NCBI GenBank assembly: GCA_965637545.1
Contig: OZ281501.1
Location: 16,740,001 to 16,804,000 of the forward strand
Source: Phallusia mammillata
Lineage: Eukaryota
Length of the DNA: 64,000 nt
Direction: 5' to 3'
Translations under genes and position numbers: made by a program
Notes under the pieces: generated by a model
What the model was told of the DNA's origin: nothing
The model's database searches: none
What the model saw: the letters and a program-made list of their open reading frames with translations, nothing else
Shown: one piece after another, positions 1 through 64,000 of the stretch
How the letters are laid out: the number at the start of each line of letters is the position of its first letter
How positions within the stretch are numbered: the first letter of the stretch is position 1

Positions 1-311
1 TGACTCGGTTGAAAAGAAAAGTATAACGAGCATACAAAATGCTGAAAATTTTCAAAAACGTGCCAAACGCCTAGTAAAATGATTAATTATGGGTGTCACT
101 CTCTATTCTGTTACCGTTCTCGCATAGGTTTCCACGTTATATATTATATATCACAAATTTGGAACTGTTAATTTCCAGGCCTAAATTAGTTATCTATCAT
201 ATATACAGATTTCGTTTGTGCAAGCATCTTCAGTGTCTAAAAATACAACACAAACTTATAAAAACCAATAAAAGGTAGATGTTTCTAGGTATGTTACAGT
301 GGCAAGCTTAC

Positions 312-3300
312 TTTTTCTTCGTGTTGTTTGCATTCTACGTCGCTTCCGTCATCACACGGTAACAGCTCACATCTGAACTCGGGACAACAACTGTTGTTTA
401 AGCATGATTCCGCACTTCCACTAATGCCACCACTGAATGTCGTAATGGCTTCGGAGCAATTGCCGCAATCCGGTGCGCCTTGGCATCTATTTAGGTCACA
501 CCCTAAAACGTGTGTTTTAGTTAAGTATTTCCAATGTTCAGCTGATGTTACTGAAAGTAGTTGGTTTTAATTCTAGTACGTATAAAAGTCTGGTAACTGA
601 TGTACATCATGTCAGGCTAAGGAAAAATTCACATACACTGGGTTAACCTAAGAAAGTTTCACATACAAACAATTGAAAAGATATGTCCTTCGCTTCTGGT
701 GGCGTTTTTCGTACTTATTGTAATAACATTGTATGCCAACACTTAAACACTGTTTGAAAGGTGGCTGTGGCGTTAAGTAGTACATAATTAGCCGAAGTCG
801 GATATAGATACATTTGGACTGTTTTTATAACGTTTAAGCTAGGTACTTACTACACGTGCTGTCAATAACGCAGCCACAGTCCATGTTCAGATCTTCGTGG
901 CATCCATGAGTTGTGCAGTTGTTTCGTTCCACACAGTGACTTTCGTCAGTTGGACAAACGCACTCCGATTTCTGGCACGTCAACTCGTTAAAGTCGTAAT
1001 AGGTTGTGTTAAGCACTTTCGGGTGTTGACAAGTGACAGAGGCATCAAATGCAGGGTCGTATTCCGGTTTGCATTCTGTGTAAAAATACAAACAGTTTTG
1101 GTGTTGAGCTGTTGCAAGTTAAATGAATCGACATAATACGTTACCCTGCTGGTACAATTAAACATTAAACTAATAAATTTAAACAAAACAACACTTTCCT
1201 CGTACATATATTGTTTGGGAAACTTAACTTACCATAATGATGGTGACCTGAATAGGACATTGAAATGTTGGTATAAATAATACATTTACCAGAAATTTCC
1301 ACCGGTTAGCAACTATTTACCAAACCACTTGGAACGTATCAACAATTTTTCGAGGCTGAAATGTATCAAGGTTAACAATACTCCATGCCAATAGTTGCTT
1401 ACCGGTGGAAATTTCTCACCAGTGGGAAATTATAAATCGTCGGAGCGAAATAGTTTAAGTCAGTGACACCAAAATTGCACAAAAAAATGTCATAAAAATA
1501 GCCGGGAGGAATTCGAATTGGGTGATTGGCTTTAGTCGAAAAACTTCACCTAAAAGTTTAAGAACCACTGATCTAAGACAAAAATACATCAACATTTTCC
1601 ATAGCTTGTATTTGCAGTTTCTATGTGAGCTAACTAAAACCAGTTACTCACGGCAGTTGAGTTTATCACAACATCCTCCATGTGTTGTTTCAACGCTCGG
1701 TCGCTTGTCAGTGAAAAAGGGGCAGATTTCTTTTGGGCAGTTGTAATCGGCTGGCGAAGCGGTATAGCAGTCACCATCACTTACACAAGTGTAGTTTGTA
1801 CAATCGTGTATCCAGTTTTGTCCAGGTAACTGTATTGAATTCAATAAGAAAGTTGGTAGAGGGACGCATGTGAAGAACAAACTACGTTGCTGAATTTTAT
1901 TCAAATAACTCAAAAATATTACTGGAGACTTAAAGAGCTAAGTATACTGTTGGGTGACCCCAAAACTCGTGATACTTTTAAAGAAAGGTATTTTGTACAA
2001 AATGCTGAACTACATGCTACTTGTTTTTTTAGATAGCCACTACTAATTCTTTAGGTGATTACTCACAAAGAAAACTGTACACTTAAATATGTTTACAACC
2101 GAAACAAATTCTAACCTTTGTTTCGTTGTTGAAAACGCAGTAACGACACTCACATTCAAACGTTGGACAGCATTCTCCAGGTCTAGCTGGGACTTGAATC
2201 TGTAACAAATTAACTGACTTGCAAAAACAGTAAAGCTGGAGTAAATTGTCAAGATGACCGTAGGGGATTAGCGCAAACACTCATAATTACAAGGTTGTGC
2301 TGGGATCTAATCCTGTCTTAGCCATTGTGTTTCTCTGATCGAGAAGGTTAAGGCAATGTTACTGCAAACCATGGGAATATGATGGTTTTAATTTAAGTGA
2401 AGGCACTAACTATCAAATGCACAAAAAAATCAAATACTAAATGATTCAACAGACTTGCACAAAAACTGCAGTTTGACTCGCTTAAAAAGAAAAGTAAAAC
2501 GAGCACACAAAATGCTATATCTTTGTTTTAAAAATGTGCCAAAACAAAAACCAGTATGAGGTATAGGGTTTTCAGGTTTGTTACGGCGACAAGCTTACTT
2601 TTTCTTCGTGTTGTTCACATTCTACGTCGCTTCCGTCATCACATGGTAGCAGCTCACACCTGAACTCGGGACAACATGTGTTGTTTAAGCATGATTCCTC
2701 ACTTCCACCAATGCCTCCACCGAATGTCGTAATGGCTTGGGAGCAATTGCCGCAATCCGGTGCTCCTTGGCATCTATTTAGGTCACACCCTAAAACAAAC
2801 GTGTGTTTTAGTTAAGTATTTCCAATGTTCAGCTGATGTTACTGAAAATAGTTGGTTTTAATTCTAGTACGTATAAAAGTCTGGTAACTTATGTACACCA
2901 TGTCAGGCTAAAGAAAAATTCACATACACTGGGTTAACCTAAGAAAGTTTCACATACACAATGTTATCTGTGAAAAAATTCACATGCACAAGGTTAACCT
3001 AAAAAAGATTCACATATACACAGTTAACCTAAGAAGAGCTTACATACAAACAATTGAAAAGATATGTCCTTCGCTTCTGGTGGCGTTTTTCGTACTTATT
3101 GTAATAACATTGTATGCCAACACTCAAACACTGTTTGAAAGGTGGCTGTGGCGTTAAGTCGTACGTAATTAGCCGAAGTCGGATATAGATACATTTGGAC
3201 TCTTTTTTATAACTTTAAAGCTAGGTACTTACTACATGTGCTGTCAACAACGCAGCCACAGTCCATGTTCAAATCTTCGTGGCATCCAGTAGTAGTGCAG

Positions 3301-6300
3301 TTGTTTCGTTCCACACAATGACTTTCGTCAGTTGGACAAACGCACTCTGATTTCTGGCACGTCAACTTGTTAAAGTCGTAATAGGTTGTGTTAAGCACTT
3401 TCGGGTGCTGACAAGTGACAGAGGCATCAAATGCAGGGTCGTATTCCGGTTTGCATTCTGTGTAAAAATAAGAGCAGTTTTGATGTTGAGCTGGTCACCC
3501 TGGTACAATTTATCGTTAACTACCAAATAGACACTTAACAACACTTTCTTGCTTCTTAAACTACTTTTTACAATAACTCTATAGAATTAAGTTTTGAAAT
3601 TGCCTTTAAAAATTAATCGTCCGTTAAAAAATTACCTTTAAAAATTGCTATGAAACACATGACGTACCACAATACATTTCTTCGCAACATTCTTCTCCCG
3701 TTTTGTTTGTGTCCTGGGGAATTTTATTGGCGTAGAATGGACATTCGCGTGACAGGCATTCATGAGGTGAACTGACCACTTTGTAACATCCTTCACCATC
3801 GCTTACACATGTGTAATTAGTACATCCTTCTAGCCAAGTTTCATTTTCTTCCTGAACATAAAAAGCAAACAAACTCGTAAATTGAATTACTTTTATTTGA
3901 ATTAAAGTAGGTTGAACAAGGCGGTGATTTTCTTCCTTTTTTGAAGCTTACAGCTACTAATACATTGAAATTCCATTTGCCCACAAGTTTAAAAACTTTT
4001 ATGGCACAACCACTTGCTCTTTTTATGGTTTCTCAACACATTTAAAAACAATGCATACATGATATGTGCTTCTTACCCTTGTTTTCCCTTCGTGTAAACA
4101 GCTGTCGCACACACATACTGGACAGCAATCTGTATTGACAGGAACCGGTTTTTCATTCGCTGCGCATGGTTTCTCAGGGCAGGTTACATTGGAGCAGCCG
4201 TAACATTCACAGCAAGTCGCTTCAATCGTATATTCAGACAAGATGCGGTCGGGCTGCGTAAAGTGTAAACAGATTTATCAAACTGGAATACGTTGCTTCC
4301 GAAGATAAAACAAAATTAGTTTCGCAGTTGGTTTAAAGGGTAAAGCTAGTGTTCTTAAACATTTCAGCATCAGAAGACTGCAAAACTGGAAAACTTACGT
4401 TTTCAGGAAGAAATAGTTCTTCGACATAGCTACATGTGCTTCCAGGGGTGTTCTTTTCGTTAACTTCTTTAATTTCCGGGTACTTGCAAAAATACCTAAA
4501 GAGCTTTCGGCCTATTGCAGGACAGTTTACTGCATTGATTACATCTTGTGTCGTCATCATAGACGCGGTTGGATGGGCCAAAATTATAGAACAATTCGCT
4601 TTTTGGCCGAGATTACATTCTGAAAATAGTTTTCTGTTAATATGGAAATGTAATGAAATTATTTTTAACACCACCACATCTTACGTAGACCGCGTTAAAG
4701 ATTTTTTAACTTTAAATGTCATTTTGTGTTGCTTAACCTCTTAACTTGCTGCTGTAGTTTTAGGTACTTACCGGGCTCCTTTCTTGGTGTACCGCAAATA
4801 CAACTTTCAGGTGGCATACAAGATTTTGTTGCAGAATCGTATACTTCGCCGTTTTCACAACTAGCGGAAAAGCATATTATAAATTACAATATTTTCCGAC
4901 AACTTTTTAAATTTAACAATTAAAACATATCTTTTGCAAAATTTAATATCGAACTTTTAAACACAAATTTTTTTTTTTTACACAAGCAGAGGATAAATAG
5001 TGATCTCTTTAAACAAAACAAAAAATATTTTATGTGCCATAAATCGTTCATTTAGCGATTTAGTGTGATTCACCACCTTTTAACAAGTACAACTAGAACA
5101 TTCTCACTCACTGTGGATAGCATCCCTCATAAATGGTCTCCGGGCAAACAATGGTGTCATTACAACACAAAGTTTCGCATGGTGGCGCACGTGGTTCGTA
5201 TCTCCACAGGCATTTATCATCGTTGCTTGGGGTGGCGCACATTAACGCTGTAAAATAGTTCAAACGGTGTTTACTTCGTAACAAAAAACTTTCTTTTAAC
5301 TAGAAAATGGACACTTACGGCAGACCGATGGAGATCTCCATTCAACAGTTACTTTACTTATTGCGCAGTCGTGTGCATAGTCGGCCACGCTGCTGCAGAA
5401 ACACTCGCAATCCCCACCAGAATCACACGAACATGTTTCACGTACACATTTTTCGTAGTAATATTTCGGATCAATCTACAATTTTTTTACATAATTTTAA
5501 TTGTAAACTATTTGTTATGTCTTGTGAGTAATTTATAAGGTTACCTTGCTGTGGCACTCCGTAAACTCGTCGTAAAGAATTCTACATTTCGTCTGAGCCC
5601 AGGCCCTCTTAGTCCCGCAGGTGTCAATCAAACTCTCTTTTACATCAGGGCACTGCAACAAAGTCTTCCAACTGTTTCCGAAGGTAACTGCTGACTGAGT
5701 TAAACTGTTGTCACTCAGAGTAAAATCATTCAAGGAGTTCCCGTCATGAATTCCGCAGAGACCACAGGTCGATCGGTGCTACAAAGTACGAAAGCAAGTT
5801 TTAGACTATTAAATGTATACACCTTTATTGCTATCTTCTAATCTAATGTATGAAGAAGTTGTGCTGTCTAATGAATTTGCATTTTTAAACTCAAATAAAT
5901 CAGCTTACTACAGGGTCTTTGCTCATCATCTCAACATAAACGGACGCTTTCCGATCCCAGGCTACTGTGAAGATGGTCTCGCCATGATATAGAGCATACG
6001 CCACTATGTACAAGCCACGATGTTCTATGTCAAATCTTGTATGATCGAAGAGATCTTGACGATCCAACATCACATATTGTGTGAGATTTTTGCGAACGCT
6101 CATTGTTAGTTCCATCGACTGAAAAGTGTTTTTTTTTTCAGAAATGTATTGACAATTTTGATTTGTTGAAACAAAAAAACGCTAACTCGGAGCCAGATTT
6201 AGGGATTAAGGGATTAATATAGTTAAGCGTTATTTTGGATCGTTGTGTGAAAAAACATTTTAGGATTTTTTTTAGCTTTAAAACCTGCTACTGAGAATGC

Positions 6301-9300
6301 ACGGGAGTTTTTTAAGTAATTTTATACTTTTTTACGCAGAGGCAGTTTTTTAGTAACCTTAAAATAGTTTCTCATGCAGTAATGAATTGTAACTCGAAGC
6401 CAACAATCACAAATAACAGTCTAAATACTCTTTTACGATTATATGCAGTCAAACACCGTAGTATACAAATCCAGTTTGCTTTAGCGACATTACGCTAATT
6501 TTGTTAAGACTGGAGACAATCTTAAATGTAACATTAGTATATTGTGGTGAAAATTCGACTTACCCCGAATATAATATGCACTGTTGTGTCACACACTGCT
6601 CGGTTAGAACCAAGACAGTCCCGTCCTTTCACAGTTATCCGGTAAAGAAAGTCGGTCGAGGATTGTGTGCAGTCGTCTGATGCAAGCAAATACTCGCAAG
6701 CTCCGCGGAAGTCGAATTTTTTTCCATCAAATGTTGTGAAATACATCCCACCCACTGACTTACACTGGTCGTTGCAATCAGAACGATCATCGTCCCAATT
6801 GGTGTCATTTTTACAAGTCCTATAAATATAAAAATGAAGATAAGCTTGTGAATGTTTCGCATCCTGCGAGAAGAGTGAGGTAAATTGCCCTAATGATTAT
6901 AAAGTGAATAATTTGGGAAACATTTTGTGGTCTTTCTTCGTAAGTTAGACTAAAGCAGTTGGTTTATAAACTCTTTGTACCCAGCACAAACACCTTTAAA
7001 CCCTAACTTCACTAAATGTGGCGGAAACAAAAAAAATAGTTATCTTTGTACCCGCTCTAGAAGTTTAAAATATCATACATTCAAATATCCTTTAGAATAA
7101 ATAACTTTCACGAAGCATAGCATCCTTAAAACAAACAAAAAAAATCAGTCTTTTACAACAGTCAACGTAAAATTTGTTTGACCCAATTTTTATGTCAATA
7201 TTTTAGACACTTAATTTTGTTGAAAAGTTATAATCTACTTACAATCTTTCACATCCGTTGAAAGCAATTTCGCCCTCTTTATATTCTTTGCCATCGTACA
7301 CACACGAACAATCTTCTTCCCTCACGCATTTATCGCCCTGACGGAATAAACCGTCTTCACAAACGCAGCCTAAACAGTCAAAGATACTATAGTTTACTGT
7401 TGATACTTTTGGAATGTTGTAGCTCTGTAGTTAATATATAGACAGATGAACTTGTTGAAAAGGGATGAAAAGGGTGAAAAGCTTTAATGCACTGATGGGA
7501 CGATCTGCTTTACCTTCTACGCAGTTTTCATCAGTAGGACATGTAGTTTCCGTTTTGTCACTGCAACTTTTTTCGCATGCAGGTTTGCCACCGGTGCAGT
7601 TTTTGGCTTTCATGCCTAGTGGGCACGTGATGCTGCTGTCGTCATTAACTGTATGACAACAAACATTTTTTTTAATTAAAAAATGTAAATGTTTGATTTC
7701 TACACATTAGAAAAAGAAAAAAAGTACCCATCAACTTTGGTTTCAAAAAGATGTACTTCTCTACAACGGCACCTTTTTACCGAATTGACATTTGTTGAAG
7801 TTTCACGACTAAAATTTCGAAACAAAACAAACACAGGCCTTGCATATTTTTTCTCGCTTTAATGCACATGACTTTTCATTGCAAAGCAAGGTCGAAAGCA
7901 CTTAACCAGGCGAGCTACAAGCCCGAAATGCAGGCATGCGTGTCTGCCAGCAAAATTCCCTAATACTCAAGTATTTGCTCGGACAACCACTGCTTAGTTG
8001 GTGCTTAGGGGTTCTTACTTACTTTAGATCATGGTAACCACCGATCATTTAAACATTGTGGTAATAAACCGCCCTGCTTTGTGCTTATTCGTGTGGAATG
8101 AGCTTAAAACCGATCCTTACATGTTTCCACAAGCTTATGTTTGTATTTTGTGTTGCAATATGACTCGAATGGAATGTAAAATCGTATATTTGGAAGTAAT
8201 ACTTGTTTAACAAAACTCCCTAATCGATGTAAGGTACTCTTTCTGTTTAATGCACCGTTATTTTTATGTAATTAAAGTTTAAAATTTGTTGTTGTTTTTT
8301 AATTTGTTGACACATGCTTAGGTTTAGCTAAAGAAATGTTAAGCCTAATAGAAGATATCAGGTCAAGATGTTTCGCAAAAAAATTACCAAATTTTTGAAA
8401 ACACGTTGAAACGAAATTGGAACACTGACTTAACCTTGTAAGGATTAGAGTTAAAACGGAACGTCGCTGACCGTAAAATGTTGTGGGGGAGAGGGTATTT
8501 TATTTAATTCCCGACTAAACCTGCATAGGAAACCACTTTTTTCGCTTGTTACTTTTGGTGAAAATCCGGATTTTCTGCAAAGGTATTGCTTCGTGCTCAA
8601 CTACTCAAAGGAAGTTTAGTTGACCGGCGTATTTTGTTTTTTGGTCGACCTTGTGAAAACAATACAAATAATGCATCCAGTTAATGTTTCTAAATCTGAT
8701 CGCGAAATGGTTGTAATAATACGATTGTTTGATGTTTGTGGTAAATGTCATTATGCAAGGAGCAGTACTGACGATATAGTTTTCCTTTTTGCCATTTGCA
8801 TTAGTAAAAGCGCAACAACTTTTACAAAACCAAACTTCTGACAATGCTGTCCTACTGTTTTTTTGCGATTTGGCAATGTCGAAACGCGTCTTCTAGCAAA
8901 GCTGCATTTGTGCAAAAACTAAAATGTAAACTTGACAACGTGACTGTTTTTGTTGGAAAAAATGCAACGTTTTTGTCCTTCGATTTGGTGCGTGACAGTT
9001 AACGCAAAACAATTGCTTAGCGCTCCGAATATGTTGACGGATGCAGCAGTTGACCTTAACGAACGCAGAACTTGCTTTTTAAGTGGGTACAAAGTTTGAG
9101 ACAGAGAGATGGGGATTTCTCTTGAATCTTGTTTCTCGTCTTGAGCGTCAAGGGAATATTAAACGACACGAAATTATTGAAACTCTGTTTCTTAAGTGTT
9201 CCTTGGACATGGGGCATTGCGATTTCAGTATTTAGAGGATAGCCCAAAGGTCTTTTCTGAGTAGTCTTAAACAATACATCCTGAAAACATTTACGTAGAA

Positions 9301-12300
9301 TCTTCCTATTTCCATTTAGGCTTGTAACGTTGTACGACGTTGACAGGAAAAGAACGCAGTGTCAGTGGACCTGCGTGCCCCAAAACGTTTTCGCGTTGCA
9401 AAACAGATAGCAGAAGCAAACTTGAACTCAAGTTGGCGACCCCACAAAAATGCGACGGATAGAGAACAAGACAATGAGCTCCGACGACCGAGGCCTTGTC
9501 CCATAATCAAGTTTCCGTTACGTTTGTAACCCAAGTCGCGCAGCGTGGATTGCGTGCGAAGGTAATTAGGAAACCCCCCGCAGCCGTCGACGACGAGACG
9601 CTGTCTTTAGCGAACAAGTGCGGTGGTGCAAAGTTCCGCGTCAAGCTCGACGTGAAACGCAAATACTTTGCAGAAGAGGTGGGTATTGTTTTGCTCTCAA
9701 CGTCGAGGTCTTTTGTTGACAAAATTTTAAAGGAGCATTTTTTCTCGATCCGGGTTAAAAATTTAGGAGACGCGTTTACCAATGTATCTGTTGACGCGTC
9801 CGAATTAACTCAAAAACATGTCATCGTTCAAAAAATATTGGGGAATTAAGGGCATTGGTGTTTTACGTCCTTATCAGCGAGATTTCGGACGAAATGACTT
9901 TAAACGACAATTACGTTGATTGATTAACTTGTTGACTCAACAAAAGACGGTTAAAAAAACGTATTGTTGCGTCAGTACCAAACTCAATATTTTTGCACTA
10001 TAGAGCGGTACTTGTTGAACATTACATTTGTTTATCAACGACGTGTATGATCAGACACGTTAAGAAAATACAATATTTAATATTTTTTGACTGATATGTG
10101 TTAAATCTCACTTACCATCTTTTGAGCGACAGTTGTAAACTCCGGAAGAACAAGTGCTATGAATAAAAACACATAACTTTTACCGTTAAAAATAAAAAAT
10201 AAATGGCCACTTGCAGTCGTTTATGTCGGCAAACGCCAAGAAGGCAATTATTATGCAAATCTAAAAAGTAGGTAATAAGCAAATGTACATCGGCACCTGG
10301 ACATATTAACTTGTAAGTATATATTTAAATTATTCGGATTACACATTATTTCATACACCTAAATCCAAAAAGAATTTTTAAAACTGTCCAAATAAAAACG
10401 AAAATCCTTAAGAAAATCAAGCATTTTAATTTTCATACGAAAATGATAGCAATCTTACCAAATATTTTCTGTGTCTCTCGTCACGTGACCAGCAGGAAGC
10501 CACTCCTGATTGACATAGCAAGGACATAATGAGAGTTCCACACACCTTCCATCCTTGCTCAGGTACAGGCCTTCATAATGGGAGACACTTTTATGCATTC
10601 GGTGGTGTAGTTATGCAAATCGTTTGTAAGAATAGTCTTACACTGTAATTTCAATTTCTACAATTAAACCCAAACAACCTTTATTTTAACGTTATTTCCC
10701 GTAACACCAGGTTTTGTGTTTCGTACCCCCTAGGTAGACGTGTCCTTGATTTAAACCATTTTGTCTTCATAGACAATGTGTGTGATTTAAATTGTCTCAG
10801 ACTTTACTTACCATCGTCACATGTGCATCCTTCCACTCTGTGAGCGTCCGGGCATTTTTCCGGCTCCATGTGGGATCTGCAAGTTCGTCCACACAAGGTC
10901 GTGTTTGCTTTGTAGCTTTGACCTTCAGGGCAAGTTTTTGCTGCGGAAACAAAGCCAAGGCTCTAGGGTTTTGTTTTCATTGAAAACAACCGACGGTTTG
11001 TCACTAGTTCTAGACCATTGTAGTGAGAACATACCAATGTGATGGTGACAAAGAATTGAAGCACAACAAAAGTGCCAGGTGGTAGCTAGTTTCCTTGGAA
11101 ACGGGATTTTATTACCGGGTGTACAAATTTAATATTTTCTGTATTTTTAACCTGTTTGCGATAAAATCTGAAAACGTCACAGTGGTGTACTGGTTTATTG
11201 TACTCTTTGTTCTACGTAGTTTCAACAAAGTTACAAAAACGTAAAATTGAGGCCTTAAACCAAAATTTGCCGTGAAGTATGTTTGCAGCAAACATAGTCT
11301 ACAGACACCGTAAAAGCCCGTGTTTTATGGGTCACGAGAGTAAGTGATGCGAAAAACCGCTGTCGTTTTGCTCGTTGTGAGCATGGGCCTTTCTGAAGAC
11401 CAATACACTTCCTTGTTTTCAGTTTAGTTTTGAACAAAAACATCCCAATATTGATGTTCCCTAAGGTTTAAAATTACTTAAGAACTAAATGTCAAAAGGA
11501 ATATTGACACGACAGGAACTTTTGTGAATACCATGAATGTGTGGGGGGTTGTCGATACTTGACGACAGATAAGGGAAATCCAAACATTGAACATGAACTT
11601 TAATCTTAAATAAACCTTTAAAGCCTGGAATGAAAATGTTGATTTAAAAACACAAACCATACTCGACGAGACGTTCATACAAAAGGTAGTAACGTTTGGC
11701 TTGAATGTGGATAGTGACATGAAAAGTAATTGTTGTTATAATAACAGAAGGTTATGAACTTGTATTTTTTGCTGGGATCAACCCTGTCGTGTCAACTTAT
11801 TTTATTTACAACGGCACACATGAATCTTGTGCCTCTTTGTATTTTGATATCAAAGCGGAACAAAAAGATAAGTTCGTTTCCATGTGTGTGTAACCATGGC
11901 TATTCGCACAAGGACACATCTTACGATACTTCTTTTCACGTCGTAAACATAAATCCTAACGTATTTATAAGTCGGGCTGGGGTTCAGGTTCGGGCTTAAG
12001 TTCAAACAAAACGGGCTTGAACTGGGTCTAAATTCTTACGCGGTATCATTTGTGCCGCAACTTTACCAATTTCCATGCCTTGGTGCTTAAAAAAGGTTTG
12101 GGTCGAGTTTTGTGCTTATCTTATGGAGCAGAGCCTCAATTTCAGGTCCACCAACAACGCTTACAGACAACTTACGGCAAAAACTATTGTTCCTCCAATT
12201 CACAACGATTCCTGCTCGCAGACATTCGTGTGCGTAAGCCGAAATGACGTCACACATGCAGTCATTTCCGGTGTCACACGCGCAGGCATCTTGTTTGCAG

Positions 12301-15300
12301 TTTTTGAAGTATTCCTCGTATGGGACGCACTGTCGGCAACGATCGAACAAGGGCTGGCGCAGAATCGAGCATTTCTCGTTGGCGCTGGTAGCTGAATGAG
12401 AAAAGGGTAAAAATGCGAAATATTTTTTTCGTAGATTTACGAGGTTACGGGCTGTTTCCTTTTTTGTATTAGGTGTGAAAAATATAAATAGCACAACTTT
12501 ATGGATGAAATTGTCTGATTTTCGTTCGGTTTTGGCCTGTCATATTTAGTGGTAGTTAGTAAACGCCAATAAACATGTTCAAACAAGTATAGCTTACACC
12601 GAAATTACGTGTTATTAAATACGCTTCAGTTCTTCTCAATTGCCCTAATACCCCCAAAGTTGACGCAAAATTAAAAGATCGAAGTAAAATGAATGCAAAT
12701 TTATTCAATTTCCTTTATTCTGCACATGTCACATTTTCATTAAGTAATTGTCTTATTTAGGATGCTCATTTATGGCGCTTGGACCAAATAGCAAGGTAAT
12801 CTACTTTTGTAAAACTTATGCTGTATCATGTTGCTTCAAAAAAGTAATATCCTCCAACTAACGAGAAACTAGCTATTTGCATCCCGTTTTCAAAACATGA
12901 AACGCCACAACTCCCCCGCAGAGAAAAGGGGGTCATAGCCTCTATGTGTGCACAAGGGGATTGTGGCGCAACTGACGCCGACTTATTTTTACCCACCTCC
13001 TTGGGAAAACAGCGTGCAGGCATCGTACGGTGTCGAAGTTGGATCGACGTCTGCACATGTAGCTGGGTATTTCCAGGAGTTGCCAAAAACAATTGGGGTA
13101 CCTTCCAGTCCGTTTTTGCAGTGAAAATCGTCAGTTGTTAAAGAATTGTACGTTCCAACCAGGCCACACATTTGATCTAAACGGAAAGGGTGAAGAATTT
13201 GTTTACGTGCTTTGCGGGTTTCGGTCTTCACGCTCATTTACTTTCGGGACATGGTCAGTTGCAAATGTATGCCCCACACAATGATTGATGCATTAGCGCA
13301 GCAGACGGGGGCGTCCGTTTTTGCCAAACAGCTTATAAACTACGTGCCGTTTTGAATAGATTGCACCGTTTTCTTCAAATTTGACAGTAAAATGGAATTT
13401 TGCACCCGAAGCTATGACGTGAATGGAAATATTCACCGGTCAAAACAGGACGCTTGTTTATTTGACTACCCGGTCGGATCTTGTTATTCTCGGCATTGTG
13501 CGTGGACCGTTATACTACGCTTTTGTGAACAACAGTACAATGAACGAACCTATACAACCTTTGGTTTGGTAAACAAGAATTCAGCTGTGATAATGCCCTG
13601 ATGCTTAAACTAGAAGGTGCAAACAAAACTTCGAGTAACGTGCTACGTACCCCGTACGGGGTAATAAAGTAGCCACTAGGGATATGGAGTAAAATTACTA
13701 TGTCCACTAGCTGCTACAGTTTCTATTAATTTTATTGGGCATTTTGGGCCTGAGCGTGTTATATATCTGCTGTGAAGAAAAACAAACTGTAAAATTAAAA
13801 TCGGTCCTCTTCGGGATGGAAAGCCATAATAACCTGTGTTGGCTTAACCAGCGGGAAAAGGCTAAATTTAAAAGTGATAAAAAACCATTTAATCGTTTAG
13901 TCTGCTGGTTTGCACTTTTGTGGTACAAAACACAGATGTTTTACGCCAAAGTGTAGCACTTACTTTTGTATTTTTTTGGGACAGTGAGTATGAGAGTTGA
14001 TCGTTGATTCCACAAGAGTTTAACTTGAGTATCCCGGATTGCAACTTCAATATACTCCGATGACAACTGACGTACTGAAAGATCACCTGAAACAAAAAAA
14101 ATATGTCGGGATCCAAACCACTATTTGCTGGTGAAAAAGTCTAAATATTTCTCAGCGATCTCTTAAGTTAGTTATAAAAAACTGTCCCGAAATTTTGATC
14201 GTCAAGCTACTCTTTGCACCATGTCAAAGGCAACTTCATTAAGTTTTTTGCAGAAAAATAAGTTTTAAAGCTATATTAATGTTCTCACCGTTGTTTGTTG
14301 GCAGGGTAACGTGCATGTGATTCTGGACCACGACCTCCCCGTCTTGACCAAGGATCACATAAAGATACGTATCCGGAAGAATGACTTGAACGCGCCTAAA
14401 AACACATTTTAATGTCAAAAAAGATATGGATTTAATACATATAAATAAACCTTCACCAATTCGGTCACGAAACAGTTGTTTGACTTTTGTGAACCAACAT
14501 TCTTTGTGATTTATGCCCAGTTTAGAAACGACTTACATTTTAGGACCTTGTTGTTTTTGTCCTATATACTTCTAGTTTTCGTCATTTTGTCGTTGCTTTC
14601 GTGCAACTAGTTTTACTTAACGTTTAAAATAATGACAGCAGTTTATATGTTGGTTTTGACTGGAAGAAAATCTTTACAAACCTGACACACGAGAACATAG
14701 AGCTTGAACCACAATGCTCAACCGTGACGTAAATGGAAAAGTCTGAAGTCTTCGCCCGACAATGCTCAGCAAATAGATACTGGCACGTGGTCCCAGGGAA
14801 GTCGTACCAGTTTCCATCCAAAGTTCGGAAGTGACCGAAACCGTTGGCAATCGCAACATCTAAATGTTAAAAAACATTTCCAAATAGTACTTTTGTAAAA
14901 CAGTAAAACAACACAACGTTTCGACAGATTCTGATTTTTTCTGTCCAATAACACATCAATTTTAAAAATCAGTTTTTTTCAAATAAGAGCGCCAGCATTA
15001 CACCCTTTTACAGCACTGTGTAAAGTATATTTAATACTTGCTTAATATATTTTTGATTGTCGTAACTTACCCATGATTGGACGTAGTTCGGCAACTTCCC
15101 ACATTCCACCGGCGCAAACACTAAAAACATTGAAAAGATATTGAGACATTTAAACATATTGAAAAATATATAAAAAAGCAATGCGAAACCATCTATCATT
15201 AATGCAGCACATCATATAGGTCTACTTTTATGCGTGAGGTAAACTTACAGCTTCTTGTTGGCTTGTTCACGTGTTTGTCCTACTTTATACTTAACACCCT

Positions 15301-18300
15301 CGTATGTACAAGGACATGCTTCTTTTGGTACACACATAGTACCAGACCAAAAGGTGTCTGGAAATTAAAATACAACAATAAGAATTGAAACTATTGTAGT
15401 TGTTATTCAAGTGCCCTGAACTGATTTATTGGCAGGTGTTTAGATGTTTGTTTACTTGGGCCTGTTCGTGTTCTGAGCAGTTGGACACTAAAACAATTCA
15501 AGGTATACGGGTTTTGGATGTAGGGTTGAGCTTATGCCATGTGCGAAACGTAATATTAGACAAGTTCATAAAACTTTAACATTTTTGTATTAAAGAAAAT
15601 TAAAACATTTTACGAAAGTGCGTTAAACACTTGTTTCTTAAACAAGTGTTTAACGCACTTTCGTAAACTTAAAACTCGTTTTACTAACTTTTAAAGTGTA
15701 TATCTTGGGTAAAATAATCAATATTCATAAAAAAATTCCACATTTTTACCTCCAGAACATTCGCAACCTTCAATGCATGCCTGGTCGCAGAAACCAGTGC
15801 CAAAGTTTTCACAGGATGCTGGACAACTGCTCGTGCATTCTGAGAAAACTTGATTGCCAGGGCATGTACGCTCTATAAAGACGAAGAAAAGCTTTAATTT
15901 CAAAACAACCAAACAGTTACAAAAGTCTAATTCGACATATCGATGATGCTTGTATTGCACTGTAACATACTTGAGTCAAAAAAAACTATTCATTCATTTT
16001 TTATAAAACGACGTGTAAATTTATCAATTTAAACTTCAAATTAACTTACTGCATGAAGTCCTAGTCCTCCATTCTCCCACCCGTCCACCTTCTGCCGCGC
16101 AACTGCGAGCGTACATTGAAACCACCGCGCAATGGCAGTCTGCTCTTTCTAAGTATTGACATTTGCACAAATCAAACATGCACTGTTGGTGGGTTCTGGC
16201 GGGGTTAATACGACGGTGGCAATCAGCAAAAGCTTTGGAAATTAAGACGTTGCAAATAGATTCGATTTCCTGACAGAAAAAAGTAATGTAGGTTTTGTTG
16301 CAATTCCAACATTTTGCAGCGTTTGTACATTACTATATGGTGAGCTAAAAAAGGTTAACAGTTCTGGCATTAGGTTCTAAACAGCGAGGTTCGGAATGGC
16401 AGTACAGCAACAGCTTTGAATCGAAACACAATCTTTTAAAAAAGTACAAACAACTTAGGATTAGTAAGTGATTTTAGACCATTGAAACGGTAATACATTT
16501 TAGATGTCGTAAGGTTAGGAATGTTTAAATGAATTTTTTTACTTAATCTTTGCATTTGTCTATTTTGATTTTACTTTGTATAAAATTAAACCAGATGTGT
16601 CTTACTGGAGTGGAGTGATTTGCACACTTTTCGTCGATTTCGCTTGGAGTTGTGCAAACCTCCCCGATGTCCTCAACTACCAATGATTGCAACTCTAATT
16701 GCTTAGCAAACCATTTGTTTGGATAGTATCTACTTTTCCTCTTTCCTTGGGTCGATTCTAGACCAAAAAACAAAGTTATGTTGTAAAAATACAGTCACAA
16801 GAAATGCAAAGCAAAGGGTATCCCGCTTTTGTTTTGCACTATTTTTCGAACTTAGTGTAATGTTTAAAACATTTCTTTGTTACAAATATATTTGTTGTGA
16901 TTTTATACCTAAAGAAACCAACCAACACATATATGTTTCTTCCAATGTGAATAAATGGCAAATGGATATAAAAAATTTAACGTCCAATTAGATACATAAA
17001 CTGATTTTTCACCGATTTTTTGTTACTTATTTTGGATAAACCAAAGTTCAGGTGTTATCACATTATACCTGAAGTGTTACTTGAAACAGGTAGATATTCT
17101 CCGCAAAGACCTTCCAATTTTCCGGCCACACTCTCGTCCGGTTTAAAGAAAATTGAGAAGTGTTCTTTGTCGATCTCCAACACATGGTCATCGAACATAA
17201 CGTATATGTAGTTGTCGTTATCCGCAATCGAATAATGGTTGTAGGAGGTTGGAAGCTCCGCGCTGGTTTGGTATAAATTTTGTATAAATTAAAACATTAC
17301 AAACCTTTTAAAAGGTAAGTATATACCAAAACAAAAAGAAATGTCACAAAAATCTATGGATAAACTCTACGGAACGAAGATACAAGATATGTTAAATAGT
17401 TTTTCAAAATATAACTTTTGTAAGTATAAGTTTGATAAAAAAACATTTTGTAAACGGTTTGAAGCAAAAATATTATTATTTCGCACATGATTAGGTAAAC
17501 AAGCGATGTCAAATTTTAAGCTTGACAATATCTTATTAGTACGAGACAAACAAGCGCCGTGCCAATGCCTTATGTGGCTTGTTTTACCATCTGACAGGCA
17601 ACATACTTTTTTTTCAAAATATGATATTAAAAAACGAAACAAATTCCCAAGAAAACGGATTAAAAAAGTTCGAAATATAAAAAAAGTTATCGTCAGTTCT
17701 TTAAACAAAAATCTGTTTTTTCATCATACCGGTGACCTCCGGTAAAAACTTCTCCATGATCGGTAATTATTACTTGATCGACGGCCCCTTCACTGATTGA
17801 CACATTGGCTACACATGAACTAGCGGTGTTTGCACACTCCTTATGCATTCGTACAAGAATCTGTGGGAAAAATAAAGCACTGTTATTGTAAATACTGCAT
17901 TAGCGTATTTGCGTGAAAAAAGTATTGTAGTGTTACCGCGAAGTTAATCAATCTAAAAAAGTTTTAAATTTATATTTATAACTTTTACGTCTGTTAAACT
18001 CACCGTTATTATATTGAACGTAACAAGCAATTGTTAGTAATTCTCTAGTAATTTATTCGTTGCAGAATTGTGAATAAAATTTTCTTTTCGATGACATCAT
18101 ATGGTGAAAATGACACCAGTAGCAAGTTTCATAAAAACCAAATGGAATAATCGCCAAAACGTTTTGTACTCACTTCGAAAGATCCATCCGTAACCATGTC
18201 AACGGTTTTTGACAGTATGTACTGGCATGTGCCGTAGAAATCGTACGTTTCACCGCTAAACGTCTCACCGTGACCCAAACCATATAAGGAGCATTCTCTT

Positions 18301-20483
18301 CTGGAGCTAGTGCTGCTTGACCTAGGTGGTTTGGAATCACTAAATTCGTCATGCGAAGCTGTAATACAAAACATAAAAAATGTCAAAGTTCTGTTTCATG
18401 GTTAATGCAAATTCATTATACTTACTGTATGAACATCGATATCCAAGATAGCCGGGTGAGCAGGCACAATATTCCAAACCAGCGCATGTGCCATCGTTGT
18501 AACAGAAATCATCATCGCCTGTACAGTTTGCTGTAAAACAAAAGCATTGTAAAATTAATTTAGTTGTAGACAACACGGTTAGTTTTTCGGATGTGGACTC
18601 TACCGTTTAAAACGCTTTAAAAATTGCGATTGTAGTAAATACAACTGTACATATGATTATTCCAAAAAAAAAATGCTAGTTTTTTCTAGTTGCAGGTATT
18701 TTTTATTGTTTATATTCCTTGTCTAAAGTAAAAAATATTTTAAAATACACAGCAAAATTCTAAAATGAATGAGAAATACCAACCTCGTAACTATTTTGTC
18801 AACATTTTAAATAAAACTTACGAGTCAACTTGGTTTCGTAGTAGATCGAAAATCCCTTGTAAGCAATTGCGGAATCTGATACGAACTGCACAGTCGCTTT
18901 ATTTTCTGTCGTTTCCATCTCTACCCCACTGGGAAGTTCATTTCCACATAGTTTGTTCTGCCACATGCGTACACCAGAAACCCGCAGATAATCGTTTCTG
19001 TAAGTTAAAGCACAAAACAGTTACAGAATATCGTCCTAATTATAACAATATGTGTTTATTGTGCCAATCCGCAAAGGACTTGTTATTGTAAAGTACAGAA
19101 AATAATAATACATTATAATGTATACTGTAGACACAATTTGGGAATCATGGACTGTTCAAATTTTTTTTAGTAGATGCCGATTCGCGACGATACCTGGTTC
19201 GTAGCGCGAAACATTTCAACACAAATACCCTCGCGTTCTCATGGCAAGTCCACACAAAAATAGTCGACAAGGCTGTATACTTGTTGATTTAACTTGCTCC
19301 TATTTTACCTGCATTCTGATGATGACTGGAGTTTAAAGTAATCTACATTTAACACGATAGTGTGTCCTACAGGAGCAACGATGGTCCAAGTGCAATTGGC
19401 ATTGCTGGAATATTCAGCAGGGTAGTTGGGTGATGCGATTTGCCCTGTAGGTTCCGTTAATGTTCCCCCGCAGGCTGTAAAAAAAAAGTCGCGTACATGT
19501 TGAGAACCTGGCTCTAGGTAATTCCCCGTTTACACCAATAGATTAGTTGTATATTGTGCGCTTTTGGTTTAAGTTGTTGGTAGCAGTACGCACCGAAAAA
19601 AAAAATCTGCAAGCTTTCTAGACACATTTTTACTACTTGTAAATTTAAGTCGACCGTAAATACGCCACACACTTAAGCTGTGTTAAACCAATTTAGCAAA
19701 AAAATACCAACACTTACGTGTTTCAAATAGGGGTAGCCTACATGTAAAATAGCCACCAATTGTTTTACTTACGCTTTAGCTTATGTTACATTACAAGTTA
19801 TGTTTTAAAAGGTTTTCACAGAATAGATTTAAATAAATTATTAGCACTTACGACAAGGTCCTTCATCGCACGCTTTCGAATCCATTCCATCAAGAGGTGG
19901 ACAGTTCCCTGACAAACATCTTCGTATTCTTTCCTGTGTTCCCATGCCACAGGTTGGGCTGCATGGGGACCATGGACCCCAATCAGCCCACTCTATCGTT
20001 TCTGAAACTGTCAGGTAAACGGAAATTGCGCATAAGCTTGCGTTGCCAGAAGAAATAAAACTACCAAAACATAAATAATAAGCCTTTCATTAAGAAACTA
20101 TTAATTAATGCAGTGGTCTGTTATTACCTTGAAGCACTTGTTGGTTTCATCCACGTTATGTTTTAAAAAGGATTCCGCATTGCCTTTTGCAGAAAAGAGC
20201 AACAAATAAGATAGTTGTACTTACCACAAGGCCCTTCATTGCACACTTCAGCTTCTATTCCATCAAGAGGTGGACAGTTTCCTGTCGAGCATATTCGCAT
20301 CCTTTCCCGTGTTCCCATTCCACAGGTTTGGCTGCAAGGAGACCATGCACCCCATGAAGTCCATTTAACCGGTACGTTGGGAGGCCCATTGTCAAACAGA
20401 TCGGGAAGATTGAAACCAGGAAACTGCGCTTGAGCTTGTCTAGACACAAAGAAAATCACCACAGCCCAACGCAGAACCCACAT
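312..20483 (-). CDS. Gene A: secreted vWF/gel-forming-mucin-like protein (SP-TSP1-TSP1-CUB-EGF-D1-D2-D'-D3-degenerate CysD-Cys-rich repeats); 3' end lies left of the window
   Basis: 38 GT-AG exons joined in phase by hand (6132 nt, about 2044 codons): 20225-20483, 19852-20007, 19309-19474, 18822-18997, 18426-18530, 18174-18358, 17730-17860, 17069-17262, 16606-16757, 16050-16269, 15750-15872, 15249-15357, 15071-15120, 14682-14859, 14289-14395, 13964-14086, 12997-13176, 12176-12391, 10812-10940, 10459-10570, 10116-10156, 7514-7648, 7243-7369, 6564-6819, 5909-6118, 5545-5778, 5319-5475, 5112-5247, 4772-4860, 4399-4619, 4077-4253, 3668-3851, 3233-3457, 2599-2789, 2116-2199, 1652-1829, 851-1075, 312-502. 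VWD, C8 and TIL motifs are recognisable throughout. Confidence 0.9.
1291..1416. mobile_element. Short inverted-repeat element (MITE-like)
   Basis: AGAAATTTCCACCGGTTAGCAACTATT ... AATAGTTGCTTACCGGTGGAAATTTCT, about 27-bp arms with 1 mismatch. No clear TSD. Confidence 0.55.
2911..3050. repeat. About 30-bp minisatellite, about 5 degenerate copies (about 2 copies in the paralogous intron at 619-670)
   Basis: Repeated AAGAAA(A)ATTCACATACAC..GTTAACCT units. Confidence 0.7.
4772..18358 (-). CDS. Gene A D1-D2-D'-D3 assemblies (VWD-C8-TIL-E)
   Basis: VWD starts CSLYGLGHGETFSG, NGFGHFRTLDGNWYDF and GGMYFTTFDGKKFDFRGAC. GLCG-type motifs LEGLCG, MCGLVG and TCGLCG. FGNSW motifs. C8 motifs CHCAVVSMYARSC, CMCDVISAYAHEC and CECFCSSVADYAHDC. 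Confidence 0.9.
15609..15667. repeat. Perfect 28-bp inverted repeat with 3-nt loop (intronic)
   Basis: TTTACGAAAGTGCGTTAAACACTTGTTT-CTT-AAACAAGTGTTTAACGCACTTTCGTAAA. Confidence 0.9.
18426..18530 (-). CDS. Gene A EGF-like exon
   Basis: CTGDDDFCYNDGTCAGLEYCACSPGYLGYRC: six Cys with EGF spacing in a phase 1-1 exon. Confidence 0.85.
18822..19474 (-). CDS. Gene A CUB domain (2 exons)
   Basis: CGGTLTEPTGQIASPNYPAEYSSNANCTWTIVAP..FKLQSSSECRNDYLRV..KLCGNELP..VQFVSDSAIAYKGFSIYY matches the CUB consensus. Confidence 0.9.
19852..20483 (-). CDS. Gene A exons 1-2: signal peptide plus two thrombospondin type-1 repeats
   Basis: MWVLRWAVVIFFVSRQAQA-Q is signal-like. It is followed by WTSWGAWSPCSQTCGMGTRERMRICSTGNC..CNEGPC and WADWGPWSPCSPTCGMGTQERIRRCLSGNC..CDEGPC, both with the WxxWxxW, CSxTCG and RxR motifs. 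Confidence 0.9.
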
Positions 20484-23400
20484 AACGTTTCGTTTAGCTT
20501 GAACCCGCAGCAATGACAAGAATTTCGCGCGCAACTGACAAACGCCAAAATGCACTGATGCCGTCCACAGGAGTAGCACCAGTTTAAGTACAGAGAGCAG
20601 TTGTCAATCTACGCCCAAACAATAGTTGCTGCAGACAATAGGCGTCCCCCTTTTTTGTGTTGGGGCTTCCCAAACTTTCGTTCAGTTCTCCGAAATGCTT
20701 TGCATCGCTTCATCTGTGTGGGTGAGGTAATATTACAAAGAACGAAACGAGAAAACGCAAAACTTGGGGAATTTTGTCTCCCACTCAAAATGCTCAAAAG
20801 TTACAAAAAGGGCCTATTATATGTATACAGTACAAATCCTTGGGGGAACTAACGACAATTTTCGAAAGATTATCTACTACAAACAGATCCCGGTGTCAAA
20901 AATTGGATTCTTTCTATTTTTTACTAACTTTGTTTGTAATGGGGTTAGTCTACCGGTAAAGCTACCTTTGCAATGAAAGGTTTGGGTATCGTACAATAGG
21001 ACACTTTGCATGTTACAAATCTCATGTACATAAAGCGATTTAAAACGGTGTTTTCCAATAATATCTGGTCTTGTACGTTTTTATTACTGTTCGGTTCCTG
21101 GTATATACAAAATTGCCGGGTAGGGAGCGAAGTTTTATTGGTGTTTTCCTTTTTATTTCATCTGGGGGAGTTCCAGGTCACCTTTATTTGCATTTCAGTC
21201 ACCATAGAGGTTTTTTAACTTTTGCAAAAAAGCCACTCCACTAGAATTACAGGAGAAAATAACCCTTACACATATATATTACATCTAAAACGGGCTGCTT
21301 AACGAGCTCCCAGAGGTTTTACCGGAATTCGTAACTTAAACCAGCGTTTTCTATTGCCACCATTGTAAGTGTCCTGTGAACATTTCGGTAACAAAGAATG
21401 CAACTATTAACTCATTTTTGGGGTTGAGTGACAAAACAAGGGTGTGCGTGAAAACGCTAGATCGCATTTTTTATTTATTACCAAAAGCAGACGTACATAC
21501 CACATTTAATATTAATATCTGAACATATTCTTTGTGTTTGTGCACAGTTTACCACGAAAAAATGTACTTTCTCATTGTGCGCATTGAAAAATGCAACTTG
21601 AAAAGCGTAAGAAATTCCGTAAAAGTGTTTTCTCAGCAACCTTGAGGCGGTTAATTCAGGAGTTTAGGTTTTTAGAAAAAATGTTTAACTTTTTAAACGA
21701 CCAATAATGTGTTTAAGTTTACTAAAACATTTCCTTGTCCAAAGGTCTATTCTGTGTATATAAATAAGCTAGGTCTTTAATTACTAAAAAGCTCAAAGAA
21801 AAATACACATAAAATGCTCGCTTTGAATTGACCACTAGACGATGGGTGGCATGAGCGCTTATATTCTTTTTTTCTTTTTTTTTGCTCTAATTGAGAAAAT
21901 AGTGGGAAATATAAATAATAAAGATAAAAATAGAGGACGCAAAAAAATGGGCCACAGAAATAGATAGGAAATGCAAAGATACATAAAACTTGACCTAAAA
22001 CTACAAATATGTTCAAAAAGTTTTCTTGCTATTGGACTATTCAGATCATTTTATTAATAACGCCACCAAACCAAAAACGTTCGATCCAAATGAACACATA
22101 ACTTACTCTCCAAACACTTTCGAGTCGCTTCACAGCCAACACTCTGTGGTCCTTCGCGAAATCAGCGAATGTGGTAGACATAACTGAATGCTAAACACGC
22201 AAAGCAAATCAACTATCAACAATTCGCTGACATCTTACTCTCTACCAATGTCAGACAGTCACCCCGGCAGCAAGTCAGGCGTAACAGCGAGAATCCAACG
22301 CATTTCCACCTGCGGACCGAGGCGTATTTTTCCGGGGGGATGAAACGTCATTGCGCCACCCTAAAGCTCGTTTGTCACGCTAAACTGACGTTATCTAATT
22401 ACTTTGCATTCCTAGACTTAGAACGCTAATGCAAATCATACGATGATTTGGATTTTTCATCCAGCTTGATTCAGATTCAATAAAGTCTTCGGCTGTTTTA
22501 TGTAAACAATATACTAAAAAGCAAATTCATGTCAGTTAGTAAAACGTATCGGGACCGTTTGTAGGCTGTATAGTAAGCAAAGGGCAAGCAAGTCTTATTA
22601 CGGATGTTCAAAATAAATTGAACATAATTAGGCTTCACTATGTATAACGCTTCAATTTGTTGCACACCAAATGCACATATATTGAGTAACAACTACCAGT
22701 AAAATTCAAGTGATTTTAGCCGCATTGTACGGTAGCAGAAAAAAATCGCCGATCTTATCTGACACAAGTAAAACCTGGGTTTGCTCGCTTACACTGCCCG
22801 GAGACAGCTACGTGGGTCAAACTTCATTTTAAATCTAAACGTCTCTGCGAGCTGCACAACCTCTGTTCTATTGCCTCCATTTGGCGTTACGGCGGCAGGT
22901 TGTACACACTGTCGTACCCAATTTATTTGGTGATAATAGAGTTAATATAACCAAATTAATGCAAATCAGCATTTTTAAACAAACAATATTTGGGGCTCTT
23001 AATAAGGCTACGTTTTTGTGAAGTGCAAATACAGTAAAAGTAGAGATATGGCAGACACCAAGTAGAATGTAGACAAGACCTAGTTGTCTCATGAATTTGT
23101 AGGCACCACATCAATTTACCGCAATACCTTTAAAGGTTCGCCGATTCTGTAACCACTAGGTGTGTTTAGCAGATCTTGCGCGACGACTCTGTGCAACGGG
23201 GCGCTCAAGCTTAACGTGTCTGACCGCAAGTTTGTACAGCAACGCTATCAACCCTTGTAATCGTATTTGTTGGTAAACACCAAAGTATTTCTCTGCAGGG
23301 GTCCATACATTCTTTATACATTCGTCACCAGTTTCGGTTTAAATAGTCCGTTTGTAGTTTGTTTTGGATCACTGACAGTGGTCCGATATGGTGGTTTTGT

Positions 23401-23808
23401 CTAAAGGGAACCAAATATAGCAACCCGTGCCCTTAAAAAGGTTGTCTTAGGTTTCTTACATTAGTATTACTAGAGTGAACTTCTTCATACTAAAGCATAA
23501 CTATCAGTCATTGGAACAGCATTGCAACAGGGTTGCGAAAATGCGTATGGTATTTTTGGGGGTTTCGATTTGTAGATTTTTGAGCGTTTCGTAATTCAGT
23601 GAAGCATTTTAATTCCAGTGCTTAGGGAATATTTATTTTGTCATCTATATTTTTAGGTGTTCGTGTGGTTGGTGACCTATTTTCGATATCCTAAATTTTA
23701 AAACGTTCGTCTTCATATTTATTTTTTACCAGTTGTTTTTTCATACGTTTTAATTCCATTGGACTGCGCTAATGGCCAGAAAAATAAGGCAAATGCGATT
23801 TTCAGCGG

Positions 23809-24193
23809 GTATTGCTTTTCCAGCAGTTTTATTATAAATACCCGACGTTTCGATGTCCCATACGAGACGCCTTCACCAGGATAACGGCGGTTATTTCCAG
23901 TGCCAGATCAATGGGTACCTTGGTGATGTCAAGTCAAATGATACCAACGATTCGTCGTCACACAATGGCTGTTGCGCTGTAACAGCTTTCACAAACACAC
24001 CGGTGTATTTCACGGTAAGTTCCGTGTTTCTCACCAACGGCGCCGTGTACAAATCTGTCGAGTTTGTGAAAACTGTTACAGCGCAACAGCCATTGTGTGA
24101 CGACGAATCGTTGGTATCATTTGACTTGACATCACCAAGGTACCCACTGATCTGGCACTGGAAATAACCGCCGTTATCCTGGTGAAGGCGTCT
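23809..24193 (-). mobile_element. Fold-back element with variant Penelope-type hammerhead motif (intergenic)
   Basis: 132-bp arms 23865-23996 and 24062-24193 (about 2 mismatches) around a 65-bp spacer. The minus strand reads CCTGGTGA-A-GGCGTC-TCGTATGG-GACATC-GAAACGTC then AATAAAACTGCTGG. Homologous to the 26-kb element. Confidence 0.75.
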
Positions 24194-24604
24194 TTCATTG
24201 GTGCCAGTTTCTGCACAAGCTTTTCATCGCTGTAGTTGTGTGTGTGTTGATGCTTTTGTCGCATTGTTAGAACTGTGTCTTTCAAGATACCACTGGAAGA
24301 GCAAAAATCGTTTGTTAAAAAAAAATTTTCTGTTTTTAAAACATTAAACCTACATTTTTTATCAAAATCACTATGTTTCCCAGCACACCGTCGATAATGC
24401 TCGCCATAATATTATTCATTCTATTAGTTTCGTAAGATACTTTTAAAATTAAGTCACGTTTGTGAAATAAAAGAAACAGATTTAGAAGCAAAGGCTCAGC
24501 TTTATTTGATGTAACAGTAGCAAGCGCTGACGTCCCACAAGGCGAACACAATGAACATGTTATTCGGAATATTCGTTCCATATTGCACAATTACAAAAAA
24601 ATCA

Positions 24605-24610
24605 TTTATT
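24605..24610 (-). terminator. Candidate AATAAA polyadenylation signal for gene B
   Basis: TTTATT on the plus strand about 460 nt downstream of the stop codon; an alternative lies at 24501-24506. Positional evidence only. Confidence 0.3.
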
Positions 24611-25070
24611 TTAGCAATTATAACTTACGAAACCTTTCAGTAATGTGGTGTATTTTTTGGGGTACATTGAAAAACAAACGTTTTTAAACGAATTAAGGAA
24701 TTAGTATACCAAGAAAACATAAACATATCAGCCCAAAAAAAAAAAACGCAAGCTTGAGAGCAAAGCGTAAAATGCGTGATTTGTGAGTCAGTCGTTGACA
24801 TTCTGGACGATTTTTTATGTGCAAATAAAACACCGGACCTATCCAATTTTAAATTGGTTCAAAATCTATAAAAACGACTTACAGCCGATAACTGCATTCG
24901 AAACTGAAGCAATTTGCGGCAATAGCAACCTAGGTATGGACAAAAACAAGACAAAAGCAGGGAGTACGTTGTACGTTTGATTAAAGCTTGCTTAAACTGT
25001 GCAAAATGCTTTTGTGCAAGTTGAAGCATCTACAAAAAGTTTATATAAATGACATTTCTCTTAGTCCAAA

Positions 25071-25571
25071 TCACTCAAGAATGCTATCCTGCTCTTGTAC
25101 TGGTTCACAAGAGGTCGCTGTACAACCACAGGCCATTACCACATCCTTTGTATGACTTCTAACTGCCCCGTCGTCGCATACCAGGGAGTATTCGCGAGGA
25201 ATTGTGCTTGTAGGAAGGCAGCATTTACATGGGCCTGACAAAAACAATACACGGTATAAGGATTTTGTGTTTGCGTTTGTGCACATCCCGAAAAAATCGT
25301 ATTTCCATTTTAGTATTACCCCGAAAAATCTTACTTCAGCCTTGTGTAAATAAATACTGCGAAATATTAGGTCTTTATCCGGAAAATGTTAACAGTGATA
25401 CTGTATATGCAAAATTAGGATTTGGAAGCGTACCTCCATTGCTTGTAGGACATGCTCCTTCACAATAGCTGACGGATTGTGGTGTTGTCAACCAACACTG
25501 ATGCGAGTCAACCGTTGTGTTGATAACCACATCATGGGTTTTCACCACGCACGGAAAATCGGTTGGGATAC
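25071..25571 (-). CDS. Gene B C-terminal cystine knot (CTCK)
   Basis: [18 protein letters not shown]|[26 protein letters not shown], in exons 25434-25571 and 25071-25234. Confidence 0.88.
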
Positions 25572-28500
25572 CTGGAAAAAGATTTACATAATGTTAAACG
25601 TAGGTTAATGTAATACTATACGCCCGGGAAACGTTCTGTATAGTTGGCTTACCGCGTAATTTTGTGCATGTCATTTAGTGTTGGTAAAAAAAGTTAATGA
25701 CATTTTTACAGCTTATTTTTAATCGAAGCGGTGACGAAAAAAATAATAACAATTACAAAACTCTTTCATATTTTGGAAGGACAAAACGTTTTTATATCAT
25801 GAATTAATTGAAAAGATATGAAATCATTTTCAACGCGTGACGTCATCAATCTCACATTGGCGTCATAGTTGTTTATCACTTACAATATTTGCAACATCCC
25901 TCGGTTGTTTCATTGGGAGCCAGAACCCCTCCTTTCTGTAAACAACAACATGCATGGAAAGTGTCAGCGCATGTTAAACATAAATAGTATAAGCTATTGC
26001 TGCCAGGTATAATGTTAGACCAAGTATTGCTCATCCAGCAGTTTTTATTGTAAACAATCGACGTTTCGACGTCCTATACAAGACGCCTTCATCAGGATAA
26101 TGACATAACTTGCAAGACGAATGTCTTTTAAAGCGACAAAATGCAAAACACACACATGTAAAACAGCGATAACAAGATCGCGCGCTGCAAATTGCAAGTT
26201 ATGTCATTATCCTGATGAAGGCGTCTTGTATAGGACGTCGAAACGTCGATTGTTTACAATAAAAACTGCTGGATGAGCAATACTTGGTCTAATAAATAGT
26301 ATAAGTCACTTTTAAGGTAATCAAACATTTTTATGGGCATTGGTGTCTTTCATAAAGCTTAATTTAGTACCATATGCAGTATGTATGTGCATGTAACAAG
26401 CTTAATGTACGAGGGATAAACATGCCCTTTTGTTTAATGGAGGCGACATGATAACTTTTTATCGGTCGGTCGTCACATGTTGAGGCGGGGAGGGGCCTCT
26501 ACAATTAAGAAAAAAAAGCATTTTCGAGCTTTTTTGTAATCAGCTTGACATAAACTTAAAAAATTATAGCAGTCATACTAAAGTTATTTAAATCCCTTTT
26601 TTGTCAAATGCATAAATAAATTCAATGATCTCAAAGTGATTACCATCGACTTAAAAAATCTTGCCCGAAAACCGAAACCGATCTAACAATAAAATATACA
26701 ACTGTACTTACAGTTAAGCATGCTTCTGTATCAAAAGGTTCACATTCGTATTTCGGTTGTGTTACAACCTTTGGACATGAAGTTATTTCGTCGCGAACAC
26801 AAGAAGCCACTTGACAATGATCGGAAAATACGGGGAATGACGAACCAACCTTTAAATAAAGAAAGTGTAATAAAAACCTCAACAAACTTTAGTTAACAAA
26901 ATGTTACCACTTTTTAACGAAAAATGAACGCCGTATTAGCTATCATGCTTAATATTTTTTTAAATTGTGGGATGATGTTTAATTTTGTTTTTCGATTGTT
27001 GATGAAAACGCTGTGTTAAAGTATTGACAGAAAAGTAGTTAAGCCTGTTTACGTTTTACAAGCCAAGTTCAGGTAGCTTGGTAAAAAACTGCCAGAGAGC
27101 TTGAATACGGGTAAATCGCTGTTACCTTTTGATAATGAAATGGCTGTTATCACTTCAAGACTATAGAAGCAAGCGGTGGTTATCGAAAAGTCAACAATAG
27201 AATGTATCACAACATACCAGTTCTCTGGCTATTTTCACCATGATCAGAATACAATTTTGTGTCTTGGGTTTTGAAAATACTTACGGAATATGTTTGCTCG
27301 TTGAACACACACTTGTCGCACTCGCATTTATACTCAGGACAGCAGTCAGTATTAGTTAGTACTCTCTTCTCCCCGGCCGGGCACGTAAAATTCCAATGCT
27401 CACAAACTTTCATAAGTTCATTTTCTGGTAGACACCTGCATCCGTATGTTGGACAGCAAGGACCAGTGACGTTGTTGCGCTCTTTGATCTACAAAGCATA
27501 AAACGAATGGATTAACGCACTTTGTTCCAAATCTGTGTCTATGGCGGTTCATACAGTAAATAAATTGTTCATGCCTTGACCGTGTTTTGGTCTTGTCCAC
27601 ATCAATATTTAATAAAAATGTCGTGTTGCGTGGCTCCATACTTTGAAAGTAAAAATACGTAACTATTTGGCGTTACTTACAGTGTAACGTTCGTATCCCA
27701 GAGGACAGGTGAAGTCATCCCAATAATGGCAGCTATCAGCAAGCACTGAGTCATCTTCACAAACGCATGTGTGTTTAGGACAGCACTCTGAAGTATTCGA
27801 AAGTACACCGTCTTGCTTAGAAACCATATAAGTCGGGCATGTTATACCGCCGAAGTCTGGACAAATAACTTGTAGATATTCGTCTTGCTTGCACACACAT
27901 TTGTAATCGGTACAACAAGGATCTGGGTCCACATCGCCGGTGAAAATAGCCGCTTCGGTATACAGGTTGCAGTACATGTATTCAAACTGGGTCTGTGACT
28001 TGCAAGAAACACGCGGGTCCCTAACAACTTCTGCTGCGTAACAGTCAACGGTTGGAGTAACCTTTTCCATGTTGGCGTCATATGTGAGAGACGATGAAGC
28101 CAACTTGTCTGTACAATTCCATGTAACATTACAACCATTTCCGACGTCAACTTTCCAGGTATGGCCGACAGGTACCGAATCGCCGTTGTCTAATATACAG
28201 ACTTTCTTGCAAACACAAGTGTACAATGGGCAGCAATCGTTTGTAGCGGGATCAGTTTCACCCGGAACACGGTAAACATCCTGGTGTACAGATTCGCAAT
28301 CAAAGGGTGGACATCCTGTCGAACCATTCCGGCAAACGACCTTTAATTCTGGGCAACACTTCTGCAGTGGGTTCTCTTCAATAGTTTTGTTTACATATTC
28401 TTCGTAGGAAGCCGGTGTTTGTGGTGGATACGGGTGATATGTAGGCGGGCACGTATCACATACACACGAATACTGCGGGCAACAAACACCGTCTGTGAAC

Positions 28501-31500
28501 TCACGATGGACACTCTCTCCTGGGCCACAAGTAAGATTTGACCCAGGACAATATGGGTCTATGGCATCGTTACCATAGCAGTCGCACTCTTTCTGAATGC
28601 AGCAGCCTTCGGTATTGGGCACACTGTAAGTTGTTAACGGTCTACGTCCTGGTTCGTTGCATATTTCAGGGGTGACTTCCACGGCCGGGCAAACAATAGC
28701 AAGCACATCAGCAGTTTTACACACACACTTAAATTCTGTACAGCAAGTGTCTGGATTGCTCTCGCCTGTTCCGTTGATGATGGCTGTTTGGTAAATTTCA
28801 TTGCACCTGGTCTTCTGAAACTCGCTTTGACTGAGACAGTAGCGATCGTGGTTAAAGCTTTTAAGTGTGTAACATTTCTCAGGGTGGGTTTCATTTCTAT
28901 TGGTGGTACACGTGTATGTAACTAAACACCCATCGCTGCCTTTAACGGTTTCAGTCGTTCCTGGTTCCATAAGTGATCCATCATCACGAATGCACTTACT
29001 ACATATGCAATGCTTTTCAATGCAGCAGCTATTTGGGTCTACCACAGTTTCATCATAGACCACTTCCACCAAATCTTGATGCGCCTCACAACGGGGATAG
29101 CTTGGGCATGGCAGGGGTACAGAGGATGGTATGTAACAAGTCCTATTATCAAGTTTAGTCGTCACCTGACACGTGTAACTCAAATGGCAACCAGATGCAT
29201 TGATATATGTCCAACTGGTTCCAACAGCATGCAAACTGCCACTTGCGTCGTAACAACTGTTACAATAGCATGAATCTATTGTACAGCTGCAATCATCTGT
29301 TGTAGTGGTTTGCTCCCAGCCATTTGGACAACTATGATTAGGATCAGAAGGTATACATGTGTTGCACACACAGCCGTAAGTTGGACAGCACGGTCCGTAT
29401 ATTGGATCCACTGCGGCTATAACTTCCACATGCTGGTTGGGGCGACAAGAGTGTTGAGTGATACTGTAGTTCGGGCACTCTTGTTGGTAGGTTGGTGGGT
29501 CGTCGGCACATACACACACTCTTTCCTTGTAACATTCGTACGTTGTCCAGTTGCTAAGAACTTGTCCGGGTTTGGAACACAAAGGTGGAGGGCGTTCCGG
29601 GTAGGACTCACATTCTGAAAGTTACAAGTAACAGATTGATTAGTCCACGATATTGAAATACAATTCAGCATTTAGTGTATAAATCATACTTCCAAAACAG
29701 TTTGGTTTGATTATGCTATATTTGTAAATTTTGTCCCATCTATAAACAGGTTAGTTTTATGAAGCCTTTTGAAGCACAGCGTCAATGAAACGCAAAGGTA
29801 CATGCTAAGTTGTTTTATGTAAATCTTTTTTTTTCATATATTCCAGCTGTATGTACCAGTACCATTACTATGCCTAATTACAATCAAATAGTCAAACTTA
29901 CCACACGTGAAATCGCTACAGCAAATTCCATCTCGTCTGCTTTCCACAGCAACCTGTCCCTCTATAGTGCAGTACTGATTTTCGTACTGTTGCTTAGTAG
30001 TGCAGTCATCCACTTCATGCCAAATGGTTTCCTCAACATGACAAGTATCCTCTTGTAGTCTATCGGTGCACAGTTGAGTGACGTTGCAACCGTTTGCGTC
30101 CACGTAAGACCAACGTTCACCAGGCTGTCATAGGTTACAGAGAACTGAGTTAATATGACATATTAAAACCACAATGTGACATGATGTCTGTGGTGTTAAT
30201 GGTGCATGTAAACAAATTCAATACAATGCAAGACTTGATTGAAAAGTTAAACTTTTTTGGGTCTTAACGATGGTGCAGGATATTGAACAGTTTTTTTATA
30301 GGTTGTTACTAACGATATTTTAACGTCTCCGCCCAAAACCAGACCTGAACAAGCAAATTCTTTACCGGTCAACCGTAGCGGAATGCAAAAAGGTTCGAAA
30401 CTCATTTATGTGGGGCGTTTTATAGTAGTTCCATTGCCACCTTACTATGGCACCAATATAGCGCAAAAATGAAGATTCATTTTCTTACTGGAACGATACG
30501 GCATATGTTGATATCGACCCGAAATTTCAATATATTTGTAACCAATTTACGTAAATAAAAGTAAAACAATTGAATGGCAACGTAGAATATAAACATCACT
30601 GAGACATAAAACCGTAAAGATTATCAAGAGAATTTAAAGATCGTGGAGAAATGATATAGCTGAAAATAGCAGCATTCAGACTCTCAGTAAAATTAGGCGT
30701 TAAGGCGCTTCGGCTAACTTTCACCAATGTATCAAACACAAAAATGAATTACAAATTTCACCTTTCTTATTTCTCCGTTGTCTAGCACACAGTGCGTACA
30801 AAGCATAGTGTAGTTGTGGCAGCACGTGAAAGTGTCCGAAGGCATATTTTCTACCTTTACAATTTCCCAACCTATTGGAACTGTAAAGTTATGCCAAGTT
30901 GGACAAATTACGTCAAGTTCCTCTTCGGGTTTACAAACGCACTCGTAAGCGCGAGGGCAACACACCGAGTCCTTTCGTTTTACCTCCACCTGTGACAAAG
31001 CATAAAAGAAATGTTGAACTTTTACAGATATTCTGGTTGGATTGTGCAGGATTTTATAACTTTATTCAATTATTGCACAAAATCAGATTAGGTTATAACT
31101 ATTAAAGCTGTACTACATTATATATATTTCACCATTCTCAAATGATTTTATATTAGCTGCAACGTGTTTTGCTATTAGCGTACCTACCGTTTATGCCCCC
31201 TCATATAAAACGTTTTGGTTGGTGTAACTGTAATGCTTTTGCCATATTTTCTTTTACCAAGCAAAATAACTCAACTTAAATTGAACGTGAGTATATTGTA
31301 TCTATGTTTTTACAGGGTATATTTTGCTTACTCTGTTTTCTGTTGGGGCGCACTTCTTTGGTCCGATCTCATCTTCACACTTTTCTGGTACACATACGCA
31401 TTCGATAAGTGGGCAGCAGTTTGCATAGTAAGTTTCATCCACAACGTGTTGTGTGAAGTAAGTTTCATTACACAGTGGTTGGGGGTAGTGGGTCTGGCAT

Positions 31501-34500
31501 TGAGTTTTGTTGCAAACACACTCCGAGCTTTTGCATCCACATTCACTAGGATAAGTTGCGCTGTGAAACAAAACAAGTTTGCGTTACTTTAAATGCCAAC
31601 CGTATTAAAGTGATTTTACTTAACTTAGATTTTACCAAAAAAGTTCAAATCATAATTTAATAATCTTAAATGAGTAGTAAGCTTATAGGCAGGAAAGGAA
31701 CAGTATTTGTAAATATTAGCGTGTGGTTCGCCTGACAATTACCGGGGTCGCCTGACAATTTGCCTGGGATCGCCTATGGCATGGTTCCCAACTTGTTTTA
31801 GGTCATGGACCACTAGCCCCAATAAAATAAAGCCATGGATCATATTATTGTTGATAAAAATTACAGTCAATTTTTGGTCACCGTAACTTGGTAAATGGTA
31901 TCAATGGACCACGGCACCAGAAAGGTTGGGAACCGCTGGTCTAAAGGTTGCATTTGGTTTTTAGGCAGAATAAAACTAACTACATTTCAACCTTGTGATG
32001 TCACATCGAACTATGTATACCCTTATGAAGATTGATAAGGTGTTGAGATACAGAAAACCTAATCAAAATGCCGTTGGTACATAAGTGACTACAGTGAACA
32101 CTTTATCTGCCAAGAAACACAGATACAAACAACAAATGGCAATTCTTACTCGTTTTTGTAAGAAAGCGACCATGAAGTAGAACAGTTCTTTTCCACAGGT
32201 GGGCATTCCGGACATATGCATTCGTATACCGGACAGCATGAACCCTCTGGTGTAACATCAGTACGAATCAAACGAGAGTCATCACATTTGTAGTCGTACC
32301 TAGAAAACAAAAAAAATGTTTACCAAGCAAATTTACGAACTCTGTGACGTGTACATATTGTGTCATGAGGAATATAATACCCCAATATCACTGACAATGA
32401 CACAGGCAGCAGCCTAAAGGCTTGGGAATTATGGATGTTTCTTTTCTTATCTATTTGCGCATTTATAGTTTAAATTAAACATATAACCGCGTTTTAAGCA
32501 ACCACATTTTTGGTATCATTTTTTCAGATGCAGAGTGCACTTTTCCTTCTCAACATATAGTATAAAACTGTAAAAAATAGACATGCATATGAAACAGAAC
32601 GGATAAACCAAAAACCGATTTGACCCCGAAAAAACAAAATCTCACCACTGTGGGCAAGTTCCTTGCAGTGTGGAGTTCTCTTTGCATACACACTTAAACT
32701 CTTCACAGCAAACATCGGGGTCCGACTGTCCAATTGAATACTGTATAGCCACCGCTTTCTCGTACACCAAGTGACAATGCCCTTGTTCGTAGTCACCGGC
32801 GCTTTGACAGTGGTCCCGTGGGTCGTATATAATGCCTGGTCGGAAGCATCCGTCACTCAGCTTTGCACTTGTACAGATGTGTGTCTGCATGCAGCCATCG
32901 GCGTCAGGAAGCGTCAAGTTTTCACCTGGCAGCTTGCACGTGTCATCTGGCATCTGACATCCAATACAGGTGTCAATGTAACCGGGACAGCAGTAGTTTG
33001 GATCTGAGGAGTCTTTGGAAACCTCGTGGCAGATTTGAGGGGCAGGGGTCACGGGTGGAGGACATTCATTGCAAACACATTCAAATTCGTCGCAGCATAG
33101 GTCAGGGTCTGGAGACTTTATGGCTATAACTCCATGTTCAAACGAGTGGCAATACGCATTTTCAAAGTCTTGCAACTTCTGGCAGTAGTCTCTCGGGTTA
33201 TGCGTGTCTTCTTTGTAGCAGGAAAGCTTATCTCCTATGCGTTCATACGTGCACACGTGTGTTGTTACGCAACCGCTGGCGTCAGTAGTATTCCACGTAT
33301 CACCAGGATTTTTGCCAGTACCATTAGGTAGAACACATTTTTTACACTCGAAATCGTATAACGGACAGCACTTCTGGTTGGGATTATCCTCTCTGGGAAC
33401 TTGTTCATGGTGGGGAGGAGGGGTCGACGGCTCAGACCAATCGCTGCTACAGTTGTTGCAAACGCATTCAAACTCTGTACAGCAAATGTTGGGGTCTTCA
33501 CCAATTCCGTGTTCTATTTTTTCCAAGTGTTCGAACTCACTGCATTCTGCGCTTGGTTTTGTGATACATGCAACAGGAACGGGCACAGCTATGAAGCACC
33601 CGTCACTGCCTATGCTTGAGTTAGCCAGACATTTGTATTCAATGTCGCATCCTAAAAGGTCCTGACCGTACCAGGAGTCACCAATCAGAACCACATTGCC
33701 TTCGTTGTCTTTACATGAATCACACACACATTCAGTGCTGTTGCAGCATTCGCCTACCACCGAAACAGACTTATAACCGTAGTCACAATACTGATTAGTA
33801 GGCGCTGGACATTCAGGGCAGACACAACCATAGTTAGGACAGCAGGGCCCGTAAATTCTATTGTCGTTTGGATAGGGAATTTCTATGTAAACCCTCGGCG
33901 GTAGGCAACTGGCAGGGAAGTAGTTCGGACAGTCTCTATGTTCGATGTCAGTGTCATTCACACAAACACAGTCTATCTTGGGAATACAACCATCGTAGTA
34001 AATAGGTCCATGGGTTTGTGCGGGCCATGTACATTTTGGTGGTTGCTCTACGGTAATATTCTTGTCGCACACTGCAAAAATAATAAGAAAATGGTTTCAA
34101 GACAATTACACAGACAACTTTTTTCATTTCTTGAGCAAACGATGGTTTTAGGGCTTCAAGCAGATGACAAAAGTGCATGTTCAAATCGAAGGTATTAGTT
34201 TTGATGTATTCCCCTTGTAATTTGTTTAGATGGCTTTAACAATTTTATGAACTGTTTTCTCTTAACATTTGCCTTAAATACCCTCTTGTTTCTTGCGAGT
34301 TACAATACAGTCAAACTTCGATACTATGCCACCCTTTGGGACCGAGAGAAAGTGGCATAGTACCGAGGGTGGCATAATACCGAGGGTTGGTTGTAAAAAT
34401 AGCCTTGTGACGTGACAATGTACTGTAATGCCACGTTGTGTTGTATGATTGTAATTTATTACAGTATACAGTATAATTTATTACAAAAAACGGCTAGATC

Positions 34501-37500
34501 GTGCATAGAACAAACAAGATCTGTTAGTTTTGTTGTGACACAAGCACGGAACGGCGTTTACATAACTCGTTGCAAAGCCGTGAAACCTCTTAACATGACC
34601 ACGTTTATTTACTCAACGATTTGTTTTTCATTTTTTCTCTGTTTTATCATGAGCTCAAACCGAAAATTGTCAGAAGGCCCAATTTTTAATCCGGAACCAG
34701 ACCGTTAATACAGTAATACTGTACTCTCATGTGTCATAGTATCAAGGGTAAGGGGTGGCATAGTAAATATATTTTCTATTGAATTTAGTTGGTGACGATC
34801 AAAAGTGGTATAGTAGCGAGGGTGGCATAATATCAAGGTAGCATAGTATCGAAGTTTGACTGTATGAGAGAAACAAAGCACTGTAATGCAGTCTATACAT
34901 GTAACTTTATTAATATACCCCAAAACGTTACGAAATCAGAGCTTACCGCATGTAAATTCATCGCAACATGTGTTTGTTCCGGGTTTTACTTGTGGGATTT
35001 CACCAGGATTAGGACACACATGGTTTTCGATCTTCTCGCACTGGTCACGTGACTTGCTGACGTCAACTGCAACGTTGCACGTGTCGGGACCAAGCTCGTT
35101 TGAACAGTTTTTCAGCACCGTGCAGTCACCGTCAGGCTCCGACCATGTCTCTCCAGGCTAGATAAAGAAAGTTTTATTTACCATTTTTGCACTTGTTTCA
35201 CAAATACTTCAACTCTTTGGTATTTTGCCACGTTACTTATGTTTGTGGTTACTAAAGTCATTGAATTTAATTGTGTAACACACTGTTAACTAAAAAGAAA
35301 ATCATACATATCTCTTCCAAACGATACGAATACATTACATTGTACATAGTTGTTACCTAATATTTCGCTTAAACACACAAAAATAACCTTTCAAAGGATA
35401 TTTAAAAATCAAGTCGGTTTCGATCTTTACACACCACATCAGTTAAATCGTATAGCATGGGTGATTCAGTATGTTTAACAAACAGACATAAACTCACCAG
35501 TTTCAAAACTGTTGTTCCATCTAGTTCGACAATGCAGCCTAAACATACGATGTGATACCTAGGACAGCATTTCTGGTTTGGGTTTTCTTCAAGGGTAAAG
35601 GGCACAACTTTGTGAAAAGCGTCGACAGTCGGTGGGTTGGGATCAGAGTCGCACAAGTCAAGGTTGCAAACGCATTCGAAAAGGTCGCAGCATAATGGCT
35701 CACGGGTGTCCAGCACATTTGCAACCTCAAACTGTGTACAATTCGCCGACTGGAAATGGGATTTAGGAATACATGTATCGTTTTCCCTGTGTGTGTATTC
35801 CCACTTCATGCATTGATCTGGGTCGGTTGTTTTCGAATTGGTACATACTTTGACATTGACGCAGTATTCTTCCACCACGCTGACTGACGAGCCAATTTCA
35901 TAATAAGCCCCTTCGTGATGGCAAGTATTACAAACACAGCGAGTTGTAGTGCAGTTACACTCGCTTGTAGGGTCGGGTATGTCTTCACCTATATAACCAT
36001 CGTCGCAATGGATAATGATTTCCTGACATTTCTTACATGCAACTTTATACACTGGGCAACATGGGTTGTCTGGATTGACTGGGGATGGCCATATTTCAAC
36101 TATTTCTTTTTCGTCTGTCAGTTGATTATGAGCTTCCTGATAACCAGGACAAACAGTTTGCAAGTATTTGGATTCATTCTTGCAGACACACTGCTCAAGA
36201 TGGTAACAGTATGGCGATGTGATGTTGACCACGACTTCCCCGATATTTTCACATGTCGGCGTTGTTGGAGGGGGTTTACACACTACAAGGAAAAAATAAG
36301 GATTGAAACTAGAGTAGCGGAATTTTGAAGCAAAAAATCACATGCAATTGCGATGGAACTAAACATGTTTCTGTGTTTCTCAAACCTAAATGAAGATAAT
36401 AGACAAATCAGTGACCGAAAATCAGTGACCGAAAGAGTTCTTTTCTATTGTACAAATTTTTAGTGCAAAAAATTATCTATTTTTCAAGCTTTTCCTAAAA
36501 CATCATCACTATCGACAATTTAGACATTCTCTGTTAATGGAGGTTTTAAGATATGTAAGAGGGCCCGAAACTGAAGGTACAAGCCCGAACCCTGACCTGA
36601 ACACTAATTTACAAAAAAACGCCCAAATTGGACCCGAAACGTGGTAAAATTACTGCACAAACGAGGCCGAATTTAAAGTCCAGCTAGCTTCATTTAAACG
36701 TTGGCGTGAACCTAGCCCGACTTACAACTCTGTTTATAGCAGCTTACTTACCACATGCGTAATGTTTGCAGCAAGTGTCGTATATAGGAAGCTCCTGGAC
36801 TATCTCATCATCGCGACATAATAATTCGTCTGGATTCTGACACGTATCTTTCTCATTGTGCTCCACTATGCTGACGTGGCATGAGTCAGCACCAATGGTC
36901 TCAGTACATCTGTACGTGACATTGCATCCGTCCACATAATCGTTCCAAATTTCACCAGGCTAGAGTAACAAAAGTATGTCGGTGATAGTGTTTTGAGTAA
37001 GACAGTGTTAAGTTCACCGAAATTCTATTTGAAAACGCTACGTTTAACAATTTAAACCGTATGGCGTTTGGAGAGTGTGATAGCCTACCAAACTTTTTAC
37101 TCAAAACAGTTTGCACATTTTTATTGTATCATCTTCAACAGTGAAAATACAGATTCTGTTTAAATAAGGAACTAATGTTAAAAAACAAACAAAAACATCT
37201 TCGTGTCCAAATTACTAAATGACAAAATGTATGTTTTTTTAGTTTAACAATCGCATAAAACAACTGCAGTGCCAGAACTTAAACAGCACTGGATCTATTC
37301 GAATACTAAAGATACCGAAGCATGTTTTTTGTAGAAAAACAGATCTAAAACAAACTTTCGTGAAATTAATATGTGATTTACAGAAATAAATATGTATTTT
37401 TTCAAACTTTTTTTGCACTCTAGTAATATGCTATACGTTTTTCCATGTACATTTTGACTTTAAAAGGCAACAAATTTACTCACATATTTGAATGTGTATG

Positions 37501-40500
37501 AATCCACGATGCAGACAGGGCATTCGAGATGTGGACAGCACTCGCCCTCATCTCGTACCCATGTATGTCCGGGTGGTGGCGCTGTGGTGTTACACTTGAC
37601 TGCTTCACACTGGTAAACTGTGCAACAATCCTCGCAGGTGTTGTTGTTCAACGGCGCCTTGTGTGAGGTGAGTGTGGTACAGATTGGACACACAGGTGGC
37701 GAAGGACATAAGTCGGGGTTGCAAGAACAGCCTCCTTCGATGGGACAACCACAGGCATCCTGCTTGGTTGCTGCAATGGTACGTTCAATGTTGAAAAAGT
37801 GAGGAAAATATATTTTTAAAATTACGACGCCATCAGTGAATGTATTATTGTGATGTAATATTTTAAAATCTGACATTTATACACAATTTATCATTGTTTT
37901 CATTGTTGTTTTTATCAAAGAGATCAATTGAAAACATCGTTAGTGATTTTCTTGGGACCTTTTTACAAAAAAACATATCAAAAACGTCATTGTTTTTCTT
38001 CTAAACAATTTTTTTGAGTTAAGTTCGTCCATAGTCAAATAACAGTTATGTCTCTAACCGTTTTGTGGCATTATGTTTAAAAGGAACAGTATACACGGAC
38101 CTAATTTTTTTTATAAATAAGCTATTGCTGCCAGGCATAATATCAAGTTTGTAGAGCTCTTCTGGCAAATGTATTTTTATTCCGACGCTTCGACGTCCTA
38201 TACAGGTCGCCTTCATCAGGGTAAATAGCACTGAATGCGACTAGTACACTGGACTAATTGATTTTGTATTCTATATACACCAGTTCTTTGGCTGTTATGT
38301 TTATGATTAAATGTTTAAACTTAGTTCAACAAATCATTTTGTTTATTAGAACCGTAATGTTTAATTTAAATATATATATACCACATAATGTTTCCTTACT
38401 TTTCCATTTGCATCCAAGGAGATAGGTGCAATTAACATCTGGCTTACAGTGGATCACATCTGGGCACACGCATTGATACTTTAGGCATGTTGTGTTGTTA
38501 ACAGGGATTGCTACCATCGGGGCTTCACACGTAGGTATATAAGGCTCCTTGCATTGGCATATTTCAGTAGGACAACAGTCGTTTTCAGTTCCTCCTAATG
38601 TGACCAGTTCCTCATCAGCGGTACAGTTTGGTTTTGATGGGCATTGGCAACCTGGGAAAGCAGAAAAACACAATAGATTTAAGTGCATTAAAAACATTAA
38701 GTCGTTAGTCCCTAAGATTTTGGGATGTACAGGCGAAATGTTCTTTAGAAACCTAAATCTTTGGACATAAGGTTCATTACAGTTTTCATCCACTAAGTAC
38801 CGAAAAGGATAAATACATTTTCAAGTTTAAGTGCCAGTATTACAATTACAATATGAAATTGATCGGTAAAGCACCATAGCCTTAGTTTAGTTGGCATAAC
38901 ACCAGCCGTAGTGTATTCCAATTCTACCAGGAACTGGTTTTACAAGATACTCTTTGTTGCCCAAACCTGCATCAGAAACGGCAAAATGTTTGGCTCCCAT
39001 TCCCAGGGTTTAACTTTTGCAATTTAAGGACAGAAACTAATTTTCAAATAAACAACGAAGATACTTAACCGCTTCTGTACAACAATTTAACATATACCTT
39101 GTGAAAACACAAACTTATCGAACTAAACAATCACTTACATCGTGGTTCAACGCATTCGCCAGTCATTTGATGTAACACCAAACCGTCTGTACAGAAACAA
39201 CCGCTTGTCGTATCAGTGCTTGTACAAGTGCCGGGAGGTTTGAGATAGTCAAGGCAAGTGGTGGGTTCGTCACACACACTCACGCATGACTTATACACCA
39301 TGGAATTCCCCGTACAAGGAACTGCAAAATAAATAGAGAGTGAGGTTAAAATTTTGCACGGGAAAAACGTCTTGTTTTATATGATGACCAAAACAACAGT
39401 TTCAGTAATGATGATATTATTCCTTACCTGTGCAATTGGCCTTTTCTTTCCAGTTGACGCAAACGTTCTTACTCATACATAATTCCGCGTAAGTATGAAC
39501 TGCGCTCGAATCACACACGTCGCACTGTGAAAGATAAAAGACTTTATTTCTTGCAATGTTTTTGTGCGTTGATTGGGCCAAACAAGTATTTTTAGGCTAT
39601 ATTTTATGGGGGTCTGGCATAACTTTTCAGCCTGTTACTACGAACAAACTGGAGTGCTGTTAAGTGACAATAGCTCATATGGCCAATCTCTTGTACCAGC
39701 TATCATTGAGACCTTATAGGTCAAAACTATGTGCACTGGCTGCAGCTTTTATTGTGTTGTTTTAAAGTTTTCGATACATTTAGATACACAATAAAGAGTT
39801 ATTATAAGTTTAATTTTACCGCCAAAAAGTTTAGCTTTAATCCAGGGCTTTACAAAAAAATTGTATGAAATACTTTTGCAAGCTGAATAATAGTTTCACG
39901 CAAAAATATGCCGAAGTCTTAATTTGTCATCGTCATTCACTTACTCTTCCCCAGGCATAGGCGTCTTCTTTGCAGGCAATCAGATAACTCGTCATGTTAA
40001 TCAATTCTCGACATTCGGCGAATGCTTCAGATGTCAGAATTTCACAGCCATCGTCCACACACTTGTTACAATACGTGGGTAGCGGATCCACTCCCTCTTT
40101 TCTGAAAAGGGACAAAGAAAACCAAACAGTCACATGGATGCAAAATATTACCGAAACAAATGAATAAACCCTCAAAAACCACCATGAATAACAGTTATGA
40201 TGGTAACAGTGTATGCGGAAACAAAACGTCAAGACCAGATACTAAGGGAAAGCATATGTTGTCTAAAAAGCCCTTCAATTATTTAAACGAGTATAGTTAA
40301 AAGCAATGAAATTTGTTTTTTCGGAATATGCAAATATCCGAAACATTGCTTTGTTATTTTATCGATTTTGGTATAGAAATTAAATCTTTGCGACTCACAA
40401 GGATATGCAAATAAACGTTTTCTACTCTCAGTATGCAATAGAACAGAACATTTGATTTACTGCAATCTGTATTTGCTACTCTGGCTTGATTGCTTCATCG

Positions 40501-43500
40501 ATATTAAATCCCATTCGCAAATTAAAGAGTTTGATACCTAACTTTTTATGCTCATTGTCTTTGCGTGTAACCAAATTAACCGCGCTTTTGTCCACATAAT
40601 CTGAACACAAATCATTTTACCTCAGTGTTTCACAATCCTTCCCACATCCAGGATCACGATTTTGATCACAAACGCATTCAGTGTCGTTTTTCTCCACAAG
40701 CCAACTGTCGCCGAAATCATCAGGCTGAATAATTAGGGTTCCGTTCTTGGATTCGAAATCATCTGTCTGATTATTGGAGCACGTACCTAAGTGTACATCG
40801 GACATGTATTTAGTTGGGATATTTAGAAAACGGGTTGCAGTCAGGCAATAAGGAATTAATAAAGAGACACATTTTTGTAGTATTTTATCCTACAGGCTTA
40901 ATAAAGCAAGTTTGTTTAAGAAGTTTCTTTAACCGATCATAGGAAATACATTTGTAGACTTTTTTTTTTTTAAACCGTCTTGTGTGGTCCTTTAGGTCCA
41001 ATCATCAAATAATACAGATCAATGATGTTGACACGCGAAGCCATTACTACTTTGACATATAGTAATTAAACACTCCTTTCATAAGGTTGCCGACTTGTTC
41101 GGCTAACATTGTTTTTCATATTTGAAGACGTAGAAATGGTTATCTTTGTGATCAAATTCATTCGCAAATGACAAGTTTCGAACCCAGGATCTCAAGTCTT
41201 ACTTACCGCACAATCCGACAGTTTTGTTGAACATAGTCGAATAGGGAATGTATATGATTGCCGTAGCAATAGAGGACAGACTGTATTCCACACGAACATG
41301 TAGATGAGGAATTGTAAGTACCACCCGTCCACCATAGTTAACAACCACGATTCCTCCACCCATCGGAAAGAAAGGAAGAACCTCTCTTGAGCCGTTTACG
41401 TAAACCTAAGGTGCACAAACATATAAAACTCATTTTGAAAGTTGAACATGCAACTTTTGTGCATATAGTTCTAATGAAGCGTTGGCTGGAAAACTTTGGT
41501 GGATTGGGGATTTAAACTAGTGATGTACCGAATCGGCGAAATTTCGATTCGGCCGAAACCGAATATTCGGCGGTTTCGCCGAATAAATTCGGCCGAATCA
41601 ACCGAATCATTTATGACGTCACGCGAAGTCGTACGCTACGCGTTTGACATGAAAATTTTTTTTTATCTACCAGGCAATTAGTGCAGAATAGTTGTGTTTC
41701 GTCCTCATTTCAGTTCTGTAGGGTTTAAAATTGCCTCAAGCATGATTGGCAACCTGTCAATGAGTTGCTAATTTTTTTGACAACAGTGGGAAACCGATAA
41801 TGTGTTGAAATGTGTTGAAAAAGATAAAAATTGACGCGATTTTCGTTATGTTTGGGCTTTTAAAAGATTTGCGTGGTACCTTAAGCAGAAAAGACACGTT
41901 TAACGCTTTACATTTATGTTCGTAAAAGATTCGGTTTCGGCCGAATCGCAACAAATTATTCGGCCGAAACCGAATCTTTGCAAAAATGACCGATTCGGCC
42001 GAATAAATCCGGCAAACCGAATATTCGGTACATCTCTAATTTAAACCCACTATTAGAGGCGCTATGTATGTATGCTGCCATTGATCATTTTGTATGACAT
42101 TAGTTAATAGACGTTGCGTACGTGTATAAAATTCCCTAATGCCAAAATGTAAGGTTGTGTGTATGTATTTTAATGTGCATTTTTGCCCTGTTGGCAAATG
42201 TTAATTGGTCAGGTTTTAAAGTTCGTTTAAAAGTTCGTCGTTAGCAGATTAAAATCAGTCCACGAAATTATGTGGTTTATCAAAAAGTTAAGAACTAATC
42301 TACAGAACACAAAACCACAAACTGGTCCAACGTACCATGTAAGTCCTCATGGTCTCATCATACCCCAACTCGACTTCAGTGCCGTCCCAGACTACAAAGA
42401 TTTTCTTCAAACAAGTCAATGTCGAGTTGTCCACCACTGCGCATATTGTGTTGTCGCTAAACAAGCAATTAGGAATTAGCCACAATTGCAAGGATATTTT
42501 AATGTTTTCACCAAAAGGACTTATGATTTTAGACGAAAACCTTTGTTAAGCTACTTACCTGTATATATGAAGGCGGTCTGAATCCCTGTATGTTACCAAT
42601 GTGTAATGGCAAGCACCCATGAATGCGTAAGCAGTGCTATCGAAAGTCACATAATGAGGATCTCCAAAAACGCTACAGACGCCTGTATAAAGTATCGAAG
42701 GCAAATAAAGATGCAATTTAAGTAATAGAAAACAGTTTATATTACAACACCAAACCTCCTTGTCACAAAATATGTTACGGCAAGGTAATATACTGGGTAC
42801 TGTAAACCGTTAAACTTGTACGCAGGTTGTACAAAAAACATATTGTTGTATAAGAATAAAAATGTGTACACTGATGATGGCTTAAACATTTGCCAAAATG
42901 TTTGAATATTATAAAGCGTGTCGCCTTTTACGTCTATTTGAGCCTTTATTTTCGTTATTAAACTTACTAACAGATTCATGCATAGTGTTCAAGCATAAAC
43001 ACTTATCATGCATCGAAAAATTTTGTCCTTAGATTGCATAGAAAGTCATGTGTATGTTTTGTAATTTAGAATTCGACACGACAAGTTTGAATTCTACCTA
43101 ACCAGAAAATCATAAACGGCAAACTCAGCCCACTTACATTGGCACTCGTATGTCGGGCAACAGTGATCAGATGGATTGTGTACCACGGTAGGTTGCCATC
43201 CATTCACACACTTGGGCTTTACAGTGTTCGGACAGTTATCCAATGACACGATATTGCAGCTATCACAGGAACACGAACACTGCTTACGCTGGCAAGCGAC
43301 CTTCCAAATATCACCGTTCTGAAACACGAGATTTAATGTTGTCAGCGCAAAAACAGATACAGTATCAATGTCTATATAAGTGTTCAGTTTCTTTTATGCC
43401 TTTTAGTATATGGTTTTATTTTGAAAGCTTTTTGTTATTGTTACACCTGAGAACAAACGTATCTTCATTTTAAAGCTCATTTTGAAACGTTCAAAAAGAC

Positions 43501-46500
43501 TTAATGATTACGCTATTGAAAAATTAGTTGGCAGTTTTAAGTGATTAAAATTTGCCTGATAAATGTCCTCGCCGTCTGTGCACGTGTTAGCACAGCATTT
43601 CTTCACGTCGCAACACCTTGTACTATGTTCCTTATCATCTGTAAGGATTTCCCCATTGTCACAAATAGGGTCTGTGGGACATTTTGGATAATCGCAATCG
43701 CACCTGGACAAAAACAAAGTTTATTTCCTACACTTTTAAGAAATCTAAATTAAGTTACTGAACATACCCAAAACACAATTATTTTTTTACAACATAAAAC
43801 TTTAGCGGTTATGCTGCCTCTAACAACCAAGACTTCAGGCAAAAATATGAATTCCAAGTTAATTATACCACAAAGCAAATAAAACACAATGTGGCTAACG
43901 ACAATGGTGATCAAAAATTTAAAAGATCTGACACTATGTGTATGGTTTTATATAACGTTTGTACAAGGCACCATACCGGTCTAAACTATCTGTTGTAATA
44001 AGTGTTTTACTCTGACAAAACTGCAGTTAGAGCAAGCCCTAAAATTAGAACCTGGTGTTGGTGCAACAAGCGGAAGTGTTGAAATGAACCAGTTTCTCGT
44101 GTTGAGGGCAATACTCGTACGTGGGGTCCGGACAACTTTCATGTAGATCCCGGTATATTTCCACAGCCGGACAGCGCTCACCCATATCTCGTCGCATGCA
44201 AGTCTAAGATCATTAACATATTGTTAGAGAATGAAAAATAATTTTAAAGTAACATAATCAGTCAATGAATTTATATGGAATATACATGATTTGCCTAACT
44301 GGTTCCTTATTCGAAATTCTATTTTTGACTGATTCTGCAACTTGCATTTCATTTTCAATCTCAGTTATTTATTTTCATTAATGACCATGCTGTCAGTGGA
44401 AAGGGTCTGATATTGTTCAGTATAATCACTCTCATATTGTACTTATGAGTTTTCCTTTTTTGGTGGATTTTAAGCACACGCCGTTGAAAGCTAAAATAAC
44501 AATCTAACTTGTGTAAACAGGATATTTAAAAGCCATACAGGTAGATAAATTTAGAAGAATAAGTCGTTGGTCTTGAATGATCAATAAAAATATTGTTGAT
44601 TTTGTTTATCAAAAAAGGATAGCGACTTGAAACACACAAACTACCCGGCACATTAGAGATGAATTTTGGCATATTATTGAACTTACCATGGTAACACAGA
44701 CAGGGTCGTGGCTTCCTGGCCATGTTTCACCGATTTCACGTAAAGTGCCTTCAGTGTCAGTACAACGAACACATGTACATGTATTATGCGTGCAGCAAGG
44801 ATTGATTTCAATCTACAGAAAGGAAAAAAAGTTGATGTATGTTCAACGAGCACTTCGTTAAGCGCAGAAAGACATTGCTTTGACAAGATAAAACGTGCAA
44901 AAAAATTTGGAATAAATAGCAATTGATATAAAAATTGGAAATCGCTAGCAATTGGAATTGATAGGAATCAACTGATTAAACGAAAATGACTAAAATGAGC
45001 AAATGACCTGTTGACTTTCAAATTTTACGGAAATTCACATATATATGACATCACACTTAGGTGCAGTTATTATTAAGGCGCGAACATTACGAAAATGTGT
45101 TTTTTGAGATAACATTGATATCAAAAAGTATTAAAATGTCATTTCGTGGCGATGTGTGACTTTTTTGAACAAAAGCATTTTGGTACCAACCTTTCCCGGC
45201 TGTTCAATAGGCAAACACGTGGCATTCGGTGGTTGACAGGTGCTATTGTCGCAAACACAGATATGCTCCAAACAGCACGGATCGCTCATTGGATTTAGGA
45301 CCTGATCAAAAAAATAAGACCGTTACCGAAATGTCTAATTCTACCTTGAACCTTTACAGTTTGTTTTAGTATCTTCTGTATATCTGTATATGATAGGACA
45401 CGAAAAAGAAACACATAGGTCCACTGAAGTATATATAACCTATGTGTTGATGCCTTCTAACAGCTGTGTTATACTGCTGAAGTAATCATTGCTGAGTTTT
45501 GTTAGCCTACACTACAGTAGCCCAAGCGAAGGACCGGTTAAGGGGATTGGTGTAGAGTTGTAAGTCGGGTCGGATTCGGGCTTAAATTTAAATAAAACGG
45601 GGTCGATTCGGGCCTGAATTTACACTCGCGCATCATTTTAAAAGCAATTTTGCCAACTTTCGGACTTTTCGTGTTTGGTTTTGAAACAAATTGGGGCTTC
45701 GAACCGGGTTTTAAGATGGATTCGGGACCCACTTTCAACCCCAGTTCGATGGGGGTCCTTTCCAAAAACGCAAACAATGTGAACAATTGTTGAAGTGACA
45801 AAGAATATTTGTGTGTTTCTAAAGGTGATACACCTCTAAAGCCTTTGAAAACTCTTTCCTTGGATATTTTTTGCAACAGAACATTTCTCTTACCTTCTTT
45901 TCCCATTCCTGGCAGTTTACAGGTTCTTGGTTACATGGTTTGGGGACACAAGCATATTTTGGGCAACAAGTGTCATCAGCACATCGGTTATCTGGCACAG
46001 CATAAGAACCCGCAGGTGTCACTTCCAAAACCTCACAGTGGGAACAGTTGGGTTGGACTGGGCAAAGTTGGGTGTTGCAATCTATGTAAAATAAATGCAT
46101 AGAAAATAAGTCCTTCATTAAAAAATTGCGGATAAAATTGTTTGATTACTAAAGAACTTATATTTTTTTACAACTTAAATCTATTGAACTCAGTATTACC
46201 GGTTTGTAAAATAAGTTGCTTTATTATGAAGTGTTTTAATTCAAATAACAGACTGTGTACAAGGTTTGTACGTACGGGTTAAAGTGTGGAAGCGTACATG
46301 GTTACATAATTTAACTGTATTGATTAAAACAAAGTTCAGTTCAAATCAAACTAACGATCTGCTTACAATTTCATGCGTTTAGTTCGTAGGCGTTTTACAA
46401 CTCGTTTTACAAAAAAAATGTCGATTGATATTTTACTACCATTAGATTTTGCAACAATTAATTCAAGAGCCGTTTTTCGCGTTTAACTAGTTTGTGGACA

Positions 46501-49500
46501 TTAAACTGCAGCGTGACAGTGTAGTCTACTAACCGCATGTGCTGTTGATGACGCAACCGCAGTGCGATGACGTAACGGGGGAGCATCCGACGGCAGGACA
46601 GTGGGCTTCGTCTAGGCAGTCGACCGTGGTAAGGTCGGGACATGTACAGTTGTGTGTTACGCAGTGTAAACCGCCGTCATTAAGATAAATCGTATCAACG
46701 GACTCGGGATAAACACATGTTGGTGAATGGGCGGTATCCGGATCATATTCCGGACGACAAACTGAACAAGAAATAACACTTACATAAAAGGTTTGATGAT
46801 AGCTTTAAAATTGTTGTAAACAGTTTTTTCTATACATATTTTAGCCTTTTATTGCACTAGGAAATGATGTAATATAAAAAATGAAATCAATCTCCTTTTT
46901 TCTTAAGAAAAAAAAAACGTTTAGAATCATAAAAAATATTTTATCAAGTACATAGAGCCAATACAAACACTTATTGTGTTTTAGAAAAAATTCTTAACAG
47001 AAAGCACAAACCAAGTTATCAATTCAAAACTTTCGGTTAACCAGCTTCAATTTCGCACGCGGCAACGCGATATTTTTTCGCAACAATATATTCTTGTAAA
47101 CCACAACAAGCATTGTTCTTTGTCACAAAGTTTAACTGGTGTAAAACACTGACCCTAACACTTACCACACTCGATTCCTGGACAGCATTCGCCTGGGTGT
47201 TGTGTCACAATTTGTTTGGCGTAATAAGGGCATTCCACTGTTCCCACTGGAGGGCACTCGACCGCATTTGATTTTACTTTGTAACATCCCATGTCGTCTG
47301 ATACGCATTGCAACACTGTGCAGTTCTCCTCCCATGTGTCACCAGGACTCTGTGGAATCACACACAAGGCTCATATGTGGCTTGTGACTTGTAACATACT
47401 TTTAAAGGTGTAATTGCTTGATGTGGTGTGTCAAATCTGATTAATCCTACAGGTCATGCAAAGCATTTAAAGCCAGTACTTCAGGCCAGGGTACTTCGAC
47501 TTGCCAACTACCACACATAAAATTTTATCGTGTATTGAATTGGTTAGGTTAATGAACACATATGTGTAATCCCAGATGTGGCGATATGTTGGAACTGTTT
47601 TACGGGCTGTGCTGAAATGAAAGGTATTTTTAGAAGTTACCCTGGAAAATCTAATAATGGTGTACCTATTTGGTAACCTACATAAAGCCACAACAAATAA
47701 CACTGAAAATCCCTTCATATTTTAAACTAAAGTACTTAAAATTAAGTTTGTTAAGGGTTTTTTTAGGTTTGTGTCTTACTGTTGTGTCTAAACAGAGTGT
47801 AAAACTAAAGAAGAAAATTGCCTTAGATCCTTTGAAATTGATAAACAGCAACCGTTTATTTCCTGTTTAGGACTGATGATGCATATTTTTTGTGGGCGAA
47901 AGCGATATCTGCAGTGGTTTGTAATAAGAAATACACAGACTGATTTGAATTTGCTGAATTTGTCAGCTACGATGTGTCTGTGCATGGGACTGAAATAGTT
48001 TGTTGAACATCCGCGGATCAGGACGATTTCTGTATTAGCGCATCTTCAAATCGCAACCGTTTGTTTCTTATACAACCTGACATACCTTAAACTCTAAGTT
48101 GTAATAACATCCACTGCAGTTACAACTGTATTCGTCGCAGCAAGGGCCTTTGGTCGTGTGAAGTACTTCATGTGGCGCACAGTTAGGCTCTGGTGGACAA
48201 ATGACGGATTCACACGGGTCCACGCACATACAACAGTTCACACGAATTTCGTAGTCATTGCAAATCGGAGGAGACTGAACGAATGTGAAAATACCAAACG
48301 TTTCTATTACGATCAAGTGCTAACAAAAGTAGTTAAAAACATTTTACACTATTAAACACTAAACGTTATACACAATATGTATTAAAACTTCGGACATTTT
48401 ACACCACAAAATACCCCCAAATAACATTTATGTTGTAAATCTATCTAACAACATGTATTATGACTAACCTGGTCAACAATATGACAAATCAATCCATCAT
48501 TGACGTCACATGTCACGTGGTTTTGCAGGGGGGCGTTATGATCATGGGCGTTTCTGCATTCAATATCTCTCTTCAGGTCGCAGGTGTCGACATAGTCCTC
48601 CACCTTGCCTATAAGTTCGTACTCACCACCCTCTAATGCTGATGGATAGTTGTTATTCATCCAAGGTGACCATGAGCAAACCTCCACTTCACCAGCTGGG
48701 CAACCTAAAATGAGACATTTGTGACTAAAATCTGTAACATAGGTACACAATGCACAGTTCTAAATATTCTAAGCAAAAAGATACAAGCAAGTATTTGAGT
48801 GCAAAAAACATAACAACGTTTCGACAGTTTCCATTGCCATCGTTAGGTGAAATAATACCAACAGAAGGGATGTGTCCCGTAACATGTCATGTAGTTTATA
48901 CATACTGTTGGATTACACTCTTAAGAACATATTTTGATCTGTTGTAGCCTATACATACGTGTGTGTACAATGTCTTACATCGATATCTTGCCAATTAGCT
49001 TATTTTTACTGAGAATTTGCCGTTTTCGTGCATCTAATTGTTTTTTGGTTTGTTTTTTTACCCTGGTAACTTGCACTTTATTGCATCAACATACAAGTTT
49101 ACCTTTTGTATTTGTATCCGGACATTCACACTCGGTTGGAGGGACGCATGTCCGTTTGCTAGGGCTGTACAATAGACCGTCCTTGCACCTGATAAACGGA
49201 CAAACACATTTTATTAATACAGGTGAGAGAAAATTACAGGAAGCTATTACCAAGCAACATAGGTGGCGATAATTCTTTACATAAACTAGTTATCCCCACA
49301 TAGTGTACTAATACATATGCTAAATATGTGGAGGTTAAAAAGTTCCTCTCCACTCATTAAGATTTTTCGTATCCAATGAAAAACAAATCTGTTATGCTTC
49401 CCTCGAGCCATATTGCTGTTTTTTATTAAATATAAGTCGCCAACACGACTCAGACTCCACAATATTTCAAAAAAGACTCCGATTTAACTTTCAAAAGTGT

Positions 49501-52500
49501 GACTCAGGAGTCTTCACTAAACCCTGTTTATGATTTACCATACAAACACACCAGTCAAATCTTTTTATATCTGGGTAAATAAAATGATTCGGTGTGTAAT
49601 GTCTTTTTATGTTGCCACATAAAGTAGAAACCAAAATCTTACTCTGGGTAGCATCCTTCATAGCAGCCCTCTAAACAGTTTGCACAACATATTTTCGGGC
49701 ATGGTGGAGCGCAGGGTTCGTATTTCCACAAACAATCGTCATCAGTGTTGAATGCCTCACACATAACGGCTGAAAGTGGACATAAGAAGTTGTGATGCCA
49801 AAAATGCGAATAATCTCCAATTTTTTTTCAATGATTAAAACATTTTGTTGACAATGATTGCATACAAAAGTATAAGAAAGAGGAAACATTGTTATTTTTG
49901 GAAAATGCTGTATATTTTTTGTGAAACACTGTTTGATTTTAAGAAAAACGGAATCATTATAGGAAACACTGCTTACGGCAAACGTCCTGGTTTCTCCAGT
50001 GTACAGCGATACCAAAAGCTCCACAAGCGAAGGCATAGTCAGCTACACTCGCACAAAAACAATCGCAATCACCGCCAGCGTCGCACGAACACGCTTCTTG
50101 AACGCATTTGTCATAGAAATAAGCAGGAGACAACTGTAGTACAGACAAAGGTTTAAAAGACTTTTTCGTGTTTTTTGTACTAATCAACTAATGGTAGTTT
50201 TGCCATTGTTTTAGACAGTGGCTCTTGGCTTTTTTATGATGATTACCCCTAAGAGTAACGAAAAACATTACTCTTTTGGGGGTTAATACCCAATTGTTAA
50301 CAACACTTACAATGGCAGCAAAGCAGTGTTTTTAGTTTTGCGAAATTGTTGTAATTATGAAACTTTAATTTCATCGTAGAAATTCACCCGTATGTAAACC
50401 ACAAAAATAGTTTGTGTTTTGTTACCAACTACGTATCAATGACCGTTACAAAATCACCTAACAAAAATCACTTTACAAAAATAATCGTCTTTGCAATTGA
50501 TTACCATACCTTGTTATGACAATCCTTGAAGTCATTCAAAATAACAGCGCACTTCTGCTCCACCCAAGCCATCTTGTTTCCGCAATCGATACTCGTCATA
50601 TTGATGACGTCAGGGCACTCTGACCCGATTTTCCAACTGTTCGCGAACTCGACGGGGTCGGTGGTGACGTCATTGGTCTTCTTACGTAGGTCGTTTGACG
50701 CGTCACCATCATTGTCACCGCATAATCCACATGAGGAGATCGCCTGGCAAGAAAAAGTCAGATCGGGTCTGTTAATTTTAATCAAGTAAAAACTAAAAGC
50801 TGAAAGAAATTCGGTCTTATTTAACAAAATCGGTTAGTTTAAAGGTTCATGGACACACAAATTATACTTTGAATTCCTCTTAACGCACACAAGAAAAAAA
50901 AGATAGAAAAAAATTATTTCAACCAATTTGCAAGGCCTTTTTATTCATGAACGACCATTTTCATTCATTTACGACCCTGATGCATTTAAACGCTATATGC
51001 GATTAACCAGATTCGGGTGGTGTACCTATTACAATACATTCCCGTCCTAATTAAATCCAGACTTAAAAAAGTTTGAACTTAAATTTTTGAGATATAAACC
51101 AGACTTGAATTCTTGTCCAATGTAAACAAATGTACAATATTACCTTGAGATCATTTGCAAGTTGTAAGTAAACGGTCGTGGCCTGGTCCCATGTCAGTCT
51201 CAAACCGTTGTCACTGTCCACAATTATGTAGCTACCACGTCGAGATACAGTAACTTGAATAGAATTGAGTTCTGGTACATTGTCTCGGCTTTTGATGATC
51301 GTGTATTGCGTGTCGTTTGTGCCATCAAAGTTAAACTCGTATTTCTGTAAATTACAAACTCGTATTTCAAATCTAAACTGTTGAAACATGAGTTTTTTTT
51401 CTTGCTTCTTTGTCATCTTAGTTTTCAAATAGGTTGTACGTGTACTGTATGTGTTTGGTGAGCCTAACCTGGACACAAAAGTTACCAAAGGATACGATGA
51501 TTTTCGTTACGATACATTAAAAATTTAAATTTATTCAGATCTTAGCACCATTTGACATTCCCTTATTACAAGTTTTGTATAGTAACAGAAATTGAGATGA
51601 GAACATGAAACAGTCAGTTATTTGTCTTTCAATATAAAAGCTTGAAGCCGTCACATTATAAGCAAGCTTTCATATTGAGTTTTGAAGCAGTTGCTTTACT
51701 ATTGTGGATCCAGGTCTTCTTCAGTTTTTTCCCAGTTATGGCATTGAACAGATTAGGTGAGGAATAGCTTTTCAACCTGTTACTCCCAACCGATTGGAGT
51801 GCTGTAAGGTGGCTACACTAGTTACATTGAAGAAACGCTATGGGTCGAAACAGTGTGCATTGACGGCAGCATAGTTGTCAACCTTACAAACAATAAAAAA
51901 GGTTCACTTACCCCAATCACAACATGAACCGTTGTCAAGCACATAGCCTGGTTGGAACCAGGACAGTCATGGCTTTTAATTGACACTCTGTACACGTAAT
52001 CGGTGGCAGTGACATCTGACAAACTGCCGTGACAGCTGTCAGTGGCAAGTAGGTAGTCACAATCGCCGTTGAACGTGTACTGCTTGTCATCAAACGTGTG
52101 GTAGAACCTGCCACCTGTCAGCTTACATTCATCGTAACAACGTGCGTTGTTGGTCACCCATTGTGAAGCAGGTCCACATGTCCTAGTAAATATTGCAGAG
52201 TATTGGTTAGGTTAGGTAATAAATAGGAAAATAGATGTGTGGTAGTATTTTTTGTTATATTTGAATGAGTATGTTTCGGTGCTTAAAGTAAACGATGCAT
52301 TTTTTTCCGTTTTGCCAAACAAAATTCCATAATATTTGAGTAAGTACGTTTCGATGCTCAAGGAAAAAGATGTATTGTTCCTTTTTTGACAATTATGCCT
52401 TTCATTTTATACATTACAACTTTAAATAACTATATGGCCTACATTTTTCGGCACGCTTCAGTGATTACAGTTCCTTGTGGATAATCGACGCCGTCTAACA

Positions 52501-55500
52501 CACACGGGCACCGGGTGGCGCTAATGCACTTGTCACCAGATCGTACCAAGCCAGCTTTACATCTACAACCTGTTAAAGAGAGTTTAACAGTAAAACACTA
52601 AAACAAATCAAATGTTAGGGTTGAGCCTTACCAACACTTGAAACCCCCGTTATACATTCCTATAACTACATTATTTACATTTTTAAAACTCAGAGGACTT
52701 CTGTATAACCGCAACATGCAATTTCATTGTAAACCAGGCGTTTAATTAAACCCAAGTTGCCTAGTAGTTGCTTTGGATCTTGAGGTAAGAAGGGTCAGTC
52801 GAGCATAATAAACTGTCACCATAGGCGTCGATTTAGGGGTGACCGGGGTGACATGTCTCCCCTCCTGAAAAAACAGGGGTGACAACATATGTATTGTCTC
52901 CCCTGTTTTTGTTTGAAATAAAGTATTGCCAGAAAGACCGCATACACGTCTATACCGTAAAGTAGTTGAAACCGGCTGTTTGTAAGATTGAAGGTCACTA
53001 TCAATGACAAACGCAAGTGTCTCGTGGTTTGTTACGCAACGTAACAATGGTTGCAGTAACAATCGGCATTGTTATGTGATTGTTTTATTCCCAGTACTGG
53101 CTGGTTGTTCAAGCATCTTATATTTGCTTTATGTTAACTGCAGGAATGACTAGTCAAACAAATATTATAGGCATTTTTGCAGCCAAAACGCAAGCAACCC
53201 TCGAATAAGACGTTGCCAGTTTAATGTTGAGTTGTTTAAAAATCGTCACTTACAATGTAAATGAACATCTTGAACAATGTTTACTTAATTCCTGTGGCAA
53301 CTTCACTATCTGTCTGTGCGGAAGTTTGCTATATCTGCAAACTTTGTTTCGTTTGTTTAACCCAGGGGTCACCAAACTACGGCCCACATTTTTTTGGATT
53401 CATAGGATTACAACGCCCGAAATAGACCACAACCAATTTGTTATGTCACAGACGAGACTACAAGTGTTAATTGTGCGCGAACAATTGCATTCTTTTGTTA
53501 CTTGTGACGTAATATACGAGCATTGCTCGTTAGTTGATGCTAACTATACAATTTAACAGTCGGATCACCAGATTTTAAATGGGACTGTAGAAAGACCATA
53601 TTTTGGCCCACCTATGAAAATCGCATCGCGGGCTAAGTATGGAAAGACGGCGCTAGAACATGTTAACTATGCGGCTCGCGCGAATCGTTATTAAAGTTAT
53701 CCGGCCCGCAGTGTAAAACGTTTAGTGACCCCTGGTTTAACCGAATAAGAGTCATAACTTAGATCGTGCGCTCGCCAGGACAACGGAGCAGTTAACGCAA
53801 CTGCATTGTGTTCCTAAGATTGTGGGTTTGAACGGCTGATGGATGATTCCAAAACATGGAAAGGTCTCCCCTAAAATTTTGCAAATAATTAAAAAATCGA
53901 CGCCTATGACTGTCACATATGATAAGCTTTAAGCATCCTAGAAGGACATCAATATAATGTTTTTTTACAGAAGTTGGACTAGTTTCTATGAACTATGTTA
54001 GAACAGGTGATTTGCAAAAATGACATAAAACACTGAATTTTGTGTTTTCCCACAAAAGCTTTAGGTAGAAATCTAGACGCTTGTCACAAGCACAATTTGA
54101 TGTTGCTTAGTGTGCAATTTACCTCTTATAGCCGCGTAAGTGTCAAGTAAACAAAGGCAAATCGGAAACACAAAACCTCGAAGGGTCTCAAATGGAGTTA
54201 TCGCCTGTGTCTTTTATGAGTTTCGAAAGCAAAAATTGCATTGTAAAGGAAATATTTCTCCTTGCTGTTTAAACATTCAACACAGGTTGTAAACCCAAAA
54301 CAACGTCAATGGGGTTAAAAGTTATTGGACCAGAAAATTTTCAGTTCAACGTTCGTATGAACTGTTGTTTTTTTCACACATTTTGCGGTGACATGGTTAT
54401 TTGCAAAGAAGGCGTGTTATGTAGTGTGACAACGTCAGTAATGCTGTTAAATTTAACGATGTGCGCCTTTGACATTATAACCGTTTGTCACTCAAAAGCG
54501 TCAGCGTTTGAAAAATATGTTTTGTTCTTTTTTTCTCCATTTTCTTATCCAACCCTTTTTTGCCGTTGTTGTTACGACATTTTGTGCGAGCAAAATCGTT
54601 TTGCTTGCAGGACTAGTGCCGAGTTGTAAGCTGGGCACCTTTTGTGTCGCAATTTTACCACATTTTGGGCCTAATTCCGGCCTGTACTCTCGTATTGATC
54701 CCAAATTTCCAGCCCGCTTACAATACTGCCTCGACGAGTTTATAACAGCATAATGCTATAACGTACCTACGTGCTATCAAATTCTGTAGCAGGTTGAAAA
54801 TAAGTACAAATGTTAAAATTGAGTTGTTTTAGCCTCATTTCAGGCCCTGAACTTTTGTAAGTTATGAACATATCGTTTATTGGTCCAAAATACAGCTTTG
54901 ATGCATCAGTTCCATCGTTTACTGACCTGGGGTGCAAGTTGTGTCCGGACAAGTCTGATTGAGGTAACCACAGGTCGGAGCGCATGCGATTCCTTGTTCA
55001 GCAGACTTTAACGCACTGCAACCTACATAAACTTCATCTGCACTGCAAGCTTCAGGGCTAGGGGTGGAGCTGTCCTCTATAAAATAAATGATATGCGAGC
55101 GTTTAAACCATTAAAGGGTGTATAATATTAAATGTAGTACAGAAAGCAGTCAAAGTCTGTATCTGTATAAGTTTTCAGTCTGTATGTATGTATGTCACTA
55201 GGAATTTATAAATCCTTCGTATAACTTATTCTTGACTCGATAAAACTTAAATCTCAACAGTTAAAACAATATGTCACATGTGGTATCAAATACACGACTA
55301 AGACGGAATACCTAACCTCATATACCCTGGATTTCTGAAACTTGCAGGAGCAAAAAAATGAGTAAAATTAATAACTAACCTTCTCCGCTGCAAGCGAGTA
55401 TCCCGGCTGTACAGATGCTGCAAAATAAAAGAACCGTAAATTGGGCATCTAACTCAGGTGTCAGGAACAACTATCACGCGAGATAATTTTCCATGGCACA

Positions 55501-58500
55501 ACAAACCAAGTACTTGGTAATACGAAACCGTTGCAAACCACTGTTACCCACAAACATATCGGAATGCGGAACTGCAGTTTGACATTAAAAGTAAATTGAT
55601 GCGAGTTGTTTAAAAGGTAAAGAAGTTTAAAAGGTTATTACTTTTTTAGTCGTTTAAGGTTCCCGTAGGTGTTGATAATATCAAGTGTTTTAAGCAAAAA
55701 ATACATTAAAATTTGTTTTACGCGTGGTAGTAAGCCGTATATCTGAATTACCAAGACCAAGAGCAGAAATAATTTCACTTACCATCGTCTCCCTGTAGAT
55801 GGCGACACCTCGTGGCCATTTTCAATCCAAGTTCCGTCATTTTGAAAGCAAGGACAATCTTCTTTTTTGATGCACGAGCCATCGTTGGAAAGGTACATGC
55901 CTAAAAAACCATACTTATCAAAAGCAATAGTTTCAATTACCATAATGGACTTCTATATCTATTAGTCCGAACTTATATATATATAATGAAAGGTGGAAAT
56001 CGTTGCGACAACGGCAATAGAACAGGGAAAGATTCCCAGAGTATTTACCAGGATTTATAAATTACACAATCACTATAATTTTAGGAACTTACCAACAGGA
56101 CAATTGCATCCTTGCACCTTGATTTCATTTGAACAATATTGATGACCGGCCAATCCTCTACAAGTGCTGCCACAGCGTGTACTGCTGGGTTGATAGGTTT
56201 GTTCCACCGGGCATTCGTAATCTTAAAACGAGATGAAACTAATTGTTTCTTAGCCTAAAACCTGGCCCCACCAAATCATCCTGAATAATAGGCCCAATGG
56301 CAAAAAGCGTTTTTGTTTAATCTGCTTCAACTTACTGCAACTTGCATTTTTAGCCCAATCTACAACGACGTTTGCTCTTAGACAGGCGTCTGCATACGCT
56401 TCTAGTGCTTTGCATCCACATGATAAAACCCCACTGTCGCATCCGCATACTGCAGTGAGACAGTTGCTTCGGAAGGGCTCGTAAGGAACACGACTACGGC
56501 ACTCGGCAAACAATGGTCCTTCCATAATGCGACAAGTCAATTCGGCCTGAATGTCTGTTAACGACAAAATATCGCAATGATTAAAACTTTTGAAATTATG
56601 CTTTAGAAAAATAGAACTGCAAAAGTAACCTGAATACAAACGTAATTGCTATTTAAAGTATATATTGATGGAAGCCTTTAAGCAAACACTTTCTACCTTT
56701 AGCGCATAAGGTTTTAAAACCTACATCTTTAATGCACATAAGTACTGAAAAAGCCATGCTTTCCACCACGAAAAATTTGCAAGTATGGTTTTTAAAGACT
56801 TAACGAGGAATGCTTTTATACCGCCATTTTTAATACTAGCATATGGTGCTAGAACAAAAATTTGAGAATTTAATCAATAGTTTTGCAAACAAAGTAGTAC
56901 AATACACTTTAAACAACTTAAATAAAAGATTTGCAAAATATAAGCCTACGTAATTTGAATTTCTTCAACATATTACAACATTTCTTCAATAAAAAGTTTT
57001 CTTTTTTCAGTAAAAACTTGAAGAGTTTTCTCGAAACATTGGACCATATATCAAATATTATTTAGTTCAACAATTTTAAGCGACTCACTAAGGATATAAT
57101 TGGACGCGCAAGGGTTAACTGGGTTTGCCATTACTTCAGGGCAAGTATCAGGATATTTCCAGGAGTTTCCGAACACCACAGTGGATGCTACCTCGCCATT
57201 CTTCGCCTGCAAGTCATCTGTGGTCACGTGATTGTAGCTTCCAGCTAAACCACGCAATTTGCCTGCCAACGAAATCTTTTCATTAAGCCCGGTTTTATAA
57301 AATAAAAAGCGTAAAAGAACCGCTGCGAGTACAACGATATCTTTAACGACGGCTCAAAAGTTGGAAAAGAACGTTTTTTTATGAAATATTGTGCTATCAA
57401 TAAACCATATCTATTTTTCTATTTGAATTTATTTTACCAACAAAAGTATCAAACGTGGCACTTTATTTCATATCTATTTAAATTTATTTGCTTCATCAAA
57501 ATATTTGAAATGTGTTTCGCAAACAAAAATGCAACAAGGATAAATTATGCTACAATTTGTTTTCTGGCTATCGTTTTGTTTTCTATAATTTTTGTCAAGG
57601 TTAAAATTGCCAACACATAGAAATACAATAGCTGACCTTGGTAGGATGAGGGGACGGTAAGGATGAGCGTTCCATCGCTCCAGAGAACTCTAACTCCGGT
57701 TGAACCGATAACAACTTCAGAATACGAGTGAGACAACTTGTGGCCATAAAGTGGGCCTAGATGCAAACATCATAAAAGCTGGTTAAGGATAATTTATATT
57801 ATGTTTTGGCAAGATGCTTAATCTAATACGAAAACTGAACTCGTGCCAATTCATAGGTAAACAAGAATCTGCTAAAAATATTCTTAAAAAATCAATTATT
57901 TTACAGTTACTACCATAACTTACCACTTGTTGCAGGCAGGGTTGTCTGTAGTTCGTTTTGTACACTCACATATCCATCTTTGCCAAGAATCATAAAATAA
58001 GACTGTTCGTCCAACGCTGCAATTACCTTCACTTTCCTATACACAATAACATAACAAACCAACGTGCTAGGTTACCATACAAACACACAGTTACGTCATA
58101 CTTACGTAACACACGAATACAACGACCCCAGGCCGCATGTTTCGACGTGGATGTAGATCGTAAATGTGGCGTTCATAAAATCTTCGGCAAATAGGTATTG
58201 ACACTGGCTGCCGGAAAAGTCGAACCAAGTCCCGTCAAACGAACGGAAGTGCCCGAAGCCATAAGCACCCGCAGTTGCTTGAATCAAATACACAAACTTT
58301 TAATGCTGGTGACAATTCAGGCTAGGTAAATATATTTTCATGTGTATTAAAAGTAAGGATTCAGTGCAGCTGGTGGCAAAACATGGCTGGTGTAACAATC
58401 TAACGCCACTTCAATTTGTTGGGAGTAACAAGCTGAAAAACCATGCCTCACCAATTCTGTTGTAACAACGGCGCATGAACTACAGGTGGAACTAGTTCGC

Positions 58501-60702
58501 CTATGTTTTGTCACTAGCTGCGCTAATGAGGCTATATGCGTCGAAAGAGTGTGCACTGTCTGCAGCTTACTTATCGTTTATTGGCTTGATGCGTTTATAA
58601 AAGCAATATTATTTTTATGTATATTTTAGACATTATTAACAAACGTGAAACTAAACAAAGTTAGAGTGTGATCCTAGAGTAATAACTCTGCTGTCGGTTA
58701 AACCACTAGAAACGCAAATTTGTGAAATGTTCTAACCTCCGCATGAACCGGTTTCAGAACAAGACCAGATTGAGCCTTCACAAGTGCTAAAAACAAAAAC
58801 AGTTTAAACATTGAAGTTTTTTAGGAAACGGATTGAGATTAAACACAGTTTGCAGATTTTTATCAATAATTGCTTTTATTGTAGTTATCCGAAAGGTTTT
58901 GTTTCTTAAATTAAAAAAATGTATGCCAGTGTTAAAAGATGCATTTTCTCATGACAAAAATGAGTAGGCTTGGTGAAAAAACATTTTAAAACAAGTGAGT
59001 CATGGAATGCTTAAAAGAACCACTATCATGTGGAAAACCCCGAAAACACAATTTATCTCCAAACTCACCACGTCTGGCACCCGCTTAAAATATTCTCTTT
59101 AGGCCTGTATTGAATACCACTATGAAGGCACGGGCATTGGGACTGCTCTACACACATATTTCCATCCCAGTATAAACCTGGTAAAAACAAGGGATGTGTT
59201 TTAGTCAGGGCGTTGGCCTTCCATTAATGGCTTGGTTTCGTGGGTCTGTCAGGGCAGGAATAAATTGAACACAGAGACATGCATTAAAAGGGTGTTGATA
59301 TTGACTTTACATGTAAGTAACGTTTTCAAGTGTGGTGTTTTCCATACGACGTTGTGAGACTGAGATAAGCAGCTTGTGCAAATACTTAAACGTTCATTTA
59401 TCAGTCGGGAATAAGTTTGAAGTGCTTTTGAGGTGTTCCCCGCCAAGAAAATGTACTTTGAAACAAGAATCAGCTTTGCTATAAGGAGTCGAAAACGATA
59501 CTGATATTTACTTAGCCTTGCGGTTATGAACTGCGCAACAAGTGGGGCAAAAGGCTTCAAAAGATTTGCATATTGTCGGTACGTAAGACATTATTGCCAG
59601 AAGAGCTATACTACGTTCATGAACTTACATTAAGTACATTTTCCACGCCTCCTATTTAATAACAAATTTCACTCTATTTGTTTTTGTATCAGTTCGAACA
59701 AATTAAATCTTTCTTTACAACTCAAAGTTTGACACCATGGGCTTGACTATATGCTAATTCAAAAATTACGTTTTTTTGAAACAAAAACACGTGGGTTGTT
59801 AGTAAACATCAGTTCGCACATGCGTCTAAAAATAATAGCGAATTTTTTTTTACCTGTTGGACATTTGCAGCCATCGACACATTCGTTGCCACAGTTACCA
59901 GATCCAGGGTCAGCACACGTTGCTAGGCAACCGCATTCGGAGTACTCTTGGTTGCCAGGGCAAATACGATCTTGAAATCATTAAATGGGTTATTTTTAAT
60001 CTAAATCAAGTTGCACTATAAAAACGTTCAAAACCATAAACAAACAGTAGAAATTGAAAATACAAGGCCATCATAGTCGACAATTTTTCCCCAATAATAC
60101 TAACCACAAGACGTCGCTGTTCTCCACGAGCCGACATCAAAACCAGCTCTTGCGCAGTCACGTGCGTAAGTAGACAGGATTGCACAGTGACAATTGTCAC
60201 GTGTGTCAGGATCGCACTGACAGGTGTCAGACACACATTGGTCGTAGAGGTCAGTGGCACTCACGTTCAATCGGCATTGGGCGAAGGCGTCCGTATAAAT
60301 AACGTTGCATATTTCTCGCTCCACCTAAATATATGACAGTGATTAGTAAAACTGTGTAAAAATGTTTTAACATGTGCTTAATTTTTGTTGGGCTAAAACG
60401 TTAAGCTTCAATTATGCAACAATTTGTCCCTACTTCACAATACATTACATTTCGTATGTAAACAATTATGGTTTATGTATTTTTCTGTGTACAATTCGAA
60501 CACTCCAAAACAGCGAATACAACTCCAATTTAGGGCCCGCATGCAACTGTGCTCAATTTAAAAACCATGTATTATTCTTACTTTAAGTATAGCATTACCT
60601 GATCATCGCATGACGACGTGGGAGCAACATAAGCAGTGCAGAATCGGTCAGGAACCACTTGATGCCAACGTTCAATAAATCCTGCCAAGTTAGTTTCGTA
60701 AC
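25071..60702 (-). CDS. Gene B: giant vWF/mucin-like protein ((D1)-D2-D'-D3-CysD-Cys-rich linker-D4-long Cys-rich repeat rod-VWC-CTCK); 5' exons not found in the window
   Basis: 54 exons joined in phase (12455 nt, about 4150 codons), from 60599-60702 down to the last exon 25071-25234 ending QDSILE*. All introns are GT-AG except one predicted GC-AG (43319-43555). The largest exons are 27681-29614 (1934 bp), 32646-34071 (1426 bp) and 35498-36282 (785 bp). Confidence 0.9.
25884..38651 (-). CDS. Gene B C-terminal Cys-rich repeat rod (divergent VWC-like modules), about 2,100 aa
   Basis: Exons 38400-38651, 37484-37770, 36752-36959, 35498-36282, 34947-35157, 32646-34071, 32150-32299, 31332-31560, 30762-30989, 29902-30124, 27681-29614, 27285-27488, 26712-26849, 25884-25935. 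Recurring PGxxW..GC..C and CCxxxxCxC motifs; 58 Cys in the 476-aa ORF by my count. Confidence 0.85.
25994..26292. mobile_element. Fold-back retroelement derivative with two opposed minimal hammerhead ribozyme motifs, flanked by a TSD
   Basis: Perfect 101-bp arms 26015-26115 and 26192-26292 with a 76-bp spacer. Direct repeat TAAATAGTATAAG at 25981-25993 and 26293-26305. Confidence 0.85.
26208..26251 (+). ncRNA. Minimal type-I hammerhead ribozyme motif (Penelope-like); mirror copy on the minus strand at about 26056-26099
   Basis: AUC-CUGAUGA-A-GGCGUC-UUGUAUAG-GACGUC-GAAAC-GUC^GAU. The catalytic core is intact, stem II has 6-8 bp, a palindromic ACGU replaces stem III, and stem I is short. Confidence 0.75.
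31780..31938. mobile_element. hAT-like MITE fragment
   Basis: CATGGTTCCCAAC ... GGTTGGGAACCGCTG termini; the left end is degenerate. Preceded by about 21-bp tandem repeats at 31727-31775. Confidence 0.5.
34308..34862. mobile_element. pogo/Tigger-type (Tc1-mariner superfamily) MITE
   Basis: TIR CAGTCAAACTTCGATACTATGC / GCATAGTATCGAAGTTTGACTG, TA on both sides, internal AGGGTGGCATA subterminal repeats. Confidence 0.8.
36560..36732 (-). mobile_element. Dispersed repeat family with (C/T)AGAGTTGTAAGTCGGG terminus
   Basis: Ends CCCGACTTACAACTCTG. Related copies at about 11968-12030, 45553-45760, 54663-54728 and 61383-61480, rich in TTCGGGCC/GGCCCGAA motifs. Confidence 0.6.
38118..38250 (-). mobile_element. 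Single copy of the same hammerhead-bearing element, core variant GAAG
   Basis: Minus strand CCTGATGA-A-GGCGACCTGTATAGGACGTC-GAAGCGTC-GGAATAAAAA..TATGCCTGGCAGCAATAGCTTA. It shares the terminal CCTGGCAGCAATAGCTT with 25991-26007. Confidence 0.7.
39139..42682 (-). CDS. Gene B D4 assembly (VWD with GDPH, C8, TIL)
   Basis: [14 protein letters not shown] (42559-42682), TVGLCG (41207-41405), FGDSW (40621-40786), C8 (39945-40101 and 39428-39524), TIL (39139-39321), plus exon 42336-42456. Confidence 0.88.
41518..42038. mobile_element. hAT-type MITE (521 bp)
   Basis: TIR TAGTGATGTACCGAAT / ATTCGGTACATCTCTA. 8-bp TSD ATTTAAAC at 41510-41517 and 42039-42046. Subterminal ATTCGGCCGAA arrays. Confidence 0.9.
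42865..42907 (+). ncRNA. CpG-decayed hammerhead relic, second family
   Basis: TGTACA-CTGATGA-T-GGC-TTAAACATTT-GCC-AAAATGTT-TGAATA. It differs from GCCGAAACGT by two CpG-type transitions. Confidence 0.4.
43138..47349 (-). CDS. Gene B Cys-rich linker between CysD and D4 (8 exons, about 440 aa)
   Basis: Exons 47166-47349, 46534-46761, 45894-46081, 45191-45301, 44687-44812, 44052-44203, 43556-43703, 43138-43318. The first three are homologous to the duplicated cassette exons of gene A (e.g. CRPEYD vs CKPEYD). Confidence 0.8.
45553..45760 (+). mobile_element. Copy of the AGAGTTGTAAGTCGGG repeat family
   Basis: TAGAGTTGTAAGTCGGGTCGGATTCGGGCTT..., which aligns by eye with 61386-61470. Confidence 0.6.
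48086..48704 (-). CDS. Gene B CysD / mucin WxxW domain
   Basis: [47 protein letters not shown] is the MUC2/MUC5-type CysD pattern. Exons 48469-48704 and 48086-48274. Confidence 0.85.
49103..60702 (-). CDS. Gene B end of D1, D2, D' and D3 assemblies
   Basis: Exons 60599-60702, 60105-60324 (C8), 59854-59970 (TIL), 59069-59177, 58737-58786, 58106-58277 ([11 protein letters not shown]), 57924-58036, 57637-57756, 57089-57262 (LRGLAG..FGNSW), 56336-56554, 56093-56221, 55783-55900, 55380-55417, 54927-55076 (TIL'), 52443-52569, 51912-52182 ([10 protein letters not shown]), 51144-51344, 50510-50743 (CGLCGDNDG), 49977-50133 (CDCFC), 49643-49769, 49103-49188. Confidence 0.9.
52820..53908. mobile_element. 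hAT-type non-autonomous element (outer member of a nested pair)
   Basis: TIR CATAGGCGTCGATTT / AAATCGACGCCTATG. 8-bp TSD ACTGTCAC at 52812-52819 and 53909-53916. Confidence 0.88.
53363..53734. mobile_element. hAT (Charlie-like) MITE nested in the previous element
   Basis: TIR CAGGGGTCACCAAAC / GTTTAGTGACCCCTG. 8-bp TSD GTTTAACC at 53355-53362 and 53735-53742. Confidence 0.88.
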
Positions 60703-61309
60703 CTGTTTCGAAACAAATTGACAAAGTTTCTAACCCTTCATCATAAGTACGACAAGACAAACATTGCACAAATTTCTCAAGAAAGTTAAATGTCGCAAGA
60801 AGCTAAAGTGTCAGTCCCAGTACTTGAACATTGTTTAACTATGATTAGGGGATAATGACTTAGTCTGATAAAACGGTTCAATTCCAAGGAAATTCGTTAT
60901 CGTGTGTACATTGCACCTGATTGGCAAACATCTTGGGACATTCATTCAGGGAGCTTTGCGCTGGAACGTAATCTTTCATTTGTAGTTAAAGTGTTTACTT
61001 CAGCATAAAAAACACATCATATAGATGCCAACATTCAAATTGTATTCAATCATCAATCATTATTCATCCATTTAGCCTTTAGTTCTATTGGTTTTAAGCT
61101 GAAATTTATGAGTATAGTTTTAAAGGTTTTGGCCATACAGTTTAAGGTGGAATTAGAACTCCTAACACTTCGCTTATAGCAGCGAATGTTGGGTGTAAAT
61201 TGGGCATTCTATGATGCGAATGTGAAATACGTACATAAAGTCTAAATAATTATGTAAGTTAAATGTTTTTCTTAAATCGTGTGTCAAAATAAAACACTAA
61301 GCAAGAGTG

Positions 61310-61338
61310 TTTATTACTGATGATGGCTAAACCGACAC
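61310..61338 (+). ncRNA. Degenerate minimal hammerhead motif, second family
   Basis: UUUAUUA-CUGAUGA-U-GG-CUAAA-CC-GACAC-GUC^UAAUAAA. Stem I is a perfect 7 bp; GAAA is changed to GACA. Confidence 0.55.
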
Positions 61339-61622
61339 GTCTAATAAATAAAAGTAATTTGTTGGGTGGCGAAATATAAACGTAGTAAGTCGGGTCGGAC
61401 TTTTTTGGTCGGTCAACTTTGACGAAAACAGGCTTGATTCGGGCCTGACTTCACACTCTTTACCAACTTTCGGGCCTAATTCAGGTTGTTAAAATATCAG
61501 GTACGGGAGCGCTTATAACTCTAATCAGTTTATCATGAAAACCAGTTTTAATATTCTGCTGTACGTTATTCAGTTTATGTTGCATTGAAACTGATCTCTG
61601 TTGGCTACAGCTGCAAAAACGT

Positions 61623-61900
61623 ATTATTTTTTTTATTTTTTTTTTTATTTTTTTTTCACGGGGTTCGAACCCAGGACACTCCCGGGGACGAATCCCGAAC
61701 TCTACAAGCATGCCCAGCCTTCTCCACGCCCACATCTGGTTAATATTAGTTGCTCTTATTCCCGCCATTCCAGTTGACCACAAGCGCTCTATAAAACCAG
61801 GCAAGGGGGATTCCACACACCCCAGACACTCTAAAACAAAACCACACTCATAAAACACATCGGCGGCCCGTTTTAACGGTGACTTTAGGAATTTGCTTGG
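61623..61900 (-). mobile_element. Poly(A)-tailed retroposon (SINE/LINE 3' end) fragment
   Basis: The minus strand ends ...CCTGGGTTCGAACCCCGTG followed by an (A9T)n tail (T-runs at 61625-61656). GC-richer body; 5' boundary uncertain. Confidence 0.4.
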
Positions 61901-62767
61901 CCAACTTGGGTTTGACATACGTATTGTGTTGAAATACCCTTTTGTAAATCTCGTAGACAAAACCGGGTTAAACGATTGCTTGCGACGCCATGTGACAAAA
62001 TGTCAACATTGCGACATATTTCGGGCGATTACTCAAAAGGAATGAAAACCTCATAGGTTAAAGTTGTTGCTAATATTAAATTCAAACTGTTACGAGAAGT
62101 AACTTGAAAAAAAAAACGGGTTTAGATTCCAGAAAAAAAAACATTGTCTGTTCGCACTTAGATTAGAAAGCTTTGCGGCAAAACAAAACCGTTTCCAAAT
62201 ATTTTCAATCGCTATGGAATGATTCGTACACACTCTGCCCAAACCATTTGCATGTCGTCGATACATTACAAACGTTAGTCATATACCTTTCAGTCATTTT
62301 TTCTAAGTGTCAACTGTGGCCTTATGCGGTCTGCGTTTGTTGCAATTTTTGTAATTTTAGCACAACTAAGGAAATGTAGAAACGAAAAAGAACTTGAAAA
62401 ACAACTAACATCGCTAACAGTCAAGGGGAGAATGATTATGTGTGGAAATCGTTTAGTTTTAACGACCTTAGTCAAAGCATTTCTGACTACACGTTTTATC
62501 TGAAACTATTCCATGCGTCATATTATAAGCATTTTATTCATTTCTCTGTACCGTTCAGGGTCGCAAGTGTCAGGTCAGTTGACTTTTCAAAGCAATTAAG
62601 AATCGAAATTTCCTAGAGGTCATAATAAGGTCTAGCTCCTCGTAAGACAAAGTGCCAAATATTTACTTATGCTTGGCCACGAAGAACTCAAATTGTCGCC
62701 TTTTATTATCAAGACCTTTATCGCTGCAAAGCACGGGCGCCCTAAAGGTCAATTCTCTGCCATACAA

Positions 62768-63030
62768 TAGTGGCTCTCAACCTTTTTCACTTTGCGACCC
62801 TAAGTTTTACTACCAGAATGTGATCATCATTCCACTACCAAACCTCATTGTAACAGTTCGGCTTTTTGCTGTACAGAAATCCCTCAAAATGTGGTTATGG
62901 TTCATGCCATCACAAACTTTTAAACAGAAGTCACGGAAACGTTTTTTGGTACGAACGAAAGCATTCTGTGTTTGGTTGTGTCTTGACGACCCCCTCAAAT
63001 GTGCCGAGATTCCCAGGTTGAGAAACACTA
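62768..63030. mobile_element. hAT-like MITE
   Basis: TAGTGGCTCTCAACC ... GGTTGAGAAACACTA imperfect TIRs. TSD not matched. Confidence 0.55.
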
Positions 63031-64000
63031 TAAGTTTGTTTAGGAGGGGTAAATGTACACCCTTTAAATGGGGCTTCGTTTGGAGCTAATGATTCCTCTC
63101 TTCCAATAAAACAAAAAAATTGTAAGAAACTACTTTATTGTTTTTCACGCTTTTTAATTTATTCGCTACTGCTATGGACAAGAATTAAGTTTAACAAGCC
63201 TCGTATAATGCCACAAAGAGTTTTGTACACTTGTTTATGACATACGATAAAATCCAATCGTACGAAATTTATTGTCTCCCACCACAAAATGAGTTTCTCC
63301 CTTTGCCTAACAAAGACCCAAAGTAATACCAAATTCATTACTGCAATAAGATCAACGTTTTTGTTTGATCAAACTTAACTATTCGGGGGGTAATTTGTCT
63401 TAAACGTAAATTGTAAAACTTTCGAATCAAAGTCTTCATTGTTCTGAAGCTGCGGGCCGATGCTTTTCACTTTCCAAAATAAGTTTGCTTTTGATCAGTC
63501 TTGTCAATATATCGTTGCTCGATTAGTCATACACAGTCAATATTTTTGATCTCCTGCACTCAAGTCACGTCCGCAATTTTCCAGACTTTGTTTGCTGATC
63601 AAAGTTGACCTGATTTTCGATGCTAACCAAGCTACTTGAGACGGGAAGTTTCGGTCGACCCAAAAACGTGACATGCGACCGTGATGTCAAACTTGGCATT
63701 TTCAAGTACAAGCTCAAGGCCTTGAAGGCAGGACAATTTATTATGGCAAGGTCGGTTTATGTAAATTTTTGTTTAATTGCAAAGGGCACTGCAATCGCAC
63801 CTGCTAAAACTTCTGCAACATTTACAAGTGCTTAATTGCGCTCGACTTCAGAGTAAGGGGTGGCGATAACGGTAATATGAAAAGTTTTGTTAAGTAGGAA
63901 ATATATACGTGGCATATAAAAAAGAAATATTTAGAAAGCTTTTGAATTGAATTTCAAGCAAGTTTTGTGCAGCCCACCGTTTAAAATTTTGCAAACATTT

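What the first reader, a model, noticed from the sequence alone, without database searches (positions are those of the whole stretch)
25884..38651. About 2,100-aa Cys-rich rod replaces the short VWC tail; no PTS or VWA domain in gene B
vWF has about six C domains between D4 and the cystine knot, and mucins have fewer. Here about ten long modules (C..G...PG[ED]xW....GC.....C......C......C......C.......DP..CC..F.CVC) alternate with many 35-40 aa CP..C..CCPxYxCxC units. The region is about 12% Cys and rich in N-x-S/T sequons. Gene B has mucin hallmarks (CysD, C.W.YEPC in TIL3, GDPH) but no Ser/Thr/Pro-rich segment. This suggests a disulfide-stiffened, N-glycosylated filament rather than an O-glycan bottle-brush: a candidate structural fibre, mucous-net or clotting protein with a possibly undescribed repeat domain.
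Basis: partly seen in the sequence, partly recalled or inferred. Interest (0 to 1): 0.7.

Follow-up and report, generated by a model that had tools for sequence, protein, structure and literature searches.

The report
Sea-squirt VWF-like protein, giant cysteine stalk
A sea-squirt relative of von Willebrand factor and gel-forming mucins has no sugar-coated mucin region; instead the short cysteine-rich stalk before its tail knot is stretched to about 2,100 residues by some 32 very divergent VWC-type modules, a new variant of a known design whose tissue and role are untested.

Summary
Fourteen minus-strand exons (25884-38651, all AG/GT, 6,279 nt = 2,093 codons) lie between the D4 assembly and the cystine knot of gene B. 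Seven junctions and the 1.9-kb exon are confirmed by spliced transcript contigs. The region has 12% Cys, three times the N-x-S/T sequons expected by chance, and no Ser/Thr/Pro-rich frame anywhere in the window.

I count 10 long modules, 1 compact VWC-like module and 21 short units. No unit reaches Pfam VWC or any PDB sequence. An exhaustive search of 1.84 billion proteins found 10 relatives; the only named one is a Ciona savignyi fragment.

Best reading: a tunicate-specific, about six-fold expansion of the N-glycan-coated VWC stalk of a disulfide-polymerising protein. Roles as fibre, mucous net or clot are untested.

The scan already found the same design in a neighbouring paralog on other DNA (s1-403072).

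The parts
38448..38651 (-). Rod exon 1 (68 codons): two short Cys units directly after TIL4
   Evidence: AG/GT boundaries. The same exon follows TIL4 in another ascidian contig, L028.
37484..37770 (-). Rod exon 2: short units plus the N-terminal start (CIVDSYTFK) of long module 1
   Evidence: AG/GT boundaries. Orthologous exon in L028.
36752..36959 (-). Rod exon 3: remainder of long module 1 (PGEIW...CCKHYAC)
   Evidence: Matches the long-module HMM, E 1e-12. Also found by the genome search with profile A2.
35498..36282 (-). Rod exon 4: short units, long module 2 (35666-35932), Pro-rich short unit, start of long module 3
   Evidence: Donor at 35498 confirmed by spliced contigs. Module found.
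34947..35157 (-). Rod exon 5: remainder of long module 3
   Evidence: Both junctions confirmed by spliced contigs. HMM E 5e-11.
32646..34071 (-). Rod exon 6 (475 codons): three long modules (33458-33715, 33071-33337, 32684-32959) and five short units. It forms one super-repeat, collinear with the 1.9-kb exon.
   Evidence: Junctions confirmed. blastp against the mega-exon over 595 columns, E 2e-33. The structure model was built on 33071-33337.
32150..32299 (-). Rod exon 7: short unit
   Evidence: Junctions confirmed.
31332..31560 (-). Rod exon 8: short units
   Evidence: Junctions confirmed.
30762..30989 (-). Rod exon 9: short units plus the start of long module 7 ([10 protein letters not shown])
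   Evidence: Junctions confirmed.
29902..30124 (-). Rod exon 10: remainder of long module 7
   Evidence: Junctions confirmed. HMM E 4e-17.
27681..29614 (-). Rod exon 11, the 1,934-nt mega-exon: three long modules (29001-29255, 28719-28994, 27891-28199) and about nine short units
   Evidence: Acceptor at 29614 fixed by the loose end of the contigs. The 2,323-nt X6 contig runs 1,960 nt beyond the junction. A relative, P0001, is 40% identical (E 4e-122).
27285..27488 (-). Rod exon 12: short units plus the start of the last, compact VWC-like module
   Evidence: AG/GT boundaries.
26712..26849 (-). Rod exon 13: middle of the compact VWC-like module
   Evidence: AG/GT boundaries. Weak match to the long-module HMM.
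25884..25935 (-). Rod exon 14: end of the compact module (..EGCCKY + C across the splice)
   Evidence: AG/GT boundaries; the phase-1 T joins GT of the next exon to give Cys.
25402..25571 (-). Cystine-knot exon 1 (contains the CEGAC, i.e. CxGxC, motif)
   Evidence: Read directly from the sequence, AG/GT boundaries.
25077..25260 (-). Cystine-knot exon 2 (5' boundary approximate) and stop codon
   Evidence: phmmer against the VWF CTCK structure 4NT5, E 4e-4.
39134..42716 (-). D4 assembly exons upstream of the rod: VWD4 with GDPH (42558-42716), C8 (39936-40241), TIL (39134-39376)
   Evidence: Pfam VWD E 7.5e-10, C8 E 3e-4, TIL E 4e-6.
47158..47370 (-). Pre-D4 compact module of the same exon type (PGDTW...CCPGIEC). 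It bridges the rod's long module and canonical VWC.
   Evidence: Pfam VWC E 0.0026, 18.4 bits, profile positions 10-57. Aligns Cys for Cys with the long-module HMM.
48448..48759 (-). CysD domain of gene B
   Evidence: Pfam Mucin2_WxxW, E 1e-12.

Best explanation
Gene B encodes a secreted subunit of the VWF/gel-forming-mucin type: signal peptide, CUB, EGF, D1, D2, D'D3, CysD, Cys-rich central modules, D4 with GDPH, stalk, cystine knot.

The segment between D4 and the knot carries 3.5 VWC domains in MUC2 and six plus a truncated one in VWF. Here old tandem duplication has expanded it to 2,093 residues. It holds 10 enlarged VWC-type modules (FN1-like N-leaf, a short helical insertion, C-leaf), one compact VWC-like module, and 21 stand-alone C-leaf-type half modules comparable to VWC'. 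Every unit has an even number of Cys (10, 6 or 4), so each is probably internally disulfide-locked. Nearly every unit carries an N-glycan sequon, and the chain is acidic (D+E 15%, K+R 7%).

By analogy with VWF and MUC2 (inferred, not shown), the knot joins two chains tail to tail in the ER. The N-leaves pair the two stalks. The D assemblies link dimers head to head in acidic secretory granules. The product would be a long, protease-resistant, N-glycan-sheathed disulfide polymer whose spacer is a jointed rod of very roughly 100 nm per chain, rather than an O-glycan brush.

Shown here: the exon model and its transcription, the composition, the module census, the fold class of the long module, the relation of short to long units, and the restriction to tunicates. 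Inferred: disulfide pairing, dimerisation and multimerisation, rod length, and stiffening by glycans.
For: - Architecture: VWD, C8, TIL and CysD hits; CTCK against VWF 4NT5; CUB, EGF and VWD1 upstream of the window.
- Exon model and transcription.
- The nearest named ESM-Atlas clusters are all VWC.
- The compact sister module hits Pfam VWC at E 0.0026 and aligns Cys for Cys with the long-module HMM.
- Short unit equals the C-terminal part of the long module: hhalign probability 82%, E 1e-5.
- Precedents in PMC10082768: the MUC2 tail is VWC1-VWC'-VWC3-VWC4-CK; VWC' is C-leaf only; N-leaves mediate stalk pairing; spaced N-glycans seem to restrain flexibility; Dmax is 32 nm.
- Sequon enrichment, with at least one sequon in 19 of 19 long modules and 8 of 10 short units.
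- Old duplications: 26-36% identity between super-repeats. Kept in other ascidians at about 40% identity with the same exon order after TIL4.
Against: - The sequence link to VWC is weak. No rod exon reaches Pfam VWC even at E <= 1.
- Pfam VWC finds 52 canonical VWC elsewhere in this genome and none in this cluster.
- hhalign of the long-module profile against this genome's own canonical VWC gives only 22% probability over 16 columns.
- The CxxCxC signature is absent.
- The helical insertion is not a VWC feature.
- The disulfide pattern could not be read from the model. The short unit was never folded on its own.
- The D4-to-rod and rod-to-knot junctions are predicted, not seen in reads.
- No tissue, protein or polymer data exist.
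Confidence: 0.7

Rival explanations
1. The modules are a truly new fold or domain family unrelated to VWC. Their place between D4 and the knot and their Cys-rich look would then be convergence or replacement, not descent from the ancestral VWC stalk.
For: No Pfam, PDB-sequence or canonical-signature match. hhalign against canonical VWC gives 22% for the long module and 6% for the short unit. Foldseek finds nothing at E <= 1e-3. The short-unit array has no usable ESM-Atlas neighbour. Only 10 relatives exist among 1.84 billion proteins.
Against: The N-leaf matches FN1 repeatedly. All full-length structural hits are VWC domains. All ten best Atlas neighbours are VWC. The compact sister module bridges to Pfam VWC. 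The position matches that of the VWC domains in VWF and mucins. A C-leaf-only unit already exists in that stalk (PMC10082768).
Confidence: 0.12
2. The array works mainly as a ligand trap, not a mechanical spacer. Like the tandem VWC domains of chordin, kielin/chordin-like protein, crossveinless-2 or CCN proteins, the modules would bind BMP/TGF-beta-type growth factors, integrins or microbes and present them on a polymer.
For: The fold class is the same as the BMP-binding VWC domains, and CCN3 VWC is the best full-length structural match. VWF C4 binds integrin (PMC10082768). Many divergent copies could give many specificities.
Against: Dense N-glycan sequons on every module would mask surfaces. 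The context of D assemblies, CysD and knot is that of polymer builders. Four or more tandem paralogs repeat near-identical 3.5-kb cassettes, which suits length variation better than ligand specificity. No binding motif was identified.
Confidence: 0.1
3. The rod is not a working part of gene B. It would be a separate gene, a decaying duplicate or an assembly artefact that only looks contiguous.
For: The D4-to-rod and rod-to-knot junctions were not covered by the single reads call. Some run labels are guesses ('RNA?').
Against: There are 14 open exons with AG/GT boundaries summing to an exact multiple of three. Spliced contigs come from three runs of two studies and are absent from the DNA run. 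Cys scaffolds are conserved at 26-40% identity among super-repeats and other ascidians. Another species has the same TIL4-then-rod exon order. The phase-1 splice into the knot exon recreates a Cys.
Confidence: 0.03

Closest known systems
C-terminal stalk of MUC2/MUC5B and VWF (D4 - VWC1 - [VWC2] - VWC' - VWC3 - VWC4 - [VWC5-6] - CTCK; PMC10082768)
   Same: It sits in the same position, between the D4 assembly (with GDPH) and the cystine knot. It mixes full two-leaf VWC-type modules with C-leaf-only truncated modules. It carries spaced N-glycan sites and no O-glycan domain. The expected result is an elongated, paired, jointed stalk in a tail-to-tail dimer.
   Different: It has 32 units and 2,093 aa, against 3.5 VWC in MUC2 and six plus VWC' in VWF. 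The sequences are too divergent for Pfam VWC. The CxxCxC signature is lost, and a terminal CxC is present instead of the canonical single Cys after the CC pair. A helical insertion of about 30-45 residues sits between the leaves. Half modules outnumber full ones two to one.
Ci-GFM1, the described Ciona gel-forming mucin of the gut chitin membrane (PMC6109156)
   Same: It is a tunicate protein with a D1-D2-D'D3-D4-VWC-CK scaffold shared with VWF and MUC2.
   Different: Ci-GFM1 has 2,880 aa, only two VWC domains, chitin-binding domains and a small PTS region. Gene B has no PTS or chitin-binding domain in the window, has a CUB-EGF cap, and has a 2,093-aa stalk.
Kielin/chordin-like protein, chordin, and other proteins with long tandem VWC arrays
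   Same: They carry many tandem VWC-type modules in a secreted protein.
   Different: Their modules are canonical VWC domains recognised by Pfam. This genome has such an array on contig C7 at 13.47 Mb. They act as BMP modulators and lack the mucin/VWF frame of three N-terminal D assemblies, D4 and CysD.
Neighbouring paralogs in the same cluster (C8:16.63-16.76 Mb), including the 7,284-aa protein of earlier scan finding s1-403072
   Same: They have the same long and short modules after D4. All 48 genome-wide matches of the long-module profile lie in this one cluster.
   Different: The paralog at 16.63-16.65 Mb lengthens its stalk with near-identical 3.48-kb cassettes, which are recent duplications. 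Gene B's super-repeats are old, at 26-36% identity.

Membership tests
VWC domain (Pfam PF00093 / PROSITE VWFC) | Scores at or above the Pfam gathering threshold (27.6 bits) | tested here: not met
   No rod exon hits VWC even at E <= 1. A genome-wide scan finds 52 VWC elsewhere and none in this cluster. Only the pre-D4 compact module reaches 18.4 bits.
VWC domain (Pfam PF00093 / PROSITE VWFC) | Ten-Cys signature with CxxCxC and CCxxC spacing (pattern recalled from PROSITE PS01208, so approximate) | tested here: not met
   There were 0 matches on the window's minus strand, even with a loosened pattern. Ten of 10 canonical VWC from the same genome match the loose form and 8 of 10 the strict form. 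The rod modules do have 10 Cys, but arranged C...GCx5C...C...C...C...CCx4CxC.
VWC domain (Pfam PF00093 / PROSITE VWFC) | Two-leaf fold: FN1-like N-leaf (hairpin plus three-stranded sheet) and a C-leaf | tested here: inconclusive
VWC domain (Pfam PF00093 / PROSITE VWFC) | Profile-profile similarity to canonical VWC | tested here: not met
   hhalign gives probability 22% over 16 columns for the long module and 6% for the short unit.
VWF / gel-forming mucin scaffold | Three N-terminal VWD-C8-TIL assemblies plus D4 | tested here: met
   VWD, C8 and TIL hits on exons at 60.3, 56.6, 52.2, 50.2, 42.7, 40.2 and 39.4 kb. VWD1 lies just upstream of the window.
VWF / gel-forming mucin scaffold | C-terminal cystine knot (CTCK) | tested here: met
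   phmmer against the VWF CTCK structure 4NT5, E 4e-4. The CxGxC motif is in the preceding exon. Pfam itself gave no hit on the single exon.
Gel-forming mucin (sensu stricto) | Large Pro/Thr/Ser-rich O-glycosylated domain | tested here: not met
   No real STP-rich frame (threshold 50% over 40 aa) on either strand of the 64-kb window. No extra exon appears in transcripts across 29.8-35.8 kb.
Gel-forming mucin (sensu stricto) | CysD (Mucin2_WxxW) domain and GDPH in D4 | tested here: met
   CysD E 1e-12. GDPH read directly in the VWD4 exon.
von Willebrand factor orthologue | VWA (A1-A3) domains between D3 and D4 | tested here: not met
   All coding exons between 49 and 43 kb are Cys-rich modules. 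The five longer non-Cys ORFs there gave no VWA hit. This was not an exhaustive scan of every short ORF.

The most novel reading that the evidence does not exclude
Gene B and its tandem paralogs are the structural filaments of a tunicate extracellular filter or fibre, most attractively the pharyngeal mucous feeding net secreted by the endostyle. The tunicate-specific module family would be an innovation that turns a mucin/VWF polymer into a stiff, N-glycan-sheathed rod. Rod length would be adjustable by cassette duplication and would set mesh or fibre dimensions.
Probability: 0.2. Interest if true: 0.7.

Novelty: new variant of a known kind. Interest (0 to 1): 0.45.

Why it matters
Mucins and VWF are the textbook cases of disulfide-linked extracellular polymers. 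Their spacer is either an O-glycan brush (mucins) or A domains (VWF), and the VWC stalk is short.

This gene and its cluster show that the same polymerising frame can be lengthened through the stalk itself. It uses full and half VWC-type modules so divergent that no family model finds them.

Three practical consequences follow:
- It offers a natural system for testing how VWC leaves, knuckles and N-glycans set the stiffness and pairing of such stalks.
- It provides about 30 new sequences for building a family model that current annotation lacks. A Phallusia relative is automatically named 'Notch 1-like'.
- It gives concrete candidate genes for the still poorly defined protein make-up of tunicate secreted nets and matrices.

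Tried and rejected
- Pfam on all rod exons and on eight database relatives gave nothing.
- phmmer of the two largest exons against PDB sequences gave nothing relevant.
- The word-index protein search with the 639-aa exon found nothing, although the exhaustive search later found a 700-aa relative. That blank was therefore a sensitivity limit.
- The first AF2 run, with only 7 paralogous modules, gave pLDDT 50 and was discarded. Adding modules from paralogs and other ascidian contigs raised it to 90.6.
- Foldseek against PDB had no significant hit.
- The short-unit profile against PDB sequences and the ESM Atlas gave nothing.
- Literature searches for 'von Willebrand factor-like'/'VWFL' with 'endostyle' returned no paper in the held library. 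From memory, VWF-like endostyle marker genes have been reported in Ciona, but I could not check this.
- The Styela thyroglobulin-like protein paper (PMC12992692) was considered because the rod is Tyr-rich (5%). That protein is a Tg1-domain protein and unrelated.
- I did not try to decode the organism. Run and genome names are coded, and 'tunicate/ascidian' rests on the Ciona savignyi and Phallusia mammillata relatives.


Full report
WHAT IS THERE

The window holds two tandem minus-strand genes of the VWF/gel-forming-mucin kind. Gene B runs from beyond the window's right end down to a stop codon at about 25.07 kb.

Pfam confirms C8 at 60.3, 56.6 and 50.2 kb, VWD at 52.2 and 42.7 kb, C8 and TIL of D4 at 40.2 and 39.4 kb, and a CysD at 48.4-48.8 kb. 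The last exon matches the solved VWF cystine knot (4NT5, E 4e-4), and the exon before it carries the CxGxC motif. Ten kb upstream of the window I found a likely signal peptide, a CUB exon, an EGF exon and VWD1. The order is therefore CUB-EGF-D1-D2-D'D3-CysD-(Cys-rich central exons)-D4-rod-CK.

THE OBSERVATION

The finding's coordinates are exact exon ends. I modelled 14 exons between 38651 and 25884. All have AG/GT boundaries, and they sum to 6,279 nt = 2,093 codons.

One reads call over 29.8-35.8 kb showed contigs from three runs of two studies (X1, X2, X6) that skip exactly the predicted introns, with CT..AC ends on the plus strand. The DNA run X4 covers the introns and shows no such joints. 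A 2,323-nt contig continues 1,960 nt past the 29902 junction, and its loose end matches the start of the 1,934-nt exon. The rod is therefore transcribed and spliced as modelled, and no extra exon is used in that stretch.

Composition was measured exon by exon over 1,722 aa:
- Cys is 12.1%.
- There are 34 N-x-S/T sequons, against 11.6 +/- 3.0 in shuffles.
- S+T+P is 22.5%.
- D+E is 15% against K+R 7%.

No real Ser/Thr/Pro-rich frame exists anywhere in the 64 kb on either strand. The non-Cys ORFs tested between D3 and D4 hold no VWA.

Counting CC-x(2-6)-C motifs gives 32 units: 10 long modules, one compact module before the knot, and 21 short units.

ANATOMY OF THE MODULES

The long module (85-103 aa) has ten invariant Cys, arranged C-x4-G-x5-G-x2-W-x7-GC-x5-C ... 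C ... C ... C ... DPxxCC-x4-C-x-C. Three copies are split by an intron just before PGExW. Seven copies lie unsplit inside large exons, so introns were lost or gained at a fixed module position.

The short unit (30-42 aa, six Cys, CPx..C...CCPxYxCxC) matches the C-terminal part of the long module by profile-profile comparison (probability 82%, E 1e-5). A Pro-rich four-Cys variant (..EENPxQKCCPxYxxxC) precedes several long modules.

The rod is built of old super-repeats. The 475-codon exon aligns end to end with the 1.9-kb exon at 27% identity (E 2e-33).

Every long module in the 19-sequence alignment carries at least one sequon (mean 2.2), and 8 of 10 short units carry one. The sites sit at shifting positions. 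This suggests selection for glycan cover rather than for particular sites.

IS IT AN ORDINARY VWC?

By sequence it is not:
- No rod exon, and none of eight database relatives, hits any Pfam family.
- The Pfam VWC model finds 52 canonical VWC exons elsewhere in this 240-Mb genome and none in this cluster.
- A profile of the long module compared with a profile of this genome's own canonical VWC gives 22% probability over only the first 16 columns.
- The CxxCxC...CCxxC signature (recalled from PROSITE) is absent from the whole minus strand, while it fits the genome's canonical VWC.
- PDB sequence searches give only a marginal FN1 match to the first 32 residues.

By fold and descent it probably is:
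- With 19 paralogous and orthologous modules, AlphaFold2 gave a confident model (pLDDT 90.6). It has a hairpin plus sheet in residues 1-46, two short helices in 48-62, and two further strands.
- The same answer comes from protein-language-model neighbours, which are all VWC at score 0.81.
- A compact sister module in gene B (47158-47370) scores E 0.0026 on Pfam VWC over profile positions 10-57 and aligns Cys for Cys with the long-module HMM.
- The position between D4 and the knot is where VWC domains lie in VWF and mucins.

The cryo-EM study of the MUC2 C-terminus (PMC10082768) supplies the missing precedent. VWC domains consist of an N-leaf and a C-leaf joined by a Cys knuckle. [quoted passage not shown] N-leaves pair the two stalks of the dimer. 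Evenly spaced N-glycans appear to restrain stalk flexibility. The sea-squirt rod is that design enlarged about six-fold, with half modules outnumbering full ones.

DISTRIBUTION

- An exhaustive HMMER search with the 639-aa exon against 1.84 billion representatives found 10 proteins at E <= 1e-3. The only named one is a 187-aa uncharacterised fragment from Ciona savignyi. The rest come from environmental assemblies.
- One such contig shows the same C8-TIL4-then-rod exon order.
- A related gene made almost only of short units exists on contig C6 (2,181-aa open frame). Its 2,427-aa Phallusia mammillata relative carries the automatic name 'Notch 1-like'.
- In this genome all 48 matches of the long-module profile lie in one cluster, C8:16.63-16.78 Mb. 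That cluster holds at least four tandem paralogs, one of which repeats near-identical 3.48-kb cassettes.
- Earlier scan finding s1-403072 describes that neighbour as a 7,284-residue VWF/mucin-like rod protein. The present gene is a second member of the same design.
- The described Ciona gel-forming mucin Ci-GFM1 has only two VWC domains and chitin-binding domains (PMC6109156). Lang et al. list 17 multi-VWD proteins in Ciona without describing such stalks (PMC4948705).

HOW IT MOST LIKELY WORKS

The frame and the stalk are shown here; the rest is inferred from VWF and MUC2. The knot would make tail-to-tail dimers. N-leaves would zip the two stalks. D assemblies would make head-to-head links in acidic granules. 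GDPH in D4 may cleave at low pH.

With about 21 VWC equivalents, and roughly 5-6 nm per VWC (my estimate from the 32-nm MUC2-C particle), each chain would contribute a jointed, N-glycan-sheathed, acidic rod of the order of 100 nm. The polymer would be a disulfide-locked filament rather than a hydrated O-glycan brush.

The structure it builds (feeding net, gut membrane, tunic, clot) is unknown, because run metadata were coded and no proteomics is at hand.

LIMITS

- The D4-to-rod and rod-to-knot junctions are predicted only.
- The disulfide pattern is unknown.
- The joined spliced protein was deliberately not assembled or searched. All searches were done exon by exon.

VERDICT

This is a new variant of a known kind and moderately interesting.

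Noticed in passing
L042:230-5950 (G000:C8:16804230-16809950), just right of the window: Gene B's 5' end lies outside the window. It includes a likely signal peptide (MIAMWGNLLCILATFIVTVQA..), a CUB exon (about 3843-4163), an EGF exon (about 2295-2492) and VWD1 (about 1358-1594 and 234-494). Gene B therefore has a CUB-EGF cap like the TSP1-TSP1-CUB-EGF cap noted for gene A.
   Followed up: partly
window 34222-35025 and 31609-32010 (introns of gene B): In the DNA run X4 these intron stretches have contig depths of 7,500 to 208,000, against about 300 for flanking DNA. Introns of the rod therefore carry very high-copy repeats or mobile elements, and some copies also appear in the transcript-like runs.
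   Followed up: no
window 27681-38651, module boundaries: The same position in the long module (just before PGExW) carries an intron in 3 copies and none in 7 copies that sit inside exons of 785-1,934 nt. A relative of the largest exon is likewise a single open frame (P0001; the 695-aa frame in L026) in another ascidian, so the fused state is old.
   Followed up: partly
G000:C6:15200027-15204019 and 15257575-15257916 (L016-L018); proteins P0002, P0009, P0020: A second gene family on another contig has 2,100-2,400-aa single open frames made almost only of the short CCPxYxCxC units with a few VWC-like modules. Its Phallusia mammillata member is automatically named 'Neurogenic locus notch homolog protein 1-like', and no Pfam domain is on record.
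   Followed up: partly
protein P0004 (2,328 aa, environmental contig): This relative starts with a kringle-like segment (CKNVTRSGKTCQAWH...FCRNPDRD..WCYT) and a Gly-rich stretch before the Cys-unit array. I did not see that combination in the window's genes.
   Followed up: no
window 32644-34071: Transcript contigs differ from the reference at about 2.7% of positions in this exon (26 of 971 nt in X6), mostly by transitions. This fits the high polymorphism of ascidians, or a closely related strain, rather than editing. No DNA from the same individual was available to tell.
   Followed up: no
G000:C8:16629708-16649041: A paralog downstream repeats a 3.48-kb cassette at least five times. Each copy has a ~600-aa open frame of the same modules, and match scores are nearly identical, which indicates recent tandem duplication of whole Cys-module exons.
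   Followed up: partly
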